Source of the DNA: a virus
Strand: one strand, 5' to 3'
DNA length: 14,762 nucleotides
UHGV virus genome: UHGV-0206032
Shown: positions 1 through 14,762 of the stretch, piece after piece
Layout: every line of letters begins with the position of its first letter
Position numbering within the stretch: position 1 is the stretch's first letter
The notes under the pieces: generated by a model
The model's database searches: none
The model's input: the letters and a program-made list of their open reading frames with translations, nothing else
What the model was told of the DNA's origin: nothing
Made by a program: the position numbers and the translations under genes

Positions 1-1263
1 ATGGCGGTCTCACACGGCTCCTTGCCATTCAAAGAACAGATCGACTATTTCCGTGGCAAGGTCGACCTACCGACTCGCGCATGGACTGACGCTTACGCTG
101 CTGAACACGACTATGCCTTTGTCGTGGCGGGTGCTGCGAAGCGGGATCTGCTGACCGACCTGCGGGGTGCCGTAGAGAAGTCCATCGCCAGCGGCACCAC
201 CCTGGAGCAGTTCCGCAAAGACTTTGACCAGGTCGTCGGTAAACACGGCTGGCAGTACCAGGGCGAGCGCGGTTGGCGCACCAATGTCATCTGGGAGACC
301 AACCTGCGCCAGTCGTACAACGCGGGCCGCGAAGCCCAAATGGCTGACCCGGAGTTGCGCAAACGCCGTCCCTATGCGGTCTATCGTCATGGCGACAGCG
401 CGCACCCACGGCCAATGCACTTGTCCTGGAACGGCATCACGCTGCCGCTCGATGACCCCTGGTGGGCAACTCATACCCCGCAAAACGGCTGGGGCTGTAA
501 GTGCAAAAAATTCATGCTCTCGGCCAGGGACGTTGAACGCCAAGGGCTGACGATTGGTCCGGCACCGGCCACTGAATGGGAAGATCGGGTCATTGGCCAG
601 AACAGTCCTGACGGACCACGCACAGTGCGAGTGCCCAAGGGCATTGATCCAGGCTTTGAATATGCACCTGGTCAATCACGCCTGACGAACTCCGTGCCCC
701 AGCTGCGCACCCGCGACTTGATACCAGCACCATCAGCAGCTCCGGTACCGGCAATAGGTTTACCCAACCGTCAGCCCACCGGTCCTTTGCCGCAACCTCG
801 ACAAATCCCAGCAAAGCGCCTGCTCCCGGCCAAAGTGTCTGCCCCCCAGGCAGTGACTCAGTTCCTGGGCGAGTTCGGTGCCACGGATGCCACTCCGGCT
901 GTGTTCCGTGATGTGACCGGTGATGCCCTGGTCATCGGGCGGGCGATGTTCAGTGATGCCAAAACCGGCGCAATAGCATTGGCCCAACAAGTCAAGGCCC
1001 GCGAGTTACCGTTGTTGGCTGAAGCCATTAAGGCACCTGATGAGATCTGGGCGCGCTTGGAATGGCAGCCAGATCAAGGCAAAGCGGTGTTGCGCCGTCG
1101 TTACCTGGCGCACGTCCAGGTCAAAGGGAGGGCTGATCCAGCTGTTGCTGTATTCGACCAGGGCGCAGATGGCTGGACCGGCGTTACAGGGTTTGTAGAT
1201 GACAGCGAGCAGTACCTTGAGGCATTGCGCCTGGGTGTCCTGCTTTACCGGCGTACCGAATAG
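1..1263 (+). CDS. Phage head morphogenesis protein, MuF (Mu gp30) family, with Pro-rich linker and C-terminal domain
   Basis: 420-aa ORF starting at window position 1. N-terminal ~230 aa resemble the MuF/SPP1 gp7 head morphogenesis domain as I recall it (DYAFVVAGA...DLLTDLR, NVIWETNLRQSYNAGR, PYAVYRHGDSAHPRPMHLSWNG, NGWGCKCK). RBS GGGAG for the next gene overlaps its stop. True start could lie upstream of the window. Confidence 0.8.
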   Translation: MAVSHGSLPFKEQIDYFRGKVDLPTRAWTDAYAAEHDYAFVVAGAAKRDLLTDLRGAVEKSIASGTTLEQFRKDFDQVVGKHGWQYQGERGWRTNVIWETNLRQSYNAGREAQMADPELRKRRPYAVYRHGDSAHPRPMHLSWNGITLPLDDPWWATHTPQNGWGCKCKKFMLSARDVERQGLTIGPAPATEWEDRVIGQNSPDGPRTVRVPKGIDPGFEYAPGQSRLTNSVPQLRTRDLIPAPSAAPVPAIGLPNRQPTGPLPQPRQIPAKRLLPAKVSAPQAVTQFLGEFGATDATPAVFRDVTGDALVIGRAMFSDAKTGAIALAQQVKARELPLLAEAIKAPDEIWARLEWQPDQGKAVLRRRYLAHVQVKGRADPAVAVFDQGADGWTGVTGFVDDSEQYLEALRLGVLLYRRTE

Positions 1264-1272
1264 GGAGCAGAC

Positions 1273-1836
1273 ATGGCTGGTTCAATGCTTGAGGTATCCC
1301 TCGATACAAGCCCAGTAGGCAAGGCTCTGGACGATCTGGTCGAGCGACTAGGCGACCTGACAACGCCGCTCAATGACATCGCCGAATACCTGCACCAATC
1401 GACTGATGACCGCTTTCGTCAGCAGGTAGCCCCGGATGGTTCGCCCTGGGCGCCACTTGCGCCCTCAACTTTGGCACGTAAGAAGGGAGGCCGCATCCTC
1501 CGCGCCAAGGGCACGCTTCAGGACACACTGCGTCACAACGTCAGCAACAATGAGCTGTCTTTCGGTACTGACCGACCATACGGTGCCATTCACCAGCTCG
1601 GTGGTAAGGTCCAGCATGCGGCCAGGTCACAGCAGGTCTACTTCCGTCAGGGTAAAGATGGATCGGTGGGCAACCGCTTTGTGAAGAAGAGCAAGTCCAA
1701 CTTTGCGCAGTGGGTCACCCGTGGTGCGCATGACTCCGAGATCAAGGCAAGACCCTACCTGGGCCTATCATCAGACGACGATATCGAGATACTGGCGATC
1801 ATCCAGGACTACCTTATGGCGCCAATAACAGAGTAA
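1273..1836 (+). CDS. Phage virion morphogenesis protein (Mu G / gp31-like)
   Basis: 187-aa ORF immediately after the MuF gene, with RBS GGGAGCAG 6 nt upstream of ATG. Size and position match Mu G; sequence resembles the virion morphogenesis family from memory. Confidence 0.7.
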   Translation: MAGSMLEVSLDTSPVGKALDDLVERLGDLTTPLNDIAEYLHQSTDDRFRQQVAPDGSPWAPLAPSTLARKKGGRILRAKGTLQDTLRHNVSNNELSFGTDRPYGAIHQLGGKVQHAARSQQVYFRQGKDGSVGNRFVKKSKSNFAQWVTRGAHDSEIKARPYLGLSSDDDIEILAIIQDYLMAPITE

Positions 1837-2087
1837 CGATGCAGAATCACGCAGGCGCTCTGATAGCGGCTTACGGGTACATCCGTCACCTGTGGATTGG
1901 TTAAACAGCGTTAGACCTGCGTTAGATTCAGTTGTAGCGGTATTGATAACGTCTTCGCGAGATATCGTGCGGCCATTCTCTACATATAAAATGAATTCAC
2001 CGCGCACTCATTCTCGTCCTTCCCCAGGCAAAAACCTTGCGCGGTCCTGAAATTACTTTCATTTAAGTACCCGCCGACACTGGCGGC
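1837..2087 (+). promoter_or_regulatory. Intergenic region, candidate internal late promoter/operator (analogous in position to Mu P_I)
   Basis: Only sizeable non-coding gap in the window (251 bp) and AT-richer than its flanks. Contains direct repeat GCGTTAGA x2 (1908-1915, 1919-1926), inverted repeat ACCGCGCA / TGCGCGGT (1999-2006 / 2038-2045) and a GC hairpin CCGCC-N6-GGCGG (2071-2086) abutting the ATG of the next gene. In Mu a C-dependent late promoter sits upstream of gene I. Confidence 0.3.
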
Positions 2088-3062
2088 ATGAAAACTCAAC
2101 TCGCCGCTAACTCAGAAATTTACAGCTCCGTCGAGCTTTCCGATGGGAAGGCCCCCGACTGGGTTGAACTTATCCCCGCAGGTCCGACCGTCACCGGTCG
2201 TGATGGCCGTGCCTGGCTGTTCGATGACATGGCCACCGAACTGGTGCAGTCCAATTTCATCAGTCGAGCAATCGATCTGGTCATTGACCGGGAGCACGCC
2301 ACACAGCTCCGTGCATCCGTTGGCCAGGAAGCCCCAGCCGGTGCCTGGGTCAAACAATTCGAAATCCGCGATGGCGCTCTGTGGGGTCGCGTTGAATGGA
2401 CGCCTCGCGGTGCTGCTCAGGTCGAGGCCAAAGAGTATCGCTACCTATCCCCAGTGTTCGACTACGACCTCGACAACAAACGCATCGTGCGCATGGTCAG
2501 CGCGGCGCTGACCAATATCCCCAACCTCATCATGACCGCCCTCAACCAAGAAGCCCCGGAGAACACACCAGTGAAACTTTCAGCTGCGTTTTTGGCACTG
2601 CTCGGCCTGCCCGACACCGCCACTGAAGAACAGGCCATGTCGGCCGCAAGCCAACTCAAAACTACCGCCCAGGCCGCCAACACCGAACAGCCAAACTTGG
2701 CGCAGTTCGTCCCGCGTGCGGACTACGACGCCCTGGTCGGCCGTGCCACCAACGCCGAACAGGCGCTGGCCAGCCAGAAGAAGGCCGAGCACGACAAGGA
2801 AGTCGATGCAGTCATCATCTCGGCTACTAAGGCCGGAAAGATCACCCCATCCACCGTCGAGTACCACCGCGCCATGTGCCATGACGAAGCGGGCCTGGCG
2901 CGTTTCAAAGATTTTGTGACAGCGGCCCCTGTCGTGGCTGCGGCATCGGAACTGGGCAACAGGAACCCCGCGAATACCGGCACGGCTCTCAACGCCGAGG
3001 AACAAAAGGTCGCATCGTTGCTGGGTATGAGCGAAGCGGAATTCATCAAGGGCAAGGCGTAA
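2088..3062 (+). CDS. Prohead protease / scaffold protein (Mu I / gp32-like)
   Basis: 324-aa ORF. N-terminal half resembles Mu I-type protease (GKAPDWVELIPAGP...GRDGRAWLFDD); C-terminal half is Ala/Gln/Glu-rich and scaffold-like. Lies directly upstream of the major capsid gene, as in Mu. Confidence 0.8.
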   Translation: MKTQLAANSEIYSSVELSDGKAPDWVELIPAGPTVTGRDGRAWLFDDMATELVQSNFISRAIDLVIDREHATQLRASVGQEAPAGAWVKQFEIRDGALWGRVEWTPRGAAQVEAKEYRYLSPVFDYDLDNKRIVRMVSAALTNIPNLIMTALNQEAPENTPVKLSAAFLALLGLPDTATEEQAMSAASQLKTTAQAANTEQPNLAQFVPRADYDALVGRATNAEQALASQKKAEHDKEVDAVIISATKAGKITPSTVEYHRAMCHDEAGLARFKDFVTAAPVVAAASELGNRNPANTGTALNAEEQKVASLLGMSEAEFIKGKA

Positions 3063-3090
3063 CTCCCCCTCTATATAAAGGAAGAGATTC

Positions 3091-3984
3091 ATGATCATTA
3101 ACGCCAGTGTCTTGAACGCGCTGTTTGTTGCGTACAAGGCCGAGTTCCAAAACGCGCAGGCCGCGACACCGACCGACTGGAAGCGTATCGCCACGCCGGT
3201 CCCGTCCTCATCGGCCAGCAATACCTATGGCTGGCTGGGTCAGTTCCCGATGTTCCGTGAGTGGATCGGCGACCGTGTTCTCAAAAACATGGCAGCGCAT
3301 GGCTACTCCATCACCAACAAGAAGTTTGAGTCCTCGGTGGGTGTCCCACGTGATGCCATCGAAGACGACGAGATCGGCGTTTATAAGCCGCTGTTTGCCG
3401 AAATGGGGCGTGCTTCCAGTGCGCACCCGGACGAGCTGGTATTCGCGCTGCTCAAAGCGGGCTTGACCACCACCTGTTACGACGGCCAGTACTTCTTCGA
3501 TACTGATCATCCGGTCTACCCGTCGACCGATGCGTCTGGCACGGCGGTTTCCGTCAGCAACTATCAAGACGGTACAGGCCCGGCCTGGTATCTGCTCGAT
3601 GTCAGCCGCGCCCTGAAACCCATCATCTTTCAGAACCGTCGCAACTACGATCTGAAAGCGATGACCGCAATGGACGACGAAAGCGTATTCATGCGCGACG
3701 AATACCGCTATGGCGTGGATGCCCGGGTGAACGTCGGCTTCGGCTTCTGGCAGTTCGCTTACTGCTCAAAAGCCCCACTGACCGCCGAGAATTACGGCCT
3801 GGCTCGCGCAGCCATGAAGAACTTCCAGGCCGATGGCGGTCGCCCTTTGGGCATCAACCCCGGCCTCCTGGTTGTTCCATCCCAACTGGAAGGCGCTGCT
3901 CGCAAGATCCTGGTCAAGGATGCGGACAACGGCAACGAATGGGCAGGCACCGCCGAAGTACTTGCACCGGCCTGGCTGGGCTAA
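3091..3984 (+). CDS. Major capsid (head) protein, Mu T / gp34-like
   Basis: 297-aa ORF with strong RBS AGGAAGAG upstream. Size and position after the protease/scaffold gene match Mu T; sequence is consistent with the Mu-like major head subunit family from memory. Confidence 0.8.
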   Translation: MIINASVLNALFVAYKAEFQNAQAATPTDWKRIATPVPSSSASNTYGWLGQFPMFREWIGDRVLKNMAAHGYSITNKKFESSVGVPRDAIEDDEIGVYKPLFAEMGRASSAHPDELVFALLKAGLTTTCYDGQYFFDTDHPVYPSTDASGTAVSVSNYQDGTGPAWYLLDVSRALKPIIFQNRRNYDLKAMTAMDDESVFMRDEYRYGVDARVNVGFGFWQFAYCSKAPLTAENYGLARAAMKNFQADGGRPLGINPGLLVVPSQLEGAARKILVKDADNGNEWAGTAEVLAPAWLG

Positions 3985-3993
3985 GGGGGCGTC

Positions 3994-4548
3994 ATGACCA
4001 TTGTGATCACCTCGAAACATGACGGTTTTCGCCGCTGTGGCATCGCCCACTCCAGCGCGGCCGCGCGTTACCCGGATGACTTCTTTTCGGAAGCGCAGTT
4101 GCGGGCTCTGTCAAAAGAGCCTCAGTTGATCCTCGCTTATGAGGAGGATGAATTCGACCAGGTACAGGACCGCCGCGATGAAAACCTCCAGGAAGTCGAT
4201 GTATCGAAAGCGGCCGGCACCTCTGAAAGTACCTTGCAGGGCTTGGGTCAGACAGACCCTGCGGCAGTGGGTGACGCTGGGCTTAACCTCCAGCACGGAG
4301 CCAGCCATGGGCTTGATTTGCCGCAGGTAGGTGGTGTTGTTTCGGCAGATGAGGTCAAGCCTGAGCCAGACCTTGAGGCACTTTGGATCGCCGCGCTCCT
4401 GGAAGACGAACAACGGGAAGCGGCCAAACTGAACGCAGAGACCGAAACGCTTTGGGATGAAGCGATTGCGGAGGATGTACTGCGGGAGGTGGCCAAAGAA
4501 AAGGCGGCAAAGGCACCAGCAAAGCCTAAAAAGGCAGCGGGTAAATGA
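3994..4548 (+). CDS. Mu gp35 / FluMu-like small head-associated protein with acidic middle and Lys/Ala-rich tail
   Basis: 184-aa ORF with RBS AAGGGGG. N-terminal MTIVITSKHDGFRRCGIAH motif resembles the FluMu/Mu gp35 N-terminal domain; middle is strongly acidic; C-terminus is KEKAAKAPAKPKKAAGK. Stop overlaps the next start (ATGA). Confidence 0.5.
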   Translation: MTIVITSKHDGFRRCGIAHSSAAARYPDDFFSEAQLRALSKEPQLILAYEEDEFDQVQDRRDENLQEVDVSKAAGTSESTLQGLGQTDPAAVGDAGLNLQHGASHGLDLPQVGGVVSADEVKPEPDLEALWIAALLEDEQREAAKLNAETETLWDEAIAEDVLREVAKEKAAKAPAKPKKAAGK

Positions 4549-5036
4549 ACCTCTCACTGCCGTCCGCCAGCCAGCTCCTGGTCCGCTTTGGCCCTCGTGA
4601 TATCACCGAGGTTGCAGTCGCGGATACCGACAGGGTCATCGAGCCCGAGCTGCTGGTAGCCGCTGCCGCAGGCAAGCCATTGGATGACTGGTCTGCGGAA
4701 GATGTGGCCATCGCCGTCATGGCGTTGGCCAGGATCGCTGACGCGGTCACTCGGTCGCGTAGTGAGGTTTCGTTTTACCTGCGGTTCCGTGCGGCTGGCG
4801 AAGATGCTCCCGAATGGGTCACCGATGACCTGGCCGAGATCGCTCGCTACCACCTGTACGACGATGCCGGAAAGGAAGAGTCGACTGTGCGGGTGCTCTA
4901 CAAGGACGTGATAAAGCGCCTTGAAACTCTGGCCAAGGAAGACAAGGAGCGTGGAGCCGCCGAGGCAGGCCGGTCGGGCATGCAGCTCACCAGTCAGCCA
5001 CGACTAATGTCTCGCACCACCTTGAGGTCGCTCTGA
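4545..5036 (+). CDS. Head-tail joining / head completion protein (Mu gp36-like, DUF1320-type)
   Basis: 163-aa ORF, ATGA-coupled to the upstream gene and TGATG-coupled to the downstream gene. N-terminus (LLVRFGPRDITEVA) resembles the gp36-family start motif; position matches Mu J/gp36. Confidence 0.5.
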   Translation: MNLSLPSASQLLVRFGPRDITEVAVADTDRVIEPELLVAAAAGKPLDDWSAEDVAIAVMALARIADAVTRSRSEVSFYLRFRAAGEDAPEWVTDDLAEIARYHLYDDAGKEESTVRVLYKDVIKRLETLAKEDKERGAAEAGRSGMQLTSQPRLMSRTTLRSL

Positions 5037-5602
5037 TGTTGGGCGAGCTGGAAGACCTGATCGAGGCGCGCCTGAAGGAACTGACGGCCAAGATCCCGCG
5101 CCTGGCCGTGGAAAGCTACGGCGGTGAATTGAGCGACCCGGACCTGTTGCCTGGGTTGCTCAAACGTTGCCCGGCTGTACTGGTCATGGTGCCCAAGGTG
5201 ACGTTTCAGCGGCGTAGTCAAAATCGCTACACGGTGCCGATTACCTTCCGCCTGGTCATTGCCACACGTCACCCCCGTGGCGAACGGGAAACCCGGCGGG
5301 GTAGCGGCCCAAAGGACGTGGGTAGCTACGACCTATGGGAAGCCTGCATGCATCAACTGGTGGAATGGCAGCCTTGGGTAGATCGTGCAGCTATTCGTCC
5401 GACCGAGCTTTCCAACCTGGTCAACGGCAAGTTGGCCAGCGACCACCTCTCAGTCCTGGGGCAATCGTTCGTCATCGAACTGGATTGGGAAAAACCGAAA
5501 GAGGCTCTGCCTGACTTCCTGGGCGTCAGCTTGGAATACCACACCCCATCGGATAACCCCGAGCCGGTGGCCACCGACATCATCGAACTGAGGGACGTGT
5601 AA
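5036..5602 (+). CDS. Head-tail joining protein (Mu gp37-like, DUF1834-type)
   Basis: 188-aa ORF, start overlaps the previous stop (TGATG). Position and size match Mu gp37/K analogues. Confidence 0.5.
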   Translation: MLGELEDLIEARLKELTAKIPRLAVESYGGELSDPDLLPGLLKRCPAVLVMVPKVTFQRRSQNRYTVPITFRLVIATRHPRGERETRRGSGPKDVGSYDLWEACMHQLVEWQPWVDRAAIRPTELSNLVNGKLASDHLSVLGQSFVIELDWEKPKEALPDFLGVSLEYHTPSDNPEPVATDIIELRDV

Positions 5603-5793
5603 TGCACGTTATCGCCGCACCTGGTCATCGGGTGCCCATGGATGAAGATCCGTACAAGTACATCGAAGAGGCCGAGTCCGTCGACGTGCCAGATACCTCC
5701 TACTACCGACGCCGCTTGGCGGCTGGTGAACTGCTCGCCGCGAAGAAACCACGCGGCAGTGCCAAACAACTCGCACAGGAATCCGCTGAATGA
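5602..5793 (+). CDS. Small tail-associated protein (DUF2635-like, Mu gp38 position)
   Basis: 63-aa ORF, TAATG-coupled upstream and ATGA-coupled to the sheath gene. Motifs APGHRVPMDEDP and DTSYYRRRL resemble the small conserved protein found just upstream of sheath genes. Confidence 0.45.
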   Translation: MHVIAAPGHRVPMDEDPYKYIEEAESVDVPDTSYYRRRLAAGELLAAKKPRGSAKQLAQESAE

Positions 5794-6890
5794 GCATTTC
5801 CTTTGACACCATCCCGGCGTCGATTCGCAAGCCGGGCGTTTACATTGAGTTCAACACCAGCCTGGCGGTACGGACGCTGCCCACCAACAAGCAGAGTGTC
5901 TGCCTGATCGTGCCCCTGGGCGTCGATGCTACTGTTGCGGCCAACGTGCCTACGCCGTTCTACAGCGCAGCCGAGGCCAAAGCCTTGTTCGGCGGGACAG
6001 TGGCCGAGGAAATGGCGGACGCGTTTATCACCGCCTATCGGTACGCCTCCATCTCGGCCGTAGGTGTGGTGGTCGAGGGCGAAACAGAACCCGACATCAA
6101 GGCTGCTTTGGACTCGACCGCCATGGGTGGTTTCACCATCCTGGTGCCTGCCTGGTTTAGCCAGGTCGCACTCACTGCATTGCGCACGCACATCCAGACC
6201 TACACCAGTTCGATGGAGCAACAGGGAATCATCGGTGTGGCGGCGCTGACCAGCACCTTGTCGGCCGCGACCACGTTGGCCACGTCGCTGAACTCCGGCG
6301 CAATCAGCTTGGCAGTCCTGCCGGGAACTGCATCGACTGCGCGCCAGGTAGCCGCCGCGTATGCCGCGATGATCGCCTCGGAAGAAGATCCAGCGCGGCC
6401 GCTGAATACCCTGGTGTTGACTGGTATCAAGGTTCCGCCGGTCACTCAGCGTCTCGGTCGTACAGAGCAGGAAACGGCGCTGGCCAATGGTGTCACGCCG
6501 CTGGAGGTTGCGGCCGGTGATGTCATCCAGATCGTCCGTGCAGTGACCACCTACACCAAGTCTGCTGCTGGTGCCACGGACGTGTCGCTGCTGGATTTGA
6601 CCACTATCCGCACTCTGTATTACGTGCGTGTGGCCATTCGTGACCGCATCCGGCTGCGCTTCCCACGCTCGAAACTCTCCAGCAAGACGCCTGCGGCTGT
6701 TCGTGGCGAGATCCTGGACGTACTCAAGAAGCTGGAAGAGTTGGAAATCGTCGAAGAGGTGGACGCCAACGCCGATGGTCTGGTGGTTGAGCGTTCACTC
6801 CAGGACGTAAACCGCCTCAATGCAACCATTCCTGTCGATGTAGTCAACGGCCTGCATGTGTTCGCCGGTCGCATTGACCTGCTCCTGTAA
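5790..6890 (+). CDS. Tail sheath protein (Mu L-like)
   Basis: 366-aa ORF. N-terminus (TIPASIRKPGVYIEFNTSLA) matches the characteristic sheath N-terminal pattern; followed by a ~120-aa tube gene, as expected for contractile tails. Confidence 0.7.
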   Translation: MSISFDTIPASIRKPGVYIEFNTSLAVRTLPTNKQSVCLIVPLGVDATVAANVPTPFYSAAEAKALFGGTVAEEMADAFITAYRYASISAVGVVVEGETEPDIKAALDSTAMGGFTILVPAWFSQVALTALRTHIQTYTSSMEQQGIIGVAALTSTLSAATTLATSLNSGAISLAVLPGTASTARQVAAAYAAMIASEEDPARPLNTLVLTGIKVPPVTQRLGRTEQETALANGVTPLEVAAGDVIQIVRAVTTYTKSAAGATDVSLLDLTTIRTLYYVRVAIRDRIRLRFPRSKLSSKTPAAVRGEILDVLKKLEELEIVEEVDANADGLVVERSLQDVNRLNATIPVDVVNGLHVFAGRIDLLL

Positions 6891-6903
6891 GAGGTGATTT
6901 TAG

Positions 6904-7275
6904 ATGGCTGATAACTACGTAGGGCAGATCGTCCTGGAGATCAACGGCACCGATTATGAGGTGACGAGCGTTGAGCCGAGCCTTAAGACCGGGCGTAAGG
7001 TCGTCAAGACGATGAACCGCACAGGCCGTCCCACCGGCACGGCAAAAGGTATTGAAGAGCACGAGCTGAAAATCTCGGTGCCAATTCCGAAGACTGGCGA
7101 GCCAGACTGGCGGGCACTGATGGACGCCAAGCTGACCATCTATCCGCAGGACGGTGGCAGTAAGCGCCAGACCTGGACCGGGTGTTCTTTGATGGAGATG
7201 GGCAGTAAGTACCAGGTAGAGGGTGAAGCCACCCGCGACCTGACCATCGCCGCCCTCAACTACTACCCGGAGTGA
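6904..7275 (+). CDS. Tail tube protein (Mu M-like)
   Basis: 123-aa ORF with RBS AGAGGTGA. Size and position (sheath -> tube -> chaperone -> tape measure) match tail tube proteins. Confidence 0.65.
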   Translation: MADNYVGQIVLEINGTDYEVTSVEPSLKTGRKVVKTMNRTGRPTGTAKGIEEHELKISVPIPKTGEPDWRALMDAKLTIYPQDGGSKRQTWTGCSLMEMGSKYQVEGEATRDLTIAALNYYPE

Positions 7276-7279
7276 TGCA

Positions 7280-7666
7280 ATGACCGAGCAATCAAGCAAG
7301 CGCTGGGAAGGACTGAGCATCACCCGCGAACTCAAAATGGGTGTCTATTACTCCGGCCTGCGCCACAAGACCTTCACTTTGCGTGTTCCTGTTGCGGGCG
7401 ACCTGGTCGCCGCGCAGGAGCTGCACCCAGGCGCACCATTTCAACTGATCACCCTGGAGGTTTATCGCCGTCAGTTGTTGTCCCTGGGCGAGATTCCCGC
7501 CGACGCGTTGACCACTGAATTGCTCCTGGGCGAACTCACCGAGAGCGACCTGGCCATCATTGCCGATGCCGATGCCGAGCTGGAAAAAAAGCTCGCGCCG
7601 CCGAGCGCGGCAACGTCGACTGGCGACGAATCGAACACGCCTTCGTCCGCCACGGCTACCGGCTAG
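7280..7666 (+). CDS. Tail assembly chaperone (short, in-frame product)
   Basis: 128-aa ORF between tube and tape measure genes. Contains an in-frame A_AAA_AAG slippery heptamer at 7585-7591. Confidence 0.6.
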   Translation: MTEQSSKRWEGLSITRELKMGVYYSGLRHKTFTLRVPVAGDLVAAQELHPGAPFQLITLEVYRRQLLSLGEIPADALTTELLLGELTESDLAIIADADAELEKKLAPPSAATSTGDESNTPSSATATG

Positions 7667-7788
7667 AAGAGCTTCGCCAGATGACCAGGGCCGAGATCGA
7701 TGCACGTATTGATCTGATCATCGGCAAGGTCAAAGGCACCCGCTATGTCAGTCAGCGCCAGCGCAAGGCGTTGCCTAAACCCAAATGA
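7280..7788 (+). CDS. Tail assembly chaperone, predicted -1 frameshift fusion product (slip at 7585-7591)
   Basis: After a -1 slip on A_AAA_AAG the -1 frame stays open for 65 codons (ARAAERGNVDWRRIEHAFVRHGYRLEELRQMTRAEIDARIDLIIGKVKGTRYVSQRQRKALPKPK) to TGA at 7786-7788, ending just before the tape measure start. Mirrors the conserved G/GT-type frameshift of long-tailed phages. Confidence 0.5.
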
Positions 7789-7843
7789 CAGGCTCGACAC
7801 CGGGCCTTTCCTGTCCCTGTAAGTCCGTTTCCGGGAGTTATCC

Positions 7844-10261
7844 ATGTCCGATCTGCGCGTCGCGCTTCGTTTCCAGGCCCATGCGGGTAACAGTCGGCGC
7901 GAGATCGAGCAGATCAACCGTGACCTGCGCAAGGCTGGCAAGGAGGGCGCCAAGGCTCTGGCCGATGAAAGCTGGAAAGCGTCTTCTGCCATCACCAAGG
8001 TCGGCCAGGTCGGGGCCAACAGCTATAAAGTGATCCGTGCAGCAATGCGCGAAACCGCTACGGCTGGTTCCGGCACGCGCATCGAGGTCAGCAAGACAAC
8101 TGCTGAACTCAAGGATATGGCCAATGCAGCTCGCAAGGCTGCACGAGATGCGAAAACTGAGTTGCAGAACACCGACCGGCAAGGCGTGCAGCCCTTGCGC
8201 CAGAGCGTTGATAAGACAGAGGCATCCTTCCGGCGCATGGCACAGAACAGCGGTCGCAGCCTGCGAACTTTGAAAACCATCGCTATGGGTGTGCGTCAGG
8301 AGTTTGATCGCATCAAGGGGCTGGGCGGGAGCATGCAAGGGAAACTGGCTGGGTTAGGTGTGGGAGTCGGTGTTGTGTCGGGCGTGACATCAAGTGCAAA
8401 GCTGGACCGCCAGCTTATACGTACTCAACAAACTGCGGGCATGTCAGTTGAACAGCGTGAAGAATGGCGTGGTGAACAGTGGCGCTTAGCAAAAACCTAC
8501 GGCATTGAACGTGAGCAAGTTCAAACAGGGTTCGATACCTTGATCGCAAGTGGTATGTCCTACGATAAAGCGAAAGCAAGTTCCGGAGCTATCGCTCAAG
8601 CAACAGCAGTTACGGGGGCTGACTCCGGGATTCTGGCTAAAGCGCTTATAACTGGTGCGAGCGCTTTTGATATTGACCTCTCTAAGCCCAACGCTGCTGT
8701 AGACATCTTGCAAAAAATGATCGTTGCTGGCCGTCTGGGTAACGCTGAACTTGAGAATCTATCAAGCATTTTCCCTAAAGTGGGGCAGGACGCCAAGTCG
8801 GCGGGCATGTCCATGGCTCAGTCTCTTTCGTTTGTTGAAACGTTATCTCTTATTGAACTTGAACCTGATCGTCTAGGAACTCTGGCGCAATCGACTTTGC
8901 GTGCATTCAACAATGGTAATTACCGCAAGAGCGTTACGAAAAATACAGGCGTCGATTTTTTCAACAAGGATAAGTCTGTAAGGAATACTCAGGATGTATT
9001 TCTTGACCTACAGCACAAATACAAATCACTTAAGAATGACAAAGATCGCGCTCGATTCATGGATGTGGTGTTTGGAAAGATGGACCAGGACACGCAAAAG
9101 GGAGTTAAGGCGTTCTTGACTGGTGATCGACTGGAGAACTTTGCTAAAAGTACCGGGGACATTAATAACGCCAAAGGCGTTATTGAAAAGGATCTGGCCG
9201 ATAACATGAGCAGTTCGACTGCTGTCGGTTCTCGAATGAAGGCCAGCCTTGGCGAAGCCATCGACCGTATGGCGAAGCCATTGAACAAAGGCTTTGCAGA
9301 CCTCGGCAGTTACCTGCTCGATGATCTGAATTTGTCAGGCGAGCAAATGCTGGTCGGTGGTGCCGCACTGGGAGTCGGTGGCTACTACGCCGGACGCGGT
9401 GCCAAAGCAGGCGCAGGCGCTTTGCTCAACAAGTTTATGGGTGGACCGGAGACCTTGAAAAACATCGCCGTGGGCAAGGTGTTGGAAGAAGCCACGGGCG
9501 TTACATCTGTTTTCGTCACCAACTGGCCTGCTGGTGCGCCCCTCGGTATTGGCAGCGGTCCCGACCTGCCCAATGGTCCCAGTTCCGGTAAAGGCAACGG
9601 GAAGCCAGGTGGTTTTATCACCCCGTGGCTAGCACCCTTGGCTTTAGCTGCGACGGCCACGCAGATCGGCGGGGCAAGTGCGACGGCTACAGACGAAGGT
9701 CGCCTCGATGCTGCCCAGCGCAGCAAGCTGCTTAACGATGATCAGCGAACGTACCAGGCGTCCTTCTACCGCAACCGCATGGCCCTGGCCGACAGGAATC
9801 CCAGCCAGTCATCTGATTGGCTGTCCTCAGAGGCCCAACGCCTGGCGCACCATGAAACCGGCCTGACAGCTGCGGGCCTGCCCATCGATGGCGCAAACAC
9901 CTGGGCCCAAGGCATCGCCGGTCGTGCCCTGGCTGCGGGTGCCAACACCTTCACAGCACAACAACGCCTGCGGGACATGATGGCGCAATCCGGTACCAGC
10001 CAGCCTTCGACCTGGTTAGCCGACCAGGCGCAACGCCTGGCTAACCCGTTGTCGGGCGGCAGCATGGCTGGCTTTCCTGGAATTGCCGGCAACGGCTCCG
10101 CACCAGGTGCAATCGGTGCCAATCCTGCCGCACAAGCCGCCGAGGAACGCCTCCGCTCCTTGCTCACCCAGCCGCTGATCATTGAAGTGCGTACTGACTC
10201 ACGGATGATCCAGGCCGAGGTTGAGCGTCGAACTGATATTCAGATGAGGCGCGGCGGATGA
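7844..10261 (+). CDS. Tail tape measure protein
   Basis: 805-aa ORF with RBS GGGAG, downstream of the chaperone. Has Gly-rich/hydrophobic stretches, a conserved-looking central core and C-terminal repeats. Stop overlaps the next start (ATGA). Confidence 0.85.
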   Translation: MSDLRVALRFQAHAGNSRREIEQINRDLRKAGKEGAKALADESWKASSAITKVGQVGANSYKVIRAAMRETATAGSGTRIEVSKTTAELKDMANAARKAARDAKTELQNTDRQGVQPLRQSVDKTEASFRRMAQNSGRSLRTLKTIAMGVRQEFDRIKGLGGSMQGKLAGLGVGVGVVSGVTSSAKLDRQLIRTQQTAGMSVEQREEWRGEQWRLAKTYGIEREQVQTGFDTLIASGMSYDKAKASSGAIAQATAVTGADSGILAKALITGASAFDIDLSKPNAAVDILQKMIVAGRLGNAELENLSSIFPKVGQDAKSAGMSMAQSLSFVETLSLIELEPDRLGTLAQSTLRAFNNGNYRKSVTKNTGVDFFNKDKSVRNTQDVFLDLQHKYKSLKNDKDRARFMDVVFGKMDQDTQKGVKAFLTGDRLENFAKSTGDINNAKGVIEKDLADNMSSSTAVGSRMKASLGEAIDRMAKPLNKGFADLGSYLLDDLNLSGEQMLVGGAALGVGGYYAGRGAKAGAGALLNKFMGGPETLKNIAVGKVLEEATGVTSVFVTNWPAGAPLGIGSGPDLPNGPSSGKGNGKPGGFITPWLAPLALAATATQIGGASATATDEGRLDAAQRSKLLNDDQRTYQASFYRNRMALADRNPSQSSDWLSSEAQRLAHHETGLTAAGLPIDGANTWAQGIAGRALAAGANTFTAQQRLRDMMAQSGTSQPSTWLADQAQRLANPLSGGSMAGFPGIAGNGSAPGAIGANPAAQAAEERLRSLLTQPLIIEVRTDSRMIQAEVERRTDIQMRRGG

Positions 10262-11601
10262 GCTGGGCAGAGAACCTGCTGGACGCTTCCTTCCGTGGCG
10301 TCCCGCTCCAAGTAGAAGGCGAAAGCCTACAATGGCAACGCGCCCTGTCTGAGCATGGGACGCCGTTCAAGGATGGCGACCGGGTCAAAGACCTGGGCCG
10401 TGGTGCGCGCCGTATCCCCATGCAAGTAGTGGTGTTCGGCGTCAATTACGAGATCGAACTCCAGAACATCCTCCGTACCTTGAATACACCAGGTACGGGC
10501 GAACTGATCCACCCGATCTACGGCAGCATGAATGTCGTCAGCAGCACCGGCGAGGTAAAGCACAGCGCCGAGCGGCCAGACTATGCCGAGATCAGCATAG
10601 TGTTTGTTGAGGACACGCCCGACGCTCCATTCTTCGACCGGCAGTTTGAATTTGTCGATGTCGGCGTATTGGGGTTGGAGGATGAATACACCTGGCAGGA
10701 TGGCATCTTCGATCTGTTCGGCCGTATTGATTCCCTGGTCGGCGAGATTCAATCGTGGATCGGCGGGGGCTGGGTAGGACTGATCGAAAAGGCCCTGGGC
10801 TTGCCTGGCATTGGCCTGCGCTTGCAACAGCTGCGCTCGCAGATCATGGGTGTGGTGTCCGGCGTCGGGTCGATGGCCAAGCGGCCATCAGGGGCGTTTG
10901 ATCCCCTGGTCGACCTGATGCGCACACCCTCGGAGATCCGAGGCGCCATCCAGGGCAGCACGCCCAGTTCGTCAACGACGCTACTAGCTCGCACTGGCGT
11001 ACCCGTTAGCTTGCCTGGTAATGCCAGCCTGGTGGCGGATGCTGCGCGTGCGGGTACTGGCTTTCTGATAGGTGCCCGACAAGGTGTGGCACCCACCGTC
11101 GGCCTGCTGATCGACGGCGTACCGACCAATGCGGGCAGCGCCCTGGTGCTGCTGCCCGACGGAATGCCGGATGATCCGGTTACCGCTAACGGTTTCGCCC
11201 TGGTCGTCCTGGTCATCACTGAACTGGCACTGGCTCACGCCCAGGCGGTAGCCACCGTCATCGAGGACGAAGCCGATACGCCGACGTTGAGTCCATTAGA
11301 GCTGGAAGGCCTGGTTAATTTGGTGCGCTCGCTGGTGCAGTCGTCCATCCTTCTACAACGTCACCTTTTCGACGTAGAGACCGCACTGCCGATCATTGAT
11401 GCATTGCGCAACGTCGCCGCGTTGATCCAGGCCCGCGCCCGTCAAGTCATTTTGCAAAGTCCTCCGATGCTTGAGCGGGTGGTTGAGACGCCTGCAAGCC
11501 TACATTTGCTGGCTCACCGCTGGTATGGCGGGCCGAGTGGAAGGAAAAGGTCGAAGCGGCCGCTGCTCGCGTCGACAAGATCGCCAAAAAAGGCGGCATG
11601 A
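10258..11601 (+). CDS. DNA circulation protein (Mu N / gp43-like)
   Basis: 447-aa ORF. N-terminus (ASFRGVPLQVEG, LGRGARRIP, GTGELIHPIYGS) matches the DNA circulation protein N-terminal domain as recalled for Mu N. The 3' end is uncertain: its last ~40 codons overlap other frames (see findings). Confidence 0.75.
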   Translation: MSWAENLLDASFRGVPLQVEGESLQWQRALSEHGTPFKDGDRVKDLGRGARRIPMQVVVFGVNYEIELQNILRTLNTPGTGELIHPIYGSMNVVSSTGEVKHSAERPDYAEISIVFVEDTPDAPFFDRQFEFVDVGVLGLEDEYTWQDGIFDLFGRIDSLVGEIQSWIGGGWVGLIEKALGLPGIGLRLQQLRSQIMGVVSGVGSMAKRPSGAFDPLVDLMRTPSEIRGAIQGSTPSSSTTLLARTGVPVSLPGNASLVADAARAGTGFLIGARQGVAPTVGLLIDGVPTNAGSALVLLPDGMPDDPVTANGFALVVLVITELALAHAQAVATVIEDEADTPTLSPLELEGLVNLVRSLVQSSILLQRHLFDVETALPIIDALRNVAALIQARARQVILQSPPMLERVVETPASLHLLAHRWYGGPSGRKRSKRPLLASTRSPKKAA

Positions 11602-11650
11602 GTCAGACAACAGCGGACGAAATCCGGCGCGAGATCCTGGGGATGGCATC

Positions 11651-13204
11651 GTGAGTCTGCCCCTCGTCCTAGACAGCACCGCCACTTTGCTTGCCCCAGC
11701 GGTCTTACTCGACTATCAGAAAGAGTGGATCGGTATACGCGCCCCACTCAAGGTTGGCGAGAAATCCCGGCGTATCGGTCTCACATGGGCTGAGGCGGCA
11801 GACAACGTCCTGGTAGCCGCGTCCGAAAAATCGGCGGGCGGTCAAACTGTCTATTACCTCGGCTACAACCAAGACATGACCGTGGAGTACATCCAGGCAT
11901 GCGCCATGTGGGCGCGGGCCTATAACTACGCGGCCGAGCAAATAGAAGAAGGCATCTGGCCCGACAGCGACCCCGACAAACACATCAAGACCTACACCAT
12001 CGCGTTTCCCAGCGGCCACCGCATCGTCGCGCTGACCAGTCGCCCGTCCAACCTGCGTGGGCGTCAGGGCGTTGTCGTGATCGACGAAGCCGCGTTCCAT
12101 GCGGACTTGGCCGAGCTGCTCAAAGCTGCAATGGCTCTGTTGATCTGGGGCGGTGAAGTCCATGTGATCAGCACCCACGACGGTACGGAGAACCCCTTCA
12201 ACGACCTGGTCAACGAAATCCGGTCAGGCAAGCGCAATGGTGAAGTGTTCCGCTGCACGTTCGGTGAAGCCGTTGCCGATGGTCTGTACAAGCGTGTCTG
12301 CCTGCGTAAAGGCATTGGGTACAGGCTTGAGGATCAAATCGCCTGGGTGAATGACGTATACGACTTCTACGGCGATGCAGCCGACGAAGAATTAGACTGC
12401 GTGCCATCCCAGGGTGGCGGTGCCTTCCTCAGCATGGCCCTGGTTGAGCAGCGCAGTAACCGTGACGTGCCGGTACTGCGCCTGGCATACCCGCAGGGTT
12501 ACGAAACCATCGCCGAACACTTGCGCCTGGCCGAGTCCCTGGAGTGGTGCGAAGAGCATTTGCTCCCGCTGCTTTCGGCCATTCCCCTGGACGTTCAGAG
12601 CTTCTATGGCATGGACTTCGGGCGCTCCGGAGACCTCTCGGTCTTCTGGCCATTGCTCAAAGAGCAGAATCTGCGCAAACGCACGCCCTTTGTGGTCGAG
12701 CTGCGTAACGTCCCGTTCAAGCAACAACTCCAGATTAAGTTTTACATCATTCGTCGCTTACCCAACTTCCTCAAAGGCGCCGACGACGCCAGGGGCAACG
12801 GCTCGCAACTGTCGGAAGACACTGCCGTCGAGTTCGGCTTCAACCGCATCGAGCGTGTGATGCTCACCGAGGGCTGGTATCGCGACAACATGCCGCCGTT
12901 CAAGGCCGCCCTGGAAGATGACACCTTCTACGACATCCCGGCCGACAAGGATGTGGTTAGCGACGTGCGTGCCTTTCGGATGGTCAAGGGCGTGGCTCGC
13001 ATCCCCGAAAAGCGCACCAACGAAAAGGGCGAAAAGTCCGGACCGAAGCGCCATGGCGACGCCGGTATCGCGGCCGTACTGGCCGACTACGCCTCTCGTC
13101 AAGATGTCGAAATCTTCGAATATCACCGCGTCCAGCCAGCCGTCCAGCATGATCGCGAGATCAAGCACGGGGCTGGGTGGCGCTCTCAGAAAGGCATTTG
13201 GTAA
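11651..13204 (+). CDS. Terminase large subunit (Mu gp28-like)
   Basis: Frame of track ORF 11471..13204, but start proposed at GTG 11651 (RBS GGGGA 7 nt upstream); the upstream in-frame part is Arg-rich junk overlapping gene N. Motifs: LLDYQKEW near N-terminus, Walker-B-like VVVIDEAAF, ISTHDG, nuclease-domain-like GMDFGRSGDLSV, C-terminal RHGDAGIAAVLA. Confidence 0.75.
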   Translation: MSLPLVLDSTATLLAPAVLLDYQKEWIGIRAPLKVGEKSRRIGLTWAEAADNVLVAASEKSAGGQTVYYLGYNQDMTVEYIQACAMWARAYNYAAEQIEEGIWPDSDPDKHIKTYTIAFPSGHRIVALTSRPSNLRGRQGVVVIDEAAFHADLAELLKAAMALLIWGGEVHVISTHDGTENPFNDLVNEIRSGKRNGEVFRCTFGEAVADGLYKRVCLRKGIGYRLEDQIAWVNDVYDFYGDAADEELDCVPSQGGGAFLSMALVEQRSNRDVPVLRLAYPQGYETIAEHLRLAESLEWCEEHLLPLLSAIPLDVQSFYGMDFGRSGDLSVFWPLLKEQNLRKRTPFVVELRNVPFKQQLQIKFYIIRRLPNFLKGADDARGNGSQLSEDTAVEFGFNRIERVMLTEGWYRDNMPPFKAALEDDTFYDIPADKDVVSDVRAFRMVKGVARIPEKRTNEKGEKSGPKRHGDAGIAAVLADYASRQDVEIFEYHRVQPAVQHDREIKHGAGWRSQKGIW

Positions 13205-14760
13205 TGGCTGACTCCAAAATCGTCGACCAGTACGGTCGCCCGATCCAGTACGACAAACTCACGGAAGAGCTGGCAGTTGCCCGCACCACCGGCATTCGCC
13301 AGATTTGGCACCAGTCGGTGGCCAACGGCCTGACACCTCAGCGTCTGGCGAGTATTTTGCGGGCCGCTGCCGAGGGATCAGCTAATGACTACCTGACCCT
13401 TGCTGAGGAAATGGAAGAACGGGATCTGCATTATGCCTCGGTGTTAGGCACACGTAAGCTGGCAGTGGCCGGGTTGTCGGTTCGGATCGAGGCAGCCAGC
13501 GACGATCCCGAGGACGTACGCCGGGCCGATCAGCTCAAGGAGCTAGTTGACTCTCCCGAGTTTGGCGAGCTTCAGGCGGACCTGACTGACGCCATGGGCA
13601 AAGGCTATGCCGTCTCCGAAATCATGTGGGACCGTAGTGGTAAGACCTGGAATCCTGAGCGTTTTGAACCCCGCGATCAGCGATTCTTCCAATTTGACCG
13701 TGAAACCGGCCGGGAGCTGCGCCTGCTCGATGAGGCTGATCCGATCAATGGTGTTGCCCTGGCTCCGTACAAATTCATTGTTCATCTGCCGCGTATCCGC
13801 TCTGGTCTTCCGATCCGGGGCGGCCTGGCGCGCCTCGCGGCTGTTGGCTACATGTGCAAGGCCTGGACTTGGAAGGACTGGATGGGCTTTGCTGACATCT
13901 TCGGCATGCCGATGCGCGTCGGCCGGTACGGCGCAGGTGCGAGCAAGGAAGACATCAGCACTCTGATGTCTGCGGTGGCCAACCTGGGCAGCGATGCAGC
14001 AGCGGTGATCCCGGACAGCATGCGCATTGAGTTTACCCAGGCCGCCAATGTGGGCGGTGCCGGGGACTTCTTCAAAGGGCTGGCCGAATGGTGGGATAAA
14101 CAAGTCAGTAAGGCCGTAGTCGGTCAGACCATGTCCACCGACGACGGCTCCAGCCAAGCCCAGGCAACGATTCATAACGAAGTTCGTATAGACCTACTGC
14201 AAGCCGATGCCAAGGCCGAATCCAACACCTTGAACCGCTACTTTGTGCGGCCCTGGTGCGATCTGAACTTTGCACCTGGTCGTCCGTATCCGCGGCTGAT
14301 CATTGATGTGCCAAAGCCAGAAAACACCAAGATCCTGATCGAGGCACTCAAGACACTCGTTCCGTTAGGGTTGAAGGTCGAGCAGTCCGTAATCCGCGAC
14401 AAGCTCAATATCCCGGCTCCGGCCGAGGGTGCCGAACTGCTGGGCATCCCGCCACCCGTTGCCACTCCTGCGCTGGCCCAGGCTACCAACAGCGAGCAAA
14501 AGCCAGCCAAGCCGGTGGTAATGCCGGACATCGTGGATAACCAGGTGCGGACGCTTGAGCGGACTGTGGGGGTCTATATGGATGACATGGTCGAGCAGAT
14601 CAAGGAACTACTCGACACCGTCAGCAGCCTGGAAGAGTTCCGGGATCGGCTGATCGAAGCCTATCCAGCGATGACCACCAGCCAATTGGCCGATGCGATT
14701 GCTGATGGCCTGACGGCCGCCAGCATGGCTGGCCGCGATGACATTCTGAGAGGCCTGTAA
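13204..14760 (+). CDS. Portal protein (Mu gp29-like, DUF935-type)
   Basis: Start proposed at ATG 13204, which overlaps the TerL stop (TAATG), rather than the track's 13177. 518 aa, directly downstream of TerL. N-terminal region (IWHQSVANGLTPQRLASILRAAAEG...LAEEMEERDLHY) resembles the Mu gp29 portal family from memory. Confidence 0.75.
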   Translation: MADSKIVDQYGRPIQYDKLTEELAVARTTGIRQIWHQSVANGLTPQRLASILRAAAEGSANDYLTLAEEMEERDLHYASVLGTRKLAVAGLSVRIEAASDDPEDVRRADQLKELVDSPEFGELQADLTDAMGKGYAVSEIMWDRSGKTWNPERFEPRDQRFFQFDRETGRELRLLDEADPINGVALAPYKFIVHLPRIRSGLPIRGGLARLAAVGYMCKAWTWKDWMGFADIFGMPMRVGRYGAGASKEDISTLMSAVANLGSDAAAVIPDSMRIEFTQAANVGGAGDFFKGLAEWWDKQVSKAVVGQTMSTDDGSSQAQATIHNEVRIDLLQADAKAESNTLNRYFVRPWCDLNFAPGRPYPRLIIDVPKPENTKILIEALKTLVPLGLKVEQSVIRDKLNIPAPAEGAELLGIPPPVATPALAQATNSEQKPAKPVVMPDIVDNQVRTLERTVGVYMDDMVEQIKELLDTVSSLEEFRDRLIEAYPAMTTSQLADAIADGLTAASMAGRDDILRGL

Positions 14761-14762
14761 AC

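What the first reader, a model, noticed from the sequence alone, without database searches (positions are those of the whole stretch)
1837..2087. Only large intergenic gap: repeat-rich candidate regulatory region upstream of the protease gene
The operon is otherwise tightly coupled, but here there is a 251-bp AT-richer gap. It holds a direct repeat GCGTTAGA spaced 11 bp (one helical turn), an 8-bp inverted repeat ACCGCGCA ... TGCGCGGT separated by ~31 bp, a TATAAA element (1985-1990), and a GC hairpin (CCGCC-GACACT-GGCGG, 2071-2086) covering the weak SD-like GGCGG just before the ATG. It is positioned like the Mu internal late promoter. A 78-codon minus-strand ORF (1771-2007) also crosses the gap and could be a small antisense gene.
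Basis: partly seen in the sequence, partly recalled or inferred. Interest (0 to 1): 0.4.

Follow-up and report, generated by a model that had tools for sequence, protein, structure and literature searches.

The report
Central control gap of Mu-like prophage
The 251-bp gap is the conserved centre-of-genome control region of a Mu-like transposable prophage of Pseudomonas: it ends in a late promoter for the head genes, and it starts with a strongly conserved, undescribed pair of CGTTAGA repeats at the position of phage Mu's strong gyrase site.

Summary
Only some are more than chance. The window is the late region of a Mu-like prophage (F, G, gap, I protease, T capsid, tail); relatives are Pseudomonas prophages.

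The right ~55 nt is a Mor/C-type late promoter, the Mu P_I analogue: activator box 2036-2057, -10-like hexamer GACACT 2076-2081, ATG 6 nt later. In relatives the same box and hexamer recur at the same spacing upstream of the lysis operon. The box differs between phages but matches within each phage.

The GCGTTAGA direct repeat is not part of this promoter. It occurs once per genome, its centre about 80-90 nt after the G stop, in either orientation, in 178 distinct sequences including JBD30, DMS3 and MP38. More distant lineages carry GCGTTTATAAACGC at the same place. Mu's annotated gyrase cut site and right arm lie at the same position, so a strong-gyrase-site equivalent is my best reading. It is unproven.

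The 93 nt between these two modules is a cargo slot. Relatives hold defence-like genes there, and JBD30 holds acrF1-aca1 in the same G-I gap.

The 8-bp inverted repeat and the minus-strand ORF are chance.

The parts
1837..2087 (+). G-I central intergenic region of a Mu-like prophage. It has three modules: centre site, variable slot, late promoter.
   Evidence: Pfam and PHROG hits for the flanking genes. A gap of 187-295 bp is kept in 60 of 77 related loci, even where G is only 34-50% identical. The gap lies at 48-55% of 19 contigs of 32-37 kb (coordinates). In Mu the G-I gap is 196 bp.
1841..1854 (+). GCAGAATCACGCAG. Weak candidate for a gyrase cleavage core, by position and 11/14 identity to the Mu cut-site sequence ACAGAATCAG|GCAT.
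   Evidence: The Mu record annotates 'gyrase cut site' at 17879/17880, 20 nt after the G stop. The window match starts 5 nt after the G stop. As a whole-window match it is not significant (3 found, 1.03 expected); only the shared position is notable. The CAGAATC / TAGAATC / TGTAATC / CAGGATC variants are kept in close relatives only.
1876..1885 (+). GGTACATCCG, a conserved block about 30 nt upstream of the repeats.
   Evidence: GGTACA(T/A)CCG is conserved in the alignment of 20 short gaps. The exact 10-mer was found 25 times, always in the gap.
1899..1928 (+). Phased repeat module: degenerate GGTTAAA (1899-1905), GCGTTAGA (1908-1915), GCGTTAGA (1919-1926), then TT. This is the hallmark element.
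   Evidence: Exact 8-mer at 11-bp spacing. One pair per locus, always in the G-I gap, in all relatives with G identity of at least 56%, in 13 Pseudomonas genome loci of 20 kb, and in Casadabanvirus JBD30/DMS3/MP38/LPB1/CF53c. 178 distinct pairs were collected. The pair centre lies 71-94 nt after the G stop in both orientations. No conserved RNA structure.
1929..2021 (+). Variable slot. Homology to long-gap relatives stops at 1928 and resumes near 2079.
   Evidence: BLAST breakpoints. 17 loci carry 0.9-1.7 kb with plus-strand cargo ORFs here, after the repeats in all that have them. TATAGAATGG was found 24 times, always in gaps. No conserved ORF.
1999..2006 (+). Judged to be chance.
   Evidence: Confirmed. 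Not conserved in any relative.
2036..2057 (+). Late-activator (Mor/C-type) box CTTGCGCGGTCCTGAAATTACT. Its predicted centre at 2044/2045 would be -43.5.
   Evidence: The homologous box in relatives (for example TTCTTAAACCCCGCTGATACTCA) recurs 460-560 nt downstream of the Mor-family gene, ahead of the lysis genes, in 10 of 21 distinct phages. Distant phages have their own dyad box at 2-3 late promoters, and so does JBD30. The centre lies 31.5 nt upstream of the hexamer, which matches the published -43.5 for Mu C (PMC2582627).
2071..2086 (+). Inverted repeat CCGCC / GGCGG bracketing the -10-like hexamer GACACT (2076-2081). GGCGGC forms a GC-rich stretch between the hexamer and the ATG.
   Evidence: A hexamer of type (C/G)AnnCT or CAnnAT lies 6-7 nt before the I ATG in nearly all non-Mu lineages examined (a few distant loci fit less cleanly), always flanked by a GC inverted repeat of varying sequence. 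A similar hexamer sits at the same spacing from the box at the lysis-operon promoters.
2088..2090 (+). ATG of the I protease/scaffold gene. It is the predicted transcription start (within 1-2 nt) of the P_I transcript, that is, a leaderless or near-leaderless mRNA.
   Evidence: Inferred from the 6-nt hexamer-to-ATG spacing and the absence of a usable Shine-Dalgarno sequence. Duplex energy is -4.8 kcal/mol with irregular pairing, while most neighbouring genes show GGAG/GAGG.
1771..2007 (-). 78-codon minus-strand ORF. Rejected as a gene.
   Evidence: Interrupted by 1-2 stops in L003, L008, L009, L010 and L011, whose G is 95-97% identical. No Pfam or PHROG match.

Best explanation
The gap is the composite central control region of a Mu-like transposable prophage of Pseudomonas. 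It has three modules.

(1) Right end, 2036-2088: an activator-dependent late promoter, the analogue of Mu P_I. A dimer of the phage's single Mor/C-family activator binds the box 2036-2057, centred about 43.5 nt upstream of the start. It lets sigma-70 RNA polymerase use the -35-less hexamer GACACT (2076-2081). Transcription starts at or within 1-2 nt of the A of the I ATG, so the head operon mRNA has essentially no leader. The GC inverted repeat is part of the promoter DNA (it supplies the GC-rich stretch between hexamer and start); it is not an SD-masking hairpin in this transcript.

(2) Left part, about 1841-1946: a DNA-level, orientation-independent centre-of-genome site. Its hallmark is the phased pair GCGTTAGA-N3-GCGTTAGA. 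I read it as the equivalent of the Mu strong gyrase site. Host gyrase would cleave shortly after the G stop. The GC-flanked, TpA-containing repeats, about 60-75 nt to the right of that point and 11 bp apart, would form the distal right arm that wraps on the GyrA C-terminal domain. This would drive processive supercoiling that helps pair the prophage ends for replicative transposition.

(3) Between them, 1929-2021: a tolerated insertion slot. It is empty in this window. In relatives it is filled with defence or anti-defence genes.

What is shown: the conservation, the uniqueness, the position, the within-genome repetition of the promoter box, and the presence of a Mor-family gene in relatives. 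What is inferred: the start point, activator dependence, and any role of gyrase.
For: Promoter:
- In L083 (G 96% identical) a Mor-family gene (Pfam Mor, 1.2e-19) is followed by a hairpin plus T-run that looks like an intrinsic terminator (by eye). Then comes TTCTTAAACCCCGCTGATACTCA-N19-GAAGCT ahead of the holin and SLT lysin genes. The G-I gap has the identical 23-mer, N19, then CAGACT.
- The same pattern holds in 10 of 21 distinct phages.
- L093, L094, L095 and JBD30 each have their own box sequence repeated at 2-3 late promoters with constant spacing.
- The box centre lies 31.5 nt upstream of the hexamer, equal to the -43.5 reported for Mu C. Mu late promoters have a -10 but no -35 (PMC2582627). 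Mu P_I lies in the same gap (PMC4461284).
- The I gene has no usable SD.

Centre site:
- The Mu record places the gyrase cut 20 nt after the G stop, inside the G-I gap.
- The gap lies at 48-55% of 19 near-full-length contigs.
- The CGTTAGA pair is unique per genome. Its centre is 71-94 nt from the G stop in both orientations, 24 in the same orientation and 9 inverted.
- No RNA structure and no Rfam hit.
- In lineages without the pair, TTTATAAA (as GCGTTTATAAACGC) occurs once per locus in 20 of 22 loci, 66-114 nt after the G stop, and nowhere else in 251.5 kb.
- Mu has ATTTTTTAAAA and GATTTTTAAACCGG in its right arm.
- The literature says the Mu right arm is essential and carries phased bending repeats (PMC10052514). 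Gyrase arms show 10.75-bp GC/AT periodicity out to +66 (PMC6379681).

Slot.
Against: - No gyrase data exist for these phages.
- My two surrogate tests failed to recover the real Mu site. These were an S/W match to the published gyrase consensus and A/T periodicity. They say nothing either way.
- The similarity to the Mu cut site is only 11/14 and is not significant window-wide.
- A PWM of the repeat does not pick out the Mu site.
- Exact conservation of a 7-mer across hosts of very different GC content looks more like base-specific recognition by a dedicated protein than indirect readout by gyrase.
- The same heptamer occurs singly in the early leader between the Pe-like promoter and the ner-like gene in many of these phages and in JBD30. 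The gyrase model does not explain this.
- For the promoter, no second box copy could be shown for the window's own box variant, because the lysis region is outside the window. In 11 of 21 phages the ungapped search found no second copy.
- The leaderless start is inferred from spacing alone. In Mu itself, by my reading of the published P_I oligonucleotide design, the start lies about 27-30 nt upstream of the I ATG.
Confidence: 0.55

Rival explanations
1. The CGTTAGA pair is a binding site for a dedicated sequence-specific protein, not for gyrase. The binder would act as tandem monomers on 11-bp direct repeats, in the winged-helix style. Candidates are the transposase N-terminal Mu-type DNA-binding domain (an enhancer-like centre site), the Ner-like protein, the 146-aa regulator encoded after ner, or a conserved host factor. 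The same protein would also bind the single CGTTAGAC in the early leader.
For: - The heptamer is invariant in both units across 178 distinct pairs, while the spacers and flanks vary.
- The same heptamer sits about 13-20 nt downstream of the Pe-like -10 and upstream of the ner-like gene, in phages whose operators and Ner (49-100% identical) differ, and in JBD30.
- In many of these phages, though not in JBD30, it is also kept about 25 nt inside the next ORF through a rare TTA codon.
- The family's transposase carries Pfam HTH_Tnp_Mu_1 (6e-16), while the repressor is CI/LexA-like. Any transposase enhancer sites therefore cannot be the repressor operators.
- A 7-bp unit plus 4-bp spacer is the geometry of tandem winged-helix sites (my own knowledge).
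Against: - No binder is identified.
- The early-leader variant does not covary with the centre pair.
- The pair works in either orientation relative to the genes and keeps a fixed distance from the G stop. This fits a positioned architectural site.
- Other lineages have a different, palindromic AT-rich element at the same place. A single conserved binder would then have to have changed specificity, or the role is structural.
Confidence: 0.3
2. The repeats are the operator or activator site of a second promoter inside the gap. That promoter (-10 near TATTGA 1941-1946 or TAAAAT 1987-1992) would drive the cargo genes in relatives and would be a relic in this empty slot. This is analogous to the acr promoter with its Aca1 operators in JBD30.
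For: - Cargo ORFs are all on the plus strand and lie downstream of the repeats.
- A -10-like (T/G)ATAGAAT is conserved about 68 nt after the repeats in short-gap loci, and also in L024 ahead of its cargo ORF.
- Pseudomonas Mu-like phages are known to carry a promoter-led accessory operon between these two head genes (PMC3993853; JBD30 annotation).
Against: - In JBD30, DMS3 and LPB1 the repeats lie downstream of acr-aca1, not upstream. MP38 has the repeats with no cargo.
- In 9 loci the pair is inverted relative to the genes.
- No -35 or -10 lies at a fixed distance from the repeats across lineages, and the consensus scan finds no promoter.
- No regulator gene travels with the repeats.
Confidence: 0.1
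3. The gap encodes a small RNA or a small protein (for example the 78-codon antisense ORF), or a cis-acting RNA structure in the late transcript, and the repeats are part of that product.
For: The region is conserved and non-coding by standard criteria. The heptamer in the early leader could in principle be a pairing target for an antisense RNA from the centre.
Against: - The minus-strand ORF is broken in near-identical relatives.
- No conserved small plus-strand ORF.
- No Rfam hit down to E=10 other than noise.
- RNAalifold finds no consensus structure in 68 sequences, and the fold z-scores are -0.2 and -0.8.
- No promoter or terminator signals on either strand.
- The orientation of the pair flips between lineages.
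Confidence: 0.04

Closest known systems
Bacteriophage Mu late promoter P_I (C-dependent; family Plys, PI, PP, Pmom)
   Same: - Same genomic place, directly upstream of the I protease/scaffold gene.
- A -10-like hexamer ending in CT (Mu Plys TAGACT by my reading of the published oligonucleotide; the PI hexamer could not be fixed), and no -35.
- An activator box containing AACCCC-like sequence (Mu CATAACCCC; relatives TTAAACCCC; JBD30 TTGAACCCC), centred about -43.5.
- The same box at the lysis-operon promoter.
- A Mor/C-family activator encoded next to gemA.
   Different: - Only one Mor/C-family gene was found, so the cascade appears to have two tiers rather than Mu's Mor then C.
- The box sequence differs, and in this window it is a further variant (CTTGCGCGGTCCTGAAAT).
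- The hexamer lies 6 nt from the ATG, implying a leaderless start, whereas by my reading of the published oligonucleotide design Mu P_I starts about 27-30 nt upstream of the ATG.
- No P_P analogue lies within the 14.7-kb window.
[quoted passage not shown]
   Same: - Lies in the G-I intergenic gap at the genome centre.
- The Mu cut is 20 nt after the G stop, and the window has a similar 14-mer 5 nt after the stop.
- The functional arm lies to the right, toward I, and contains GC-flanked AT/TpA elements in helical phase.
- One per genome.
   Different: - No cleavage or binding data.
- The conserved element here is an exact repeated heptamer, not Mu's A/T tracts.
- Core similarity is weak.
- A review notes that, of the alternative gyrase sites Pato tested, only the SGS of the closely related E. 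coli O157:H7 Sakai Mu-like prophage could replace the Mu SGS (PMC10052514). Function therefore cannot be assumed from position.
- The two Oram and Pato papers could not be read here.
Anti-CRISPR locus / 'RGP G' accessory hotspot of Pseudomonas aeruginosa Mu-like phages (JBD30, DMS3, D3112)
   Same: - Same insertion point, between the G-like gene and the protease/scaffold gene.
- The same CGTTAGA repeat module and the same late-promoter architecture are present in those phages.
- Relatives of the window carry other accessory genes in the slot.
   Different: - The window's slot is empty.
- Cargo in the window's family lies after the repeats, whereas in JBD30 it lies before them.
- The cargo types differ (weak HEPN-like and nucleoside-deoxyribosyltransferase-like matches, DUF4062, Bro-N) and are not known Acr/Aca proteins.
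- No Aca1-type operators.
Tandem direct-repeat boxes of winged-helix regulators (for example Pho box, CtrA box TTAA-N7-TTAA; recalled from memory)
   Same: A 7-bp unit repeated with a 4-bp spacer, giving one helical turn from centre to centre.
   Different: Not placed at a fixed distance from any -10 element. The orientation relative to neighbouring genes flips. No response-regulator gene is associated with it.

Membership tests
Mu-type Mor/C-dependent late promoter (P_I) | Located directly upstream of the I (protease/scaffold) gene of a Mu-like late region | tested here: met
   Gene identities from Pfam and PHROGs. The Mu layout is shown.
Mu-type Mor/C-dependent late promoter (P_I) | Recognisable -10-like hexamer without a -35 hexamer | tested here: met
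   GACACT at 2076-2081 has A at position 2 and T at position 6. No TTGACA-like hexamer lies 16-18 nt upstream. The sigma-70 consensus scan found nothing. Hexamers of the same type occur in nearly all lineages.
Mu-type Mor/C-dependent late promoter (P_I) | Activator site (imperfect dyad) centred at about -43.5 | tested here: inconclusive
   The geometry fits: the box centre is 31.5 nt upstream of the hexamer in L093, JBD30, L083 and the window. The dyad is clear in distant phages (TTTTTGC..GCAAAAA; GAAnnnnTTC). It is weak in the window's box (4 of 8 symmetric positions). No start site has been mapped.
Mu-type Mor/C-dependent late promoter (P_I) | Same box present at the other late promoters of the same genome | tested here: met
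   Shown in relatives only: 10 of 21 distinct phages plus L093-L095 and JBD30. It cannot be shown for the window itself, because its lysis region is outside the window and no second copy lies inside it.
Mu-type Mor/C-dependent late promoter (P_I) | Phage encodes a Mor/C-family activator | tested here: met
   L083 1290-1727 matches Pfam Mor at 1.2e-19, next to GemA. 57 related viral loci carry it. JBD30 gp21 is annotated as a late transcriptional activator.
Mu-type Mor/C-dependent late promoter (P_I) | Transcription depends on the activator | not testable with these tools
   Needs reporter or in vitro transcription assays.
Mu strong gyrase site (SGS) | Single site at the genome centre, in the G-I intergenic region | tested here: met
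   The gap lies at 48-55% of 19 contigs of 32-37 kb. The pair is unique per locus.
Mu strong gyrase site (SGS) | Efficient gyrase cleavage at a defined 4-bp stagger | not testable with these tools
   The only evidence is 11/14 identity to the Mu cut-site 14-mer at the same offset from the G stop, which is weak.
Mu strong gyrase site (SGS) | Extended right arm with phased anisotropic bending signals | tested here: inconclusive
   By eye, TTAAA / TTAGA / TTAGA / TTGTA / TTGATAA recur every 10-11 bp from 1901 to 1949. However, the periodicity statistic does not separate even the real Mu site from background (13th percentile), and the consensus-match scan also failed on Mu.
Mu strong gyrase site (SGS) | Required for rapid replicative transposition; promotes processive supercoiling | not testable with these tools
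   Needs deletion or replacement genetics and gyrase biochemistry.
Accessory-gene hotspot between G and protease (acr locus / RGP G) | Variable genes inserted between the conserved G-like and protease genes | tested here: met
   Met for the locus type. 17 relatives carry 0.9-1.7 kb inserts: DUF4062 at 1.7e-29, Bro-N at 7e-7, and HEPN-like and Nuc_deoxyrib_tr-like matches below the Pfam cut-offs. JBD30 carries acrF1-aca1. The window itself carries no cargo.
Accessory-gene hotspot between G and protease (acr locus / RGP G) | Own promoter with Aca operators and a downstream aca gene | tested here: not met
   The window's gap has no ORF and nothing resembling the JBD30 acr-promoter inverted repeats visible.
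Small RNA or cis-regulatory RNA | Conserved secondary structure or a match to a described RNA family | tested here: not met
   Rfam gives only noise (best E=3.1). RNAalifold gives no structure on 68 sequences, and z-scores are -0.2 and -0.8.
Small antisense protein gene | Open frame conserved in close relatives | tested here: not met
   Stops are present in L003, L008, L009, L010 and L011.

The most novel reading that the evidence does not exclude
The phased CGTTAGA pair, with its lineage-specific counterparts such as GCGTTTATAAACGC, is a previously unrecognised, nearly universal 'centre element' of transposable (Mu-like) phages. It would be read by a specific protein, for example the transposase's Mu-type N-terminal DNA-binding domain or a conserved host factor. 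It would physically connect the genome centre to the early control region, where the same heptamer sits in the Pe leader. It would then be a new cis-acting component of transposable-phage chromosome organisation, acting with or instead of a strong gyrase site. It would lie right next to the anti-CRISPR locus of the JBD30/DMS3 model phages.
Probability: 0.25. Interest if true: 0.8.

Novelty: new variant of a known kind. Interest (0 to 1): 0.55.

Why it matters
If the repeats mark a gyrase site, they would give a sequence-defined signature for strong gyrase sites outside E. coli phage Mu. A review records that only one alternative site, from a close Mu relative, has been found that can replace the Mu SGS (PMC10052514). 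The signature would offer a ready set of natural variants for studying how DNA sequence programs gyrase wrapping.

If a dedicated protein binds the repeats instead, this would be a new cis element of transposable-phage replication or chromosome organisation.

Either way the module sits beside the anti-CRISPR operon in the JBD30/DMS3/D3112 model phages. It is conserved at 87-100% identity in 122 deposited genomes and has no functional annotation there beyond scattered 'hypothetical protein' or 'terminator' calls.

The promoter analysis gives a testable map of late promoters for Pseudomonas Mu-like phages. It predicts a leaderless head-operon mRNA. It also defines the boundaries of a natural cargo slot that could be used for engineering.

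Tried and rejected
- I scanned with the S/W pattern of the published 133-bp gyrase consensus (PMC6379681 supplement). It did not recover the Mu SGS, which scored -13.8 at rank about 64,000. The real position matrix (table DS10) is truncated in the held file.
- I computed A/T periodograms. The Mu right arm reached only the 13th percentile and the window's arm the 5-13th, so the test does not discriminate.
- I built a PWM of the 11-nt unit from exact matches. It is too strict to detect degenerate copies, and the Mu SGS was not recovered.
- Rfam with permissive thresholds gave only noise.
- RNAalifold and fold z-scores on the left part found no structure.
- I first aligned a 'TCCCC box' in the window with Mu's CCCCAG. 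I abandoned this when the within-genome repeats showed that the real box is the CTTAAACCCC-type element.
- I first took GATACT/ATTACT as the -10 element. I rejected this because it is part of the conserved activator box, and the -43.5 geometry points to the hexamer next to the ATG.
- I looked for a second copy of the window's own box inside the window and found none.
- A regex search for boxes downstream of mor found nothing in the 9 of the 11 non-matching phages that I checked.
- I tested for covariation between the early-leader heptamer variants and the centre pair. None was consistent.
- By eye, the sequence shows no match to IHF, DnaA-box, sigma-54, ops/RfaH, CRISPR-repeat (RNA anti-CRISPR) or Cas12a-repeat patterns.
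- A literature search for the heptamer returned only primer sequences.
- The Oram and Pato 2004 and 2006 papers are not held.
Full report
**What the window is.** The window encodes, on the plus strand:
- a Mu F-like protein (1-1263; Phage_Mu_F plus a C-terminal PBECR2 domain);
- a Mu G-like protein (1273-1836; Phage_tail_S, 1e-32);
- the 251-bp gap;
- the Mu I protease/scaffold (2088-3062; Mu-like_Pro, 3e-64);
- the T major head protein (3091-3984);
- gp36- and gp37-like proteins, the sheath and further tail genes.

Thirteen related genome loci were found. Twelve are in Pseudomonas species and one is in Dyella. The nearest cultured phages are Stenotrophomonas phages and Pseudomonas phage B3, with G about 45% identical.

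**Checking the observation.** The gap is AT-richer, GC 0.47 against 0.55-0.63 in the flanks. A simple consensus scan finds no sigma-70 promoter and no intrinsic terminator on either strand. Rfam finds nothing. Whether each feature means anything had to be decided by comparison with relatives.

**Comparative material.** I collected:
- 77 viral contigs carrying a G homologue;
- 13 genome loci with 10-kb flanks;
- 57 viral loci reached through the Mor-family protein, which cover the left half of the same phages;
- phage Mu, JBD18, JBD30, DMS3, MP38, LPB1 and CF53c from annotated records;
- 78 further loci found by scanning IMG/VR for the exact repeat pair.

A G-I gap of 187-295 bp is kept in 60 of the 77 contigs, even where G is 34-50% and I about 28% identical. 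Seventeen loci instead have 0.9-1.7 kb. From the contig coordinates, the gap lies at 48-55% of 19 contigs of 32-37 kb. That is the genome centre, as in Mu (17.9 of 36.7 kb).

**The right end is the late promoter.** The last 55-60 nt before the I ATG have the same architecture in every lineage, including the long-gap loci. There is a box, then 19-22 nt, then a hexamer of type (C/G)AnnCT or CAnnAT. The hexamer is bracketed by a GC inverted repeat, and the ATG follows 6-7 nt later.

In L083 (G 96% identical) a Mor-family gene lies next to gemA. It is followed by a hairpin plus T-run that looks like an intrinsic terminator by eye. Then comes TTCTTAAACCCCGCTGATACTCA-N19-GAAGCT ahead of the holin and lysin genes. 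The G-I gap of the same genome has the identical 23-mer, N19, and CAGACT.

The best second match of the P_I box lies 460-560 nt after the mor gene in 10 of 21 distinct phages. More distant phages have entirely different boxes:
- TTTTTGCCCCGTCAAAA in L093;
- TTTTTGCGCCCGCAAAAA in L094;
- GCAGCGACGCGTGTCGC in a Dyella prophage.

Each of these is repeated at two or three late promoters of its own genome, with constant spacing to the hexamer. JBD30 shows the same pattern with GTTGAACCCCTTCC. A box that differs between genomes but is identical within a genome is what an activator site should look like.

The box centre lies 31.5 nt upstream of the hexamer, which puts it at -43.5. This is the position reported for the Mu C dyad at promoters that have a -10 but no -35 (PMC2582627). 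Mu's own P_I lies in the same gap (PMC4461284). Its conserved CATAACCCC resembles the TTAAACCCC and TTGAACCCC of the Pseudomonas phages.

In the window the box is CTTGCGCGGTCCTGAAATTACT (2036-2057) and the hexamer is GACACT (2076-2081).

The ATG follows 6 nt after the hexamer, and the I gene has no usable Shine-Dalgarno sequence. I therefore infer that the P_I transcript starts at or next to the A of the ATG. This step is inferred, not shown. It differs from Mu, where my reading of the published oligonucleotide design puts the start about 27-30 nt upstream of the ATG.

**The direct repeat is a different and much more conserved thing.** Homology between the window and its long-gap relatives runs from G through GCGTTAGACCTGCGTTAGAT and stops there. 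It resumes about 10 nt before the ATG.
- CGTTAG-N5-CGTTAG occurs exactly once per locus, always in the G-I gap. This holds in every relative with G identity of at least 56% and in 10 of the 13 genome loci of 20 kb; the other three have G 42-51% identical.
- It is absent from the lysis-operon promoter and from the rest of the left half of these phages. It is therefore not the late-activator site.
- It is also present in the Casadabanvirus model phages. JBD30, DMS3, LPB1, CF53c and MP38 carry GCGTTAAccc-CGTTAGAaccc-CGTTAGAaatcgctccagcgCCATTCG in a 182-nt spacer upstream of the protease gene. That spacer is 87-100% identical in 122 deposited genomes. It carries no functional annotation there beyond scattered 'hypothetical protein' or 'terminator' calls.
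At least 44 of the 78 new loci have F, G or protease homologues next to the pair, including phages from AT-rich hosts. Some of the remaining hits must be chance, because 14 specified bases are expected by chance hundreds of times in that collection.
- Among G-adjacent loci the pair is in the window's orientation in 24 and inverted in 9. Its centre stays 71-94 nt from the G stop in both classes.
- No RNA structure is conserved.

Position kept, orientation free, one copy per genome, at the genome centre: this describes a DNA-level architectural site.

**Link to the Mu strong gyrase site.** The Mu record annotates the gyrase cut at 17879/17880. That is 20 nt after the G stop, inside the G-I gap.
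- The SGS is needed for fast replicative transposition and must be central. Its right arm, toward I, is essential and carries phased bending repeats (PMC10052514; PMC3820752).
- Genome-wide mapping shows that the arms of gyrase sites alternate GC and AT with a 10.75-bp period out to +66 (PMC6379681).
- The window has GCAGAATCAC|GCAG 5 nt after the G stop, against Mu's ACAGAATCAG|GCAT. That is 11 of 14 identical. It is not significant on its own and is notable only for its position.
- If cleavage occurs there, the repeats lie at about +58 to +76. By eye, TTAAA, TTAGA, TTAGA, TTGTA and TTGATAA then follow one another every 10-11 bp.
- Lineages that lack CGTTAGA have a different element at the same place. 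TTTATAAA, usually as GCGTTTATAAAC(G/A)C, occurs once per locus in 20 of 22 distinct loci, 66-114 nt after the G stop. It occurs nowhere else in 251.5 kb. In the one long-gap locus of this group it precedes the cargo.
- JBD18 has GCTTTATAAATCG at about +83. Mu has ATTTTTTAAAA and GATTTTTAAACCGG in its right arm.

This is the best-supported reading of the left part of the gap, but it is not demonstrated. My two surrogate gyrase tests failed on the Mu positive control, so they count neither for nor against.

**What does not fit the gyrase reading.** The heptamer is conserved exactly, which suggests base-specific recognition. The same CGTTAGA(C) also occurs singly, on the plus strand, about 13-20 nt downstream of the Pe-like -10 and upstream of the ner-like gene.
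- It is found there in phages whose operators differ and whose Ner is 49-100% identical, and in JBD30, where it is the only copy in the first 12 kb.
- In many of these phages it also sits about 25 nt inside the next ORF, kept through a rare TTA codon. This is not so in JBD30.
- The repressor of this family is CI/LexA-like, while the transposase carries the Mu-type N-terminal DNA-binding domain. A transposase-bound, enhancer-like site is therefore a serious rival. So are the Ner-like protein and a host factor.
- Variants of the early-leader copy do not covary with the centre pair.

**The middle is a cargo slot.** Positions 1929-2021 are replaced in 17 relatives by plus-strand ORFs of several unrelated kinds:
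- DUF4062 proteins (1.7e-29);
- a Bro-N protein;
- HEPN-like and nucleoside-deoxyribosyltransferase-like proteins, both below the Pfam cut-offs.

In JBD30 the G-I gap holds acrF1-aca1. [quoted passage not shown] In that phage group the cargo lies before the repeats rather than after them.

Short-gap relatives share blocks in this stretch (ACGTCTnCGCGAGAC; the palindrome CCCCATTCTCTACGTATAGAATGGG), which the window keeps only in degraded form. The role of these blocks is open. A weak rightward promoter is possible, since L024 has GATAGAAT ahead of its cargo ORF.

**Rejected items.** The 8-bp inverted repeat is not conserved, and about 0.5 such repeats are expected by chance. Its right arm merely lies in the activator box. 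The minus-strand ORF carries stops in relatives whose G is 95-97% identical.

**Verdict.** It is a hallmark of the genome centre in many transposable phages, including heavily studied ones, and I found no description of it. It is probably part of a strong-gyrase-site equivalent, and possibly a site for a dedicated protein.

Noticed in passing
L103 845-851 and 1265-1271; L154 (JBD30) 1018-1024; about 25 further loci: The heptamer CGTTAGA(C) of the central repeat also occurs singly in the early leader, between a Pe-like promoter (TTTACC-N17-TATGTT) and the ner-like gene. It is followed by CCCAAAAAAACCACCC and a hairpin. This holds in phages with different operators. In many of them, though not in JBD30, it also sits about 25 nt inside the next ORF, kept through a rare TTA codon.
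   Followed up: partly
L001 3831-4784; L013 6768-7550; L044 6726-7784; L059 6993-7724; L028 6653-7270: The G-I slot of relatives carries unrelated single-gene cargos on the plus strand: DUF4062 (1.7e-29), Bro-N, and HEPN-like (RiboL-PSP / HEPN_RES_NTD1) and nucleoside-2-deoxyribosyltransferase-like proteins (both below the Pfam cut-offs), plus one ORF with no match. They look like defence or anti-defence genes at the position of the JBD30 anti-CRISPR locus.
   Followed up: partly
L147 about 10927-10990; L154 (JBD30) about 10640-10707: The first gene of the lysis/late operon in some phages has the same promoter architecture as I, with the ATG 6-7 nt after the hexamer (for example GCCGCCACGATGGCGGCATG in JBD30). 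The predicted leaderless start may therefore apply to more than one late operon.
   Followed up: no
window 1-1263: The Mu F-like protein carries a C-terminal PBECR2 domain (phage Barnase-EndoU-ColicinE5/D-RelE-like nuclease; 7.9e-26) in addition to Phage_Mu_F.
   Followed up: no
window 7667-7843: This is a second ORF-free stretch of 177 nt, between the 128-aa ORF and the 805-aa ORF (my guess: tail chaperone and tape-measure protein; not tested). It sits where Mu-like phages express a frameshifted chaperone extension, so it is probably not a true intergenic gap.
   Followed up: no
L001 5845-6240: The relative MT835710 has an extra 131-aa ORF between I and T that the window lacks (the window has 28 nt there). 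This is the position of the head-decoration 'gene h' / RGP H described for Pseudomonas Mu-like phages (PMC4378225).
   Followed up: no
L200 about 1600-1730; L191 6318-6422; L185; L221; L195; L206/L215: Some viral contigs with no G or I homologue in the stored stretch carry longer arrays (4-6 or more units) of the same 11-bp unit (C/G)CGTTAGA. Their context is unknown and some may be chance.
   Followed up: no
L153 2330-2338 (JBD30): An inverted copy, AATCTAACG (reverse complement CGTTAGATT), lies just after the second inverted repeat (TAGGCACAATGTGCCTA) of the acr promoter region; I take these to be the Aca1 sites from memory. The acr-aca1 cassette is thus flanked by the motif in opposite orientations. 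This may be chance.
   Followed up: no
L054 6565-6590; L033 about 6565-6590; L153 2840-2865; L080 2400-2415: AAACGCGC(C/T)A recurs within about 40 nt after the G stop in several lineages. In JBD30 it sits at the start of the conserved spacer that follows aca1. Mu has AAAACGCGCCACGGG in the SGS right arm.
   Followed up: no

What the first reader, a model, noticed from the sequence alone, without database searches (positions are those of the whole stretch)
2088..3062. Possible nested in-frame scaffold (Mu Z-like) within the protease gene
The C-terminal half of the I-like ORF is Ala/Glu/Gln-rich and scaffold-like, with an in-frame internal ATG (2636-2638, ...EEQAMSAASQ...). In Mu the scaffold Z is made from the same frame as protease I. 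The RBS before this ATG is weak, so this is speculative.
Basis: inference. Interest (0 to 1): 0.25.

Follow-up and report, generated by a model that had tools for sequence, protein, structure and literature searches.

The report
Nested scaffold gene in Mu-like protease

Summary
The ORF 2088-3062 (324 aa) is a clear Mu gene I homologue (Pfam Mu-like_Pro, E = 2.8e-64). It lies between G-like and T-like (major head) genes of a Pseudomonas Mu-like myovirus prophage.

The idea of a nested scaffold is supported, but the proposed start is not. It has no Shine-Dalgarno (SD) sequence (-1.0 kcal/mol), and relatives carry F, A, T, I, L or V(GTC) there.

The site homologous to the annotated Mu Z start (M179) is GTG 2571-2573 (V162), preceded by GGAG 2558-2561 with the same 9-nt spacer as in Mu.
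- 98 of 99 distinct I-like ORFs (29-98% identity) have an ATG or GTG with an SD in this linker, against 11% of control windows.
- In 34 Pseudomonas relatives, only two of 90 invariant, codon-degenerate residues use a single codon: E158 (GAG) and V162 (GTG).
- The codon before E158 encodes five different amino acids but always ends in G.
- AlphaFold puts V162 at the end of a disordered linker, between a beta-rich protease domain and an all-helical C-terminal part.

The predicted product is 163 aa, 17.1 kDa. Nested scaffolds are already annotated or proposed in Mu, BcepMu, KS10, B3 and PaMx73.

Side finding: the protease's own start lacks an SD and abuts a conserved, covarying hairpin.

The parts
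2088..3062 (+). Full-length I-like prohead protease-scaffold ORF (324 aa, 34.9 kDa)
   Evidence: ORF. Pfam Mu-like_Pro E = 2.8e-64; PHROG 328 'head maturation protease' E = 2.3e-92. 30% identical to Mu gpI over its whole length. D67, H70 and S121 are invariant in a 14-sequence alignment.
2088..2519 (+). Protease domain (residues 1-144), beta-rich
   Evidence: AlphaFold2 model: strands and helices through residue 142, with block pLDDT mostly 70-89. Best PDB fold match is T4 gp21 prohead protease 5jbl (E = 0.035, prob 0.85; weak). BFVD matches are prohead/capsid maturation proteases and scaffolds (44 hits at E <= 1e-3).
2520..2573 (+). Disordered inter-domain linker (residues 145-162) that carries the internal translation start signals
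   Evidence: pLDDT < 50 for residues 145-162. Linker length and sequence vary among 99 homologues. 50-nt windows starting at 2505-2532 are the least structured mRNA in the ORF (MFE 0 to -3.1 kcal/mol against an ORF mean of -12.1).
2558..2561 (+). Shine-Dalgarno GGAG of the nested gene, 9 nt before the GTG
   Evidence: Window cGGAGAAcacaccaGTG against Mu aGGAGAAcaaacccATG. Duplex energy -6.6 kcal/mol, within the range of the other gene starts in the window (-4.3 to -11.1). In 34 Pseudomonas-clade sequences Glu158 is always GAG. The preceding codon encodes P, Q, M, L or T but always ends in G.
2571..3062 (+). Nested in-frame Z-like scaffold gene, GTG start (163 aa, 17.1 kDa, pI 5.4, 21.5% Ala, all-helical)
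   Evidence: Aligns with the annotated Mu Z start M179. 98 of 99 homologues have ATG/GTG plus an SD here. Val162 is always GTG. PHROG 15607 (167-position profile) matches residues 163-323 from profile position 2. Helices 166-171, 180-199, 210-248, 254-263, 267-279, 303-311 and 316-323. A free-standing homologue starts at the same position in L122. Size and composition.
2637..2639 (+).
   Evidence: SD duplex -1.0 kcal/mol. The aligned codon in relatives is TTC, GTC, GCT, ATC, ACT or CTG, and ACA in Mu.
2071..2086 (+). GC-rich hairpin ending 1 nt before the protease start codon ATG 2088, which has no SD
   Evidence: CCGCCG-acac-TGGCGG, -9.4 kcal/mol, z = -2.2. The I start has SD energy -1.5, and the median over 93 homologues is -1.5. 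In 79% of 77 distinct leaders positions -8 to -2 form a 3' stem arm, against 29% of controls. Compensatory changes occur in 4 of 6 pairs in a geometry-selected subset.
3091..3984 (+). T-like major head protein gene immediately downstream (context: the scaffold's client)
   Evidence: Pfam Mu-like_gpT E = 2.6e-126.

Best explanation
The gene at 2088-3062 is the Mu gene I homologue of a Pseudomonas Mu-like myovirus prophage. It is read in one frame from two starts.

The first start is ATG 2088. It gives the 324-aa protein: an N-terminal prohead serine protease domain joined by a flexible linker to a helical scaffold domain.

The second start is GTG 2571 (codon 162), at the end of the linker. Ribosomes are recruited there by GGAG 2558-2561 and make a 163-aa, 17-kDa helical protein identical to the C-terminal half. 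This is the Mu Z / lambda Nu3 equivalent, the bulk scaffold for assembly of the T-like major head protein.

Because the protease carries the same C-terminal module, it would co-assemble into the procapsid in small numbers. It would later digest the scaffold.

Shown here: homology, synteny, position of the start, nucleotide-level conservation of the SD and start codon, and domain architecture. Inferred: that initiation really occurs at 2571, that the product acts as scaffold, and the stoichiometry. The SD-less, hairpin-occluded protease start against the SD-bearing internal start in unstructured RNA suggests little protease and much scaffold.
For: 1. Homology and synteny. Pfam Mu-like_Pro 2.8e-64. 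The neighbours are F-, G- and T-like genes, gp36- and gp37-like genes and a tail sheath.
2. The annotated Mu start. NC_000929 annotates Z at 18590-19141, which is I residues 179-361 ('start site internal to gene I'), with AGGAGAAcaaacccATG. BLASTP aligns Mu P-M179-N with window P-V162-K. The window has cGGAGAAcacaccaGTG.
3. SD strength. Of the 16 in-frame start codons in the ORF, only 2571 has an SD (-6.6 kcal/mol). The other gene starts in the window range from -4.3 to -11.1.
4. Breadth of conservation. 98 of 99 distinct I-like ORFs (29-98% identity) have ATG (46) or GTG (53) with SD <= -5 kcal/mol in this linker. Equal-width windows elsewhere in the same ORFs reach that in 11.1% of cases.
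5. Nucleotide-level selection. In 34 Pseudomonas-clade ORFs, only 2 of 90 invariant, codon-degenerate columns use a single codon, namely E158 = GAG and V162 = GTG. Residue 157 varies over five amino acids with an invariant third-base G. Background usage is GTG 32.5% of Val codons and GAG 53.5% of Glu codons.
6. Structure. The AF2 model has a beta-rich domain at 1-144, a disordered stretch at 145-162 and an all-helical part at 166-324. BFVD matches are maturation proteases and scaffolds.
7. Autonomy of the module. PHROG 15607 (167 positions) aligns from its position 2 to residue 163. A free-standing 163-aa homologue in L122 starts at the equivalent position, after an unrelated upstream ORF, a hairpin and AAAGGAG.
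8. Precedent. Nested scaffolds are annotated in BcepMu gp33, KS10 gp29 and B3 ORF36Z (PMC2628397). A Val177 start with an SD is proposed for PaMx73 (PMC4378225).
Against: - There is no protein-level or ribosome-profiling evidence for this prophage or its close relatives. Everything rests on sequence.
- GTG is a weaker initiator than ATG.
- The 9-nt GGAG-to-start spacer is at the long end of the usual range, although it is identical in Mu.
- The sequences compared are phylogenetically related, so the counts are not independent trials.
- I could not read the primary Mu papers. 'Annotated Mu Z start' therefore rests on the GenBank note, not on data I inspected.
- Most short stand-alone 'Z-like' database proteins proved to be contig-end truncations, not separate genes.
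Confidence: 0.85

Rival explanations
1. The scaffold starts at the reader's ATG 2637 (M184), giving a 141-aa, 14.8-kDa product.
For: An in-frame ATG exists there. It is kept in the closest relatives (>= 87% identity) and in two distant ones, L006 and L025. ATG is a stronger initiator than GTG.
Against: There is no SD (-1.0 kcal/mol). The aligned codon cannot initiate in most relatives (TTC, GTC, GCT, ATC, ACT, CTG, and ACA in Mu). The site lies inside a predicted helix (180-199), not at a domain boundary. A product from this ATG would lack the conserved LLxxLGL motif.
Confidence: 0.04
2. There is no internal initiation. Only the full-length protease-scaffold fusion is made, and it acts as both enzyme and scaffold, as in the fused prohead protease-scaffold proteins of T1-like phages or P2 gpO. 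Any free C-terminal fragment would come from autoproteolysis in the linker.
For: Fused protease-scaffold proteins that work as single polypeptides are described for Drexlerviridae (bioRxiv 10.1101/2023.05.21.541620). P2 gpO is from my own knowledge. The linker is disordered and therefore accessible to a protease. Database annotations of the close homologues list only one product, 'phage protease'.
Against: It does not explain why GGAG and GTG are the only fully codon-invariant positions among 90 invariant residues. It does not explain why 98 of 99 homologues keep a start codon plus an SD in an otherwise hypervariable linker. It does not explain why the full-length start has no SD and sits against a hairpin, which would be odd for the sole source of a protein needed in hundreds of copies.
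Confidence: 0.08
3. The conserved GGAG...GTG is kept for a reason other than initiation, for example an internal SD-like ribosome pause site that helps the protease domain fold before the scaffold domain emerges.
For: The motif lies exactly at a domain boundary. The SD-like pausing idea comes from my own knowledge of the literature and is contested.
Against: Pausing needs no start codon. Yet the codon 9 nt downstream is always ATG or GTG, never another Val codon or another residue. A free-standing gene begins at this very position in L122. Mu's annotation places Z there.
Confidence: 0.03

Closest known systems
Phage Mu genes I (protease, gp32) and Z (scaffold, p20, gp33), NC_000929
   Same: Same Pfam family (Mu-like_Pro), 30% identity end to end, and the same flanking genes (G upstream, T downstream). 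The nested start is at the aligned linker position, with a GGAGAAC SD, an identical 9-nt spacer and the same reading frame.
   Different: The start codon is GTG here and ATG in Mu. The product is shorter (163 against 183 aa). The host is Pseudomonas. I and T are separated by 28 nt here, whereas in Mu they overlap by 4 nt. The Mu Z start is taken from the GenBank annotation only.
Pseudomonas aeruginosa Mu-like siphophage PaMx73 / MP38 / D3112 group, 'protease (I) and scaffold (Z)' gene
   Same: PMC4378225 proposes an internal Val (GTG) start at codon 177, preceded by ACGAGGA, at the same relative position as in Mu. MP38 (L033) shows aagaggaaacctccGTG at the aligned site.
   Different: Only ~30% identity. 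Those phages are siphoviruses, while the window encodes a contractile tail sheath. That proposal too is computational only.
BcepMu gp32/gp33, KS10 gp28/gp29, B3 ORF36/36Z nested protease-scaffold pairs
   Same: An in-frame scaffold nested at the 3' end of the protease gene is explicitly annotated in each (PMC2628397).
   Different: Their linker and C-terminal region are longer and align poorly with the window. The annotated internal starts are at residues 221, 253 and 270, not at the column homologous to Mu Z.
Lambda C / Nu3 (protease with in-frame nested scaffold)
   Same: Same logic: the scaffold is the C-terminal part of the protease reading frame and is made from an internal start (own knowledge; not tested here).
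   Different: No detectable sequence relationship was sought or found here. Lambda C belongs to a different protease family.
Fused prohead protease-scaffold proteins (T1-like Bas13; P2 gpO)
   Same: N-terminal protease plus C-terminal alpha-helical scaffold domain in one polypeptide.
   Different: In those systems the fusion itself is described as the scaffold. Here a separate internal start is conserved.

Membership tests
Mu-like prophage protein I (Pfam PF10123, prohead protease-scaffold) | Full-length match to the family profile above the curated threshold | tested here: met
   218.2 bits against a cut-off of 25.2, residues 26-321 on profile positions 1-330. PHROG 328 E = 2.3e-92.
Mu-like prophage protein I (Pfam PF10123, prohead protease-scaffold) | Position in the head module between the G-like morphogenesis gene and the T-like major head gene | tested here: met
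   Phage_tail_S (G) at 1273-1836 and Mu-like_gpT at 3091-3984. Same order as Mu.
Mu-like prophage protein I (Pfam PF10123, prohead protease-scaffold) | Conserved candidate catalytic His and Ser of a prohead serine protease | tested here: inconclusive
   D67, H70 and S121 are invariant in 14 sequences at 32-71% identity and in 40 close homologues. Their catalytic role was not tested. The fold match to T4 gp21 is weak (E = 0.035). BFVD protease and scaffold matches are significant.
Nested in-frame scaffold gene of Mu Z type | In-frame start codon at the position homologous to the Mu Z start | tested here: met
   Mu M179 aligns with window V162 = GTG 2571.
Nested in-frame scaffold gene of Mu Z type | Shine-Dalgarno sequence at working distance from that codon | tested here: met
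   GGAG at 2558-2561, 9-nt spacer, -6.6 kcal/mol. It is the only in-frame start in the ORF with an SD.
Nested in-frame scaffold gene of Mu Z type | Start signals conserved beyond what the overlapping protein sequence requires | tested here: met
   98 of 99 against 11% for control windows. E158 = GAG and V162 = GTG are the only single-codon columns among 90. The third base of codon 157 is an invariant G across five amino acids.
Nested in-frame scaffold gene of Mu Z type | Product is an alpha-helical protein able to act on its own | tested here: met
   The AF2 model is all-helical over 166-324. A free-standing homologous gene exists in L122. Scaffold activity itself was not tested.
Nested in-frame scaffold gene of Mu Z type | Short product actually synthesised and present in procapsids | not testable with these tools
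   Needs proteomics, N-terminal sequencing or initiation profiling.

The most novel reading that the evidence does not exclude
Across Mu-like phages the protease:scaffold ratio may be hard-wired in the mRNA of one gene. The full-length (protease) start has no Shine-Dalgarno sequence and is sequestered by a conserved, covarying hairpin that ends at, or includes, the ATG. The nested scaffold start has a canonical SD in the least structured stretch of the gene. The hairpin would then be a previously undescribed translational throttle (no Rfam family matches it). It might also respond to temperature, a helicase or a late factor.
Probability: 0.4. Interest if true: 0.4.

Novelty: new member of a known kind. 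Interest (0 to 1): 0.18.

Why it matters
For annotation, close homologues in the databases are labelled only 'phage protease' or 'Mu-like prophage I protein'. The scaffold gene of this large group of Pseudomonas Mu-like prophages is therefore unannotated. The rule found here (ATG or GTG plus GGAG/GAGGA in the linker just before the LLxxLGL motif) would let it be added systematically.

Biologically it adds nothing unexpected, because nested protease-scaffold genes are a textbook feature of Mu and lambda. The analysis does give a clean comparative demonstration that the internal start is under nucleotide-level selection over a wide range of Mu-like phages. It also points to a conserved hairpin at the protease start that may set the protease:scaffold ratio.

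Tried and rejected
- ATG 2637 as the start: rejected, because it has no SD and is not conserved.
- PDB sequence search with a 14-sequence profile: nothing meaningful (best E = 0.2).
- Foldseek against PDB: only a weak T4 gp21 match.
- Short (~163-177 aa) database proteins matching the Z part looked like independent evidence for separate genes. Four of the five contigs inspected carry the gene at a contig end with the I frame open upstream, so these are truncation artefacts. Only L122 is a true free-standing gene.
- RNAalifold on an ungapped alignment of 53 I-start leaders predicted no consensus structure, because the 5' arm position and loop length vary. I used per-sequence folding and a geometry-selected subset instead. 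That subset is biased towards the structure.
- Rfam: no family anywhere in the window.
- Sigma-70 promoter scan of 1700-3200: none. The terminator-like hits are not convincing.
- mRNA structure centred on 2571 is only modestly weak (26th percentile). The clearly unstructured stretch lies just upstream and includes the SD.
- Morgan et al. 2002 (Mu genome paper) is not held, so the experimental basis of the Mu Z start could not be checked.

Full report
**Context.** The window is the late (head and tail) region of a Mu-like myovirus.
- Residues 1-420 of the first ORF match Phage_Mu_F plus a PBECR2 domain.
- 1273-1836 is a G-like morphogenesis protein (Phage_tail_S).
- 2088-3062 matches Mu-like_Pro (E = 2.8e-64).
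- 3091-3984 is a Mu T-like major head protein (E = 2.6e-126).
- Then come FluMu_N, gp36-like and gp37-like genes and a tail sheath (PHROGs agree).
- The closest genomic relatives are prophages of fluorescens-group Pseudomonas. Pseudomonas sp. MF4836 has 94% protein identity, P. azerbaijanoccidentalis 87% and P. fluorescens 71%.
- Among deposited phages the best matches are unannotated 'Bacteriophage sp.' contigs from human faecal viromes, at 86% DNA identity over 70% of the window.

**Checking the observation.** The ORF and its translation are as described.
- The internal ATG in ...EEQAMSAAS... is at 2637-2639 (codon 184), one base to the right of the stated coordinates. Translating from 2636 is out of frame.
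- Its ribosome-binding site is indeed weak, with a best duplex with the 16S 3' end of -1.0 kcal/mol.
- The C-terminal part is Ala-rich: 21.5% against 12.4% in the N-terminal half and 11.8% in the other ORFs. It is not notably Glu- or Gln-rich.
- The ORF holds 16 in-frame ATG/GTG/TTG codons, so one more in-frame ATG carries no weight by itself.

**What is really there.** In the RefSeq record of Mu, I is 18056-19141 and Z is 18590-19141 ('start site internal to gene I; also called p20'), so Z is residues 179-361 of I.
- The Mu Z start reads AGGAGAAcaaacccATG.
- BLASTP of the window protein against Mu I (30% identity over the whole length) aligns Mu ...QQENKP-M179-NETLRKLLARLG with window ...APENTP-V162-KLSAAFLALLG.
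- Window V162 is GTG 2571-2573, and the upstream sequence is cGGAGAAcacaccaGTG. This is the same GGAGAAC and the same 9-nt spacer.
- Of all in-frame start codons in the ORF, this is the only one with an SD (-6.6 kcal/mol). The other gene starts in the window range from -4.3 to -11.1.
- PHROG 15607, a 167-position family of unknown function, aligns from its position 2 to residue 163 of the window protein. Separately called proteins in phage genomes therefore begin exactly here.

**Comparative test.** I collected I-like genes with their DNA from three sources:
- GTDB genomes;
- IMG/VR;
- annotated phages, including Mu, Alteromonadaceae B23, Vibrio martha, Shewanella MuM16-2, Ralstonia RS138, Faecalibacterium Mushu, Ochrobactrum POA1180, P. 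aeruginosa MP38, Klebsiella Kp4866-3, KS10, BcepMu and B3.

This gave 99 distinct ORFs at 29-98% identity to the window protein.
- The linker between the conserved ...TN.PN...ALN end of the protease domain and the LLxxLGL motif varies in length and sequence, but it always contains an M or V.
- At the DNA level, 98 of 99 have an ATG (46) or GTG (53) there with an SD duplex of -5 kcal/mol or better. The remaining one has -4.0.
- Equal-width windows elsewhere in the same ORFs meet this criterion in 11.1% of cases.

**Nucleotide-level selection.** The test was done in the 34 Pseudomonas-clade sequences (>= 62% identity).
- 90 alignment columns have an invariant amino acid with a degenerate codon.
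- Only two of these use a single codon in every sequence: E158 (always GAG) and V162 (always GTG).
- Other invariant Glu and Val columns mix synonymous codons freely.
- Residue 157 takes five different amino acids (P, Q, M, L, T), but its codon always ends in G, which completes the GGAG.
- Overall, GTG is 32.5% of Val codons and GAG 53.5% of Glu codons in these genes.
- This is the signature of selection on the RNA signal and not on the protein. The sequences are related, so the counts are not independent events, but the contrast with every other column of the same alignment is internal to the data.

M184 fails the same test. The aligned codon is ATG only in the closest relatives and in two distant ones. 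Elsewhere it is TTC, GTC, GCT, ATC, ATT, ACT, CTG or GTA, and ACA in Mu. The upstream GAAGAACAGGCC gives no SD pairing in the Pseudomonas clade.

**Structure.** An AlphaFold2 model was built from 40 homologues (mean pLDDT 70).
- It has a beta-rich N-terminal domain (residues 1-144), a segment with pLDDT < 50 at 145-162, and then helices only (166-324).
- V162 is therefore the last residue of the disordered linker.
- Foldseek against the PDB gives T4 gp21 prohead protease as the top match, but weakly (E = 0.035).
- Against predicted viral structures there are 44 matches at E <= 1e-3, named capsid maturation protease, prohead protease, scaffolding protein and Mu-like prophage I protein.
- D67, H70 and S121 are invariant across distant homologues, in keeping with a Ser/His prohead protease. 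The catalytic assignment is an inference.
- No homologue has a solved structure detectable by sequence.

**Autonomy of the C-terminal module.** A full HMMER scan with residues 162-324 found 781 representatives at E <= 0.001. Many are ~163-177 aa and begin M-x(2-6)-LLxxLGL.
- I inspected five contigs carrying four of these proteins. On four of them the gene sits at the contig end with the I frame open upstream, so these short proteins are truncation artefacts.
- On the fifth contig (L122, protein P0156) the gene is truly free-standing. The upstream frame ends in an unrelated small basic ORF, followed by a hairpin and AAAGGAG-N8-ATG, and the protein starts MKAVFTALGLPE.
- So the unit that begins at the window's V162 can exist as a gene of its own.

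**Mechanism proposed.** Two products come from one frame.
- The 35-kDa protease-scaffold is made from ATG 2088.
- The 17.1-kDa scaffold is made from GTG 2571.
- The shared C-terminal module would target a few protease molecules into the scaffold core of the procapsid built from the T-like protein. The protease would then remove the scaffold. These steps are inferred by analogy with Mu I/Z and lambda C/Nu3.

**The protease's own start.** A further observation bears on stoichiometry.
- ATG 2088 has no SD (-1.5 kcal/mol), and this is general: the median over 93 homologues is -1.5, and only 15% reach -5.
- Instead, a GC-rich hairpin ends just before, or includes, the ATG. In the window it is CCGCCG-acac-TGGCGG at 2071-2086 (-9.4 kcal/mol, z = -2.2).
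- In 79% of 77 distinct leaders, positions -8 to -2 form a 3' stem arm, against 29% of random in-ORF controls. The mean z-score against shuffles is -2.3.
- The arms covary: GCCGCC/GGCGGC, GGGGCG/CGCCCC, CCTCC/GGAGG, GCGCC/GGCGC, CCGCT/AGCGG.
- In an 18-sequence subset of uniform geometry, 4 of 6 pairs show compensatory changes and 97% of cells pair. None of 500 shuffles reaches this on 4 of the 5 measures, and 5 of 500 do on the fifth. The slid registers pair at 24-60%. This subset was chosen because it fits the structure, so these numbers are biased upward.
- By contrast, the SD of the nested start lies in the least structured part of the gene (z = +1.8).
- A throttled protease start and an open scaffold start would give little protease and much scaffold. 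This is an inference, and the element matches no Rfam family.

**Comparison with what is known.** Nested, in-frame scaffold genes inside the protease gene are annotated for Mu, BcepMu ('nested conserved protein... Mu Z equivalent'), KS10 (PMC2628397) and B3.
- For the P. aeruginosa Mu-like phage PaMx73, an internal Val177 start preceded by ACGAGGA, at the same relative position as in Mu, has been proposed in print (PMC4378225).
- The window is therefore a new member of a known kind.
- The BcepMu, KS10 and B3 subgroup has a different, longer linker, and their annotated starts do not align with the Mu-type site.

**Verdict.** The feature is real, conserved and ordinary for this phage family.

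Noticed in passing
window 2068-2090 (hairpin 2071-2086, ATG 2088): The protease start codon has no Shine-Dalgarno sequence and is abutted by a GC-rich hairpin. The hairpin is conserved, with compensatory arm changes, in most I-like genes from 29 to 98% identity. In many relatives the ATG itself is paired (CATGCCGCC...GGCGGCATG). It may be a translational throttle, and no Rfam family matches it.
   Followed up: partly
window 1837-2087 (G-I intergenic gap): This 251-nt non-coding gap is at the place where Mu has its gyrase cut site (annotated at 17879-17880); the P_I late promoter is placed there only from my own knowledge. It holds a direct repeat GCGTTAGA x2 (1908-1915, 1919-1926; 11-nt spacing) that is conserved in several relatives. 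It also holds a palindrome, CCATTCTCTACGTATAGAATGG in relatives, which is imperfect in the window at about 1973-1995. A block CTTAAACCnnnCTGAAACTC lies ~60 nt before the ATG (the window has CTTGCGCGGTCCTGAAATTAC at about 2036-2056). No sigma-70 consensus promoter was found. These are probably activator-dependent late promoter or regulatory sites.
   Followed up: partly
window 3994-4548: This 184-aa ORF has an N-terminal FluMu_N domain (E = 3.9e-10). It also has an acidic middle and a Lys/Ala/Pro-rich, histone-H1-like C-terminal tail (...AKEKAAKAPAKPKKAAGK). Function unknown; it sits right after the major head gene.
   Followed up: no
window 1-1263: The Mu F-like minor head protein carries a C-terminal PBECR2 domain (phage Barnase-EndoU-ColicinE5/D-RelE-like nuclease; E = 7.9e-26) in addition to Phage_Mu_F.
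   Followed up: no
L122:1-640 (ENA ERZ27313253 k141_494510): This is a Mu-like head module in which the Z-like scaffold is a free-standing gene with no protease domain directly upstream. It is preceded by the end of a small basic ORF (MARHTKKESKRSKHR*), a hairpin and AAAGGAG. Where, or whether, this phage encodes its protease was not examined.
   Followed up: partly
whole window against MT835710.1 and related records: The nearest deposited 'phage' sequences (83-93% DNA identity) are unannotated contigs from Mexican human faecal viromes, although the prophage family is otherwise found in fluorescens-group Pseudomonas. This probably reflects dietary, environmental or reagent Pseudomonas in those samples.
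   Followed up: no
window 10258-11601, 11471-13204 and 13177-14760: Large + strand ORFs in the tail/baseplate region overlap by 131 and 28 nt as listed from the first possible start (TTG 11471, GTG 13177). The true starts are probably further downstream. Not examined.
   Followed up: no

What the first reader, a model, noticed from the sequence alone, without database searches (positions are those of the whole stretch)
4545..13206. Extensive start/stop overlap coupling along the operon
Overlapping stop/start junctions occur at 4545-4548 (ATGA), 5034-5038 (TGATG), 5600-5604 (TAATG), 5790-5793 (ATGA), 10258-10261 (ATGA), 11598-11601 (ATGA), 11651-11654 (GTGA) and 13202-13206 (TAATG). This indicates tightly coupled translation and supports the proposed starts, including the revised TerL and portal starts.
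Basis: seen in the sequence. Interest (0 to 1): 0.2.

Follow-up and report, generated by a model that had tools for sequence, protein, structure and literature searches.

The report
Overlapping stop/start codons, Mu-like phage genes
Seven of the eight overlapping stop/start codons are ordinary, conserved gene junctions of a Pseudomonas Mu-like phage, and the eighth is an accident of a non-native join where a truncated tail gene is fused to the tail end of the small-terminase gene.

Summary
Seven are real gene boundaries of a Mu-like morphogenesis module: gp35-like/gp36, gp36/gp37, gp37/gp38, gp38/sheath, tape measure/N, small terminase gp27/TerL and TerL/portal. All seven overlaps recur in relatives at 49-93% protein identity. 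Four have the same overlap class in phage Mu itself.

Homologues confirm the revised starts, TerL at GTG 11651 and portal at ATG 13204.

The eighth motif, ATGA at 11598-11601, is not a gene junction. The window is a circular permutation of a native 14,762-bp prophage segment, closed at 11525-11530 through a 5-nt microhomology (ATGGC). That join cuts gene N at codon 424 of 456 and fuses it, out of frame, to the last 41 codons of gp27. The "18-aa ORF" is the in-frame tail of gp27, and ATG 11598 is an internal Met codon.

So 4545-13206 is not one native operon, and the partner of the GTGA at 11651 is gp27, not a mini-ORF. Short -4/-1 overlaps are the commonest spacing of same-strand gene pairs in prokaryotes. 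Translational coupling here is plausible but inferred.

Verdict: already known, low interest, with one useful correction.

The parts
4545..4548 (+). ATGA: stop of the gp35-like FluMu_N-domain protein (3994-4548) overlapping the start of gp36 (4545-5036)
   Evidence: ATG 4545 is the first codon after an in-frame TAA. A -4 overlap is kept in L002 (ATG), L015 and L014 (GTG). Mu gp35/gp36 also overlap by 4 nt.
5034..5038 (+). TGATG: gp36 stop and gp37 start (5036-5602), 1-nt overlap
   Evidence: A -1 overlap is kept in L002, L015 and L014. Mu gp36/gp37 overlap by 1 nt. Shine-Dalgarno (SD) GAGG, dG -6.3.
5600..5604 (+). TAATG: gp37 stop and gp38 (DUF2635) start (5602-5793), 1-nt overlap
   Evidence: -1 in L002, L014 and L015; -4 or -8 in more distant loci. 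SD GAGGGA, dG -6.1. Mu gp37/gp38 overlap by 14 nt.
5790..5793 (+). ATGA: gp38 stop and tail sheath start (5790-6890)
   Evidence: -4 in L002, L014 and L015. Mu gp38/L overlap by 4 nt, and the Mu record notes that the L start was confirmed by amino-acid sequencing.
10258..10261 (+). ATGA: tape-measure stop and N (DNA circularisation protein) start
   Evidence: -4 in L002, L014 and L015, with the N-terminus MSW conserved out to 28% identity.
10258..11601 (+). Chimeric ORF: N codons 1-424, then a 23-codon out-of-frame read through the gp27 3' end, ending at TGA 11599-11601
   Evidence: Native N is 456 aa. The C-termini are compared. This exact 447-aa product is not on record anywhere.
11525..11530 (.). 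Non-native breakpoint, with microhomology ATGGC
   Evidence: Megablast hits split at 11525/11530. Three-way alignments. Native contigs match 8982-11530 and 11525-14762 at separate places.
11531..11654 (+). 3' remnant of the small-terminase gene gp27: its last 41 codons plus the stop, with no native start
   Evidence: Native gp27 is 170 aa, Pfam Phage_Mu_Gp27 and PHROG terminase small subunit at 6e-49. Protein comparison. Substitutions against MT835710 are 4 of 6 synonymous in this frame and 0 of 6 in the TerL frame.
11598..11601 (+). ATGA that is not a real gene junction: an internal Met-Ser (ATG AGT) of gp27 that happens to hold the first stop met by the frame-shifted N read-through
   Evidence: The homologous codon is CTG (Leu) in L038 and L052. 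Native gene calls show no 18-aa gene. Junctions involving 18-aa ORFs occur at chance frequency.
11651..11654 (+). GTGA: the real gp27 stop overlapping the TerL start
   Evidence: SD GGGGA, dG -7.5, the best of all in-frame candidates.
11651..13204 (+). Large terminase TerL, 517 aa
   Evidence: PHROG phrog_2 at 7e-31. Called as 517 aa on native contigs.
13202..13206 (+). TAATG: TerL stop and portal start, 1-nt overlap
   Evidence: Mu gp28/gp29 overlap by 1 nt.
13204..14760 (+). Portal protein, 518 aa. The window's end (14762) runs straight on to window base 1 (the F start) in native contigs.
   Evidence: Portal_Mu at 9e-106. Closure shown (L003 4211|4212).

Best explanation
The window is the late morphogenesis module of a Pseudomonas Mu-like myovirus prophage, presented as one circularly permuted 14,762-bp unit.

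Seven of the eight motifs are authentic, evolutionarily conserved boundaries. At each, the stop codon of one structural gene shares 1 or 4 bases with the start codon of the next. A Shine-Dalgarno-like motif lies inside the 3' end of the upstream gene.

The most likely function is the well-described one. A ribosome terminating on the upstream gene re-initiates at once on the overlapping start (termination-reinitiation). This links the output of proteins that assemble together: terminase with portal, head-completion proteins with sheath, and tape measure with the baseplate protein N. It also keeps the genome compact.

The eighth motif (11598-11601) has no such role. A non-native join at 11525-11530 fused N codon 424 to the out-of-frame 3' end of gp27. 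The first stop in that frame happens to fall inside the Met-Ser codons of gp27.

Shown here: the motifs, the gene identities, the conservation of the overlaps and starts, and the breakpoint. Inferred: actual translational coupling, and the origin of the join.
For: Motifs and frames.

Gene identities: Pfam and PHROGs.

Native order: contigs 99.9-100% identical to the window run gp27-TerL-portal-F-...-TMP-N-P, with the same called starts.

Breakpoint.

Conservation across 80 genome loci plus MT835710 and MT836396:
- TerL/portal has an overlapping start in 34 of 42 diverged loci.
- gp27/TerL has one in 16 of 20.
- The five tail-side overlaps are kept in L002, L014 and L015.

Phage Mu has the same overlap class at four of the seven junctions.

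Shine-Dalgarno pairing energies run from -3.2 to -7.5 kcal/mol, and the claimed start is the first or best candidate for most genes.

Literature: -4 and -1 are by far the commonest same-strand spacings, such pairs are coupled by termination-reinitiation, and gaps of about 20 nt abolish coupling (PMC6728339, PMC10666635).
Against: - No expression data exist for this element, so coupling is inferred from geometry.
- Every downstream start also has its own Shine-Dalgarno motif, so independent initiation could account for much of the translation.
- The Shine-Dalgarno motif for the portal start is weak (-3.2 kcal/mol).
- The comparative set for the five tail-side junctions rests mainly on three to four relatives, because BLASTP lost the small proteins in distant loci.
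- The origin of the join is unresolved.
Confidence: 0.85

Rival explanations
1. One reading: all eight are functional coupling junctions of one operon, including a real 18-aa micro-ORF that relays ribosomes from N to TerL.
For: The geometry allows a relay: N' stop and ATG 11598, then TGA 11652-11654 and GTG 11651. There is a weak AAGG motif upstream of 11598, dG -3.2.
Against: - Seven native contigs at 99.9% identity, and all relatives, place gp27 (170 aa) upstream of TerL and P downstream of a 456-aa N.
- ATG 11598 is codon 153 of gp27 and is CTG in L038 and L052.
- The join and its 447-aa product are found nowhere else.
- Junctions with 18-aa ORFs are as common on the non-coding strand.
Confidence: 0.03
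2. The overlaps are real boundaries but reflect only genome compaction and mutational drift of stop and start positions. Each gene initiates independently at its own Shine-Dalgarno motif.
For: Every start has a Shine-Dalgarno-like motif. The overlap class drifts among relatives and in Mu: gp27/gp28 has a +7 gap, gp37/gp38 a 14-nt overlap and gp42/gp43 a +4 gap. Huber et al. found one E. coli pair (bioBF) with an overlap but no coupling.
Against: In the tested E. coli and Haloferax pairs, 13 of 14 overlapping pairs were coupled. Overlaps are enriched among subunits of complexes. The portal overlap persists down to about 30% identity.
Confidence: 0.2
3. The overlaps are chance co-occurrences of common tetramers and pentamers at ORF ends.
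For: The strings are frequent: 60 ATGA and 45 GTGA in the window.
Against: Seven of 15 real junctions overlap, against about 4% of ORFs in shuffles. The starts are conserved in homologues.
Confidence: 0.02
4. On the origin of the join: it is a laboratory or assembly chimera, for example polymerase template switching during amplification, that made an assembler close a false circle.
For: - The join uses a 5-nt microhomology.
- It is unique to this sequence.
- Run SRR8240678 carries 100% identical DNA, and its contig starts exactly at 11531, as expected at a graph branch.
- A sister run's contig (L013) carries another chimeric join, this one inverted.
Against: A 5-nt match cannot by itself close a de Bruijn cycle, so reads spanning the join must exist. 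The window starts exactly at a gene start, as after deliberate rotation of a contig judged circular. No reads could be inspected.
Confidence: 0.5

Closest known systems
Overlapping stop/start gene pairs coupled by termination-reinitiation (Huber et al. 2019, PMC6728339; Huber et al. 2023, PMC10666635)
   Same: Same-strand neighbours with -4 (ATGA/GTGA) or -1 (TGATG/TAATG) spacing. A Shine-Dalgarno motif lies inside the upstream gene. The products assemble into complexes.
   Different: Nothing was tested experimentally here. Seven of 15 junctions overlap, well above the roughly 15% genome-wide average reported for most prokaryote groups. I expect such density to be normal for phage structural operons, but that rests on my own knowledge.
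Late morphogenesis region of Escherichia phage Mu (NC_000929: gp27-gp28-gp29-F-G-I-T-gp35-gp36-gp37-gp38-L-M-gp41-gp42-N-P)
   Same: Same gene families in the same order once the window is un-permuted. Same overlap class at gp28/gp29, gp35/gp36, gp36/gp37 and gp38/L.
   Different: The host is Pseudomonas. Mu has a 7-nt gap at gp27/gp28, a 14-nt overlap at gp37/gp38 and a 4-nt gap at gp42/N. The window lacks the first 129 codons of gp27, the last 32 codons of N, and everything outside that segment.
Near-identical Pseudomonas Mu-like prophage contigs (e.g. Logan SRR5677835_238 = L003/L009; MT835710 and MT836396 at 82-94% DNA identity)
   Same: 99.9-100% DNA identity to the window over every part of it. 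Identical stop/start overlaps and called gene lengths.
   Different: They are collinear with Mu and lack the N'/'gp27 join. L003 also has an ISL3 insertion in the tape-measure gene.

Membership tests
Stop/start-overlapping gene pairs coupled by termination-reinitiation | Two adjacent protein-coding genes on the same strand, both real | tested here: met
   Met for seven junctions (Pfam and PHROG identities; native gene calls). Not met for 11598-11601, where both partners are products of the chimeric join.
Stop/start-overlapping gene pairs coupled by termination-reinitiation | Intergenic distance of -4 or -1 nt | tested here: met
   The distance is -4 at 4545, 5790, 10258 and 11651, and -1 at 5036, 5602 and 13204.
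Stop/start-overlapping gene pairs coupled by termination-reinitiation | Shine-Dalgarno motif within the 3' end of the upstream gene | tested here: met
   Anti-SD duplex energies run from -4.3 to -7.5 kcal/mol for six starts. The portal start is weak at -3.2.
Stop/start-overlapping gene pairs coupled by termination-reinitiation | Translation of the downstream gene depends on translation of the upstream gene | not testable with these tools
   Needs reporter fusions with premature stops, or ribosome profiling.
Mu-like (Muvirus-type) morphogenesis module | Mu-specific protein families above Pfam gathering scores | tested here: met
   Above the gathering score: Portal_Mu, Phage_Mu_F, Phage_tail_S (G), Mu-like_Pro, Mu-like_gpT, FluMu_N, Gp36, Gp37, DUF2635 and DNA_circ_N. 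Gp41_Mu is below threshold, but PHROG tail assembly chaperone scores 4e-30.
Mu-like (Muvirus-type) morphogenesis module | Gene order collinear with Mu (gp27, TerL and portal upstream of F; P downstream of N) | tested here: not met
   In the window as given, TerL and portal follow a truncated N. The order becomes collinear only after cutting at 11530|11531 and joining 14762 to 1.
Authentic micro-ORF (18 aa, 11598-11654) | Present, with a conserved start codon, in related genomes | tested here: not met
   It is the in-frame tail of the 170-aa gp27 in all native contigs. The start codon position is CTG in L038 and L052.

The most novel reading that the evidence does not exclude
The N'/'gp27 join may be a real molecule rather than an artefact. 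That would be a 14.76-kb ring, or tandem amplification, of the late region of a Pseudomonas Mu-like prophage, formed by microhomology-mediated recombination. In it, an accidental stop/start relay (N' stop and ATG 11598, then an 18-aa peptide, then TGA and GTG 11651) would link the two native late transcription units into one endless, translationally linked reading loop.
Probability: 0.15. Interest if true: 0.35.

Novelty: already known. Interest (0 to 1): 0.12.

Why it matters
The finding confirms correct start codons for TerL (GTG 11651) and portal (ATG 13204), and for five tail and head-completion genes. That is useful for annotation but is textbook biology.

The practical value is the correction. 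Anyone annotating this sequence should know three things:
- It is a permuted, internally joined unit.
- Its 447-aa "N" protein and its 18-aa ORF are products of the join.
- It lacks a functional small terminase and all baseplate and fibre genes.

Tried and rejected
- Searching for the join elsewhere. An exact 34-mer across the join gave nothing in viral contigs or metagenome contigs. Megablast of 11000-12100 against plasmids gave nothing. Exact look-up of the 447-aa chimeric product gave nothing.
- Identifying run SRR8240678 through the literature. The only hits were unrelated accessions.
- Promoter and terminator scan to delimit transcripts. All counts were at the shuffle level and uninformative. 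Mu-type late promoters lack -35 hexamers (PMC2582627), so this scan could not see them.
- BLASTP of window proteins against stop-to-stop ORFs of 80 loci. It lost gp36, gp37, the chaperone and the tape measure in most distant loci. Conservation of the tail-side junctions therefore rests on L002, L014 and L015 plus a few others.
- The first slippery-site script used the wrong frame. It was corrected.
- An upstream-extended TerL (ATG 11525 or TTG 11471) was considered and rejected. That stretch overlaps gp27, evolves synonymously in the gp27 frame, and is closed by stop codons in three relatives.
- GTG 13177 as the portal start was considered and rejected on homologue N-termini.
Full report
**1. 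The observation**

All eight strings are in the sequence at the coordinates given, each at a point where one open frame ends and another could begin.

The strings themselves are common. The window holds 60 ATGA, 45 GTGA, 19 TGATG and 6 TAATG. If ORFs as short as 18 aa are admitted, the non-coding minus strand gives 12 four-base "junctions" against 9 on the plus strand.

So a motif counts only if both partners are real genes. With ORFs of at least 40 aa, shuffled sequence gives about 2.5 four-base and 0.35 one-base pairs per roughly 69 ORFs. In contrast, seven of the 15 junctions between consecutive real genes, taken in native order, overlap by 1 or 4 nt.

**2. What the genes are**

Pfam and PHROGs identify a Mu-like myovirus morphogenesis module:

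| Coordinates | Gene |
|---|---|
| 1-1263 | F |
| 1273-1836 | G |
| 2088-3062 | protease/scaffold I |
| 3091-3984 | major head protein T |
| 3994-4548 | FluMu_N-domain protein, at the position of gp35 |
| 4545-5036 | gp36 |
| 5036-5602 | gp37 |
| 5602-5793 | DUF2635 (gp38) |
| 5790-6890 | sheath |
| 6904-7275 | tube |
| 7280-7666 | tail assembly chaperone |
| 7844-10261 | tape measure |
| from 10258 | N (DNA_circ_N) |
| 11651-13204 | TerL (phrog_2, 7e-31) |
| 13204-14760 | portal (Portal_Mu, 9e-106) |

In Mu, TerL and portal lie upstream of F. Here they follow N.

**3. The window is a permuted unit with a non-native join**

- Megablast against phage records splits at window 11525-11530. Three records match up to 11530 on the N side, and another matches from 11525 on the terminase side (alignment).
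- Exact-protein look-ups found contigs that are 99.9-100% identical to the window and have the Mu order: gp27 (170 aa), TerL (517), portal (518), a 2-nt gap, F, and so on to the tape measure, N (456 aa) and P.
- Window 11525-14762 followed by 1-8989 is one uninterrupted stretch of L003, so the window's end runs straight into its start.
- At 11525-11530 the N-side sequence (...GGTATGGCG|ACCAC) and the gp27-side sequence (...AAAATGGCA|GGCCG) share ATGGC. The window reads ...GGTATGGCG|GGCCG.

The window is therefore one 14,762-bp ring or tandem unit. It runs from about nt 384 of gp27 to about nt 1273 of N, closed by a 5-nt microhomology. By my own estimate (not a tool result), a random blunt join would show at least 5 nt of microhomology only about 0.5% of the time.

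**4. Consequences for the two middle junctions**

ORF 10258-11601 is N codons 1-424 followed by 23 out-of-frame codons read through the gp27 3' end.

The 18-aa ORF (11598-11654) is the in-frame tail of gp27 (...KKGGMSQTTADEIRREILGMAS*). ATG 11598 is gp27 codon 153, and the homologous codon is CTG in L038 and L052. The ATGA at 11598-11601 is thus a by-product of the join.

The GTGA at 11651-11654 is real, but its upstream partner is the small-terminase gene gp27 (phrog_426, 6e-49 for the native protein). Only the last 41 codons of gp27 survive here.

**5. Are the starts right?**

*TerL.* L015, L014 and L018 (87, 82 and 73% identity) have an ATG at the codon aligned to GTG 11651, with an in-frame stop only 19, 3 and 7 codons upstream. 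L038 and L052 keep GTGA over the gp27 stop, and MT835710 has TTGA.

GTG 11651 has the best Shine-Dalgarno pairing of all in-frame candidates, at -7.5 kcal/mol. Between the window and MT835710, substitutions in 11531-11650 are 4 of 6 synonymous in the gp27 frame and 0 of 6 in the TerL frame.

*Portal.* An ATG overlapping the TerL stop by 1 nt is present in 27 of 42 diverged loci, and some overlapping start is present in 34 of 42. The motif GGCATCTGGTAATGGC persists to about 58% identity.

*gp36, gp37, gp38, sheath and N.* The same overlaps and N-termini are present in L002, L014 and L015, at 49-93% protein identity. For these five genes the overlapping ATG is also the first start codon in the open frame.

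*Phage Mu.* Mu has the same overlap class at gp28/gp29, gp35/gp36, gp36/gp37 and gp38/L. The Mu record notes that the L start was confirmed by amino-acid sequencing.

**6. Mechanism**

Distances of -4 and -1 nt are by far the commonest same-strand spacings in 1,695 prokaryotic species. Such pairs were experimentally coupled by termination-reinitiation in E. coli and Haloferax. Gaps of about 20 nt nearly abolish coupling, and overlaps are enriched among subunits of complexes (PMC6728339, PMC10666635).

The seven real junctions fit that description, including their internal Shine-Dalgarno motifs. Coupling here is inference and was not measured. Independent initiation at each Shine-Dalgarno motif remains a live alternative.

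[quoted passage not shown] By analogy, the gp27/TerL and TerL/portal junctions belong to a lys-type transcript and the other five to an I-type transcript.

**7. Origin of the join (unresolved)**

The join and its product are absent from every collection I could search.

Run SRR8240678 carries DNA 100% identical to the window, including its private SNPs. One of its contigs begins exactly at 11531, the first base past the breakpoint. That is what a branch in an assembly graph would produce. A sister run's contig (L013) carries a different, inverted chimeric join. These points favour an amplification or assembly chimera.

Two points favour a real structure. The window starts exactly at a gene start, as after deliberate rotation of a contig judged circular. 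And a 5-nt match cannot close a de Bruijn cycle without reads that span it. So a real tandem duplication or ring is not excluded.

**8. Verdict**

The starts are right, coupling is plausible, and the 11598 junction and the single-operon picture are wrong.
- The phenomenon is already known and typical of Mu-like phages.

Noticed in passing
window 7585-7591 (heptamer); -1 frame open 7519-7788; GC-rich hairpin 7591-7615: The tail assembly chaperone gene holds an in-frame slippery heptamer A_AAA_AAG, followed at once by a GC-rich stem-loop. A -1 shift would add 65 codons ending at 7788. That fills the apparent 177-nt gap before the tape-measure gene and explains the '35-aa gene' called there on native contigs. 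The heptamer (A_AAA_AAG, G_GGA_AAG or A_AAA_AAA) and a conserved -1 extension are present in all eight relatives where the chaperone was found. This looks like the classic G/GT-type programmed frameshift.
   Followed up: partly
window 14762|1 and 11525-11530: The window is a circular permutation: its end runs straight on to its start in native contigs. It lacks the first 129 codons of gp27, the last 32 codons of N, and all baseplate, fibre, lysis and transposition genes. As a ring it could not make a virion.
   Followed up: yes
L095 (SRR8240678_6337) and L096 (SRR8240678_1890): Two contigs from one public run are 100% identical to window 11531-14609 and 6886-11469. The first starts exactly at the base after the breakpoint. 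This run is probably the same strain or sample as the window.
   Followed up: partly
L013 9438-9564 (SRR8240692_9470): A near-identical native contig ends with an inverted join: window 3131 joined to the reverse complement of 5137-5011, with 2-5 nt of microhomology. This resembles an amplification chimera in a sister run of SRR8240678.
   Followed up: partly
window 1837-2087: There is a 251-nt gap between G and I, the longest non-coding stretch in the window. It is at the position of Mu's PI late promoter and strong gyrase site (Mu G/I gap). A minus-strand 78-aa ORF (1771-2007) is called here on some native contigs but matches no PHROG family. No sigma-70-like promoter or terminator stands out.
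   Followed up: partly
L003 13213-14514 / L009 16359-17355: In SRR5677835_238, and apparently in GCA_041691915.1, an ISL3-family transposase gene interrupts the tape-measure gene of the otherwise identical prophage. The gene is called as 389 aa plus 400 aa instead of 805 aa. That copy is therefore defective.
   Followed up: no
window 1-1263: The Mu F-like protein carries a C-terminal PBECR2 domain, a predicted Barnase/EndoU/colicin-like nuclease (7.9e-26), in addition to the Phage_Mu_F domain.
   Followed up: no
L003 15896-17266 / 17250-18383: In native contigs N and P overlap by 17 nt, and this holds in 8 of 13 diverged loci. Mu N/P overlap by 8 nt. This is a longer, conserved overlap just outside the window's content.
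   Followed up: no

What the first reader, a model, noticed from the sequence alone, without database searches (positions are those of the whole stretch)
7561..7788. Candidate -1 programmed ribosomal frameshift in the tail assembly chaperone
A 7-A run gives the slippery heptamer A_AAA_AAG (7585-7591) exactly in the zero frame (codons GAA AAA AAG = E K K). After a -1 slip the frame is open for 65 codons to TGA at 7786-7788, just before the tape measure gene. The extension is protein-like, not low-complexity. This matches the conserved chaperone frameshift upstream of tape measure genes; the fusion product is absent from the ORF track because it has no ATG of its own.
Basis: partly seen in the sequence, partly recalled or inferred. 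Interest (0 to 1): 0.55.

Follow-up and report, generated by a model that had tools for sequence, protein, structure and literature searches.

The report
Tail chaperone -1 frameshift, Mu-like prophage
The tail assembly chaperone gene of this Mu-like Pseudomonas prophage carries a conserved slippery site that lets some ribosomes slip back one base and make a longer 169-aa protein; this is real but is the textbook arrangement of tailed phages, simply unannotated in this group.

Summary
ORF 7280-7666 (128 aa) is a tail assembly chaperone lying between the tube gene and the tape measure gene. It contains A_AAA_AAG (7585-7591) in the zero-frame register. The -1 frame then runs 65 codons to TGA 7786-7788.

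Taken alone this is weak. The heptamer is expected about 1.3 times in the window by chance, and 9% of in-frame positions have 65 or more open -1 codons. Comparison with relatives is what decides it:
- 77 of 80 loci retrieved only through extension motifs have the extension in the -1 frame. 76 of them have A_AAA_AAG in register and one has G_GGA_AAA.
- GA-AAAAAAG is invariant in 68 distinct sequences, while the neighbouring Leu codon varies synonymously.
- The extension peptide is as conserved as the chaperone domain (dN/dS about 0.22 against 0.16), with variation concentrated at third positions of the -1 frame.
- 67 of 68 sequences have no start codon ahead of the conserved core.

Public annotation shows only the 128-aa product plus 35-47-aa orphan ORFs. 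No convincing stimulatory RNA structure was found. Transcriptional slippage would give the same protein and cannot be excluded.

This is a new, unannotated member of the well-known G/GT-type recoding class (phage Mu itself uses -2). Interest is low.

The parts
6904..7275 (+). Tail tube gene (123 aa), immediately upstream of the chaperone gene
   Evidence: phrog_185 tail tube protein, E=8.5e-28; the sheath gene lies at 5790-6890.
7280..7666 (+). Zero-frame tail assembly chaperone ORF, the G-like product of 128 aa. Residues 1-104 form the conserved chaperone domain. Residues 105-128 (LAPPSAATSTGDESNTPSSATATG) are a low-complexity tail read from the overlap region.
   Evidence: phrog_508 tail assembly chaperone, E=4.2e-30. 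Weak Pfam Gp41_Mu hit of 18.2 bits, below the 27-bit cut-off. hhalign to Mu gp41: probability 78%, E=1.8e-5. In the overlap, the second position of zero-frame codons is the most variable site.
7585..7591 (+). Slippery heptamer A_AAA_AAG in the zero-frame register (GAA AAA AAG = E K K)
   Evidence: It is invariant in 68 distinct homologous sequences while the adjacent Leu codon varies among CTG, CTT, CTA, CTC and TTG. It is present in register in 76 of 80 loci retrieved through extension motifs only, and in the 39%-identity relatives L005 and L083.
7591..7788 (+). -1 frame extension (T-like part): 65 codons, ARAAERGNVDWRRIEHAFVRHGYRLEELRQMTRAEIDARIDLIIGKVKGTRYVSQRQRKALPKPK, plus TGA
   Evidence: There are 70 distinct homologous peptides of 60-69 aa with a conserved core AAERG..DWRRIEHxLVRHGYRLxEIRxMTxxEIDxRxDL. 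Pairwise differences by -1 codon position are 0.275/0.165/0.503 beyond the zero-frame stop and 0.143/0.120/0.305 in the overlap. dN/dS is about 0.22. 67 of 68 sequences have no ATG, GTG or TTG upstream of the conserved Trp.
7280..7788 (+). Span of the predicted transframe product: 7280-7591 read in frame 0, then 7591-7785 read in frame -1, giving 169 aa
   Evidence: In the alignment of the deduced fusions, K103, K104 and the extension residues are invariant or nearly so.
7597..7611 (+). Candidate small hairpin GCCGC-CGAGC-GCGGC starting 5 nt after the heptamer; its role as a stimulator is unproven
   Evidence: -9.4 kcal/mol but z=-0.4 against shuffles. It is the consensus hairpin in 37 diverse sequences with 97.8% of cells paired, but it shows only one compensatory event and the same bases encode the conserved AAERG motif.
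7681..7788 (+). 35-aa orphan ORF (MTRAEIDARI...) that gene callers report; it is the distal half of the extension read from an internal ATG
   Evidence: It is called as a 35-aa gene with no Pfam hit in every public contig that carries the identical chaperone. The only database proteins matching the extension are such 35-47-aa fragments and one 76-aa in-frame variant.
7844..10261 (+). Tape measure protein gene (805 aa), starting 55 nt after the extension's stop codon
   Evidence: PF10145 PhageMin_Tail, E=1.4e-20; phrog_973 tape measure, E=1e-88.

Best explanation
Gene 7280-7666 encodes the tail assembly chaperone of a Mu-like contractile-tail prophage of Pseudomonas. Most ribosomes read it in frame and make the 128-aa protein. 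A minority slip back one base when the Lys tRNAs sit on AAA-AAG within A_AAA_AAG (7585-7591), re-pair on AAA-AAA, and continue in the -1 frame through 65 more codons to TGA 7786-7788. This yields a 169-aa fusion: the chaperone domain (residues 1-104) plus a conserved basic helical extension. By analogy with lambda gpG/gpGT and P2 E/E+E', the shared N-terminal part is inferred to coat the tape measure protein, and the extension is inferred to recruit the tube protein; the fixed ratio of the two products would then be set by the slip frequency. What is shown here: the gene's identity and position, the slip site, its register, and purifying selection on the -1 peptide, which has no start codon of its own. 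What is inferred: that the shift is ribosomal, its efficiency, and the binding roles of the two parts.
For: Gene identity and position:
- The order is sheath, tube, chaperone, tape measure, with Mu-type head and tail genes around them.
- Phage Mu has the same layout, and its record annotates a frameshift product of gp41 as verified.

Slip site:
- A_AAA_AAG is in register.
- It is invariant in 68 distinct homologues while the flanking codons vary synonymously.
- It is retained in two relatives of 39% identity from other hosts.
- In a sample collected through extension motifs only, 77 of 80 loci have the extension in the -1 frame; 76 have A_AAA_AAG and one has G_GGA_AAA.

Coding in the -1 frame:
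- Extension lengths are 60-69 aa with a strongly conserved core.
- Variation is dominated by third positions of the -1 frame, both in and beyond the overlap.
- dN/dS is 0.22 against 0.16 for the chaperone domain. Over the overlap, mean amino-acid identity is 81% in the -1 frame against 62% in the zero frame.
- Three phage contigs have 82-91% DNA identity but 94-97% identity of the -1 peptide.

No independent initiation:
- 67 of 68 sequences have no start codon before the conserved Trp.
- Databases hold only 35-47-aa fragments of the extension.

Ribosomal rather than transcriptional slippage:
- L168 keeps a classical heptamer (G_GGA_AAA) with only five A's.
- L081 has no A run at all, yet its extension is still in the -1 frame.
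- L005 has a strong hairpin 4 nt after the heptamer (z=-4.65).
- A_AAA_AAG is the most shift-prone heptamer tested in E. coli and is the dnaX site (PMC5009743).
- The G/GT-type frameshift between the tail gene and the tape measure gene is widely conserved (Xu et al. 2004, as cited in PMC2628397 and PMC5009743).
Against: - No protein or RNA data exist for this element.
- The heptamer and the open frame are not significant on their own.
- No convincing stimulator was found: folding downstream of the site is no better than shuffled sequence (z=-0.65 and -0.4). The conserved 5-bp hairpin can be explained by the dual coding of that stretch. No consistent Shine-Dalgarno-like element lies upstream, and Rfam gives no match.
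- Insertion of one A by RNA polymerase in the A7 run would produce exactly the same protein.
- Three of 80 loci have A6, which places the extension in the +1/-2 relation.
- The extension shows no detectable similarity to Mu's frameshift extension or to any Pfam or PHROG family.
- Whether the host has a single tRNA-Lys(UUU) was not tested.
Confidence: 0.85

Rival explanations
1. Transcriptional slippage: RNA polymerase occasionally adds one extra A while copying the A7 run (7584-7590). Standard translation of the A8 mRNA then gives the same 169-aa protein (...ELEKKARAAERG...).
For: A homopolymer of seven A's is present and invariant. The product would be identical in sequence, so none of the conservation evidence for the fusion protein discriminates between the two mechanisms. 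Run-length variants (A6 in three loci, and an in-frame A5-type fusion in P0098) show that the run is unstable at some level, whether biological or technical. Productive transcriptional slippage is documented in bacteria (PMC5009743).
Against: Seven A's is short for efficient slippage by bacterial RNA polymerase; the known productive cases use about nine or more (own knowledge). The run is always in the X_XXY_YYZ register and is always followed by G. L168 has only five A's but a perfect G_GGA_AAA heptamer in register, and L081 has no A run, yet both keep the -1 extension. The distant relative L005 has a strong hairpin 4 nt downstream of the heptamer, which is the arrangement that stimulates ribosomal shifting, not polymerase slippage.
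Confidence: 0.08
2. There is no recoding. Only the 128-aa protein and perhaps the small 35-aa ORF (ATG 7681 to 7788) are made, and the open -1 frame is a by-product of G+C-rich sequence.
For: Gene callers annotate exactly this in all public contigs. Long open alternative frames are common in this window: 9.2% of positions have 65 or more open -1 codons. The heptamer count is at chance level.
Against: The most conserved part of the -1 peptide (AAERG..DWRRIEHxLVRHGYRL) lies upstream of ATG 7681 and has no start codon in 67 of 68 sequences. The -1 frame shows a coding substitution pattern from the heptamer onward, including in the overlap, where the zero frame does not. The slip site is invariant at synonymous positions and persists at 39% protein identity.
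Confidence: 0.03
3. The A run plus the G+C-rich hairpin is a Rho-independent terminator for the minus strand (hairpin 7615-7591 followed by T7) that blocks antisense transcription into the late operon. On this reading the frameshift-like look is incidental.
For: The pattern scan reports three overlapping terminator-like sites on the minus strand at 7615-7584, against 0.9 sites expected in the region.
Against: All identified genes of the window are on the + strand, so no minus-strand transcript is known that would need terminating. This reading does not explain the -1 frame coding signature, the register of the heptamer, or the conserved peptide. It is also not exclusive of frameshifting.
Confidence: 0.02

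Closest known systems
Phage Mu gp41 and its frameshift product (Mu_41 / Mu_56, AF083977)
   Same: The gene order is the same: tail terminator, sheath L, tube M, chaperone, tape measure, N. The N-terminal chaperone domains are detectably homologous (hhalign probability 78%, E=1.8e-5 over 87 columns; weak Pfam Gp41_Mu hit). [quoted passage not shown]
   Different: The Mu record annotates its shift as a verified -2 frameshift (PMC5009743). From my reading of the sequence it lies in the G-rich stretch CGG GGG CGA. Here the shift is -1 at A_AAA_AAG. The extensions show no detectable similarity (hhalign probability 0.07%). The Pfam score is below the family cut-off (18.2 against 27 bits).
Lambda gpG / gpGT (Levin et al. 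1993; Xu et al. 2004, 2013, 2014)
   Same: The gene sits between the major tail gene and the tape measure gene. [quoted passage not shown] The relative L168 even uses the lambda-type G_GGA_AAA heptamer. The functional model, in which G binds the tape measure and T binds the tail tube subunit, is taken from this system (PMC5009743).
   Different: Lambda has a non-contractile tail, a G_GGA_AAG site and a much longer T part. No sequence similarity to lambda G/T was found here. The protein-binding roles are untested for this element.
P2 E / E+E' (Christie et al. 2002)
   Same: It is a contractile-tail phage with a -1 shift in the chaperone gene upstream of the tape measure gene, and a short extension. 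The review cites a 2-3-fold higher efficiency than in lambda (PMC5009743).
   Different: P2 uses a T-rich heptamer (own knowledge) and belongs to a different protein family.
E. coli dnaX frameshift cassette
   Same: The slippery heptamer A_AAA_AAG is identical, and its shiftiness depends on the single tRNA-Lys (PMC5009743).
   Different: dnaX has an upstream Shine-Dalgarno-like element and a strong downstream hairpin, and shifts at about 50%. Here there is no consistent upstream element and only a 5-bp hairpin of uncertain relevance. The distant relative L005 does have a dnaX-like strong hairpin.

Membership tests
G/GT-type programmed frameshift of phage tail assembly chaperones (Xu, Hendrix and Duda 2004) | The gene lies between the major tail or tube gene and the tape measure gene | tested here: met
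   Tube 6904-7275, chaperone 7280-7666, tape measure 7844-10261.
G/GT-type programmed frameshift of phage tail assembly chaperones (Xu, Hendrix and Duda 2004) | A second ORF overlaps the 3' end of the first in another frame, has no initiation site of its own, and ends just before the tape measure gene | tested here: met
   The -1 frame is open from 7519 to 7788. There is no ATG, GTG or TTG before the conserved core in 67 of 68 homologues. The stop lies 55 nt before the tape measure ATG.
G/GT-type programmed frameshift of phage tail assembly chaperones (Xu, Hendrix and Duda 2004) | A slippery sequence lies in the correct register inside the overlap | tested here: met
   A_AAA_AAG at 7585-7591 in zero-frame register.
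G/GT-type programmed frameshift of phage tail assembly chaperones (Xu, Hendrix and Duda 2004) | The slip site and the transframe peptide are conserved among homologues | tested here: met
   76 of 80 independently retrieved loci have A_AAA_AAG and one has G_GGA_AAA. There are 70 distinct conserved extension peptides. dN/dS is 0.22 in the -1 frame.
G/GT-type programmed frameshift of phage tail assembly chaperones (Xu, Hendrix and Duda 2004) | Both products are made in a set ratio and both are needed for tail assembly | not testable with these tools
   This needs a reporter assay, a western blot and genetics.
G/GT-type programmed frameshift of phage tail assembly chaperones (Xu, Hendrix and Duda 2004) | The common part binds the tape measure protein and the extension binds the tube subunit | not testable with these tools
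   The AlphaFold model of the zero-frame protein was unusable (pLDDT 43.9). No solved relative was found.
PHROG 508 (tail assembly chaperone) | Significant match to the family profile | tested here: met
   E=4.2e-30, covering residues 5-127.
Pfam PF23746 Gp41_Mu | Score at or above the gathering threshold (27 bits) | tested here: not met
   18.2 bits, E=0.0028. Support for homology is indirect: hhalign probability 78%, and two homologues (P0036, P0051) carry precomputed PF23746 hits.
Mu-type recoding (-2 shift at a G run) | The extension lies in the -2/+1 frame relative to the chaperone ORF | tested here: not met
   The extension is in the -1 frame in the window and in 77 of 80 relatives. The Mu extension is not detectably similar.
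dnaX-type frameshift cassette | A_AAA_AAG together with an upstream Shine-Dalgarno-like element and a stable downstream hairpin | tested here: inconclusive
   The heptamer is present. No consistent upstream element exists. The downstream hairpin has only 5 bp, z=-0.4 and one compensatory event. Rfam gives no match.

The most novel reading that the evidence does not exclude
Within this one chaperone family the recoding site itself is turning over. Most members use A_AAA_AAG. One uses the lambda-type G_GGA_AAA (L168) and one has both overlapping (L113). One has a G5 run with no classical heptamer (L081). A distant member adds a dnaX-like hairpin (L005). Three members (L107, L121, L134) have A6, which puts the extension in the +1/-2 relation, as in phage Mu, where -2 shifting is verified. 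If the A6 alleles are real and functional, the family would switch between -1 and -2 shifting, or would rely on transcriptional slippage, at the same spot. That would give a natural series for studying how recoding sites interconvert.
Probability: 0.12. Interest if true: 0.4.

Novelty: new member of a known kind. Interest (0 to 1): 0.2.

Why it matters
The main value is for annotation. Every public copy of this gene found here is recorded as a 128-aa hypothetical protein, followed in the contigs examined by a 35-aa orphan ORF. An essential tail assembly protein of a widespread group of Mu-like Pseudomonas prophages is therefore missing from the databases. The case adds another well-supported example of the conserved G/GT strategy in contractile-tail phages. 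It also shows that close relatives of Mu, which uses -2, use a plain -1 dnaX-type heptamer. It does not open a new question.

Tried and rejected
- Structure: the AlphaFold2 model of the zero-frame protein with a 17-sequence alignment gave pLDDT 43.9, so no fold search was run.
- Sequence search of the PDB with the fusion profile returned nothing meaningful; the best hit had E=0.065.
- Pfam and PHROGs searches with the extension alone gave no family.
- hhalign of the extension profile against Mu's -2 extension found no similarity.
- Rfam on 7300-7900 gave only chance-level hits.
- A stimulatory RNA structure was looked for. The 96-nt fold has z=-0.65. The consensus fold of 37 sequences gives only a 5-bp hairpin with one compensatory event. 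I judge this inconclusive, because the same bases are doubly coding.
- The second in-frame AAAAAAG at 11586 was rejected as chance. It lies in an aberrant tail of the N-like ORF created by a breakpoint, and inside the terminase-like ORF it is in a non-slippery register.
- An exact look-up of the N-like fusion protein found no record.
- A search of annotated phages with the fusion found only three unannotated metagenomic contigs, so no existing annotation of this frameshift could be compared.
- The first locus search used a peptide pattern that included LEKKL and so could bias slip-site counts. It was repeated with extension-only patterns.

Full report
**1. The observation**

- ORF 7280-7666 on the + strand encodes 128 aa.
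- Its codons around the site are CTG GAA AAA AAG. The seven-A run at 7584-7590 plus G7591 therefore gives A_AAA_AAG at 7585-7591 in the X_XXY_YYZ register.
- After a -1 slip the next codon is GCT at 7591. The frame then stays open for 65 codons to TGA at 7786-7788.
- The predicted fusion has 169 aa with the junction ...ELEKK/ARAAERG....
- The -1 frame is actually open from 7519, so the finding's start coordinate of 7561 has no particular meaning.

Taken alone this is weak evidence. AAAAAAG occurs twice in the window against 1.26 expected from shuffles. In addition, 9.2% of in-frame positions in the window's genes are followed by at least 65 open -1 codons.

**2. Context**

The window carries a Mu-type morphogenesis module:
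- Mu F-like protein, virion morphogenesis protein, protease I and major head protein T;
- FluMu_N, gp36 and gp37 homologues;
- sheath (5790-6890) and tube (6904-7275);
- the ORF in question, which matches phrog_508 (tail assembly chaperone) at E=4e-30;
- tape measure (7844-10261) and a DNA-circularisation/baseplate hub protein.

Phage Mu has the same order, and its record annotates a frameshift product of gp41 as verified. Homologues of the 128-aa protein are almost all from Pseudomonas genomes and metagenomes.

**3. Conservation of the slip site**

The first locus search gave 78 viral contigs. Three phage contigs and two genomic loci were added to these. In this set an in-frame AAAAAAG sits at the same place in every complete homologue of 58% identity or more. 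It is also present in two relatives of only 39% identity, one from a Desulfovibrio genome.

In 68 distinct sequences, GA-AAAAAAG never varies. The Leu codon just upstream appears as CTG, CTT, CTA, CTC and TTG.

That first search used a peptide pattern containing LEKKL, which could bias the count. I therefore repeated it with patterns taken only from the extension. Of the 80 loci returned:
- 77 have the extension in the -1 frame relative to the chaperone domain;
- 76 of those have A_AAA_AAG in register (one of them as G_GGA_AAA_AAG), and one has G_GGA_AAA only, with five A's;
- 3 have an A6 run, which places the extension in the +1/-2 relation.

**4. Coding in the -1 frame**

- The extensions are 60-69 aa long and share the core AAERG..DWRRIEHxLVRHGYRLxEIRxMTxxEIDxRxDL..GK...RYVS.
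- Mean pairwise differences at -1 codon positions 1/2/3 are 0.275/0.165/0.503 beyond the zero-frame stop and 0.143/0.120/0.305 in the overlap. The chaperone domain read in frame 0 gives 0.256/0.179/0.526.
- In the overlap the most variable site is therefore the second position of zero-frame codons. The low-complexity tail of the 128-aa product appears to be carried along by selection on the -1 frame. Over the same bases, amino-acid identity is 81% in the -1 frame and 62% in frame 0.
- dN/dS is about 0.22 for the extension and 0.16 for the chaperone domain.
- Three phage contigs with 82-91% DNA identity have 94-97% identical -1 peptides.

**5. No independent initiation**

In 67 of 68 sequences there is no ATG, GTG or TTG in the -1 frame between its upstream stop and the conserved Trp.

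Public gene calls show the consequence:
- All but one of the 97 database homologues cover only the first 62% or so of the fusion query.
- Contigs carrying the identical chaperone list a 35-aa ORF that starts at the internal ATG, equivalent to window 7681.
- An exhaustive search with the extension found only 35-47-aa fragments, one 76-aa in-frame variant that probably reflects a run-length difference, and one unrelated repeat protein.

**6. Mechanism**

A_AAA_AAG is the dnaX heptamer. It was the most shift-prone sequence tested in E. coli, a property attributed to that organism's single tRNA-Lys (PMC5009743). Whether the host of this prophage has one tRNA-Lys species was not tested.

I found no convincing stimulator.
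- The region downstream of the site folds no better than shuffled sequence (z=-0.65).
- The consensus fold of 37 diverse sequences gives a 5-bp G+C hairpin at 7597-7611, starting 5 nt after the heptamer. It has -9.4 kcal/mol and z=-0.4, and 97.8% of cells are paired, but it shows a single compensatory event. The same bases encode the conserved AAERG motif in one frame and PPSA in the other.
- No consistent Shine-Dalgarno-like element lies upstream, and Rfam gives no match.

Low-efficiency G/GT-type shifts are known to need little stimulation (PMC5009743).

Insertion of one A by RNA polymerase in the A7 run would give the same protein, so it cannot be excluded. Several points argue for a ribosomal event:
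- the fixed register and the invariant 3' G;
- the five-A G_GGA_AAA variant in L168;
- L081, which has no A run (CTG GGG GAA) but keeps the -1 extension;
- the strong hairpin 4 nt after the heptamer in the distant relative L005 (z=-4.65).

On the minus strand, the hairpin followed by the T run resembles a terminator. No minus-strand gene is present, and this reading explains none of the coding evidence.

**7. Comparison with known systems**

The feature meets every sequence-level criterion of the conserved tail-chaperone frameshift described by Xu, Hendrix and Duda in 2004 (cited in PMC2628397 and PMC5009743).

The chaperone domain is distantly homologous to Mu gp41: hhalign gives probability 78% and E=1.8e-5. 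It falls below the Pfam Gp41_Mu threshold, at 18.2 against 27 bits. Mu itself uses a verified -2 shift at a G-rich site, and its extension is not detectably similar to this one.

This is therefore a new, unannotated member of a known kind. It works like lambda G/GT and P2 E/E+E', with the dnaX heptamer.

**8. Verdict**

My confidence is about 0.93 that a transframe fusion is made and used, and about 0.85 that it arises by ribosomal -1 slippage at 7585-7591. Interest is low (0.2). The practical gain is a correction to annotation for a widespread group of Mu-like Pseudomonas prophages.

Noticed in passing
window 11525-11530 (and the window's two ends): The window is rotated or chimeric relative to related phage genomes. 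Positions 1-11530 match MT835710 8099-20875 (Mu F-like gene through the N-like gene). Positions 11525-14760 match MT835710 4472-7707 (terminase-like ORF 11525-13204 and Mu portal 13177-14760). The breakpoint sits on a shared ATGGCG and removes about 33 C-terminal codons of the N-like gene 10258-11601. In natural contigs carrying the identical chaperone (L088) the order is terminase, portal, then F after 2 nt, on through N (456 aa), P, gp45, gp46, gp47 and gp48. The portal-to-F spacing there equals the window's end-to-start spacing. This suggests a circularised or misassembled contig, or a deletion derivative lacking baseplate genes.
   Followed up: partly
window 11586-11592: There is a second A_AAA_AAG in register with ORF 10258-11601, with 20 open -1 codons after it. 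It lies in the aberrant tail created by the breakpoint. Within the terminase-like ORF it is in a non-slippery register (CAA AAA AGG). I judge it to be chance.
   Followed up: yes
L107 (= L023), L121 (= L053) and L134, at the slip site: Three of 80 related loci have GGAAAAAAG (A6) instead of A7. The chaperone frame then runs into the +1 frame, and the extension is in the +1/-2 relation. They may be homopolymer sequencing errors, inactivating indels in decaying prophages, or real variants. The database protein P0098 (76 aa...ELEK-AHAAERG...) looks like an in-frame run-length variant.
   Followed up: partly
L168, L113 and L081, at the slip site: These loci carry alternative slip sites at the same spot. 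L168 has CTG GGA AAA AGG, giving G_GGA_AAA (lambda type) with only five A's. L113 has G_GGA_AAA_AAG, two overlapping heptamers. L081 (50% identity) has CTG GGG GAA with no classical heptamer, yet its conserved extension is still in the -1 frame.
   Followed up: partly
L005:2724-2800 (Desulfovibrio sp. contig): This is a 39%-identity relative of the chaperone. It keeps A_AAA_AAG and has an 80-aa -1 extension. A long hairpin starts 4 nt after the heptamer (-40.8 kcal/mol, z=-4.65), which is a dnaX-like stimulator absent from the Pseudomonas group.
   Followed up: partly
L088 11723-13024 and L092 (contigs with the identical chaperone): In two public contigs the tape measure gene is split, and in L088 an ISL3-family transposase gene on the opposite strand lies in the gap. 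These prophage copies are probably defective.
   Followed up: no
window 7615-7584, minus strand: On the minus strand, the G+C hairpin followed by T7 scores as an intrinsic terminator-like site in three overlapping versions. No minus-strand gene is evident, so this is probably a mirror image of the slip-site region.
   Followed up: no
window 1-1263: The Mu F-like head protein carries a C-terminal PBECR2 nuclease-like domain (PF18810, E=8e-26) after the Phage_Mu_F domain.
   Followed up: no

What the first reader, a model, noticed from the sequence alone, without database searches (positions are those of the whole stretch)
8390..9340. Low-GC mosaic block inside the tape measure gene
Counted in 60-nt blocks, GC falls from ~62-70% in the flanks to ~35-57% across roughly 8400-9330, with a trough of ~35-40% around 8820-9060. 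Codon choice shifts too (AAA, TTA, ATA, AAT). The block encodes the conserved central core of the tape measure protein, while both ends of the gene keep host-like composition. This looks like recombinational replacement from a lower-GC donor phage.
Basis: seen in the sequence. Interest (0 to 1): 0.6.

Follow-up and report, generated by a model that had tools for sequence, protein, structure and literature searches.

The report
Swapped AT-rich tape measure core
The low-GC stretch is real and is a recombination-swapped central module of a Pseudomonas Mu-like prophage tape measure gene, but rival versions of the module are just as AT-rich, so the dip belongs to the module and is not evidence of a lower-GC donor; this is ordinary phage mosaicism, seen here at high resolution.

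Summary
Positions 8390-9340 have GC 0.476, against a window median of 0.594. This is the lowest 951-bp stretch in the window, and GC3 is 0.47 against an expected 0.69 (z = -8.6).

The block lies in an 805-aa tape measure gene (7844-10261) of a Mu-like Pseudomonas myophage and covers its PF10145 domain.

The mosaic claim is supported. The window is 96-100% identical to L016/L018 on both sides but only about 62% identical across the block. Inside the block it resembles L003/L019 (86-88%). Breakpoints fall at about 8368-8374 and about 9247-9340 (Fisher p = 7e-62). The same core allele occurs at 80-91% amino-acid identity in phages whose tape measure termini are only 41-71% identical.

The "lower-GC donor" claim is not supported:
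- About 45% of the dip is amino-acid composition, shared by all ~60 homologues examined.
- The synonymous part is present in every core allele class in this phage lineage, including the allele displaced in the window's nearest relatives.
- The synonymous part shows no amelioration.
- All close relatives of the core come from Pseudomonas contexts of 57-63% GC.

Amino-acid constraint alone also fails. The same allele has GC3 of 0.73-0.79 in other backbones.

In passing: an ISL3 element sits in the GC trough in a 99.98%-identical relative, and the window is circularly permuted with a chimeric junction at about 11530.

The parts
7844..10261 (+). Tape measure protein gene (805 aa), Mu gp42 position. 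It lies between the gp41-like chaperone (7280-7666) and the gp43 DNA_circ_N gene (10258-).
   Evidence: ORF list, translation, PF10145 hit and Pfam hits of the neighbours
8370..9250 (+). Recombination-defined core cassette (allele A). Inside it the window matches L019/L003-type sequences. Outside it the window matches L016/L018-type sequences. The right edge is graded up to about 9340.
   Evidence: Informative-site analysis gives breakpoints at 8368-8374 and 9247-9248. Inside, 9% of sites match L016; outside, 83% do (Fisher p = 7e-62). Sliding identities.
8390..9340 (+). Low-GC block as flagged: GC 0.476, GC3 0.47, GC12 0.48.
8486..9076 (+). PF10145 PhageMin_Tail domain (aa 215-411)
   Evidence: E = 1.4e-20
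8321..8404 (+). Gly-rich hydrophobic segment (aa 160-187, GLGGSMQGKLAGLGVGVGVVSGV). It contains the left breakpoint.
   Evidence: Kyte-Doolittle 19-aa windows above 1.0 start at aa 160-169; breakpoint
9233..9433 (+). Right junction zone. It comprises the segment conserved across all alleles (aa 464-500, RMKA.L.EAIDRM..PLNKGFAD.GSYLLDDLNLSGE) and the second Gly-rich hydrophobic segment (aa 501-530).
   Evidence: Invariant columns of alignment A1, graded identity recovery, hydropathy and sequence
9644..9743 (+). Second, smaller L019-like mosaic patch in the C-terminal half
   Evidence: 24 of 26 informative sites match L019 rather than L016; identity profile
8982..8989 (+). GGAATACT, the 8-bp target site in the GC trough. 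A 99.98%-identical relative carries an ISL3-family insertion sequence here.
   Evidence: L048 alignment overlaps at 8982-8989, and the IS is flanked by GGAATACT on both sides

Best explanation
The block is the central PhageMin_Tail module of the tape measure protein of a Mu-like Pseudomonas (fluorescens-group) myophage. It behaves as an exchangeable cassette.

At least three or four divergent allele classes occupy exactly the same gapless ~880-bp slot:
- A, the window's allele.
- A', about 85% amino-acid identity to A.
- B and C, about 56-62% identity to A.

These alleles are shuffled among backbones by homologous recombination. The crossovers fall in the conserved segments that bracket the slot: a Gly-rich hydrophobic segment on the left, and the invariant RMKA...LLDDLNLSGE segment plus a second Gly-rich segment on the right. 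The window is an L016/L018-like backbone carrying an A-type core.

The GC dip belongs to the slot and was not created by this particular swap. About 45% of it comes from the Lys/Asp/Asn/Phe-rich, Ala/Gly/Arg/Pro-poor composition of the domain, which is universal. About 55% comes from A/T-ending synonymous codons, which all allele classes resident in this phage lineage share.

Shown: the mosaic structure, the breakpoints, the decomposition of the dip, the stationarity of the low GC3, and its absence in other lineages that carry the same allele.

Inferred:
- The low GC3 reflects synonymous sites lying closer to the AT-biased mutational equilibrium. Within-allele dS is 1.5-1.9 times higher than in the flanks. 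This could mean weaker selection or biased gene conversion towards GC, or a deeper coalescence than in the frequently homogenised flanks. The same pattern is seen in the other AT-rich flexible segments of these phages.
- Allele swapping is favoured because internal tape measure regions set the inner-membrane entry route and the sensitivity to injection-stage defences.
For: Mosaicism:
- Window vs L016 is 96-100% nt identical over 5400-8000 and 93-98% over 9800-10200, but about 62% over 8400-9200. Window vs L003/L014/L019/L037 is 86-88% in the block.
- The alignment is gapless, and identity to L001/L002 collapses to 45-65% only between about 8360 and 9320.
- Breakpoints are at 8368-8374 and about 9247, p = 7e-62.
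- Regions are incongruent. N-terminal identity to L016/L017 is 98-99% aa while core identity is 58-59%. L038 and L027 are 56-59% in the N-terminus but 89-91% in the core. L009 is 68% / 80% / 41% for N-terminus, core and C-terminus.

Composition:
- Core GC12 is 0.47-0.56 in all ~60 homologues, against 0.55-0.64 in the flanks.
- Expected core GC from amino acids plus phage codon usage is 0.549, against 0.476 observed and 0.60-0.625 in the flanks.
- Core GC3 is 0.43-0.56 in alleles A, A' and B on this backbone.
- The A allele has GC3 of 0.72-0.79 on other backbones (L038, L027, L009, L029, L030, L039, L052, L054, L057, L058).

No amelioration:
- Third-position W->S vs S->W counts are 121/145 (allele A) and 327/355 (allele B). 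The implied equilibrium is 0.43-0.49. Drift towards 0.68 is rejected at p = 4e-17 (allele A) and 1e-25 (allele B).
- GC3 is 0.46-0.48 in all seven A-type copies despite a core dS of 0.7-1.3 between the pairs compared (win-L003, L019, L005).

Other points:
- Within-allele dS in core vs flanks: 0.73 vs 0.39/0.40 for win-L003; 0.36 vs 0.25 (N-flank; the C-flank is 1.13) for L016-L017; 1.20 vs 0.79 (N-flank; C-flank 1.65) for L016-L001. So the core clearly exceeds both flanks only in win-L003. Core dN/dS is 0.02-0.03.
- Other AT-rich patches (GC 0.48-0.51) in relative L001 are insertions or variable segments.
- All protein hits of at least 80% identity are Pseudomonas.
- Functional context: internal TMP regions determine ManYZ dependence and SNIPE sensitivity, including a naturally divergent aa 300-400 segment in one phage (PMC13190303).
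Against: - The boundaries of the GC dip coincide closely with the recombination breakpoints. A foreign-origin model predicts exactly this.
- Core GC3 is decoupled from flank GC3 in both directions across the family. L022, L026 and L061 have cores more GC-rich than their flanks, which suggests that cassettes carry the composition of earlier backgrounds.
- One lower-GC lineage exists: L060, with locus GC 0.55, flank GC3 0.49 and core GC3 0.42.
- Parsimony polarisation is biased at these divergences. The flank controls themselves show an S->W excess, so 'stationary' is a relative statement.
- The cause of the low synonymous GC is inferred, not shown.
- No functional data exist for this tape measure protein. 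The defence and entry-route rationale comes from siphoviruses of E. coli.
Confidence: 0.7

Rival explanations
1. The core was replaced by recombination with a phage from a lower-GC host, and its AT-rich codon usage is the donor's signature, not yet ameliorated.
For: - GC3 anomaly of z = -8.6, confined to the recombinant segment.
- Cassette GC3 is decoupled from flank GC3 in both directions among relatives.
- A lower-GC lineage with a related (allele C-like) core exists: L060, locus GC 0.55.
Against: - The allele displaced in the window's nearest backbones is equally AT-rich: L016/L017/L018 have GC3 0.48-0.50.
- All three allele classes on this backbone show the dip.
- No A-type core was found in any low-GC context among about 100 loci and proteins. 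All hits of at least 80% identity are Pseudomonas at 57-67% GC.
- There is no W->S excess over about one substitution per third-position site of tree length.
- About 45% of the dip is amino-acid composition.
Confidence: 0.15
2. Amino-acid constraint only. The dip simply reflects the residues the PhageMin_Tail domain needs, with no synonymous anomaly of interest.
For: - Core GC12 is lower than flank GC12 in every homologue examined, 0.47-0.56 vs 0.55-0.64.
- The GC2 trough of 0.20-0.23 at 8924-9103 corresponds to a Lys/Asn/Asp/Phe-rich stretch.
Against: - Amino-acid composition predicts GC 0.549, not 0.476, and GC3 is 0.47 against an expected 0.69.
- The same allele at 89-91% amino-acid identity has GC3 0.73-0.79 in L038, L027, L052 and L054.
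Confidence: 0.05
3. Selectively maintained AT-richness. The synonymous A/T bias is kept because the DNA or mRNA of this stretch has a function, for example as a binding site for the Pseudomonas H-NS-like silencers MvaT/MvaU over the late operon of the prophage, or as a slow-translation zone that aids chaperone loading of the tape measure.
For: - Low GC3 is stationary across three allele classes and large synonymous divergence.
- The 0.35-0.48 GC trough is the most AT-rich DNA in the module.
Against: - Within-allele dS is higher, not lower, than in the flanks, so there is no sign of synonymous constraint.
- Some phages of the same backbone or with the same allele lack the dip: L022, L066 and the L038 group.
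- No promoter-like site, one terminator-like hit (below the shuffle expectation) and no credible Rfam signal were found across the tape measure gene region scanned (7600-10400), which contains the block.
- MvaT binding and translation speed cannot be tested with these tools.
Confidence: 0.1

Closest known systems
Modular mosaicism of temperate tailed phages (Hendrix/Hatfull model), including sub-gene mosaic joints in tail genes. Cited from established knowledge, not from a paper read here.
   Same: Segments with sharp identity transitions are shared among otherwise divergent phages. The whole 3.6-11.5 kb region of the window is a patchwork relative to its relatives. The exchange occurs within one host genus.
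   Different: The exchanged unit is an internal domain of one gene, with both joints inside conserved coding sequence and no length change. Several deep allele classes persist at one slot.
Internal tape measure regions that set the injection route and defence sensitivity: lambda gpH with ManYZ and the SNIPE nuclease; the divergent aa 300-400 segment of the PhiR68.2 TMP (PMC13190303). Also HK97 TMP with PtsG and gp15, cited in that paper's reference list.
   Same: A divergent internal TMP segment in an otherwise closely related TMP clade. The TMP is a protein that contacts the inner membrane during DNA entry. The window's core is bracketed by Gly-rich hydrophobic segments.
   Different: Those are E. 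coli siphoviruses, whereas this is a contractile-tailed Mu-like Pseudomonas phage. No phenotype is known for any allele here, so the link is an inference.
Compositionally atypical horizontally acquired DNA and the amelioration model (Lawrence & Ochman), plus the general AT-richness of mobile or flexible DNA relative to the host (Rocha & Danchin). Both cited from memory.
   Same: A local drop in GC and GC3 with atypical codon usage, coinciding with a recombinant segment. Other flexible segments of related phages are similarly AT-rich.
   Different: There is no amelioration signal. The resident alternative alleles share the anomaly. No low-GC source was found.
Phage Mu gp42 tape measure and the Mu tail module (gp39 sheath, gp40 tube, gp41 chaperone, gp43 DNA circularisation protein)
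   Same: Gene order and Pfam families match: Phage_sheath_1, Gp41_Mu (weak), PhageMin_Tail, DNA_circ_N, Portal_Mu, Mu-like gpT, Mu-like_Pro, Phage_Mu_F.
   Different: There is no detectable sequence similarity to any cultured phage TMP in INPHARED at E <= 1e-5. Only four unannotated metagenomic contigs match.

Membership tests
Phage tail tape measure protein (PF10145 PhageMin_Tail family) | Significant match to the PF10145 profile above the gathering threshold | tested here: met
   74.5 bits against a cut-off of 33.2, E = 1.4e-20, aa 215-411 covering profile positions 7-201 of 201
Phage tail tape measure protein (PF10145 PhageMin_Tail family) | Position in the tail module: downstream of sheath, tube and chaperone; upstream of baseplate genes | tested here: met
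   Sheath 5790-6890, tube-position ORF 6904-7275, gp41-like 7280-7666, TMP 7844-10261, DNA_circ_N 10258-. Relatives continue with gp44-48 baseplate genes.
Phage tail tape measure protein (PF10145 PhageMin_Tail family) | Determines tail length and is ejected to form the DNA conduit | not testable with these tools
   Needs virion and genetic experiments
Recombinant (mosaic) segment | Abrupt change of nearest relative along the sequence, with statistically supported breakpoints | tested here: met
   Breakpoints at 8368-8374 and about 9247. Inside, 9% of informative sites match L016; outside, 83% do. Fisher p = 7e-62.
Recombinant (mosaic) segment | Phylogenetic incongruence between the segment and its flanks across many taxa | tested here: met
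   Region-wise identity matrices for 38 full-length genes. The same allele is found on backbones 41-71% identical in the termini.
Recently acquired foreign DNA from a lower-GC donor (compositional island) | Synonymous composition atypical of the surrounding genome | tested here: met
   GC3 0.47 against an expected 0.69, z = -8.6
Recently acquired foreign DNA from a lower-GC donor (compositional island) | The anomaly is specific to the acquired allele and absent from the allele it replaced | tested here: not met
   Allele B at the same slot in L016, L017, L018, L001 and L002 has GC3 0.48-0.56 and GC 0.49-0.51
Recently acquired foreign DNA from a lower-GC donor (compositional island) | Closest relatives of the segment reside in lower-GC genomes | tested here: not met
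   All hits of at least 80% identity are in Pseudomonas or in 57-67% GC contigs. The only lower-GC lineage, L060, is 62% identical to the window's core.
Recently acquired foreign DNA from a lower-GC donor (compositional island) | Ongoing amelioration (an excess of W->S substitutions at synonymous sites) | tested here: not met
   W->S 121 vs S->W 145 in allele A and 327 vs 355 in allele B. This is a parsimony estimate, so a model-based test is still desirable.

The most novel reading that the evidence does not exclude
The tape measure core is a true specificity cassette. Deep allele classes are kept by balancing or diversifying selection because each uses a different inner-membrane entry partner or evades a different injection-stage defence. 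Its AT-rich synonymous composition is itself maintained, for example as an MvaT/MvaU silencing patch over the prophage late operon or as a translational pause. As a side effect it makes the gene a hotspot for ISL3 insertion, which inactivates the prophage.
Probability: 0.1. Interest if true: 0.6.

Novelty: new member of a known kind. Interest (0 to 1): 0.3.

Why it matters
Practical lesson: a GC3 dip that coincides with a recombination block is not enough to infer a low-GC donor. Here the competing alleles at the same slot share the dip, and about half of it is amino-acid composition.

Biological value: the locus gives a well-resolved example of domain-level cassette exchange inside a tape measure gene of an uncultured group of Mu-like Pseudomonas prophages. 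Both crossovers lie in conserved segments (Gly-rich hydrophobic on the left; an invariant segment followed by a second Gly-rich one on the right). Recent work shows that internal tape measure regions govern the entry route and sensitivity to injection-stage defences (PMC13190303). The A, A' and B/C alleles are therefore ready-made material for testing whether that holds in contractile-tailed Pseudomonas phages.

The persistence of low GC3 across alleles, together with raised dS, is a small but clean data point for the question of what keeps GC3 high in Pseudomonas and its phages.

Tried and rejected
- Embedded element (intein, homing endonuclease or moron): rejected. The alignment with all relatives is gapless across the block, and the block encodes the PF10145 domain.
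- Embedded RNA, promoter or terminator: the Rfam E-value scan of 7600-10400 gave only a chance snoRNA hit at 7688-7739. There were no promoter-like sites, and one terminator-like site against 3.3 expected.
- Antisense ORF 8989-9288 (99 aa, TTG start): treated as a by-product of the ORF listing and not pursued.
- Diversity-generating retroelement or hypermutation: considered and dropped. The divergent tract is about 880 bp, within-allele dN/dS is 0.02-0.03, and the allele classes are discrete.
- Search for a low-GC donor: the core protein search, the genome, viral and metagenome contig scans and three contig look-ups found none. Only L060 (GC 0.55) is somewhat lower, and it carries a different allele.
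- Cultured-phage relatives: tblastn against 50,697 phage records found only four unannotated faecal-metagenome contigs.
- Literature search for a described GC dip in tape measure genes: nothing specific was found.
- In one search one reference gene was entered out of frame (11700 instead of 11702). It contributes about 11% of the reference codons, and the frame was corrected. The z-scores of about -8 are not sensitive to it.
- dS between allele classes is saturated, so dN/dS across alleles (a test for diversifying selection) could not be estimated.
Full report
**What the window is.** All large ORFs are on the + strand and give Mu-type Pfam hits:

| Coordinates | Gene |
|---|---|
| 1-1263 | Mu F-like protein with a C-terminal PBECR2 nuclease domain |
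| 2088-3062 | Protease I |
| 3091-3984 | Major head protein gpT |
| 5790-6890 | Sheath |
| 6904-7275 | ORF in the tube position |
| 7280-7666 | gp41-like chaperone |
| 7844-10261 | 805-aa protein; residues 215-411 match PF10145 PhageMin_Tail (E = 1.4e-20) |
| 10258- | gp43 DNA_circ_N protein |
| 11471-13204 | Weak terminase-like ORF |
| 13177-14760 | Mu portal |

Prophage relatives in the species-representative genomes are in Pseudomonas azerbaijanoccidentalis, P. salomonii, Pseudomonas sp. Fl4BN1, P. pseudonitroreducens and P. huaxiensis, with a distant one in Janthinobacterium. The element is therefore a Mu-like contractile-tailed prophage of Pseudomonas. No cultured phage in INPHARED has a detectable relative of this tape measure. 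Only four unannotated contigs from a Mexican faecal virome match it.

**The observation.**
- GC drops from about 0.58-0.61 to 0.40-0.50 between about 8400 and 9300, with a minimum of 0.405 at 8901-9100.
- The lowest 951-bp window of the whole sequence starts at 8385. Its GC is 0.474, against a median of 0.594 and a lowest value of 0.543 outside this gene.
- The drop affects all codon positions. GC3 is 0.35-0.55 across 8384-9160, against 0.59-0.75 for the other genes. GC2 reaches 0.20-0.23 at 8924-9103.
- Resampling synonymous codons from the usage of the other genes predicts a core GC of 0.549 +/- 0.009. The observed value is 0.476 (z = -8.2). GC3 is 0.47 against an expected 0.69 (z = -8.6).
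- With flanks at 0.60-0.625, roughly 45% of the dip is amino-acid composition. The core has more Asp, Lys, Phe, Ser and Asn, and less Ala, Gly, Arg and Pro. Roughly 55% is synonymous codon choice.
- The synonymous shift is mostly C->T and G->A at third positions (T3 0.32 vs 0.17; A3 0.21 vs 0.13). The main codons are GCT, GTT, ACT, CTT, ATT, CGT, GAA and AAT.

**The block is a recombination mosaic.** A gapless alignment with three related contigs shows 85-93% identity to L001/L002 in the flanks. Identity collapses to 45-65% only between about 8360 and 9320, while L003 stays at 81-98% throughout (86-93% across the block).

With 38 full-length genes from GTDB genomes and IMG/VR, the three parts of the protein give incompatible relationships:
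- L016/L017 are 98-99% identical to the window in the N-terminal 170 residues but 58-59% in the core.
- L038 and L027 are 56-59% in the N-terminus and 47-48% in the C-terminus, but 89-91% in the core.
- L009 is 68%, 80% and 41% for N-terminus, core and C-terminus.

The core falls into discrete classes:
- A: window, L003, L014, L019, L020, L037, L005.
- A' (about 85% to A): L011-13, L015, L023.
- B (56-59% to A): L001, L002, L006, L008, L016-18, L025, L028, L031, L033, L034, L036, L043.
- A B-related class C: L022, L032.

Over the wider locus, the window's nearest backbones are L016 and L018. They are 96-100% identical over 5400-8000 and 93-98% (L016) or 84-86% (L018) over 9800-10200, yet about 62% in the block. 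In the block the nearest sequences are L003, L014, L019 and L037 at 86-88%.

I took L016 and L019 as parental types. Informative sites then switch from 83% L016-like outside the block to 9% inside it. Breakpoints are at 8368-8374 and 9247-9248 (Fisher p = 7e-62). The right edge is graded up to about 9340. A second small L019-like patch lies at 9644-9743.

The left joint lies inside a Gly-rich hydrophobic segment (aa 160-187). The right joint lies at the start of a stretch that is invariant across all alleles (aa 464-500). A second Gly-rich hydrophobic segment follows. These conserved brackets are plausible substrates for homologous exchange. That last point is an inference.

**Is the low GC a donor signature?** Several results say no.
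1. The rival allele in the same slot is equally AT-rich. Core GC is 0.49-0.51 and GC3 is 0.48-0.56 in L001, L002, L016, L017 and L018, and L001/L002 reproduce the window's GC profile block by block.
2. Of the 26 relatives with a window-type backbone, all but L022 have core GC3 of 0.43-0.56, whatever the allele. Metagenome loci repeat this pattern: L051, L053, L055, L056, L062-65, L068, L070 and L079.
3. Core GC12 is 0.47-0.56 in every homologue examined, including distant ones in 64-70% GC contigs. That component is a property of the domain.
4. Polarised third-position substitutions show no amelioration.
   - W->S/S->W counts are 121/145 within allele A and 327/355 within allele B. The implied equilibria are 0.43-0.49.
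   - Drift towards the flank level would predict about 70% W->S, which is rejected at p = 4e-17 (allele A) and 1e-25 (allele B).
   - All seven A copies have GC3 of 0.46-0.48 despite a core dS of 0.7-1.3 between the pairs compared.
5. No donor was found.
   - All proteins at least 80% identical to the core are from Pseudomonas.
   - All DNA loci with A-type cores lie in 57-67% GC DNA.
   - The only lower-GC lineage is L060 (locus GC 0.55, TMP-flank GC3 0.49, core GC3 0.42). It carries a C-like core only 62% identical to the window's.

**Pure amino-acid constraint is excluded as well.** The A allele at 89-91% amino-acid identity has GC3 of 0.73-0.79 in L038, L027, L052 and L054. At 80% identity it has GC3 of 0.72-0.79 in L009, L029, L030, L039, L057 and L058. 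Some phages have cores more GC-rich than their flanks (L022, L026, L061). Core GC3 is therefore evolutionarily labile in both directions. I cannot exclude that the AT-rich state of the A, A' and B cores ultimately traces to lower-GC ancestors. Nothing in the present data requires it, and the swap that created the window exchanged one AT-rich core for another.

**What keeps GC3 low is inferred, not shown.**
- Within alleles the core has higher dS than the N-terminal flank: 0.73 vs 0.39 for win-L003, 0.36 vs 0.25 for L016-L017, and 1.20 vs 0.79 for L016-L001. Against the C-terminal flank this holds only for win-L003 (0.40); in the two L016 pairs the C-flank dS is higher than the core (1.13 and 1.65). 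dN/dS in the core is very low, 0.02-0.03.
- The flanks themselves show an S->W excess, with an implied equilibrium of about 0.53.
- Other AT-rich patches (0.48-0.51) in relative L001 are insertions or variable segments.

One reading covers all of this. Synonymous sites of the cassette sit near an AT-biased mutational equilibrium. Either selection or biased conversion towards GC is weaker there, or the alleles are older than the frequently homogenised flanks.

The higher dS argues against strong selection on the synonymous sites themselves. That lowers, but does not eliminate, functional ideas such as MvaT/MvaU silencing or translational pausing. No RNA family or promoter was found in the scanned region containing the block, and the single terminator-like hit was below the shuffle expectation.

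**Why swap the core?** In E. coli siphoviruses, internal tape measure regions determine dependence on the inner-membrane ManYZ complex and sensitivity to the SNIPE nuclease. One phage in that study carries a naturally divergent aa 300-400 segment in an otherwise conserved TMP clade (PMC13190303). By analogy, the deep allele classes here may differ in entry partner or defence sensitivity. This is an inference from a different phage type.

**Side findings.**
- A Logan contig (L048) is 99.98% identical to window 2844-11530. It carries an ISL3-family element of about 1.4 kb inserted at 8982-8989, with an 8-bp duplication GGAATACT, exactly in the GC trough.
- The same truncated 389-aa product occurs on at least 10 contigs from NCBI, JGI and Logan. 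This explains the many 'partial' tape measure hits.
- The window is circularly permuted. Its end joins its start in a real prophage (L045).
- Every relative loses homology at 11530. There the gp43 coding sequence is fused, through the microhomology ATGGC, to DNA upstream of the terminase gene. That junction is absent from IMG/VR, and L048 reads straight on through gp43 at this point.

**Verdict.** This is a well-resolved instance of a known phenomenon, sub-gene modular exchange in temperate phages. It has a modestly interesting twist: several deep allele classes at one slot share a stationary AT-rich synonymous composition.

Noticed in passing
window 8982-8989; L048 6147-7565; L050 2559-3860: A contig 99.98% identical to the window (L048) has an ISL3-family insertion sequence (433-aa DDE_Tnp_ISL3 transposase) inserted in the GC trough of the tape measure core, with an 8-bp target duplication GGAATACT. 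The resulting truncated 389-aa product (P0005) is on at least 10 contigs from NCBI, JGI and Logan. It probably accounts for the many partial TMP hits that end at contig breaks.
   Followed up: partly
window 11528-11531 and window ends (14762 -> 1): The window is circularly permuted relative to all relatives. The portal stop, 2 nt and the ATG of the F gene are contiguous in prophage L045. At about 11530 the gp43 coding sequence is fused, via the microhomology ATGGC, to DNA upstream of the terminase gene. More than 25 relatives lose homology exactly there, the junction is not in IMG/VR, and L048 continues through gp43. This is probably a circularised, chimeric or deleted contig. The ORF at 11471-13204 is therefore chimeric at its 5' end.
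   Followed up: partly
window 1837-2087: A low-GC (about 0.465) intergenic gap lies between the ORF at 1273-1836 and the protease I gene. Relative L001 has a low-GC insertion of about 1.1 kb (GC about 0.48) at this same spot (L001 10016-11136). From memory, this is the position of the strong gyrase site in phage Mu (between G and I). Not tested.
   Followed up: no
L001 7707-8099: L001 has an AT-rich segment of about 390 bp (GC about 0.49) between the portal and F genes, where the window has only a 2-nt spacer. This is another AT-rich flexible insertion in this phage group.
   Followed up: no
window 1-1263: The Mu F-like head protein carries a C-terminal PBECR2 (Barnase/EndoU/ColicinE5-D/RelE-like) nuclease domain (aa 287-417, E = 7.9e-26) fused to the Phage_Mu_F domain.
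   Followed up: no
window 9500-10100 (TMP aa about 550-750): The C-terminal half of the tape measure is also mosaic and variable in length. Relatives fall into forms of about 739-752, 780, 799-811 and 859-886 aa, with an indel around aa 691-750. L016 drops to 63-69% identity at aa 561-620 while being 97-99% identical on either side.
   Followed up: partly
whole window vs INPHARED: The only phage-database relatives are four unannotated 'Bacteriophage sp.' contigs from a Mexican human faecal virome, although the prophage relatives are all in environmental Pseudomonas. No cultured phage has a detectable homologue of this tape measure at E <= 1e-5.
   Followed up: no
L046 (Logan ERR15948566 contig), 4267-7126: A related contig has apparently shortened tail genes: sheath 245 aa, tape measure 537 aa (matching window aa 269-805) and gp43 171 aa. 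This suggests a decayed or deleted prophage.
   Followed up: no

What the first reader, a model, noticed from the sequence alone, without database searches (positions are those of the whole stretch)
9800..10062. Internal repeats in the C-terminal part of the tape measure protein
Two ~20-aa units about 65 residues apart share the pattern SQ-S-WL---AQRLA (SQSSDWLSSEAQRLAHHETG and SQPSTWLADQAQRLANPLSG) and share CAACGCCTGGC at DNA level. They are flanked by Gly/Ala-rich segments. Tape measure repeats are typical and can affect tail length.
Basis: seen in the sequence. Interest (0 to 1): 0.25.

Follow-up and report, generated by a model that had tools for sequence, protein, structure and literature searches.

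The report
Duplicated segment in phage tape measure
The two look-alike motifs are a real, old tandem duplication of a ~61-65-residue segment near the end of the tail tape measure protein of a Mu-like Pseudomonas prophage. Relatives carry one or two copies, which is an ordinary way for such proteins to change length.

Summary
The two 20-aa motifs (nt 9803-9862 and 9998-10057) are the cores of two adjacent units: aa 643-707 and aa 708-768 of the 805-aa tape measure protein (TMP, 7844-10261). The best off-diagonal self-match scores 85, against 39.5±5 in shuffles. A profile built from either unit alone finds the other. The units share 41% aa and 49% nt identity, so the duplication is old. Unit 2 is under purifying selection (dN/dS 0.12-0.23).

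Close homologues in Pseudomonas prophages fall into two length classes. In the ~800-806-aa class, 64 of 68 have two units. In the ~735-749-aa class, 51 of 51 have one. The length difference is one unit. A Janthinobacterium homologue also has two units.

There is no further periodicity, so this is a single duplication and not a classic multi-copy TMP repeat array. It lies just upstream of the conserved C-terminal segment that, by analogy with Mu gp42, anchors in the baseplate hub. Scaled on Mu (about 1.5 Å per residue, 35 Å per ring), one unit corresponds to about 2-3 tail rings. That effect is inferred, not shown.

One unexpected lead: long distal TMP spacers always co-occur with insertions in a loop of the adjacent gp43-like tube initiator.

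Verdict: ordinary kind, modest interest.

The parts
7844..10261 (+). Tail tape measure protein gene (805 aa). Its stop overlaps the start of the next gene (ATGA).
   Evidence: PF10145 over aa 215-411, E 1.4e-20. phrog_973 'tail length tape measure protein', E 1e-88. Homologues at 97% identity are named 'phage tail tape measure protein' in Pseudomonas genomes. Mostly helical in the AF2 model.
9770..9964 (+). Repeat unit 1 (aa 643-707): end of one helix, loop, Trp-helix WLSSEAQRLAHHET, loop, then a second Trp-helix.
   Evidence: Self-alignment. Found by a profile built only from unit 2, iE 3e-8. AF2 on the C-terminal fragment gives pLDDT 87-94 for aa 620-679, with helices at 632-651 and 657-672.
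9965..10147 (+). Repeat unit 2 (aa 708-768): same start and same Trp-helix (WLADQAQRLAN), but the second half has become a Gly/Pro/Ala-rich coil. It is four residues shorter than unit 1.
   Evidence: Found by a profile built only from unit 1, iE 2e-4. dN/dS is 0.12-0.23 between homologues. AF2 predicts a helix at 724-733 and a coil of about 27 aa, both at low pLDDT. The segment is absent from the ~741-aa homologues.
9803..9862 (+).
9998..10057 (+).
10148..10258 (+). Conserved C-terminal segment (aa 769-805, RLRSLLTQPLIIEVRTDSRMIQAEVERRTDIQMRRGG). It begins like a third unit (RLR..LL) and then forms a helix plus a beta-hairpin. It is the presumed hub/spike anchor.
   Evidence: Conserved in one-unit and two-unit forms and in distant homologues. 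AF2 predicts a helix at 761-774 and strands at 778-784 and 789-795. In Mu only the extreme C-terminus of TMP gp42 (residues 674-690) is ordered, in the hub/spike complex (PMC11915804). The analogy is an inference.
10258..11530 (+). Gene for a gp43-like tube initiator / DNA circularisation protein N. In this window it is cut about 32 codons before its natural stop by a non-natural junction.
   Evidence: PF07157 E 7e-24. Matches Mu gp43 (PDB 9ki1) over aa 10-120. Junction located. Its allelic type goes with the TMP C-terminal type.

Best explanation
This is an old in-frame tandem duplication of a ~61-65-residue helix-loop-helix segment of the tape measure protein (TMP) of a Mu-like contractile-tailed Pseudomonas prophage. 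It sits directly upstream of the conserved C-terminal segment that, by analogy with Mu gp42, docks in the baseplate hub.

Shown here:
- The two units are homologous.
- The second unit keeps the Trp-containing amphipathic helix (W-L-x3-A-Q-R-L-A), while its distal half has decayed into a Gly/Pro/Ala linker.
- Unit 2 is kept under purifying selection.
- Related prophages carry either one unit (~741 aa) or two (~805 aa).
- The TMP gene is a recombination mosaic, so the one-unit and two-unit C-terminal modules are combined with different central modules.

Inferred: the extra unit adds 64 residues to the baseplate-proximal end of the ruler. The TMP sets how far tube and sheath polymerise. Mu has 30 rings of 35 Å for a gp42 of at least 690 aa, which is about 1.5 Å per residue. 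On that scale the two-unit form would give a tail about 2-3 rings (about 10 nm, roughly 9%) longer than the one-unit form.
For: Homology of the units: self-match score 85 against 39.5±5 in shuffles. The reciprocal single-unit profiles each find the other unit, iE 2e-4 and 3e-8.

Age: 41% aa and 49% nt identity between units, lowest at third codon positions.

Selection: dN/dS of unit 2 is 0.12-0.23, like the rest of the gene.

Copy-number dimorphism: 64 of 68 long forms have two units and 51 of 51 short forms have one. The same holds in species-representative genomes, including a two-unit Janthinobacterium homologue whose second core scores 32 bits.

Mosaicism: all four combinations of central type and C-terminal type exist.

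TMP identity and Mu-like context.

Mu geometry and the ordered C-terminal TMP anchor: PMC11915804. TMP deletion size scales with tail length, and the C-terminal 60 residues are essential, in TP901-1: PMC5099701.
Against: No virion has been measured, and no cultured phage in the phage collection carries this C-terminal module.

About half of unit 2 is predicted to be coil at low confidence, so the 1.5 Å per residue scaling may not apply.

In TP901-1 part of the TMP C-terminus fills the baseplate cavity and does not count as ruler.

The co-variation with a gp43 loop suggests the segment may have a baseplate-internal role instead.

The direction of the event is not settled. Most outgroups with a recognisable unit have one copy, which favours duplication in the long lineage over loss in the short one. 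The two-unit Janthinobacterium form shows the duplication is old.
Confidence: 0.6

Rival explanations
1. The extra unit is a baseplate-internal spacer, not ruler. It lies in the lumen of the hub and tube-initiator rings, is co-adapted with a longer loop in gp43, and does not change the number of tube and sheath rings.
For: Every locus with a long TMP distal spacer (100-139 aa, of three or more unrelated sequence types) has a gp43 of 454-490 aa, with insertions in one low-complexity loop. All short-spacer loci (46-53 aa) have the minimal loop and a gp43 of 428-442 aa. The insertion positions differ, and the long forms sit in separate places of the gp43 tree. In TP901-1 part of the TMP C-terminus fills the baseplate cavity. 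Unit 2 is half coil in the model.
Against: The two genes are adjacent, so linkage inflates the association, and only about four long lineages were sampled. In Mu no gp43-TMP contact is described, and only 17 TMP residues are ordered in the hub. The loop could not be mapped onto the Mu gp43 structure, because only aa 10-120 align.
Confidence: 0.28
2. The Trp-helix is a functional binding or insertion motif whose dosage matters. It might be a site for the tail-assembly chaperone, or an amphipathic helix that engages the envelope when the TMP is ejected. On this reading the duplication doubles a site and does not add length.
For: The W-L-x3-A-Q-R-L-A core is the best conserved part of both units, while the remainder of unit 2 has decayed. 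Unit 1's helix lies in the only confidently folded part of the C-terminus, pLDDT 87-94.
Against: Other long-spacer homologues have no significant second copy of the core (shuffle test), so a second site is dispensable in forms of similar length. No family or structure match assigns any binding function.
Confidence: 0.1
3. The resemblance is chance or a low-complexity effect in an Ala/Gly/Gln-rich, GC-rich region, or it reflects another element such as the antisense ORF 9766-10182.
For: The region is compositionally biased. An antisense ORF of 138 aa exists.
Against: Composition-preserving shuffles of the C-terminal part never reach the observed score (0 of 500). The profile matches are reciprocal. 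The indel in homologues is exactly one unit. Substitutions are synonymous-biased in the + frame.
Confidence: 0.02

Closest known systems
Tape measure protein gp42 of Escherichia phage Mu (cryo-EM, PMC11915804)
   Same: Same gene position: sheath, tube, gp41-like chaperone, TMP, then gp43 tube initiator / DNA circularisation protein N. Contractile tail. In Mu the TMP is a trimer that fills the tube lumen, and its extreme C-terminus is anchored with hub and spike.
   Different: No detectable sequence similarity to Mu gp42 in tblastn or PDB searches. No duplication of this kind is described for Mu. The C-terminal module here is confined to a narrow group, with 10 hits among 1.84 billion representatives.
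Repeat region of the TP901-1 tape measure protein (Mahony et al. 2016, PMC5099701) and lambda gpH length mutants (own knowledge: Katsura and Hendrix 1984)
   Same: Internal repeated sequence in a TMP. In-frame loss or gain of TMP segments changes tail length proportionally. The C-terminal end is essential for initiating tail assembly.
   Different: Those are siphophages. TP901-1 has 29 short units marked by aromatic residues at 11- or 18-residue intervals. Here there are two long units (61-65 aa), no aromatic periodicity, and a location directly next to the C-terminal anchor.
TMP tandem repeats and homorepeats surveyed across phages (Moreno-Rodriguez et al. 2026, PMC13585406)
   Same: Repeats and Ala/Gly-rich tracts are treated as contributors to TMP length variation.
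   Different: [quoted passage not shown] This case is a diverged tandem duplication in a myophage-type TMP. It is too diverged for DNA-level repeat finders.

Membership tests
Phage tail tape measure protein (PF10145 PhageMin_Tail-containing TMPs) | Significant match to the family profile above the curated cut-off | tested here: met
   PF10145 at 74.5 bits against a cut-off of 33.2, over aa 215-411. phrog_973 E 1e-88.
Phage tail tape measure protein (PF10145 PhageMin_Tail-containing TMPs) | Gene lies between the tail-assembly chaperone and the baseplate hub/initiator genes, downstream of sheath and tube | tested here: met
   Sheath 5790-6890, tube 6904-7275, chaperone 7280-7666, TMP 7844-10261, DNA_circ_N gene from 10258. 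Same order in related contigs.
Phage tail tape measure protein (PF10145 PhageMin_Tail-containing TMPs) | Long, predominantly alpha-helical protein | tested here: met
   AF2 with DSSP shows helices over most of aa 3-551 and 597-774. Overall pLDDT is only 51.
Phage tail tape measure protein (PF10145 PhageMin_Tail-containing TMPs) | Protein length determines tail length | not testable with these tools
   Needs virion measurements of one-unit and two-unit forms.
Mu-like (Mu/FluMu-type) myophage structural module | Mu-type portal, F, protease, major head, gp36/gp37, sheath, tube and gp43 genes | tested here: met
   Portal_Mu E 9e-106, DNA_circ_N and the sheath domains. Phage_Mu_F, Mu-like_Pro_N, Mu-like_gpT, Phage_Mu_Gp36 and Gp37 on the natural contig L002. 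gp44-gp48 lie downstream in relatives.
Short-period TMP tandem-repeat arrays (aromatic residues every 11 or 18 residues, many copies) | Many adjacent short units with aromatic periodicity | tested here: not met
   No tandem array found in the gene. Aromatic autocorrelation at lags 11 and 18 gives z = 0.0. Only one significant off-diagonal in the self dot-plot.
Segmental tandem duplication within a TMP, with copy-number variation among relatives | Adjacent homologous units, with homologues differing by whole units | tested here: met

The most novel reading that the evidence does not exclude
The length of the TMP's baseplate-proximal spacer and the length of a central loop of the adjacent tube-initiator protein gp43 (DNA circularisation protein N) evolve together. 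At least three or four independent spacer expansions, of which this duplication is one, are each matched by an independent insertion in the gp43 loop. This would point to a previously undescribed physical or functional coupling between the TMP distal end and gp43 in Mu-like tails.
Probability: 0.25. Interest if true: 0.5.

Novelty: new member of a known kind. Interest (0 to 1): 0.25.

Why it matters
It gives a clean natural pair of tape measure alleles (741 versus 805 aa) in otherwise closely related Pseudomonas Mu-like prophages, differing by exactly one unit next to the hub anchor. That pair allows a simple test of whether residues at the baseplate end of a myophage TMP count as ruler. The answer is known for siphophages such as lambda and TP901-1 but is poorly documented for contractile tails. 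The matched variation in gp43, if real, would add a new contact to the picture of how tail assembly starts. Otherwise this is ordinary TMP evolution.

Tried and rejected
1. Second copy in other long forms. By eye I thought the other long-spacer homologues (L015, L016, L022, P0124, P0125, P0128) also carried a second W-x-x-x-A-x-R-L core. A core profile with shuffle controls does not support this (observed scores of -1.7 or lower, or no match at all, all within the shuffle range). Only the query's class and the Janthinobacterium homologue L023 (32 bits) have a demonstrable second unit.

2. DNA-level repeat tools (repeat finder, Tandem Repeats Finder) do not detect the duplication. It is visible only at protein level.

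3. PDB sequence search with the TMP gave only noise, E 0.04 or worse. Foldseek of the C-terminal model against the PDB gave nothing at E 0.001 or better. NCBIfam gave no family for the TMP, its C-terminal part or gp43.

4. No cultured phage in the phage collection carries this C-terminal module. The only matches are four unannotated metagenomic 'Bacteriophage sp.' records, so no tail measurements could be linked.

5. Mapping the gp43 loop onto the Mu gp43 structure failed, because only aa 10-120 align.

6. The contigs for P0124 and P0126 were too short or were prophage remnants, so they gave no usable gp43.

7. Aromatic 11/18-residue periodicity: absent.

Full report
**Observation**

The + strand ORF 7844..10261 encodes an 805-aa protein. 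SQSSDWLSSEAQRLAHHETG is aa 654-673 (nt 9803-9862) and SQPSTWLADQAQRLANPLSG is aa 719-738 (nt 9998-10057). They are 65 residues apart and 11 of 20 residues are identical. The shared 11-mer CAACGCCTGGC occurs only at 9836 and 10031. It is expected 0.01 times by chance, and 0 of 200 shuffles gave two copies.

A self dot-plot shows that the similarity is much longer than 20 aa. Residues 643-700 match 708-765 with score 85 and 24 of 58 identities.

| Shuffle set | Mean ± sd | Shuffles reaching 85 |
|---|---|---|
| Whole protein | 39.5 ± 5.1 (max 66) | 0 of 200 |
| C-terminal part only | 31 ± 4.4 | 0 of 500 |

A weaker diagonal at offset 61 (aa 690-715 versus 751-776) continues the match after a 4-residue deletion. 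The units are therefore aa 643-707 and aa 708-768, and the conserved tail (aa 769 onward, RLRSLL...) begins like a third unit. All other diagonals score 40 or less, within the shuffle range. There is no tandem array and no aromatic periodicity at lags 11 or 18. At DNA level the units are 49% identical, with third codon positions the least conserved. This explains why the DNA repeat tools see nothing.

**What the gene is**

The protein matches PF10145 (74.5 bits against a cut-off of 33.2) and phrog_973 'tail length tape measure protein' (E 1e-88). It sits in a Mu-like module: sheath 5790-6890, tube 6904-7275, chaperone 7280-7666, TMP, then a DNA_circ_N (gp43-like) gene from 10258. Homologues at 85-97% identity are annotated as tape measure proteins in Pseudomonas genomes. 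The window's exact protein occurs on two assembled contigs with the same gene order. GC content is 58.8%.

**Copy number in relatives**

The 120 best homologues fall into two length classes. An alignment shows that the short forms lack exactly one unit.

| Length class | Units found (unit-1 profile) |
|---|---|
| ~800-806 aa | two units in 64 of 68 |
| ~735-749 aa | one unit in 51 of 51 |

The counts come from a profile built only from unit 1 columns (iE about 2e-4 for unit 2 of the query). A profile built only from unit 2 finds unit 1 (iE 3e-8) and also the single unit of the short forms (6e-7).

In 25 species-representative genomes the same dimorphism appears. A Janthinobacterium homologue (L023, 812 aa, about 50% identical) also has a clear second core, DWMSSQAQRL, at 32 bits with 0 of 100 shuffles reaching it. 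The duplication therefore predates that divergence, consistent with 41% identity between the units.

Other homologues have spacers of 100-139 aa at the same place but no significant second unit. The segment between unit 1 and the C-terminal tail is thus a general hot spot for length change, from 46 to 139 aa. The module as a whole is narrowly distributed, with 10 hits among 1.84 billion representative proteins.

**Selection and mosaicism**

Between the window and two other two-unit loci, dN/dS of unit 2 is 0.12-0.23, like the rest of the gene. Unit 2 is therefore a maintained coding segment, and the antisense ORF 9766-10182 is spurious.

Segment-wise identities show that the TMP gene is a mosaic. 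The central part (aa 201-560) has two allelic types, about 95% and about 60% identical to the query. The segment aa 561-625 has several types. The C-terminal part is either the two-unit or the one-unit type. All four combinations of central type and C-terminal type exist.

**Structure**

AF2 on the whole protein is of low confidence (pLDDT 51) but largely helical. On the C-terminal fragment (aa 600-805), aa 620-679 are confident (pLDDT 87-94) and form three helices, including unit 1's Trp-helix at 657-672. Unit 2 keeps a helix at 724-733, followed by a Gly/Pro/Ala coil of about 27 residues, a helix at 761-774 and a beta-hairpin at 778-795, all at low confidence. No solved structure matches by sequence or by fold.

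**Mechanism (inferred)**

In phage Mu the TMP gp42 is a trimer in the tube lumen. Only its extreme C-terminus (residues 674-690) is ordered, where it is clamped with hub gp44 and spike gp45. gp43 is the tube initiator. The tail has 30 rings with a rise of about 35 Å (PMC11915804). That gives about 1.5 Å per TMP residue. In TP901-1 the size of TMP deletions scales linearly with tail shortening, and the C-terminal 60 residues are needed to start assembly (PMC5099701).

By analogy, the conserved last ~37 residues here are the anchor. The extra 64 residues would add about 96 Å, or 2-3 rings (roughly 9% of the tail). This step is inference. Part of unit 2 is probably not helical, and some C-terminal TMP residues may sit inside the baseplate and not count as ruler.

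**An unexpected association**

The downstream gp43-like protein is 456 aa next to two-unit TMPs and 441 aa next to one-unit TMPs. It is 94-98% identical within a class and about 78% between classes. The difference includes a 15-aa insertion after ARQGVAP.

| TMP distal spacer | Loci | gp43 length | Loop state |
|---|---|---|---|
| 100-139 aa | two-unit type, L015, L016, L022, L034 | 454-490 aa | insertions in the same low-complexity loop, at different exact positions |
| 46-53 aa | all short-spacer loci (about ten lineages) | 428-442 aa | minimal loop |

The long forms occupy separate places in a gp43 tree. If the lineages are treated as independent, the association has p of about 0.001. The genes are adjacent, however, so linkage inflates this. 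The loop could not be placed on the Mu gp43 structure, because only aa 10-120 align. I record this as an unexplained lead, and it underlies the main rival explanation (baseplate-internal spacer).

**Comparison with known cases and verdict**

Internal duplications and repeats in TMPs, and their link to tail length, are well known. This case is a new example. It is a diverged two-copy duplication in a myophage-type TMP next to the hub anchor, with a natural one-copy/two-copy polymorphism. The kind of feature is ordinary and interest is modest. The gp43 co-variation is the only aspect that might lead somewhere new.

Noticed in passing
window 11525-11530 (junction); window 14762 -> 1: The window is circularly permuted relative to the natural gene order. 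Contig L002 runs seamlessly from the window's last 1133 nt into its first 10.8 kb. At 11525-11530 (6-nt microhomology ATGGCG) the gp43-like gene, about 32 codons short of its stop, is joined directly to the start codon of the large terminase gene. The baseplate and tail-fibre genes (gp44 onward) are absent. ORF 10258..11601 and the 5' extension of ORF 11471..13204 are products of this junction. It is probably a circularised or chimeric contig and not biology.
   Followed up: partly
window 10258-11530; loci L001, L004-L022, L034 (gp43 genes): The length of a low-complexity loop in the gp43-like tube initiator (around aa 230-300) tracks the length of the TMP distal spacer across several divergent lineages. 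gp43 is 454-490 aa with spacers of 100-139 aa, and 428-442 aa with spacers of 46-53 aa. The insertion positions differ between lineages.
   Followed up: partly
window 7844-10261 (aa 201-625): The TMP gene is a recombination mosaic. The central part (aa 201-560) occurs as two allelic types, about 95% and about 60% identical. The segment aa 561-625 occurs as several types, down to about 30% identity. These are combined freely with the one-unit or two-unit C-terminal module.
   Followed up: partly
window 7681-7788: A 35-codon ORF directly after the tail-assembly chaperone gene (7280-7666) is called as a gene in several related contigs (35-36 aa in L002, L003, L005, L006). It may be the frameshift-extension part of a G/GT-like chaperone pair. 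This was not examined.
   Followed up: no
phage-collection hits MT838328, MT835710, MT836396, MT840066: The only matches in the phage collection are unannotated 'Bacteriophage sp.' scaffolds from human faecal samples. All named genomic homologues are Pseudomonas, mainly the fluorescens group. The host is therefore most likely Pseudomonas, and the faecal records probably reflect transient or contaminant Pseudomonas.
   Followed up: no
loci L027, L028, L033: Some homologous TMP genes are not followed by a gp43 gene, which suggests decayed prophage remnants that end at the TMP.
   Followed up: no

What the first reader, a model, noticed from the sequence alone, without database searches (positions are those of the whole stretch)
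11471..11700. Non-canonical synteny: DNA circulation gene (N) abuts the large terminase gene, with no baseplate or fibre genes
In Mu and Mu-like phages the order is TerS-TerL-portal-F-G-I-T-...-sheath-tube-TMP-N-baseplate-fibres. Here the window runs F...N in canonical order, then N is followed directly by TerL and portal. No baseplate, tail fibre, lysis or small terminase gene lies between them. At the junction all three forward frames are open and overlapping (N tail in frame 1, an Arg-rich read-through in frame 2, a 56-codon stop-free stretch in frame 3). This could be a deletion between tandem Mu-like prophages, a circular or collapsed assembly, or a genuinely reduced element carrying only capsid and tail-shaft genes.
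Basis: partly seen in the sequence, partly recalled or inferred. Interest (0 to 1): 0.7.

Follow-up and report, generated by a model that had tools for sequence, protein, structure and literature searches.

The report
Closure point of a circularised phage contig
The odd gene order is the point where a 14.8-kb piece of an ordinary Pseudomonas Mu-like prophage was joined head to tail in a database contig treated as a circle, so it is not a new kind of reduced phage.

Summary
The N gene (10258-) runs straight into the large terminase and portal genes, with no baseplate, fibre or lysis genes between them.

It is not an evolved gene order. The window is exactly one closed copy of a contiguous wild-type segment. 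Near-identical contigs (99.94-100%) from at least 7 other samples carry that segment in canonical Mu order: lysis, gp27, TerL, portal, F ... TMP, N, gp44-48, fibre. The window's end (portal stop) and start (F ATG) are natural neighbours.

The only novel join lies between 11530 and 11531.
- It removes the conserved last 32 codons of N.
- It leaves only the last 40 of 170 codons of gp27 (small terminase).
- The join is near-blunt, with a 5-nt ATGGC one base to its left.

No other sequence searched contains the join, and 99 of 99 relatives have gp44 directly after N.

The window's proteins are GenBank TPA entries DAK72055-72070. These come from the Cenote-Taker 2 human virome catalogue, which circularises any contig with terminal repeats of 21 nt or more and rotates it to an ORF boundary.

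Verdict: a one-off head-to-tail join, either a library or amplification chimera or a rare circle or duplication, presented as a circular genome. Low interest.

The parts
1..1263 (+). Mu F-like head morphogenesis gene with a C-terminal PBECR2 nuclease-fold domain. Its ATG is base 1 of the window, which is the rotation or wrap point.
   Evidence: Pfam Phage_Mu_F and PBECR2. In L005 and L007-L010 this ATG follows the portal stop by 2 nt.
1273..7666 (+). Head and tail-shaft genes in Mu order: G (1273-1836), I protease/scaffold (2088-3062), T major head (3091-3984), FluMu_N-domain protein (3994-4548), gp36 (4545-5036), gp37 (5036-5602), DUF2635 (5602-5793), sheath (5790-6890), tube (6904-7275), gp41-like chaperone (7280-7666).
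   Evidence: Pfam. PHROGs tube phrog_185 and chaperone phrog_508.
7844..10261 (+). Tape measure protein, 805 aa.
   Evidence: Pfam PhageMin_Tail. The identical protein is DAK72055.1 and occurs in Logan contigs L005 and L006.
10258..11530 (+). N' : the first 424 of 456 codons of the DNA-circulation / baseplate-hub protein N (Mu gp43-like).
   Evidence: Pfam DNA_circ_N. PHROG phrog_184 match ends at residue 425. Alignment to wild-type L007 ends at 11530. The lost residues 425-456 are conserved.
11525..11531 (.). The novel join. N sequence ends at G11530 and gp27 sequence starts at G11531. ATGGC (11525-11529) is present at both parental sites.
   Evidence: Base-by-base alignment with L007. The gp27-side base at this position is A in 23 of 23 relatives where it could be read, so G11530 comes from N. 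Logan contig L012 starts exactly at 11531.
11531..11601 (+). Out-of-frame tail of N': 23 codons plus stop, read in frame 1 through gp27-derived DNA.
   Evidence: Translation. No other protein in the 5.8-billion-protein database matches this tail.
11531..11654 (+). 3' remnant of gp27 (small terminase). The last 40 of 170 codons plus stop, in frame 3, with no start codon or N-terminal domain.
   Evidence: Pfam Phage_Mu_Gp27 positions 132-173 of 173. phrog_426 positions 140-183 of 184. Wild-type gp27 in L007 is 170 aa and matches the full profile. Codon arithmetic.
11651..13204 (+). Large terminase (Mu gp28-like), 517 aa from a GTG that overlaps the gp27 stop. The database record annotates it from ATG 11525 (559 aa).
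   Evidence: phrog_2. Relatives aa. The 559-aa form is DAK72060.1.
13204..14760 (+). Portal protein (Mu gp29-like), 518 aa. Its stop lies 2 nt before the window end.
   Evidence: Pfam Portal_Mu E 9e-106. phrog_113. DAK72061.1.

Best explanation
The N-to-TerL adjacency is the closure point of a contig that was treated as a circle. It is not a gene order that any phage lineage maintains.

Shown:
- The window is exactly one copy (14,762 bp) of a contiguous stretch of an ordinary Pseudomonas fluorescens-group Mu-like transposable prophage. The stretch runs from the middle of gp27 (small terminase) to near the end of N.
- Its two ends are joined head to tail between 11530 and 11531.
- The sequence has then been rotated so that it starts at the ATG of F.
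- The join is near-blunt. It has no strict microhomology, and a 5-nt ATGGC lies one base to its left.
- It destroys both genes it touches. N loses 32 conserved C-terminal residues and gains a 23-residue nonsense tail. gp27 keeps only its last 40 codons.
- The window's proteins are GenBank TPA entries from the Cenote-Taker 2 human virome catalogue. That pipeline assembles with MEGAHIT, calls any contig with identical terminal repeats of 21 nt or more circular, and rotates it so that no ORF crosses the wrap point.

Inferred:
- The assembler closed a loop, so at least a couple of reads in the source library must have crossed the join.
- The wild-type flanks must have been weak or absent in that assembly.
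- The most likely source is a chimeric or circular DNA molecule in the library. It was made by template switching or ligation during amplification or library preparation, or by a rare illegitimate excision that was then over-represented.
- A tandem duplication in a resident prophage is a less likely source.

Consequence: the 14.8-kb circle has no replication, integration, small terminase, baseplate or fibre functions. It cannot act as an element of its own.
For: - Collinearity and exact length. Window 11525-14762 plus 1-8989 plus 8982-11530 map contiguously onto L007 3673-19867 at 99.94-99.99% identity. The L007 span minus its ISL3 insertion equals 14,762, which is the window length.
- The window end and start are natural neighbours in L004, L005 and L007-L010.
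- Wild-type order in relatives is holin, SLT, gp27, TerL, portal, F ... TMP, N, gp44. After N come gp44, gp45, gp46, gp47, gp48, fibre and chaperone. Mu transposase and a MuB-like AAA+ protein lie upstream.
- Of 99 N-relatives with at least 1.5 kb downstream, gp44 follows N directly in 96 by the strict positional criterion. In the other 3 it lies 600-1,064 nt past the end of a partial N alignment. None has TerL within 3 kb.
- None of 36 gp27-relatives has N within 3 kb upstream.
- The join is absent from IMG/VR, GTDB genomes, JGI metagenome contigs and PLSDB.
- No homologue among the N-family proteins returned from the 5.8-billion-protein database matches the chimeric tail.
- Provenance. N' is DAK72056.1, and 11 other window proteins fall in DAK72055-72070, all named 'MAG TPA ... 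Caudoviricetes sp.'. The methods are in PMC8201803 and bioRxiv 10.1101/2020.09.15.298943.
- Logan contig SRR8240678_6337 is the only contig with the window's private TerL allele. It starts exactly at 11531. This is as expected if that base has two different upstream contexts in the reads.
- The lost N residues are conserved, with mean column conservation 0.79.
Against: - No reads were available, so the origin of the join (in vitro or in vivo) is not established.
- The 5-nt identity next to the breakpoint occurs in only about 0.25% of random joins for this configuration, or 0.9% for any run of at least 5 nt. This points to a homology-guided event. Such an event could be biological, but polymerase template switching gives the same signature.
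- A closed loop from MEGAHIT implies that the joined form outweighed the wild-type flanks. A single stray chimera does not easily explain that.
- The other Logan contig from the same run ends at 11469, not at 11530 as a simple two-way branch would predict.
- F and TerL with the starts I used were not found among the TPA entries. TerL is there with a different start.
Confidence: 0.85

Rival explanations
1. A real in vivo rearrangement in a resident prophage. This would be a tandem duplication of the 14.76-kb gp27'-to-N' block, which is equivalent to a deletion between two tandem prophage copies. It would have arisen by RecA-independent illegitimate recombination, and the assembler collapsed it into a loop.
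For: - The topology fits. There is one novel join, and the window length equals the distance between the two sites.
- The near-microhomology is unlikely for a random join.
- The Logan contig break at exactly 11531 suggests that both the wild-type and the joined context exist in the same run. A duplication would give exactly that.
Against: - With two copies, the wild-type flanks would have half the depth of the block. A de Bruijn assembler would then output the block as a linear contig without terminal repeats, not a closed loop. This is inference from how MEGAHIT prunes.
- No genome, virus or metagenome contig carries the join.
- The breakpoint has no strict microhomology.
Confidence: 0.12
2. 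A genuinely reduced, maintained element that keeps only capsid and tail-shaft genes. Candidates would be a satellite, a gene-transfer-agent-like element or a tailocin-like derivative of a Mu-like phage.
For: Only the gene content of the window itself: head, sheath, tube, TMP, TerL and portal, without baseplate or fibres.
Against: - The join truncates N inside a conserved C-terminal motif and leaves a promoterless 40-codon stump of gp27.
- The sequence is 99.94-100% identical to intact prophages, so there has been no independent evolution.
- No second instance was found anywhere.
- It has no replication, integration, small terminase or baseplate genes. A contractile tail cannot assemble without a baseplate (established knowledge of Mu, P2 and T4 tail assembly).
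- All 99 informative relatives have gp44 immediately downstream of N.
Confidence: 0.01
3. A pure assembly collapse or mis-join on a repeat shared by N and gp27, or an arbitrary concatenation of contig ends by downstream software, with no supporting molecule.
For: The record comes from an automated pipeline that states DTR contigs were 'arbitrarily assumed' to be circular.
Against: - The two parental sites share only 5 nt at the breakpoint. No shared word longer than 10 nt lies within 300 nt of both sites. This is far below any assembler k-mer and below the 21-nt DTR threshold.
- A 21-nt terminal repeat can only arise if the contig itself read across the join.
- An independent assembly (Logan) of run SRR8240678 breaks at exactly the same base.
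Confidence: 0.03

Closest known systems
Mu-like transposable prophages of the Pseudomonas fluorescens group. Examples: Logan contig SRR5677835_238 (L007), IMGVR_UViG_2639762904_000003, and prophages in Pseudomonas sp. MF4836, P. proteolytica DSM 15321 and P. salomonii ICMP 14252.
   Same: Every base of the window except the join is collinear with these. Identity is 99.94-100% to the Logan and JGI contigs. N protein identity is 92-96% to the named genomes. The genes are the same and in the same order from gp27 through N.
   Different: They carry intact gp27 and N, with lysis genes upstream of gp27. gp44-gp48, fibre and chaperone lie downstream of N, and a Mu-type transposase plus a MuB-like ATPase lie at the left end. 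The window lacks all of these and joins N codon 424 to gp27 codon 131.
Escherichia phage Mu and Burkholderia phages BcepMu / phiE255 (Mu-like myoviruses)
   Same: The late-module families are the same: Phage_Mu_Gp27, gp28-like TerL, Portal_Mu, Phage_Mu_F, Mu-like_Pro, Mu-like_gpT, gp36, gp37, sheath, tube, gp41, TMP and DNA_circ_N. TerL DNA is 64-65% identical to BcepMu gp28.
   Different: The relationship is distant at sequence level. In those phages N is followed by the baseplate genes (established Mu gene order). The window's N-to-TerL adjacency has no counterpart there.
Falsely 'circular' partial genomes in DTR-based virus catalogues (Cenote-Taker 2 / CHVD TPA records)
   Same: The window's proteins are TPA entries of that catalogue. 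The contig begins at an ORF boundary, as the pipeline's rotation step produces. Circularity there rests only on a terminal repeat of 21 nt or more.
   Different: Typical true positives are complete genomes whose closure point lies in real terminal redundancy. Here the closure point cuts two genes, and the 'genome' is about 40% of the 33-36 kb parental prophage (contig lengths).

Membership tests
Mu-like transposable myovirus (late morphogenesis module) | Contiguous gp27 (TerS), gp28 (TerL), gp29 (portal), F order | tested here: met
   TerL, portal and F are contiguous across the window's end and start, exactly as in L005 and L007-L010. gp27 precedes TerL but only as a 40-codon 3' remnant.
Mu-like transposable myovirus (late morphogenesis module) | N (gp43-like) followed by baseplate genes gp44-gp48 and fibres | tested here: not met
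   In the window, N is followed by the gp27 remnant and TerL. Of 99 relatives, 96 have gp44 directly after N by the strict criterion and the other 3 have it within about 1 kb of a partial N alignment. L016 shows gp44, gp45, gp46, Baseplate_J, gp48, fibre and chaperone.
Mu-like transposable myovirus (late morphogenesis module) | Mu-type DDE transposase A and AAA+ MuB-like protein | tested here: not met
   Absent from the window. Present in relative L116, which is 92-96% identical: Mu-transpos_C at the locus edge and an AAA_22 protein next to it. The parental phage therefore qualifies, and the window is a fragment of it.
Autonomous reduced phage-derived element (satellite, GTA-like or tailocin-like) | The same architecture recurs in independent genomes or samples | tested here: not met
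   The join pattern, with wobble positions allowed, was found 0 times in viral, genome and metagenome contigs. It is also absent from PLSDB. The chimeric N tail is unique.
Autonomous reduced phage-derived element (satellite, GTA-like or tailocin-like) | Intact reading frames at module boundaries and a complete gene set for what it builds | tested here: not met
   N is truncated by 32 conserved residues and gp27 is reduced to 40 codons. There are no baseplate, fibre, lysis, replication or integration genes.
Autonomous reduced phage-derived element (satellite, GTA-like or tailocin-like) | Sequence divergence from the parental phage, indicating independent descent | tested here: not met
   There are 0-2 mismatches per aligned block against intact prophage contigs.
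DTR-circularised and rotated assembly contig (Cenote-Taker 2 / CHVD) | Proteins identical to a deposited TPA record of that catalogue | tested here: met
   Exact matches to DAK72055, 56, 57, 59, 60, 61, 62, 63, 65, 67, 69 and 70, all named 'MAG TPA ... [Caudoviricetes sp.]'. The TPA deposition is described in PMC8201803.
DTR-circularised and rotated assembly contig (Cenote-Taker 2 / CHVD) | The sequence starts and ends at an ORF boundary, and its two ends are neighbours in the parent genome | tested here: met
   Base 1 is the ATG of F and the portal stop ends at 14760. The two are 2 nt apart in L005 and L007-L010.
DTR-circularised and rotated assembly contig (Cenote-Taker 2 / CHVD) | Reads spanning the closure point, and depth of the block relative to its flanks | not testable with these tools
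   No read data are available. The only indirect evidence is that Logan contig SRR8240678_6337 begins at exactly 11531.
Assembly collapse on a repeat | A repeat of at least assembler k-mer length shared by the two joined sites | tested here: not met
   Only 5 nt (ATGGC) are shared at the breakpoint. The longest shared word within 300 nt of both sites is 10 nt, at unrelated offsets.

The most novel reading that the evidence does not exclude
The join reflects a real in vivo product: a 14.8-kb circle or amplified tandem array carrying the head-to-tail-shaft module. It would have been excised from a replicating Pseudomonas Mu-like phage by near-microhomology illegitimate recombination, and it was abundant enough in one sample to out-compete the parental flanks in assembly.
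Probability: 0.2. Interest if true: 0.2.

Novelty: not a real feature. Interest (0 to 1): 0.07.

Why it matters
It matters mainly as a data-quality point. A public TPA 'circular genome' in a widely used human virome catalogue is about 40% of an ordinary Pseudomonas Mu-like prophage, closed on itself at a gene-destroying join. Synteny-based searches for reduced or satellite-like phage elements will pick up such records as false positives.

A simple test exposes them. Check whether the contig's two ends are natural neighbours in close relatives, and whether the odd junction cuts conserved genes.

If the join turned out to be a real in vivo circle or duplication, it would be a minor example of illegitimate recombination in a transposable phage. 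It would not be a new kind of element.

Tried and rejected
- An exact and a wobble-tolerant search for the join found nothing in IMG/VR, GTDB genomes and JGI metagenomes. PLSDB also had no match.
- A search of JGI metagenome contigs for the window-specific TerL allele found nothing.
- An exact look-up of the chimeric N in the gene-position index found nothing. The protein-cluster look-up later found it, in NCBI nr only.
- A predicted intact N with the window's allele is not in the collection.
- A literature search for the SRA run numbers gave 0 papers. No supplementary tables of PMC8201803 are held. The Biosample and library type of the source could therefore not be established.
- Pfam found no domain in the lost N C-terminus. 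Conservation was measured from an alignment instead.
- Protein accession numbers in the TPA record are not in positional order, so they could not confirm the deposited orientation.

Readings considered and rejected:
- Assembly collapse on a repeat. No shared repeat exists.
- A Mu-transposition product. There are no Mu ends at the join.
- IS-mediated rearrangement. There is no IS sequence at the join, and the ISL3 seen in L007 is inside TMP and absent from the window.
- Significance of the stretch with all three frames open.
Full report
**1. The observation**

The window encodes, all on the + strand, a Mu-type morphogenesis block (Pfam; PHROGs):
- F (1-1263, with a C-terminal PBECR2 domain)
- G (1273-1836)
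- I (2088-3062)
- T (3091-3984)
- a FluMu_N-domain protein (3994-4548)
- gp36, gp37 and DUF2635
- sheath (5790-6890)
- tube (6904-7275)
- gp41-like chaperone (7280-7666)
- tape measure (7844-10261)
- N (10258-11601)

Then come the large terminase (11651-13204) and the portal (13204-14760). No baseplate, fibre or lysis gene lies between N and TerL.

The frame-3 stretch 11487-11654 is the C-terminal end of the Mu gp27 small terminase. It matches Pfam profile positions 132-173 of 173 (E 4e-9) and PHROG phrog_426 positions 140-183 of 184. Its stop overlaps the GTG start of TerL, as in a normal gp27/gp28 junction.

The stretch with all three frames open (112 nt, 11487-11598) is unremarkable. At least 12 longer ones occur elsewhere in the window.

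**2. The window is a circular permutation of a wild-type segment**

The window begins at the ATG of F and ends 2 nt after the portal stop. A 40-mer made by joining the window's end to its start occurs exactly in an IMG/VR prophage contig.

Exact-protein look-ups found near-identical contigs in unrelated samples. The samples are Logan SRR5677835, SRR8653232, SRR25404393, ERR173906, ERR650993 and SRR8240678, and JGI 3300076464.

Against L007 (SRR5677835_238, 26 kb) the alignment is:
- window 11525-14762 maps to L007 3673-6910
- window 1-8989 maps to L007 6911-15899, which is contiguous with the previous block
- window 8982-11530 maps to L007 17319-19867, after an ISL3 insertion with an 8-bp target duplication

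Each block has 0-2 mismatches. The L007 span 3679-19867 minus the IS is 14,762 bp, exactly the window length. So the window is one copy of a contiguous wild-type stretch, closed on itself and rotated.

**3. Wild-type context**

In L007 the order is holin, SLT lysin, small ORFs, gp27 (170 aa), TerL (517 aa), portal (518 aa), F ... TMP, N (456 aa), gp44.

In Pseudomonas sp. MF4836 (L016), N is followed by gp44, gp45, gp46, Baseplate_J (gp47), gp48, a fibre protein and a fibre chaperone.

Relative L116 has a Mu transposase C-terminal domain and a MuB-like AAA+ protein at the left end.

Hosts of the relatives are Pseudomonas, mostly the fluorescens group. Prophage contigs are 33-36 kb.

Systematic checks:
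- Among 101 loci encoding an N relative, 99 have at least 1.5 kb downstream. gp44 follows N in all of them: 96 by the strict positional criterion, and the other 3 within about 1 kb of the end of a partial N alignment. None has TerL within 3 kb.
- Of 36 gp27 loci with upstream sequence, none has N within 3 kb upstream.

**4. The join**

Base-by-base alignment gives:
- N parent: ...CGCTGGTATGGCG|ACCACACC
- gp27 parent: ...GAAAAAATGGCA|GGCCGAGTGG
- window: ...CGCTGGTATGGCG|GGCCGAGTGG

The crossover lies between 11530 and 11531. G11530 comes from N, because the corresponding gp27 base is A in 23 of 23 relatives where it could be read.

Strict microhomology is zero. A 5-nt ATGGC lies one base to the left of the join. 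In 200,000 random joins of the parental sequence, that configuration occurs in 0.25%, and any run of at least 5 nt in 0.9%. No shared word longer than 10 nt lies near both sites, and the window has no terminal repeat. A k-mer-level assembly collapse is therefore excluded.

Consequences of the join:
- N keeps codons 1-424 and gains 23 out-of-frame codons.
- The 32 lost residues are as conserved as the rest of the protein across 117 N sequences (0.79 against 0.77). R428, E431, L432, R434, L435, N436, P437, P442 and G448 are invariant.
- gp27 keeps only its last 40 codons.

**5. Uniqueness**

The join, with wobble positions allowed, is absent from IMG/VR, 185,579 GTDB genomes and JGI metagenome contigs. 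It is also absent from PLSDB. No phage record in INPHARED spans it. In the 5.8-billion-protein search, the close N homologues (441-456 aa) cover only about 95% of the query, so the chimeric tail is unmatched.

**6. Provenance**

The chimeric N is NCBI nr DAK72056.1, 'MAG TPA: DNA circulation protein [Caudoviricetes sp.]'.

Eleven other window proteins are exact matches to TPA entries: DAK72055, 57, 59, 60, 61, 62, 63, 65, 67, 69 and 70. DAK72060 is TerL annotated from ATG 11525, 559 aa.

TPA virus assemblies of this kind were deposited by Tisza and Buck (PMC8201803). According to that paper:
- SRA human metagenomes were co-assembled per Biosample with MEGAHIT default settings.
- Contigs were run through Cenote-Taker 2.
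- Contigs with at least 21 nt of identical direct repeats at their termini were taken as circular. [quoted passage not shown] This accounts for the window starting at an ATG and ending just after a stop, at a place that is an ordinary gene boundary in the parent phage.

**7. What made the join (inference)**

A terminal repeat of at least 21 nt can only arise if the assembled contig itself ran across the join and back into sequence it already contained. Reads crossing 11530/11531 must therefore have existed. The wild-type continuations must also have been absent or pruned in that assembly.

The window's private TerL allele (A12363) occurs in only one contig, Logan SRR8240678_6337. That contig is 100% identical to window 11531-14609 and starts exactly at 11531. 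This is what a de Bruijn graph gives when that base has two different predecessors, A from wild-type gp27 and G from the join. It suggests that both forms are present in that run. A second contig from the same run ends at 11469, not 11530, which I cannot explain.

I cannot tell from sequence alone which of the following produced the joined molecule:
- an in vitro chimera or circle, from template switching, ligation or rolling-circle over-amplification
- a rare in vivo excision circle
- a tandem duplication

A two-copy duplication should leave flanks at half the block's depth. It should then yield a linear block contig, not a loop, so I rank it lower.

**8. Function**

The 14.8-kb unit has no replication, transposition, integration, lysis, small terminase, baseplate or fibre genes, and N is damaged. 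Contractile tails assemble on a baseplate (established knowledge for Mu, P2 and T4), so the gene set cannot build a tail or package DNA on its own. With 99.94-100% identity to intact prophages, there has been no time for independent evolution. The 'reduced element' reading is rejected.

**9. Verdict**

The synteny anomaly is real in the deposited sequence. It is the closure point of a partial prophage segment presented as a circular genome. It is a one-off join, not a new architecture. The underlying phage is an already well-represented Pseudomonas Mu-like prophage. Interest is low. The residual novel reading, a genuine in vivo circle or amplification, has about 0.2 probability and modest interest.

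Noticed in passing
window 1-1263 (residues 287-417): The Mu F-like head morphogenesis protein carries a C-terminal PBECR2 (Barnase-EndoU-ColicinE5/D-RelE-like) nuclease-fold domain (E 8e-26). NCBI names the same protein in Pseudomonas genomes 'PBECR2 nuclease fold domain-containing protein'.
   Followed up: no
window 8250-9250, and L007 15899-17319: The tape-measure gene has a low-GC patch (GC 0.45-0.53 against about 0.60 elsewhere). In relative L007 an ISL3-family transposase element is inserted at window-equivalent 8982-8989, with an 8-bp target duplication GGAATACT that splits the tape-measure gene.
   Followed up: partly
window 1837-2087, and minus-strand ORF 1771-2007: A 250-nt gap between G and I has lower GC (about 0.53). 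A 78-aa minus-strand ORF here is called as a gene in several Logan contigs and has no Pfam hit on record.
   Followed up: no
whole window; loci L005-L012: The same phage, at 99.9% identity or more, turns up in at least 7 unrelated SRA/JGI samples and in a human-metagenome virus catalogue. Related contigs (85-89% identical) come from Mexican human faecal viromes. One member of the G-protein cluster sits in a EukProt slime-mould (Synstelium polycarpum) data set. This looks like a ubiquitous or contaminant Pseudomonas fluorescens-group strain.
   Followed up: no
window about 7681-7788: A 35-aa ORF between the gp41-like chaperone and the tape measure is called in Logan contigs. It may be the frameshift partner of the tail assembly chaperone.
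   Followed up: no
window 11525-13204: The deposited record annotates the large terminase from ATG 11525 (559 aa, DAK72060.1). That start codon sits in the ATGGC at the join and adds 42 residues read out of frame through gp27 sequence. Relatives use the GTG at 11651 (517 aa). This is probably a start-codon mis-call.
   Followed up: partly
L001 7707-8099 (MT835710.1): This more distant relative (85-88% identical) has about 380 extra bases between the portal stop and the F start, where the window and its close relatives have 2 nt. The content of the insert was not examined.
   Followed up: no

What the first reader, a model, noticed from the sequence alone, without database searches (positions are those of the whole stretch)
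11598..11654. 18-codon relay ORF chaining N to TerL by ATGA and GTGA overlaps
The N stop (TGA 11599-11601) overlaps an ATG at 11598-11600 that opens an 18-codon ORF (MSQTTADEIRREILGMAS). Its stop (TGA 11652-11654) overlaps the proposed TerL GTG start (11651-11653). This could be a translational-coupling relay, or the 3' remnant of a small-terminase gene left at a recombination junction.
Basis: seen in the sequence. Interest (0 to 1): 0.35.

Follow-up and report, generated by a model that had tools for sequence, protein, structure and literature searches.

The report
Small-terminase gene stub at rearrangement junction
The 18-codon "relay ORF" is the last 18 codons of a phage small-terminase gene (Mu gp27 family) cut off at a head-to-tail junction, so it is a leftover, not a new coupling device.

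Summary
In detail: ATG 11598 overlaps the N stop, and 18 codons later TGA 11652-54 overlaps the GTG start of TerL.

The ORF is not a gene of its own. The frame-3 peptide 11487-11651 matches only the C-terminal end of Pfam Phage_Mu_Gp27 and of PHROG 426 ("terminase small subunit").

A 99.9%-identical intact Pseudomonas Mu-like phage contig (L001) has the normal order: gp27 (170 aa), TerL, portal, F, then the head and tail genes, N (456 aa), then the baseplate. There gp27 ends ...KKGGMSQTTADEIRREILGMAS* with the same GTGA overlap onto TerL.

The window equals L001 3679-19867, minus an IS, closed head-to-tail. N codon 424 is joined to gp27 codon 131 between 11530 and 11531, across a 5-nt microhomology (ATGGC).

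- The GTGA overlap is the native gp27-to-TerL coupling, kept in all 15 related loci checked as GTGA, ATGA or TAATG.
- The ATGA is accidental. It is internal Met153, which is Leu in 111 of 120 relatives, and it happens to hold the first out-of-frame stop for truncated N.

The junction occurs nowhere else in the collections searched. Whether it is a real duplication or circle, or a chimeric assembly, is open. Interest is low.

The parts
10258..11530 (+). The N-derived part of the N gene (Mu gp43-like DNA-circularisation / baseplate-hub protein): codons 1-424 plus one base.
   Evidence: Pfam DNA_circ_N 7.4e-24 and PHROG 184 'baseplate hub' 1.8e-68, reaching only profile position 381 of 411. Window 8982-11530 is 99.96% identical to L001 17319-19867. 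Intact N in L001 is 456 aa, and its last 32 aa (DHTRAAELIRLNPSLKTPHNIEAGEVLRAYAK) are missing here.
11525..11529 (+). 5-nt microhomology ATGGC shared by both parental sequences at the breakpoint. The crossover lies between 11530 (G, from N) and 11531 (G, from gp27).
   Evidence: Three-way comparison: N parent ...GGTATGGCG|ACCACA; gp27 parent ...AAAATGGCA|GGCCGAG; window ...GGTATGGCG|GGCCGAG.
11531..11601 (+). Out-of-frame tail of the truncated N' ORF. It adds 23 unrelated residues (GPSGRKRSKRPLLASTRSPKKAA) by reading the gp27 remnant in the wrong frame, and stops at TGA 11599-11601.
   Evidence: Translations. The tail is absent from intact N in L001.
11531..11654 (+). 3' remnant of the gp27 (small-terminase-like, Phage_Mu_Gp27/DUF3486) gene: codons 131-170 plus the stop. 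It has no start codon, no N-terminal 130 residues and no promoter of its own.
   Evidence: Pfam PF11985 profile positions 132-173 of 173, E=4.3e-9. PHROG 426 positions 140-183 of 184, E=1.5e-9. Identical to the gp27 3' end in L001, L002, L003, L005, L007 and L008.
11598..11654 (+). The reported 18-codon ORF. It equals gp27 codons 153-170, starting at internal Met153.
   Evidence: Position 153 is Leu in 111 and Met in 9 of 120 cluster representatives, and Leu in 5 of 10 genomic relatives.
11651..13204 (+). TerL (Mu gp28-like large terminase, 517 aa), with a GTG start in the native GTGA overlap with the gp27 stop.
   Evidence: PHROG 2 'terminase large subunit' 7.4e-31. Called as 517 aa from this start in L001-L003, L005 and L017. 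The start position is conserved as GTGA, ATGA or TAATG in relatives.
13204..14760 (+). Portal (Mu gp29-like). The window end runs seamlessly into the window start (F gene, 1-1263), which shows that the window is one full period of a circle or tandem unit.
   Evidence: Portal_Mu 9e-106. The last 30 nt plus the first 30 nt of the window are identical to L001 6881-6940. 16189 nt (L001 3679-19867) minus the 1427-nt IS insertion equals 14762, the window length.

Best explanation
The 18-codon ORF is the last 18 codons of a truncated gp27 gene. gp27 is the Mu-type small-terminase-like protein, family Phage_Mu_Gp27/DUF3486. The window is a 14,762-bp head-to-tail closed copy of part of the late (head and tail) module of a Pseudomonas Mu-like prophage. 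Its content runs 'gp27-TerL-portal-F-G-I-T-...-sheath-tube-TMP-N'. The closing junction joins N codon 424 to gp27 codon 131, between 11530 and 11531, across a 5-nt microhomology. The join is out of frame. N' therefore reads 23 wrong-frame codons and stops at the first TGA it meets. That TGA sits inside ATG-AGT, gp27 codons Met153-Ser154, and this gives the ATGA. The GTGA at the other end is the ordinary, conserved stop/start overlap that couples gp27 to TerL in intact phages.

Shown: the identity of the remnant, the exact breakpoint, the native origin of the GTGA, and the non-conservation of the ATG.

Inferred: the junction most likely arose by microhomology-mediated illegitimate recombination, giving a tandem duplication or an excised circle of the 14.76-kb segment in part of the population of the source sample. 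If such a molecule is transcribed, ribosomes ending N' could by accident reinitiate at AUG 11598 and be passed on to the native gp27/TerL coupling site. That would be a by-product, not a selected device.
For: (1) Pfam PF11985 hits only profile positions 132-173 of 173, at 37.4 bits against a cut-off of 28. PHROG 426 'terminase small subunit' hits positions 140-183 of 184.
(2) The intact relative L001 is 99.94-99.99% identical and has gp27 of 170 aa ending ...AEWKEKVEAAAARVDKIAKKGGMSQTTADEIRREILGMAS*, with the same cgTGAgtctg context. It also has N of 456 aa followed by baseplate genes.
(3) The window maps as three collinear blocks onto L001 (6911-15899, 17319-19867, 3673-6910). Their lengths sum exactly to one period of 14762 bp, and the end-to-start join is seamless.
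(4) The breakpoint is resolved to the base and has ATGGC microhomology.
(5) The gp27/TerL stop-start overlap is present in all 15 related loci checked, as GTGA, ATGA or TAATG.
(6) Residue 153 is Leu in 111 of 120 relatives, and all 120 are 170-191 aa long.
(7) No 12-mer around the junction is repeated elsewhere in the window, so the circle was not closed by a collapsed repeat.
(8) Two Logan contigs from run SRR8240678 are each 100% identical to the window and between them carry its three private SNPs. One of them starts exactly at 11531, the first base shared by the junction form and intact gp27. A de Bruijn graph branch between the two forms would give that start.
Against: The junction could not be found in any other assembly. 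The exact 26-mer and a wobble-degenerate 31-mer are absent from viral, metagenome and genome collections. The plasmid collection gives no match. The 447-aa N' product is not on record. Logan's own assembly of the probable source run does not cross the junction: its contigs end at 11469 and start at 11531, and the 61-nt gap on the N side is not what a simple two-form branch predicts. So the physical reality of the junction rests on the window alone. Nothing speaks against the remnant identification.
Confidence: 0.93

Rival explanations
1. The junction is not biological, and therefore neither is the N-stop/ATG overlap. The 14.76-kb 'circle' would be a chimeric or mis-circularised contig, for example from MDA or library chimeras or from a cycle-extracting assembler. 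In the real DNA, N continues to its normal end and gp27 is intact. The micro-ORF is still the gp27 3' end, but no molecule carries it as a stand-alone ORF.
For: The junction is unique to the window. An independent assembly (Logan) of a run carrying the same private SNPs breaks on both sides of the junction instead of crossing it. The circle holds under about 40% of the phage and lacks lysis, baseplate, fibre and early genes, so it cannot be a viable genome. Amplification chimeras also form at microhomologies of about 5 nt or more (background knowledge).
Against: No repeat of 12 nt or more could have closed the circle by k-mer overlap. An assembler therefore needed reads that physically span the join. 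Random chimeric reads are individually unique and rarely assemble. The Logan contig starting exactly at 11531 fits a graph branch in which the junction k-mers are present.
Confidence: 0.4
2. The micro-ORF is an evolved translational relay: a dedicated short ORF selected to pass ribosomes from N to TerL by termination-reinitiation at ATGA and GTGA.
For: Both overlaps exist. Termination-reinitiation at overlapping stop/start codons is an established mechanism. There is an SD-like GGGGA 7 nt upstream of the GTG.
Against: The N-next-to-TerL gene order exists only at this junction. In every relative N is followed by baseplate gene P, and TerL is preceded by a full gp27. The ORF is 100% identical to internal gp27 codons. 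Its ATG is Leu in 111 of 120 relatives. The sequence upstream of the ATG (AAGGCGGC) is a poor SD. The local RNA fold is no more stable than shuffled sequence, z = -0.03. At 99.9% identity to the intact phage there has been no time for selection.
Confidence: 0.02
3. The window is a genuine autonomous small element, such as a satellite, a defective interfering mini-phage or a plasmid-like circle. It would be stably maintained and would use the stub to express TerL.
For: The contig is closed with exact periodicity. It carries a complete head-packaging set (TerL, portal, F, protease, capsid) plus sheath, tube and TMP.
Against: It has no replication, integration, transposition or regulatory genes, and no functional small terminase. 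N is truncated and the baseplate is absent. It has only three private SNPs against the intact prophage. It is not found in plasmid, viral, genome or metagenome collections.
Confidence: 0.04

Closest known systems
Bacteriophage Mu gp27/gp28 gene pair (small-terminase-like DUF3486 / Phage_Mu_Gp27 followed by the large terminase), as found in Pseudomonas Mu-like prophages
   Same: The C-terminal motif ...KIAKKGG[LM]...EIRREILG... is present. The gene lies immediately upstream of TerL, and its stop overlaps the TerL start (GTGA). The DNA is identical to the intact relatives from 11531 onward.
   Different: Only codons 131-170 of 170 survive. The first 130 residues, about three quarters of the protein, are gone, together with the gene's own start. 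What lies upstream is a truncated tail gene (N), not gp26.
Head-to-tail novel junctions of tandem duplications or excised circles, formed by short-homology (RecA-independent) illegitimate recombination in bacteria and prophages
   Same: The end of a downstream gene is joined to the start of an upstream gene. There is 5-nt microhomology at the crossover. The repeat unit is exact. The sequence is near-identical to the unrearranged parent.
   Different: Physical existence was not verified. No reads were available, and the junction is absent from every other assembly searched.
False 'complete circular' viral contigs in metagenome catalogues (partial genomes closed by duplication junctions or chimeras)
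   Same: The circle covers only part of a phage of more than 26 kb. It appears rotated to begin at an ORF start. It lacks essential modules.
   Different: There is no terminal or internal repeat that would explain a k-mer-based false closure.
Termination-reinitiation translational coupling at overlapping stop/start codons (for example ATGA or TGATG in bacterial and phage operons)
   Same: The geometry at both ends of the micro-ORF matches, and the same geometry occurs at seven other gene boundaries in this module.
   Different: The upstream ATGA is not conserved and was not selected. It is a by-product of an out-of-frame fusion.

Membership tests
Phage_Mu_Gp27 / DUF3486 (PF11985; PHROG 426 terminase small subunit) | Profile match above the curated cut-off | tested here: met
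   The frame-3 peptide 11487-11651 scores 37.4 bits against a cut-off of 28, E=4.3e-9. PHROG 426 gives E=1.5e-9.
Phage_Mu_Gp27 / DUF3486 (PF11985; PHROG 426 terminase small subunit) | Full-length protein of about 170 aa covering the whole profile, including the N-terminal region | tested here: not met
   Only profile positions 132-173 of 173 are present. Intact relatives are 170-191 aa. The window sequence is a gene fragment, not a functional member.
Phage_Mu_Gp27 / DUF3486 (PF11985; PHROG 426 terminase small subunit) | Lies directly upstream of the Mu-type TerL, with its stop overlapping or abutting the TerL start | tested here: met
   GTGA at 11651-11654, identical to L001. Relatives have GTGA, ATGA or TAATG.
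Dedicated coupling micro-ORF (relay / leader-type short ORF) | Present as a free-standing short ORF in related elements | tested here: not met
   In all 15 related loci the 18 codons lie inside a gp27 ORF: full length (170-184 aa) in 12 loci, cut by the contig end in L003 and L005 and reduced to 40 residues in L017. The top 120 of 807 homologues are 170-191 aa.
Dedicated coupling micro-ORF (relay / leader-type short ORF) | Conserved start codon | tested here: not met
   Position 153 is Leu in 111 and Met in 9 of 120 representatives, and Leu in 5 of 10 genomic loci.
Dedicated coupling micro-ORF (relay / leader-type short ORF) | Downstream gene's translation depends on it (start site sequestered in RNA structure, reporter dependence) | tested here: inconclusive
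   The predicted fold pairs CUGGGG with a downstream CCCCAG, but the energy is no better than shuffled sequence, z=-0.03.
Microhomology-mediated head-to-tail junction (tandem duplication or excised circle) | The end of a downstream locus is joined to the start of an upstream locus of an otherwise collinear parent | tested here: met
   L001 19867 is joined to L001 3679, and all three blocks are collinear and on the + strand.
Microhomology-mediated head-to-tail junction (tandem duplication or excised circle) | Short shared sequence at the crossover | tested here: met
   ATGGC at 11525-11529 is present in both parents.
Microhomology-mediated head-to-tail junction (tandem duplication or excised circle) | The junction is supported by independent reads or assemblies, and the parental joints coexist with it | not testable with these tools
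   No reads are available. The junction is absent from other collections. The only indirect hint is Logan contig SRR8240678_6337, which starts exactly at 11531.

The most novel reading that the evidence does not exclude
The 14.76-kb head-to-tail molecule is real and is maintained or amplified in its Pseudomonas host. It would be a tandem amplification or an episomal circle of the head-tail module of a Mu-like prophage. The chance ATGA/GTGA chain would then keep the second TerL copy translated from the late transcript through N'. That would be a natural example of an instant coupling relay created by a single illegitimate recombination event.
Probability: 0.06. Interest if true: 0.3.

Novelty: not a real feature. 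Interest (0 to 1): 0.08.

Why it matters
It matters mainly as a caution. A neat chain of two overlapping stop/start codons looks designed. Here it is explained entirely by a truncated small-terminase gene at a head-to-tail junction in a contig that holds only part of a phage. Anyone using this 14.76-kb 'circular' sequence as a complete viral genome, or annotating the stub as a gene, would be misled. If the junction is real in vivo, it is a clean base-resolved example of a 5-nt-microhomology duplication or circle within a Mu-like prophage. That is a well-known kind of event.

Tried and rejected
1. I searched for the exact junction 26-mer in viral, metagenome and genome collections, and for a wobble-degenerate 31-mer in the viral and metagenome collections. 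All five scans found nothing.
2. I looked up the exact 447-aa N' product. It is not on record.
3. I searched the plasmid collection in case the circle had been deposited as a plasmid. No match.
4. A search of the phage collection gave only relatives at 88% identity or less. Their matches split at window 11525-11530, which first located the breakpoint.
5. A PDB sequence search with intact gp27 gave nothing significant, so there was no structural handle.
6. An RNA fold around the TerL start tested for structure-enforced coupling. It was not distinguishable from shuffled sequence.
7. A scan for repeats (12-mers) that might have closed the circle artificially found none.
8. I tried to learn whether intact gp27 coexists with the junction in run SRR8240678. 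The homologue search returned only cluster representatives at 91% identity or less, not the exact protein, so the look-up was not possible. A literature search for the run accession found nothing.
9. I considered a satellite or autonomous element and rejected it, because it has no replication, integration or regulatory genes and is 99.9% identical to the parent prophage.
Full report
**Observation**

- The N-frame ORF 10258-11601 ends in TGA 11599-11601.
- ATG 11598-11600 overlaps that stop and opens MSQTTADEIRREILGMAS.
- The TGA of this ORF (11652-11654) overlaps GTG 11651-11653, the start of a 517-aa ORF ending at 13204.

**What the genes are**

Pfam and PHROG scans show that the window is the late module of a Mu-like phage. 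The order is:
- F/gp30, fused to a PBECR2 nuclease domain (1-1263)
- G (1273-1836)
- protease/scaffold I (2088-3062)
- capsid T (3091-3984)
- a FluMu_N protein, then gp36, gp37 and a DUF2635 protein
- sheath (5790-6890) and tube
- a gp41-like chaperone
- tape measure protein, TMP (7844-10261)
- N, which hits Pfam DNA_circ_N and PHROG 'baseplate hub' (10258-11601)
- TerL, which hits PHROG 2 at 7.4e-31 (11651-13204)
- portal (13204-14760)

In Mu the order is gp27-TerL-portal-F-...-N-P. TerL following N is therefore out of place. Portal at the window end followed by F at the window start is the normal order.

**The micro-ORF is the tail of gp27**

The frame-3 peptide 11487-11651 hits Pfam Phage_Mu_Gp27 (PF11985, formerly DUF3486) at profile positions 132-173 of 173. 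The score is E=4.3e-9, 37.4 bits against a cut-off of 28. It also hits PHROG 426 'terminase small subunit' at positions 140-183 of 184, E=1.5e-9.

A look-up of the window's capsid protein found contigs of essentially the same phage in several independent runs. The longest is L001, a 26-kb contig (Logan SRR5677835_238). It has the canonical order:
- holin, SLT lysin and several small genes
- gp27 (170 aa, L001 3290-3802)
- TerL (517 aa, 3799-5352), then portal, F and the rest of the head and tail genes
- TMP
- N (456 aa)
- the baseplate genes: a gp44-like P, gp45, gp46, baseplate J and gp48, then the tail fibre

Intact gp27 there ends ...QKKWQAEWKEKVEAAAARVDKIAKKGGMSQTTADEIRREILGMAS*. The nucleotide context (ggcatcgTGAgtctgcccc) is identical to the window's. 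The 18-codon ORF is therefore gp27 codons 153-170, beginning at internal Met153.

**The breakpoint**

BLAST of the window against L001 gives three collinear blocks:

| Window | L001 | Identity |
|---|---|---|
| 1-8989 | 6911-15899 | 99.99% |
| 8982-11530 | 17319-19867 | 99.96% |
| 11525-14762 | 3673-6910 | 99.94% |

- L001 has a 1427-bp ISL3 insertion with an 8-bp target duplication in its TMP gene. The window lacks it.
- L001 3679-19867 is 16189 nt. Subtracting 1427 gives 14762, exactly the window length.
- The last 30 plus the first 30 bases of the window equal L001 6881-6940, which is the portal stop, 2 nt, then the F ATG.

The window is therefore one complete period of a circle or tandem unit, rotated to start at an ORF.

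At the closing joint the three sequences compare as follows:
- N parent: ...GGTATGGCG|ACCACA
- gp27 parent: ...AAAATGGCA|GGCCGAG
- window: ...GGTATGGCG|GGCCGAG

The crossover lies between 11530 and 11531, next to a 5-nt microhomology (ATGGC, 11525-11529).

N keeps residues 1-424 (...LLAHRWYG). It loses its last 32 residues and gains 23 wrong-frame residues (GPSGRKRSKRPLLASTRSPKKAA). gp27 keeps only codons 131-170.

**Why the two overlaps exist**

*GTGA.* The same stop/start overlap of gp27 with TerL is found in L001, L002, L003, L005, L007, L008, L009, L010 and L015. Relatives L011, L012, L014 and L016 have ATGA, and L013 has TAATG. These relatives include Pseudomonas prophages with 79-89% gp27 identity and more distant MAGs. 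This overlap is the native gp27-to-TerL coupling, and it confirms 11651 as the TerL start.

*ATGA.* It is simply ATG-AGT (Met153-Ser154) read one base out of frame. It is the first frame-1 stop after the breakpoint.
- Residue 153 is Leu in 111 and Met in 9 of the 120 closest cluster representatives. All of these are 170-191 aa (807 homologues in total).
- Residue 153 is Leu in 5 of 10 genomic relatives.
- Whatever the fusion frame, N' would have been linked to TerL. In-frame with gp27 gives direct GTGA coupling. The TerL frame is open from 11471 and gives a fusion protein. The third frame gives this 'relay'.
- Stop/start overlaps are in any case routine in this module.
- The sequence before ATG 11598 (AAGGCGGC) is a poor Shine-Dalgarno. 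The GTG has GGGGA 7 nt upstream.
- The local RNA fold is no more stable than shuffled sequence, z=-0.03.

**Is the junction real?**

This is the open point.

Against a real junction:
- The junction 26-mer and a wobble-degenerate 31-mer occur in none of the viral, metagenome or genome collections.
- The plasmid collection has no match.
- The N' product is not on record.

For a real junction:
- No 12-mer around the joint is repeated elsewhere in the window, so a k-mer repeat cannot have closed the circle. Spanning reads were needed.
- The window has three private SNPs (7978, 10978 and 12363, all A where relatives have G).
- Two Logan contigs from run SRR8240678 are each 100% identical to the window and between them carry all three private SNPs. 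L019 equals window 6886-11469 (7978, 10978) and L017 equals window 11531-14609 (12363).
- L017 begins exactly at 11531, the first base common to the junction form and to intact gp27. A de Bruijn graph branch between the two forms would produce that start.

Unexplained:
- The N-side contig ends 61 nt short of the joint.
- Logan did not assemble across the junction.

I therefore put about 0.55 on a real head-to-tail junction (a tandem duplication or an excised circle in part of the population) and about 0.4 on a chimeric or mis-circularised contig. Either way the circle is not a viable phage. It lacks early genes, lysis genes, most of gp27, the end of N, and all baseplate and fibre genes.

**Comparison with known things**

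- The stub belongs by sequence to the Mu gp27/DUF3486 small-terminase family, but it is a fragment. The full-length criterion fails.
- The join has the anatomy of a short-homology illegitimate-recombination product.
- The overlaps have the geometry of ordinary termination-reinitiation coupling.
- None of this is new.

**Verdict**

- Interest is low (0.08).
- The most novel reading not excluded is a maintained mini-circle or amplification in which the accidental relay keeps TerL expressed. I give it about 0.06 probability and modest interest.

Noticed in passing
window 1-14762 (whole window): The window is exactly one period of a closed circle or tandem unit. It contains only part of a Mu-like Pseudomonas prophage, under about 40% of a phage of more than 26 kb. 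It starts precisely at the F ATG and ends 2 nt after the portal stop. It should not be treated as a complete viral genome.
   Followed up: yes
L001 15900-17326 (corresponds to window 8982-8989, inside the TMP gene): In the related contigs SRR5677835_238 and GCA_041691915.1 the tape-measure gene is interrupted. In SRR5677835_238 a 1427-bp ISL3-family IS with an 8-bp target duplication does this. In GCA_041691915.1 (L021) only the 389-aa truncated TMP is seen. The window has the uninterrupted 805-aa TMP.
   Followed up: partly
window 1-1263: The Mu F (gp30)-like head protein carries a C-terminal PBECR2 domain (Barnase-EndoU-ColicinE5/D-RelE-like nuclease, 7.9e-26). A virion morphogenesis protein is thus fused to a putative toxin or nuclease domain.
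   Followed up: no
window 7978, 10978, 12363: The window's only differences from the other copies of this phage are three G-to-A changes on the + strand. They are shared with Logan contigs of run SRR8240678, which is therefore the probable source lineage. Otherwise the same phage, at 99.9% identity or more, turns up in ten or more independent sequencing runs.
   Followed up: partly
window 11469/11470 and 11530/11531 (contig ends of L019 and L017): Logan contigs of SRR8240678 stop at 11469 and restart exactly at 11531, leaving a 61-nt gap (2k-1 for k=31) just on the N side of the junction. The exact start at 11531 fits a graph branch. The stop at 11469 is unexplained.
   Followed up: partly
window 7280-7843: A gp41-like tail-assembly chaperone ORF (7280-7666) is followed by a 35-aa ORF called in relatives (about 7681-7788) and then a 177-nt gap before the TMP start. 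This is the usual place for a programmed frameshift in tail chaperones. I did not examine it.
   Followed up: no
window 1837-2087: A 251-nt gap lies between G and the protease gene I. Gene callers place a 78-aa reverse-strand ORF there (1771-2007) in relatives. It has no family hit.
   Followed up: no
window 11471-11650: The TerL reading frame is open for 180 nt upstream of its real GTG start, from TTG 11471, so mechanical ORF lists report a 577-aa TerL. Relatives show the true start at 11651.
   Followed up: yes

What the first reader, a model, noticed from the sequence alone, without database searches (positions are those of the whole stretch)
14700..14762. Window ends and start fit a circular or tandem Mu order (portal -> F)
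The portal gene stops 2 nt before the window end and the MuF gene starts at position 1. If joined, the sequence would read portal stop TAA, 'ac', then ATG of F, with AGAGG 9 nt upstream of that ATG as a plausible RBS. That is the canonical Mu adjacency (gp29 portal -> gp30 F). Together with the N -> TerL junction, the window behaves like a rotated ~14.8 kb unit, possibly a tandem repeat or circular contig.
Basis: inference. Interest (0 to 1): 0.4.

Follow-up and report, generated by a model that had tools for sequence, protein, structure and literature searches.

The report
Rotated sub-genomic Mu-like prophage circle
The window is a cyclically rotated copy of a 14.8-kb piece of an ordinary Mu-like Pseudomonas prophage: its two ends simply meet at the normal portal-to-F gene boundary, and the only abnormal join lies inside the window, so this is a bookkeeping or structural-variant feature rather than new biology.

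Summary
The portal ORF stops at 14760, 'ac' follows, F starts at base 1, and AGAGG lies 9 nt upstream of that ATG across the wrap. A 44-mer made from the window's end plus its start occurs exactly in 12 fetched loci (11 distinct public contigs) and in one IMG/VR contig. Re-cut at 11531, the whole window is colinear with a native Pseudomonas prophage contig, with 3 mismatches and one ISL3 insertion in that contig. So portal->F is the native adjacency and the window is a cyclic permutation.

The only non-native join is internal, at 11530/11531. Gene N, lacking its last 32 codons, is fused out of frame to the last 40 codons of gp27 (small terminase), which run into TerL. A 5-nt microhomology (ATGGC) sits at the joint.

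The unit has no transposase, lysis, baseplate or fibre genes. It is about 40% of the 34-37 kb parent and cannot be a genome.

The most likely origin is a head-to-tail joint, either a tandem duplication or an excised circle, that was assembled as a cycle and rotated to a gene start. An in-vitro or assembly artefact is not excluded. Reads are needed to decide. Interest is low.

The parts
14749..14753 (+). AGAGG Shine-Dalgarno-like motif for F, inside the portal 3' end, 9 nt before the F ATG across the wrap point
   Evidence: same sequence and spacing in all native contigs
13204..14760 (+). Portal protein (Mu gp29 family), 518 aa, ATG 13204 overlapping the TerL stop, TAA 14758-14760
   Evidence: Portal_Mu E 9e-106; exact protein on 14 public contigs
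14761..14762 (+). 2-nt native portal-F spacer 'ac'; the window's wrap point follows it
1..1263 (+). F protein (Mu gp30 family) with a C-terminal PBECR2 nuclease-like domain, 420 aa
   Evidence: Phage_Mu_F, PBECR2; exact protein always 3 nt after the portal
1273..7666 (+). Mu-order head and tail genes: G-like (1273-1836), I protease/scaffold (2088-3062), T capsid (3091-3984), FluMu_N protein (3994-4548), gp36 (4545-5036), gp37 (5036-5602), DUF2635 (5602-5793), sheath (5790-6890), tube (6904-7275), tail chaperone (7280-7666)
7844..10261 (+). Tape-measure protein, 805 aa
   Evidence: PhageMin_Tail
10258..11530 (+). N (DNA circularisation protein) codons 1-424 plus 1 nt. The native protein is 456 aa; here the ORF runs on out of frame for 23 codons to a stop at 11599-11601
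   Evidence: N homology ends at 11530 in the blastn alignments to L014, L015, L096, L100 and L101 and in the ungapped comparison with L108
11525..11531 (+). Novel head-to-tail joint. ATGGC (11525-11529) is shared by both parents; G at 11530 is the N allele (native gp27 has A); gp27-derived sequence begins at 11531
   Evidence: Random-join simulation gives p about 0.005 for such a microhomology. Logan contig SRR8240678_6337 starts exactly at 11531
11531..11654 (+). 3' remnant (last 40 codons plus stop) of gp27 / small terminase; the native gene encodes 170 aa
   Evidence: phrog_426 positions 143-183 of 184, E 1e-8; searches show full gp27 (PF11985) in native contigs
11651..13204 (+). Large terminase (Mu gp28-like), GTG start overlapping the gp27 stop, 517 aa
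   Evidence: phrog_2 E 7e-31

Best explanation
The window is a circularised and rotated record of a 14,762-bp sub-genomic unit of a Mu-like transposable myovirus prophage of the Pseudomonas fluorescens group. Its end and start meet at the ordinary portal->F boundary because the record was opened at a gene start; the wrap point has no biological meaning. The unit is closed by a single non-native head-to-tail joint at 11530/11531. There the distal breakpoint (codon 425 of N) is joined to the proximal breakpoint (codon ~130 of gp27/TerS) next to a 5-nt microhomology (ATGGC). I infer that this joint arose by RecA-independent illegitimate recombination or template switching. For example, a nascent strand ending ...TGGTATGGCG in N could re-prime on ...ATGGCA in gp27 with a terminal G:T. 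That would give either a tandem duplication of the terS'-to-N' segment inside the prophage or the reciprocal excised circle. An assembly graph then shows a 14.76-kb cycle, which was reported as a circular contig and rotated so that no ORF crosses the ends. The unit is not a genome and has no function of its own. Shown: the cyclic permutation, the native portal->F adjacency, the exact breakpoints, the truncation of both genes and the missing gene set. Inferred: that the joint exists in real DNA, how it formed, and how the record was processed.
For: Cyclic permutation: (rotated window colinear with SRR5677835_238, 3 mismatches, broken only by that contig's ISL3). Native order gp27-TerL-portal-F...N-gp44-48-fibres. 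Breakpoints and microhomology; chance about 0.005. A shared run of 5 nt is too short to create a false join at the k-mer sizes assemblers normally use (own knowledge). The window's exact TerL allele occurs on only one public contig, SRR8240678_6337. That contig is 100% identical to the window and begins exactly at 11531. A second contig of the same run equals window 6886-11469. In a k=31 de Bruijn assembly this start is what a branch at the joint would give (inference). Both genes at the joint are destroyed and the fusion is out of frame, and the window is >99.97% identical to native copies, so the event is recent and unselected. Starting at a gene start matches the documented practice of rotating circularised contigs.
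Against: No reads or depth could be examined. The joint 38-mer is absent from IMG/VR and from the JGI metagenome contigs. A 58-mer from the N side, ending at the joint's G, is absent from the GTDB representative genomes. The window has no match in PLSDB and only ~85% relatives in INPHARED. The chimeric 447-aa N' protein is not on record in the gene-position index. The joint is therefore seen only in this window. In SRR8240678 the N-side contig stops at 11469, not 11530, so that run holds other branch points. The break at 11531 could then reflect a co-occurring related phage or a dead end rather than a second copy in the same genome. The microhomology is offset by one base from the join.
Confidence: 0.6

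Rival explanations
1. The joint is not present in cellular DNA. It is an in-vitro chimera (for example template switching during multiple-displacement or rolling-circle amplification, or a ligation or PCR chimera) or a long-read or graph-cycle assembly error. It happened to close a linear fragment of the prophage into a false circle, which a pipeline then rotated.
For: The joint is unique to this window. Short microhomology is also typical of amplification chimeras (own knowledge). The unit is non-functional and breaks two genes. The Logan assembly of the run that carries the same alleles is fragmented and shows no gene-bearing contig crossing the joint.
Against: A rare chimera should lose to the native paths in an assembly, so a closed cycle needs the joint at a depth comparable to the unit. 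A k-mer misjoin is not possible with only 5 shared bases. An independent assembly of SRR8240678 breaks at exactly base 11531, which suggests real alternative predecessors there.
Confidence: 0.3
2. The 14.8-kb circle is a natural, autonomous element: a complete small phage, a satellite, a phage-plasmid or a GTA-like module with this gene order.
For: It closes into a circle whose genes are all on one strand, and it carries terminase, portal, capsid, sheath, tube and tape-measure genes.
Against: It has no replication, transposition, integration, regulation, lysis, baseplate or fibre genes. Relatives carrying the identical gp27 have MuA, MuB, GemA, Mor, holin and SLT upstream, and close relatives have gp44-48, fibre and chaperone genes downstream. 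The closure point truncates N and gp27 and leaves no intact small terminase. It is near-identical to the ordinary prophage. Isolated relatives are 31-42 kb.
Confidence: 0.03
3. The source is a linear genome region in which the terS'-TerL-portal block was moved downstream of N' (a non-tandem rearrangement), and the window merely happens to be cut at the portal/F boundary on both sides.
For: The internal order N'-gp27'-TerL-portal is what such a rearrangement would also show.
Against: Both window ends fall on the two sides of one and the same native dinucleotide boundary. That is expected for a circle or tandem unit and is a very unlikely coincidence for a translocation.
Confidence: 0.03

Closest known systems
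Late (packaging, head, tail) region of Mu-like transposable myoviruses: Mu gp27-gp43, FluMu-type prophages, and Pseudomonas fluorescens-group Mu-like prophages
   Same: Same families in the same order: gp27, TerL, Portal_Mu, Mu F, G, I, T, gp36, gp37, sheath, tube, chaperone, tape measure, N. Public contigs carry the identical portal, F, capsid and tape-measure proteins. Relatives that carry the identical gp27 have MuA/MuB/GemA/Mor upstream.
   Different: The window holds only about 40% of the genome, is cyclically permuted, and carries a joint that truncates N and gp27. The nearest isolated, named phages are distant: portal <=52% identity to Alteromonadaceae phage B23, Shewanella MuM16-2 and Vibrio phage martha 12B12.
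False or sub-genomic 'circular' viral contigs, i.e. graph cycles caused by tandem duplication or rare circles, circularised and rotated by annotation pipelines
   Same: The record starts at a start codon and ends just before it; a single head-to-tail joint closes a fragment far shorter than related genomes. Cenote-Taker 2 circularises contigs with direct terminal repeats and rotates them so that no ORF overlaps the wrap point.
   Different: The provenance of this window is unknown. No terminal repeat is left to inspect, and which pipeline, if any, was used is an inference.
Microhomology-mediated tandem duplication or deletion circles in bacterial chromosomes (RecA-independent illegitimate recombination, replication template switching)
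   Same: Direct-orientation joint of a distal to a proximal breakpoint, 5-nt microhomology, no mobile-element ends at the joint.
   Different: Copy number, the presence of both native flanks and the topology were not observable here.

Membership tests
Mu-like phage late-gene module | Portal_Mu gene immediately followed by the Mu F gene | tested here: met
   (Pfam); searches show the join of window end to window start is the native sequence.
Mu-like phage late-gene module | Intact gp27 (small terminase) upstream of TerL | tested here: not met
   Only the last 40 codons remain (11531-11654). Native contigs have the 170-aa gene.
Mu-like phage late-gene module | N followed by baseplate genes gp44-gp48 and fibres | tested here: not met
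   In the window N is cut at codon 425 and followed by the gp27 remnant. The native order N-gp44-45-46-47-48-fibre is seen.
Mu-like transposable phage (whole genome) | MuA DDE transposase, MuB-like ATPase, Mor/C regulators | tested here: not met
   Absent from the window. Present in 34-37 kb relatives that carry the identical gp27.
Complete circular / terminal-repeat viral genome | Closure point does not interrupt genes, and the gene set and length match relatives | tested here: not met
   The closure truncates two genes. The unit is 14.8 kb, against 31-42 kb for isolated relatives and 34-37 kb for parent-type contigs.
Complete circular / terminal-repeat viral genome | Terminal direct repeat or reads spanning the closure | not testable with these tools
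   No repeat is left in the window and no reads are available.
Tandem duplication or excised circle by illegitimate recombination | Distal breakpoint joined head-to-tail to the proximal breakpoint, in direct orientation, with microhomology | tested here: met
   microhomology ATGGC, p about 0.005 by simulation.
Tandem duplication or excised circle by illegitimate recombination | Joint and native flanks coexist; depth of unit versus flanks (2:1 for a duplication, much higher for a circle or amplification) | tested here: inconclusive
   The only hint is that Logan contig SRR8240678_6337, which has the window's private TerL allele, starts exactly at 11531. Depth and reads are not available.
Phage satellite / GTA / R-type tailocin | Own integration, replication or regulatory genes (satellite); conserved chromosomal cluster under host control (GTA); tail with baseplate but no head genes (tailocin) | tested here: not met
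   None of these genes is present. Head genes are present and the baseplate is absent.

The most novel reading that the evidence does not exclude
The joint is real and the unit exists in vivo as an extrachromosomal 14.8-kb circle, or as a multi-copy tandem amplification, of Mu-like packaging, head and tail genes. It would be thrown off during prophage replication in a Pseudomonas population and be abundant enough to assemble as its own replicon-like cycle.
Probability: 0.2. Interest if true: 0.3.

Novelty: already known. Interest (0 to 1): 0.1.

Why it matters
Mainly as quality control. A contig that closes into a circle and starts neatly at a gene start can still be a 40% fragment of a prophage, so it should not be counted as a complete small phage, plasmid or satellite. 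If the joint proves real, it is one more example of microhomology-mediated duplication or circle formation inside a prophage. That would be of local interest only.

Tried and rejected
- **Looking for the source record or any second copy of the joint.** The exact joint 38-mer was searched in IMG/VR and JGI metagenomes. N-side patterns were searched in GTDB genomes, IMG/VR and JGI. The whole window was compared with PLSDB and INPHARED. The chimeric N' protein was looked up exactly. All were negative.
- **Testing whether native gp27 occurs in run SRR8240678.** The look-up through a cluster id returned only the longest contigs, none from that run.
- **Looking for the native full-length N carrying the window's private allele (T241).** It is not in the collection.
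- **Searching papers for the run accessions.** Nothing was found.
- **Extending the IMG/VR contig upstream.** The same locus was returned, and a neighbouring protein gave only a 4.6-kb contig.
- **The private TerL change G->D at 12363** was considered as a possible functional lesion. It was rejected because a relative (MT835710) also has D there.
- **Rejected readings:** Mu-end-mediated (transpositional) circle formation, because neither breakpoint is a phage end or an IS end; a k-mer misassembly, because only 5 nt are shared; and longer repeats at the ends or breakpoints, because none were found.

Full report
**1. The observation**

The portal ORF (Portal_Mu, E 9e-106) ends with TAA at 14758-14760. 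Bases 14761-14762 are 'ac'. The 420-aa MuF/PBECR2 protein starts with ATG at base 1. AGAGG lies at 14749-14753, so it would be 9 nt from that ATG if the ends were joined.

**2. Whether the join is real**

Every public contig that encodes the exact portal protein also encodes the exact F protein 3 nt after the portal's end.

A 44-mer built from the last 23 and first 21 bases of the window occurs exactly in 12 fetched loci. These are 11 distinct contigs from Logan and JGI, because L001 and L011 are the same contig. The 44-mer also occurs in one IMG/VR contig.

blastn shows window 11525-14762 followed without a gap by window 1 onward in all of these contigs. Re-cutting the window at 11531 gives a sequence that aligns end to end with contig SRR5677835_238: 12,221 nt with 2 mismatches, then 2,549 nt with 1 mismatch. 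The only break is a 1,419-bp ISL3 insertion in that contig.

The window is therefore an exact cyclic permutation of a contiguous native stretch. The portal->F wrap is simply the native sequence.

**3. The gene content and the parent phage**

All genes lie on the + strand, in this order:
- F
- G-like morphogenesis protein
- I protease
- T capsid
- FluMu_N protein
- gp36
- gp37
- DUF2635
- sheath
- tube
- tail chaperone
- tape measure
- N
- a gp27 remnant
- TerL
- portal

Relatives are chromosomal prophages of Pseudomonas, mostly the fluorescens group. GC is about 0.59.

Relatives that carry the identical gp27 sit on 34-37 kb contigs. Upstream these have a MuA-type transposase, a MuB-like ATPase, GemA, Mor, holin and SLT. 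In close relatives N is followed by gp44-gp48, a fibre gene and a fibre chaperone, and then host genes.

The nearest isolated, named phages are distant Mu-like myoviruses of 31-42 kb, with portal identity of 52% or less.

**4. The one abnormal site**

N homology ends at base 11530. This holds in the blastn alignments to five relatives and in an ungapped comparison with a near-identical native strain. gp27 homology is perfect from 11531 onward. The three sequences are:
- Native N: ...CGCTGGTATGGCG|ACCACACC
- Native gp27: ...AGAAAAAATGGCA|GGCCGAGTGG
- Window: ...CGCTGGTATGGCG|GGCCGAGTGG

Both parents share ATGGC just 5' of the join. A simulation of random joins in this sequence gives about 0.5% for such a coincidence.

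N loses its last 32 of 456 codons and runs out of frame for 23 codons. gp27 keeps only its last 40 of 170 codons, which match positions 143-183 of the 184-position small-terminase profile. TerL starts with GTG at 11651 and is intact.

No longer repeats exist at the ends or at the breakpoints.

**5. Interpretation**

A head-to-tail joint of a distal to a proximal breakpoint is the signature of a tandem duplication or of the reciprocal excised circle. Both give the same joint and the same 14,762-bp cycle in an assembly graph.

Five shared bases are too few for a k-mer misjoin at the k-mer sizes assemblers normally use. The joint k-mers must therefore have been present in reads, whether they arose in vivo or during library preparation.

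The window carries private alleles: A at 12363, 10978 and 7978. Its exact TerL is found on a single public contig, SRR8240678_6337. That contig is 100% identical to the window and begins exactly at base 11531. Another contig of the same run equals window 6886-11469. In a k=31 de Bruijn assembly, a contig that starts at that base is what two alternative predecessors would produce (native A versus joint G at 11530). This is an inference, and a dead end or a co-occurring relative cannot be excluded.

A record that starts at a start codon fits the practice of circularising contigs and rotating them so that no ORF crosses the wrap point. This practice is documented for Cenote-Taker 2. Other tools do likewise (own knowledge).

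**6. Limits**

The joint was found nowhere else. No reads, depth or source metadata were available. In-vivo duplication, circle and in-vitro chimera therefore cannot be separated here.

An autonomous element is excluded by the gene content and by the two broken genes.

**7. Verdict**

The finding is ordinary: native Mu gene order across a cosmetic wrap point, plus one recent, non-functional structural joint. Interest is low.

Noticed in passing
window 8982-8989; L108 15900-17318: In contig SRR5677835_238 an ISL3-family insertion sequence (433-aa transposase, minus strand) interrupts the tape-measure gene. Window 8982-8989 is duplicated as an 8-bp target repeat. The prophage is therefore being degraded by insertion sequences in some strains.
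   Followed up: partly
L004 3-923; starts of L001, L002, L005: In SRR10681903_4258 a DDE_Tnp_1 insertion-sequence fragment lies about 220 nt upstream of Mor. Three other native contigs start within about 340 nt upstream of the same 181-aa gene, as if a repeat breaks the assemblies there. In this lineage the early (transposase) region may be separated from the late genes or lost.
   Followed up: no
L117 13616-13834 and 15958-16911; L120 8572-8790 and 10914-11867: Some relatives that carry the identical gp27 have a 72-aa minus-strand ORF (about 280 bp) inserted between portal and F. They also have a HEPN-domain gene between G and I and an extra 131-aa ORF between I and T. These look like moron insertion sites, so the tight portal-F spacing is not universal in the family.
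   Followed up: no
window 859-1251 (F residues 287-417): The F protein carries a C-terminal PBECR2 (Barnase/EndoU/ColicinE5-D/RelE-like) nuclease domain, E 8e-26.
   Followed up: no
window 7681-7788: A 35-aa ORF is called between the tail chaperone (7280-7666) and the tape measure in all native contigs. It may be the frameshift extension of the chaperone.
   Followed up: no
window ~4837-4864; L007 7949-8406: JGI contig 3300076464|Ga0563924_00200 lacks about 28 nt inside gp36, which splits it into 110-aa and 49-aa ORFs.
   Followed up: partly
L006 9438-9564: Logan contig SRR8240692_9470 ends with an inverted copy of window 5011-5137 attached right after window 3128. This is probably an assembly chimera.
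   Followed up: no
window 8001-9000: GC drops to 0.52 inside the tape-measure gene, against about 0.60 elsewhere. Several public contigs end in this stretch.
   Followed up: no
window 7978, 10978, 12363: The window has A at each of these positions where the native contigs compared have G. 12363 gives TerL G->D, against all ten contigs that span it. 10978 gives N A241->T, compared with SRR5677835_238 only. 7978 is synonymous and differs from three contigs. The two contigs of run SRR8240678 are identical to the window over the parts they cover, so they share these alleles. D at the TerL site also occurs in relative MT835710.
   Followed up: yes
protein P0130: A 402-aa member of the N-protein cluster is filed under the eukaryote Diplonema papillatum (EukProt). 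This is most likely Pseudomonas prophage contamination of that data set.
   Followed up: no
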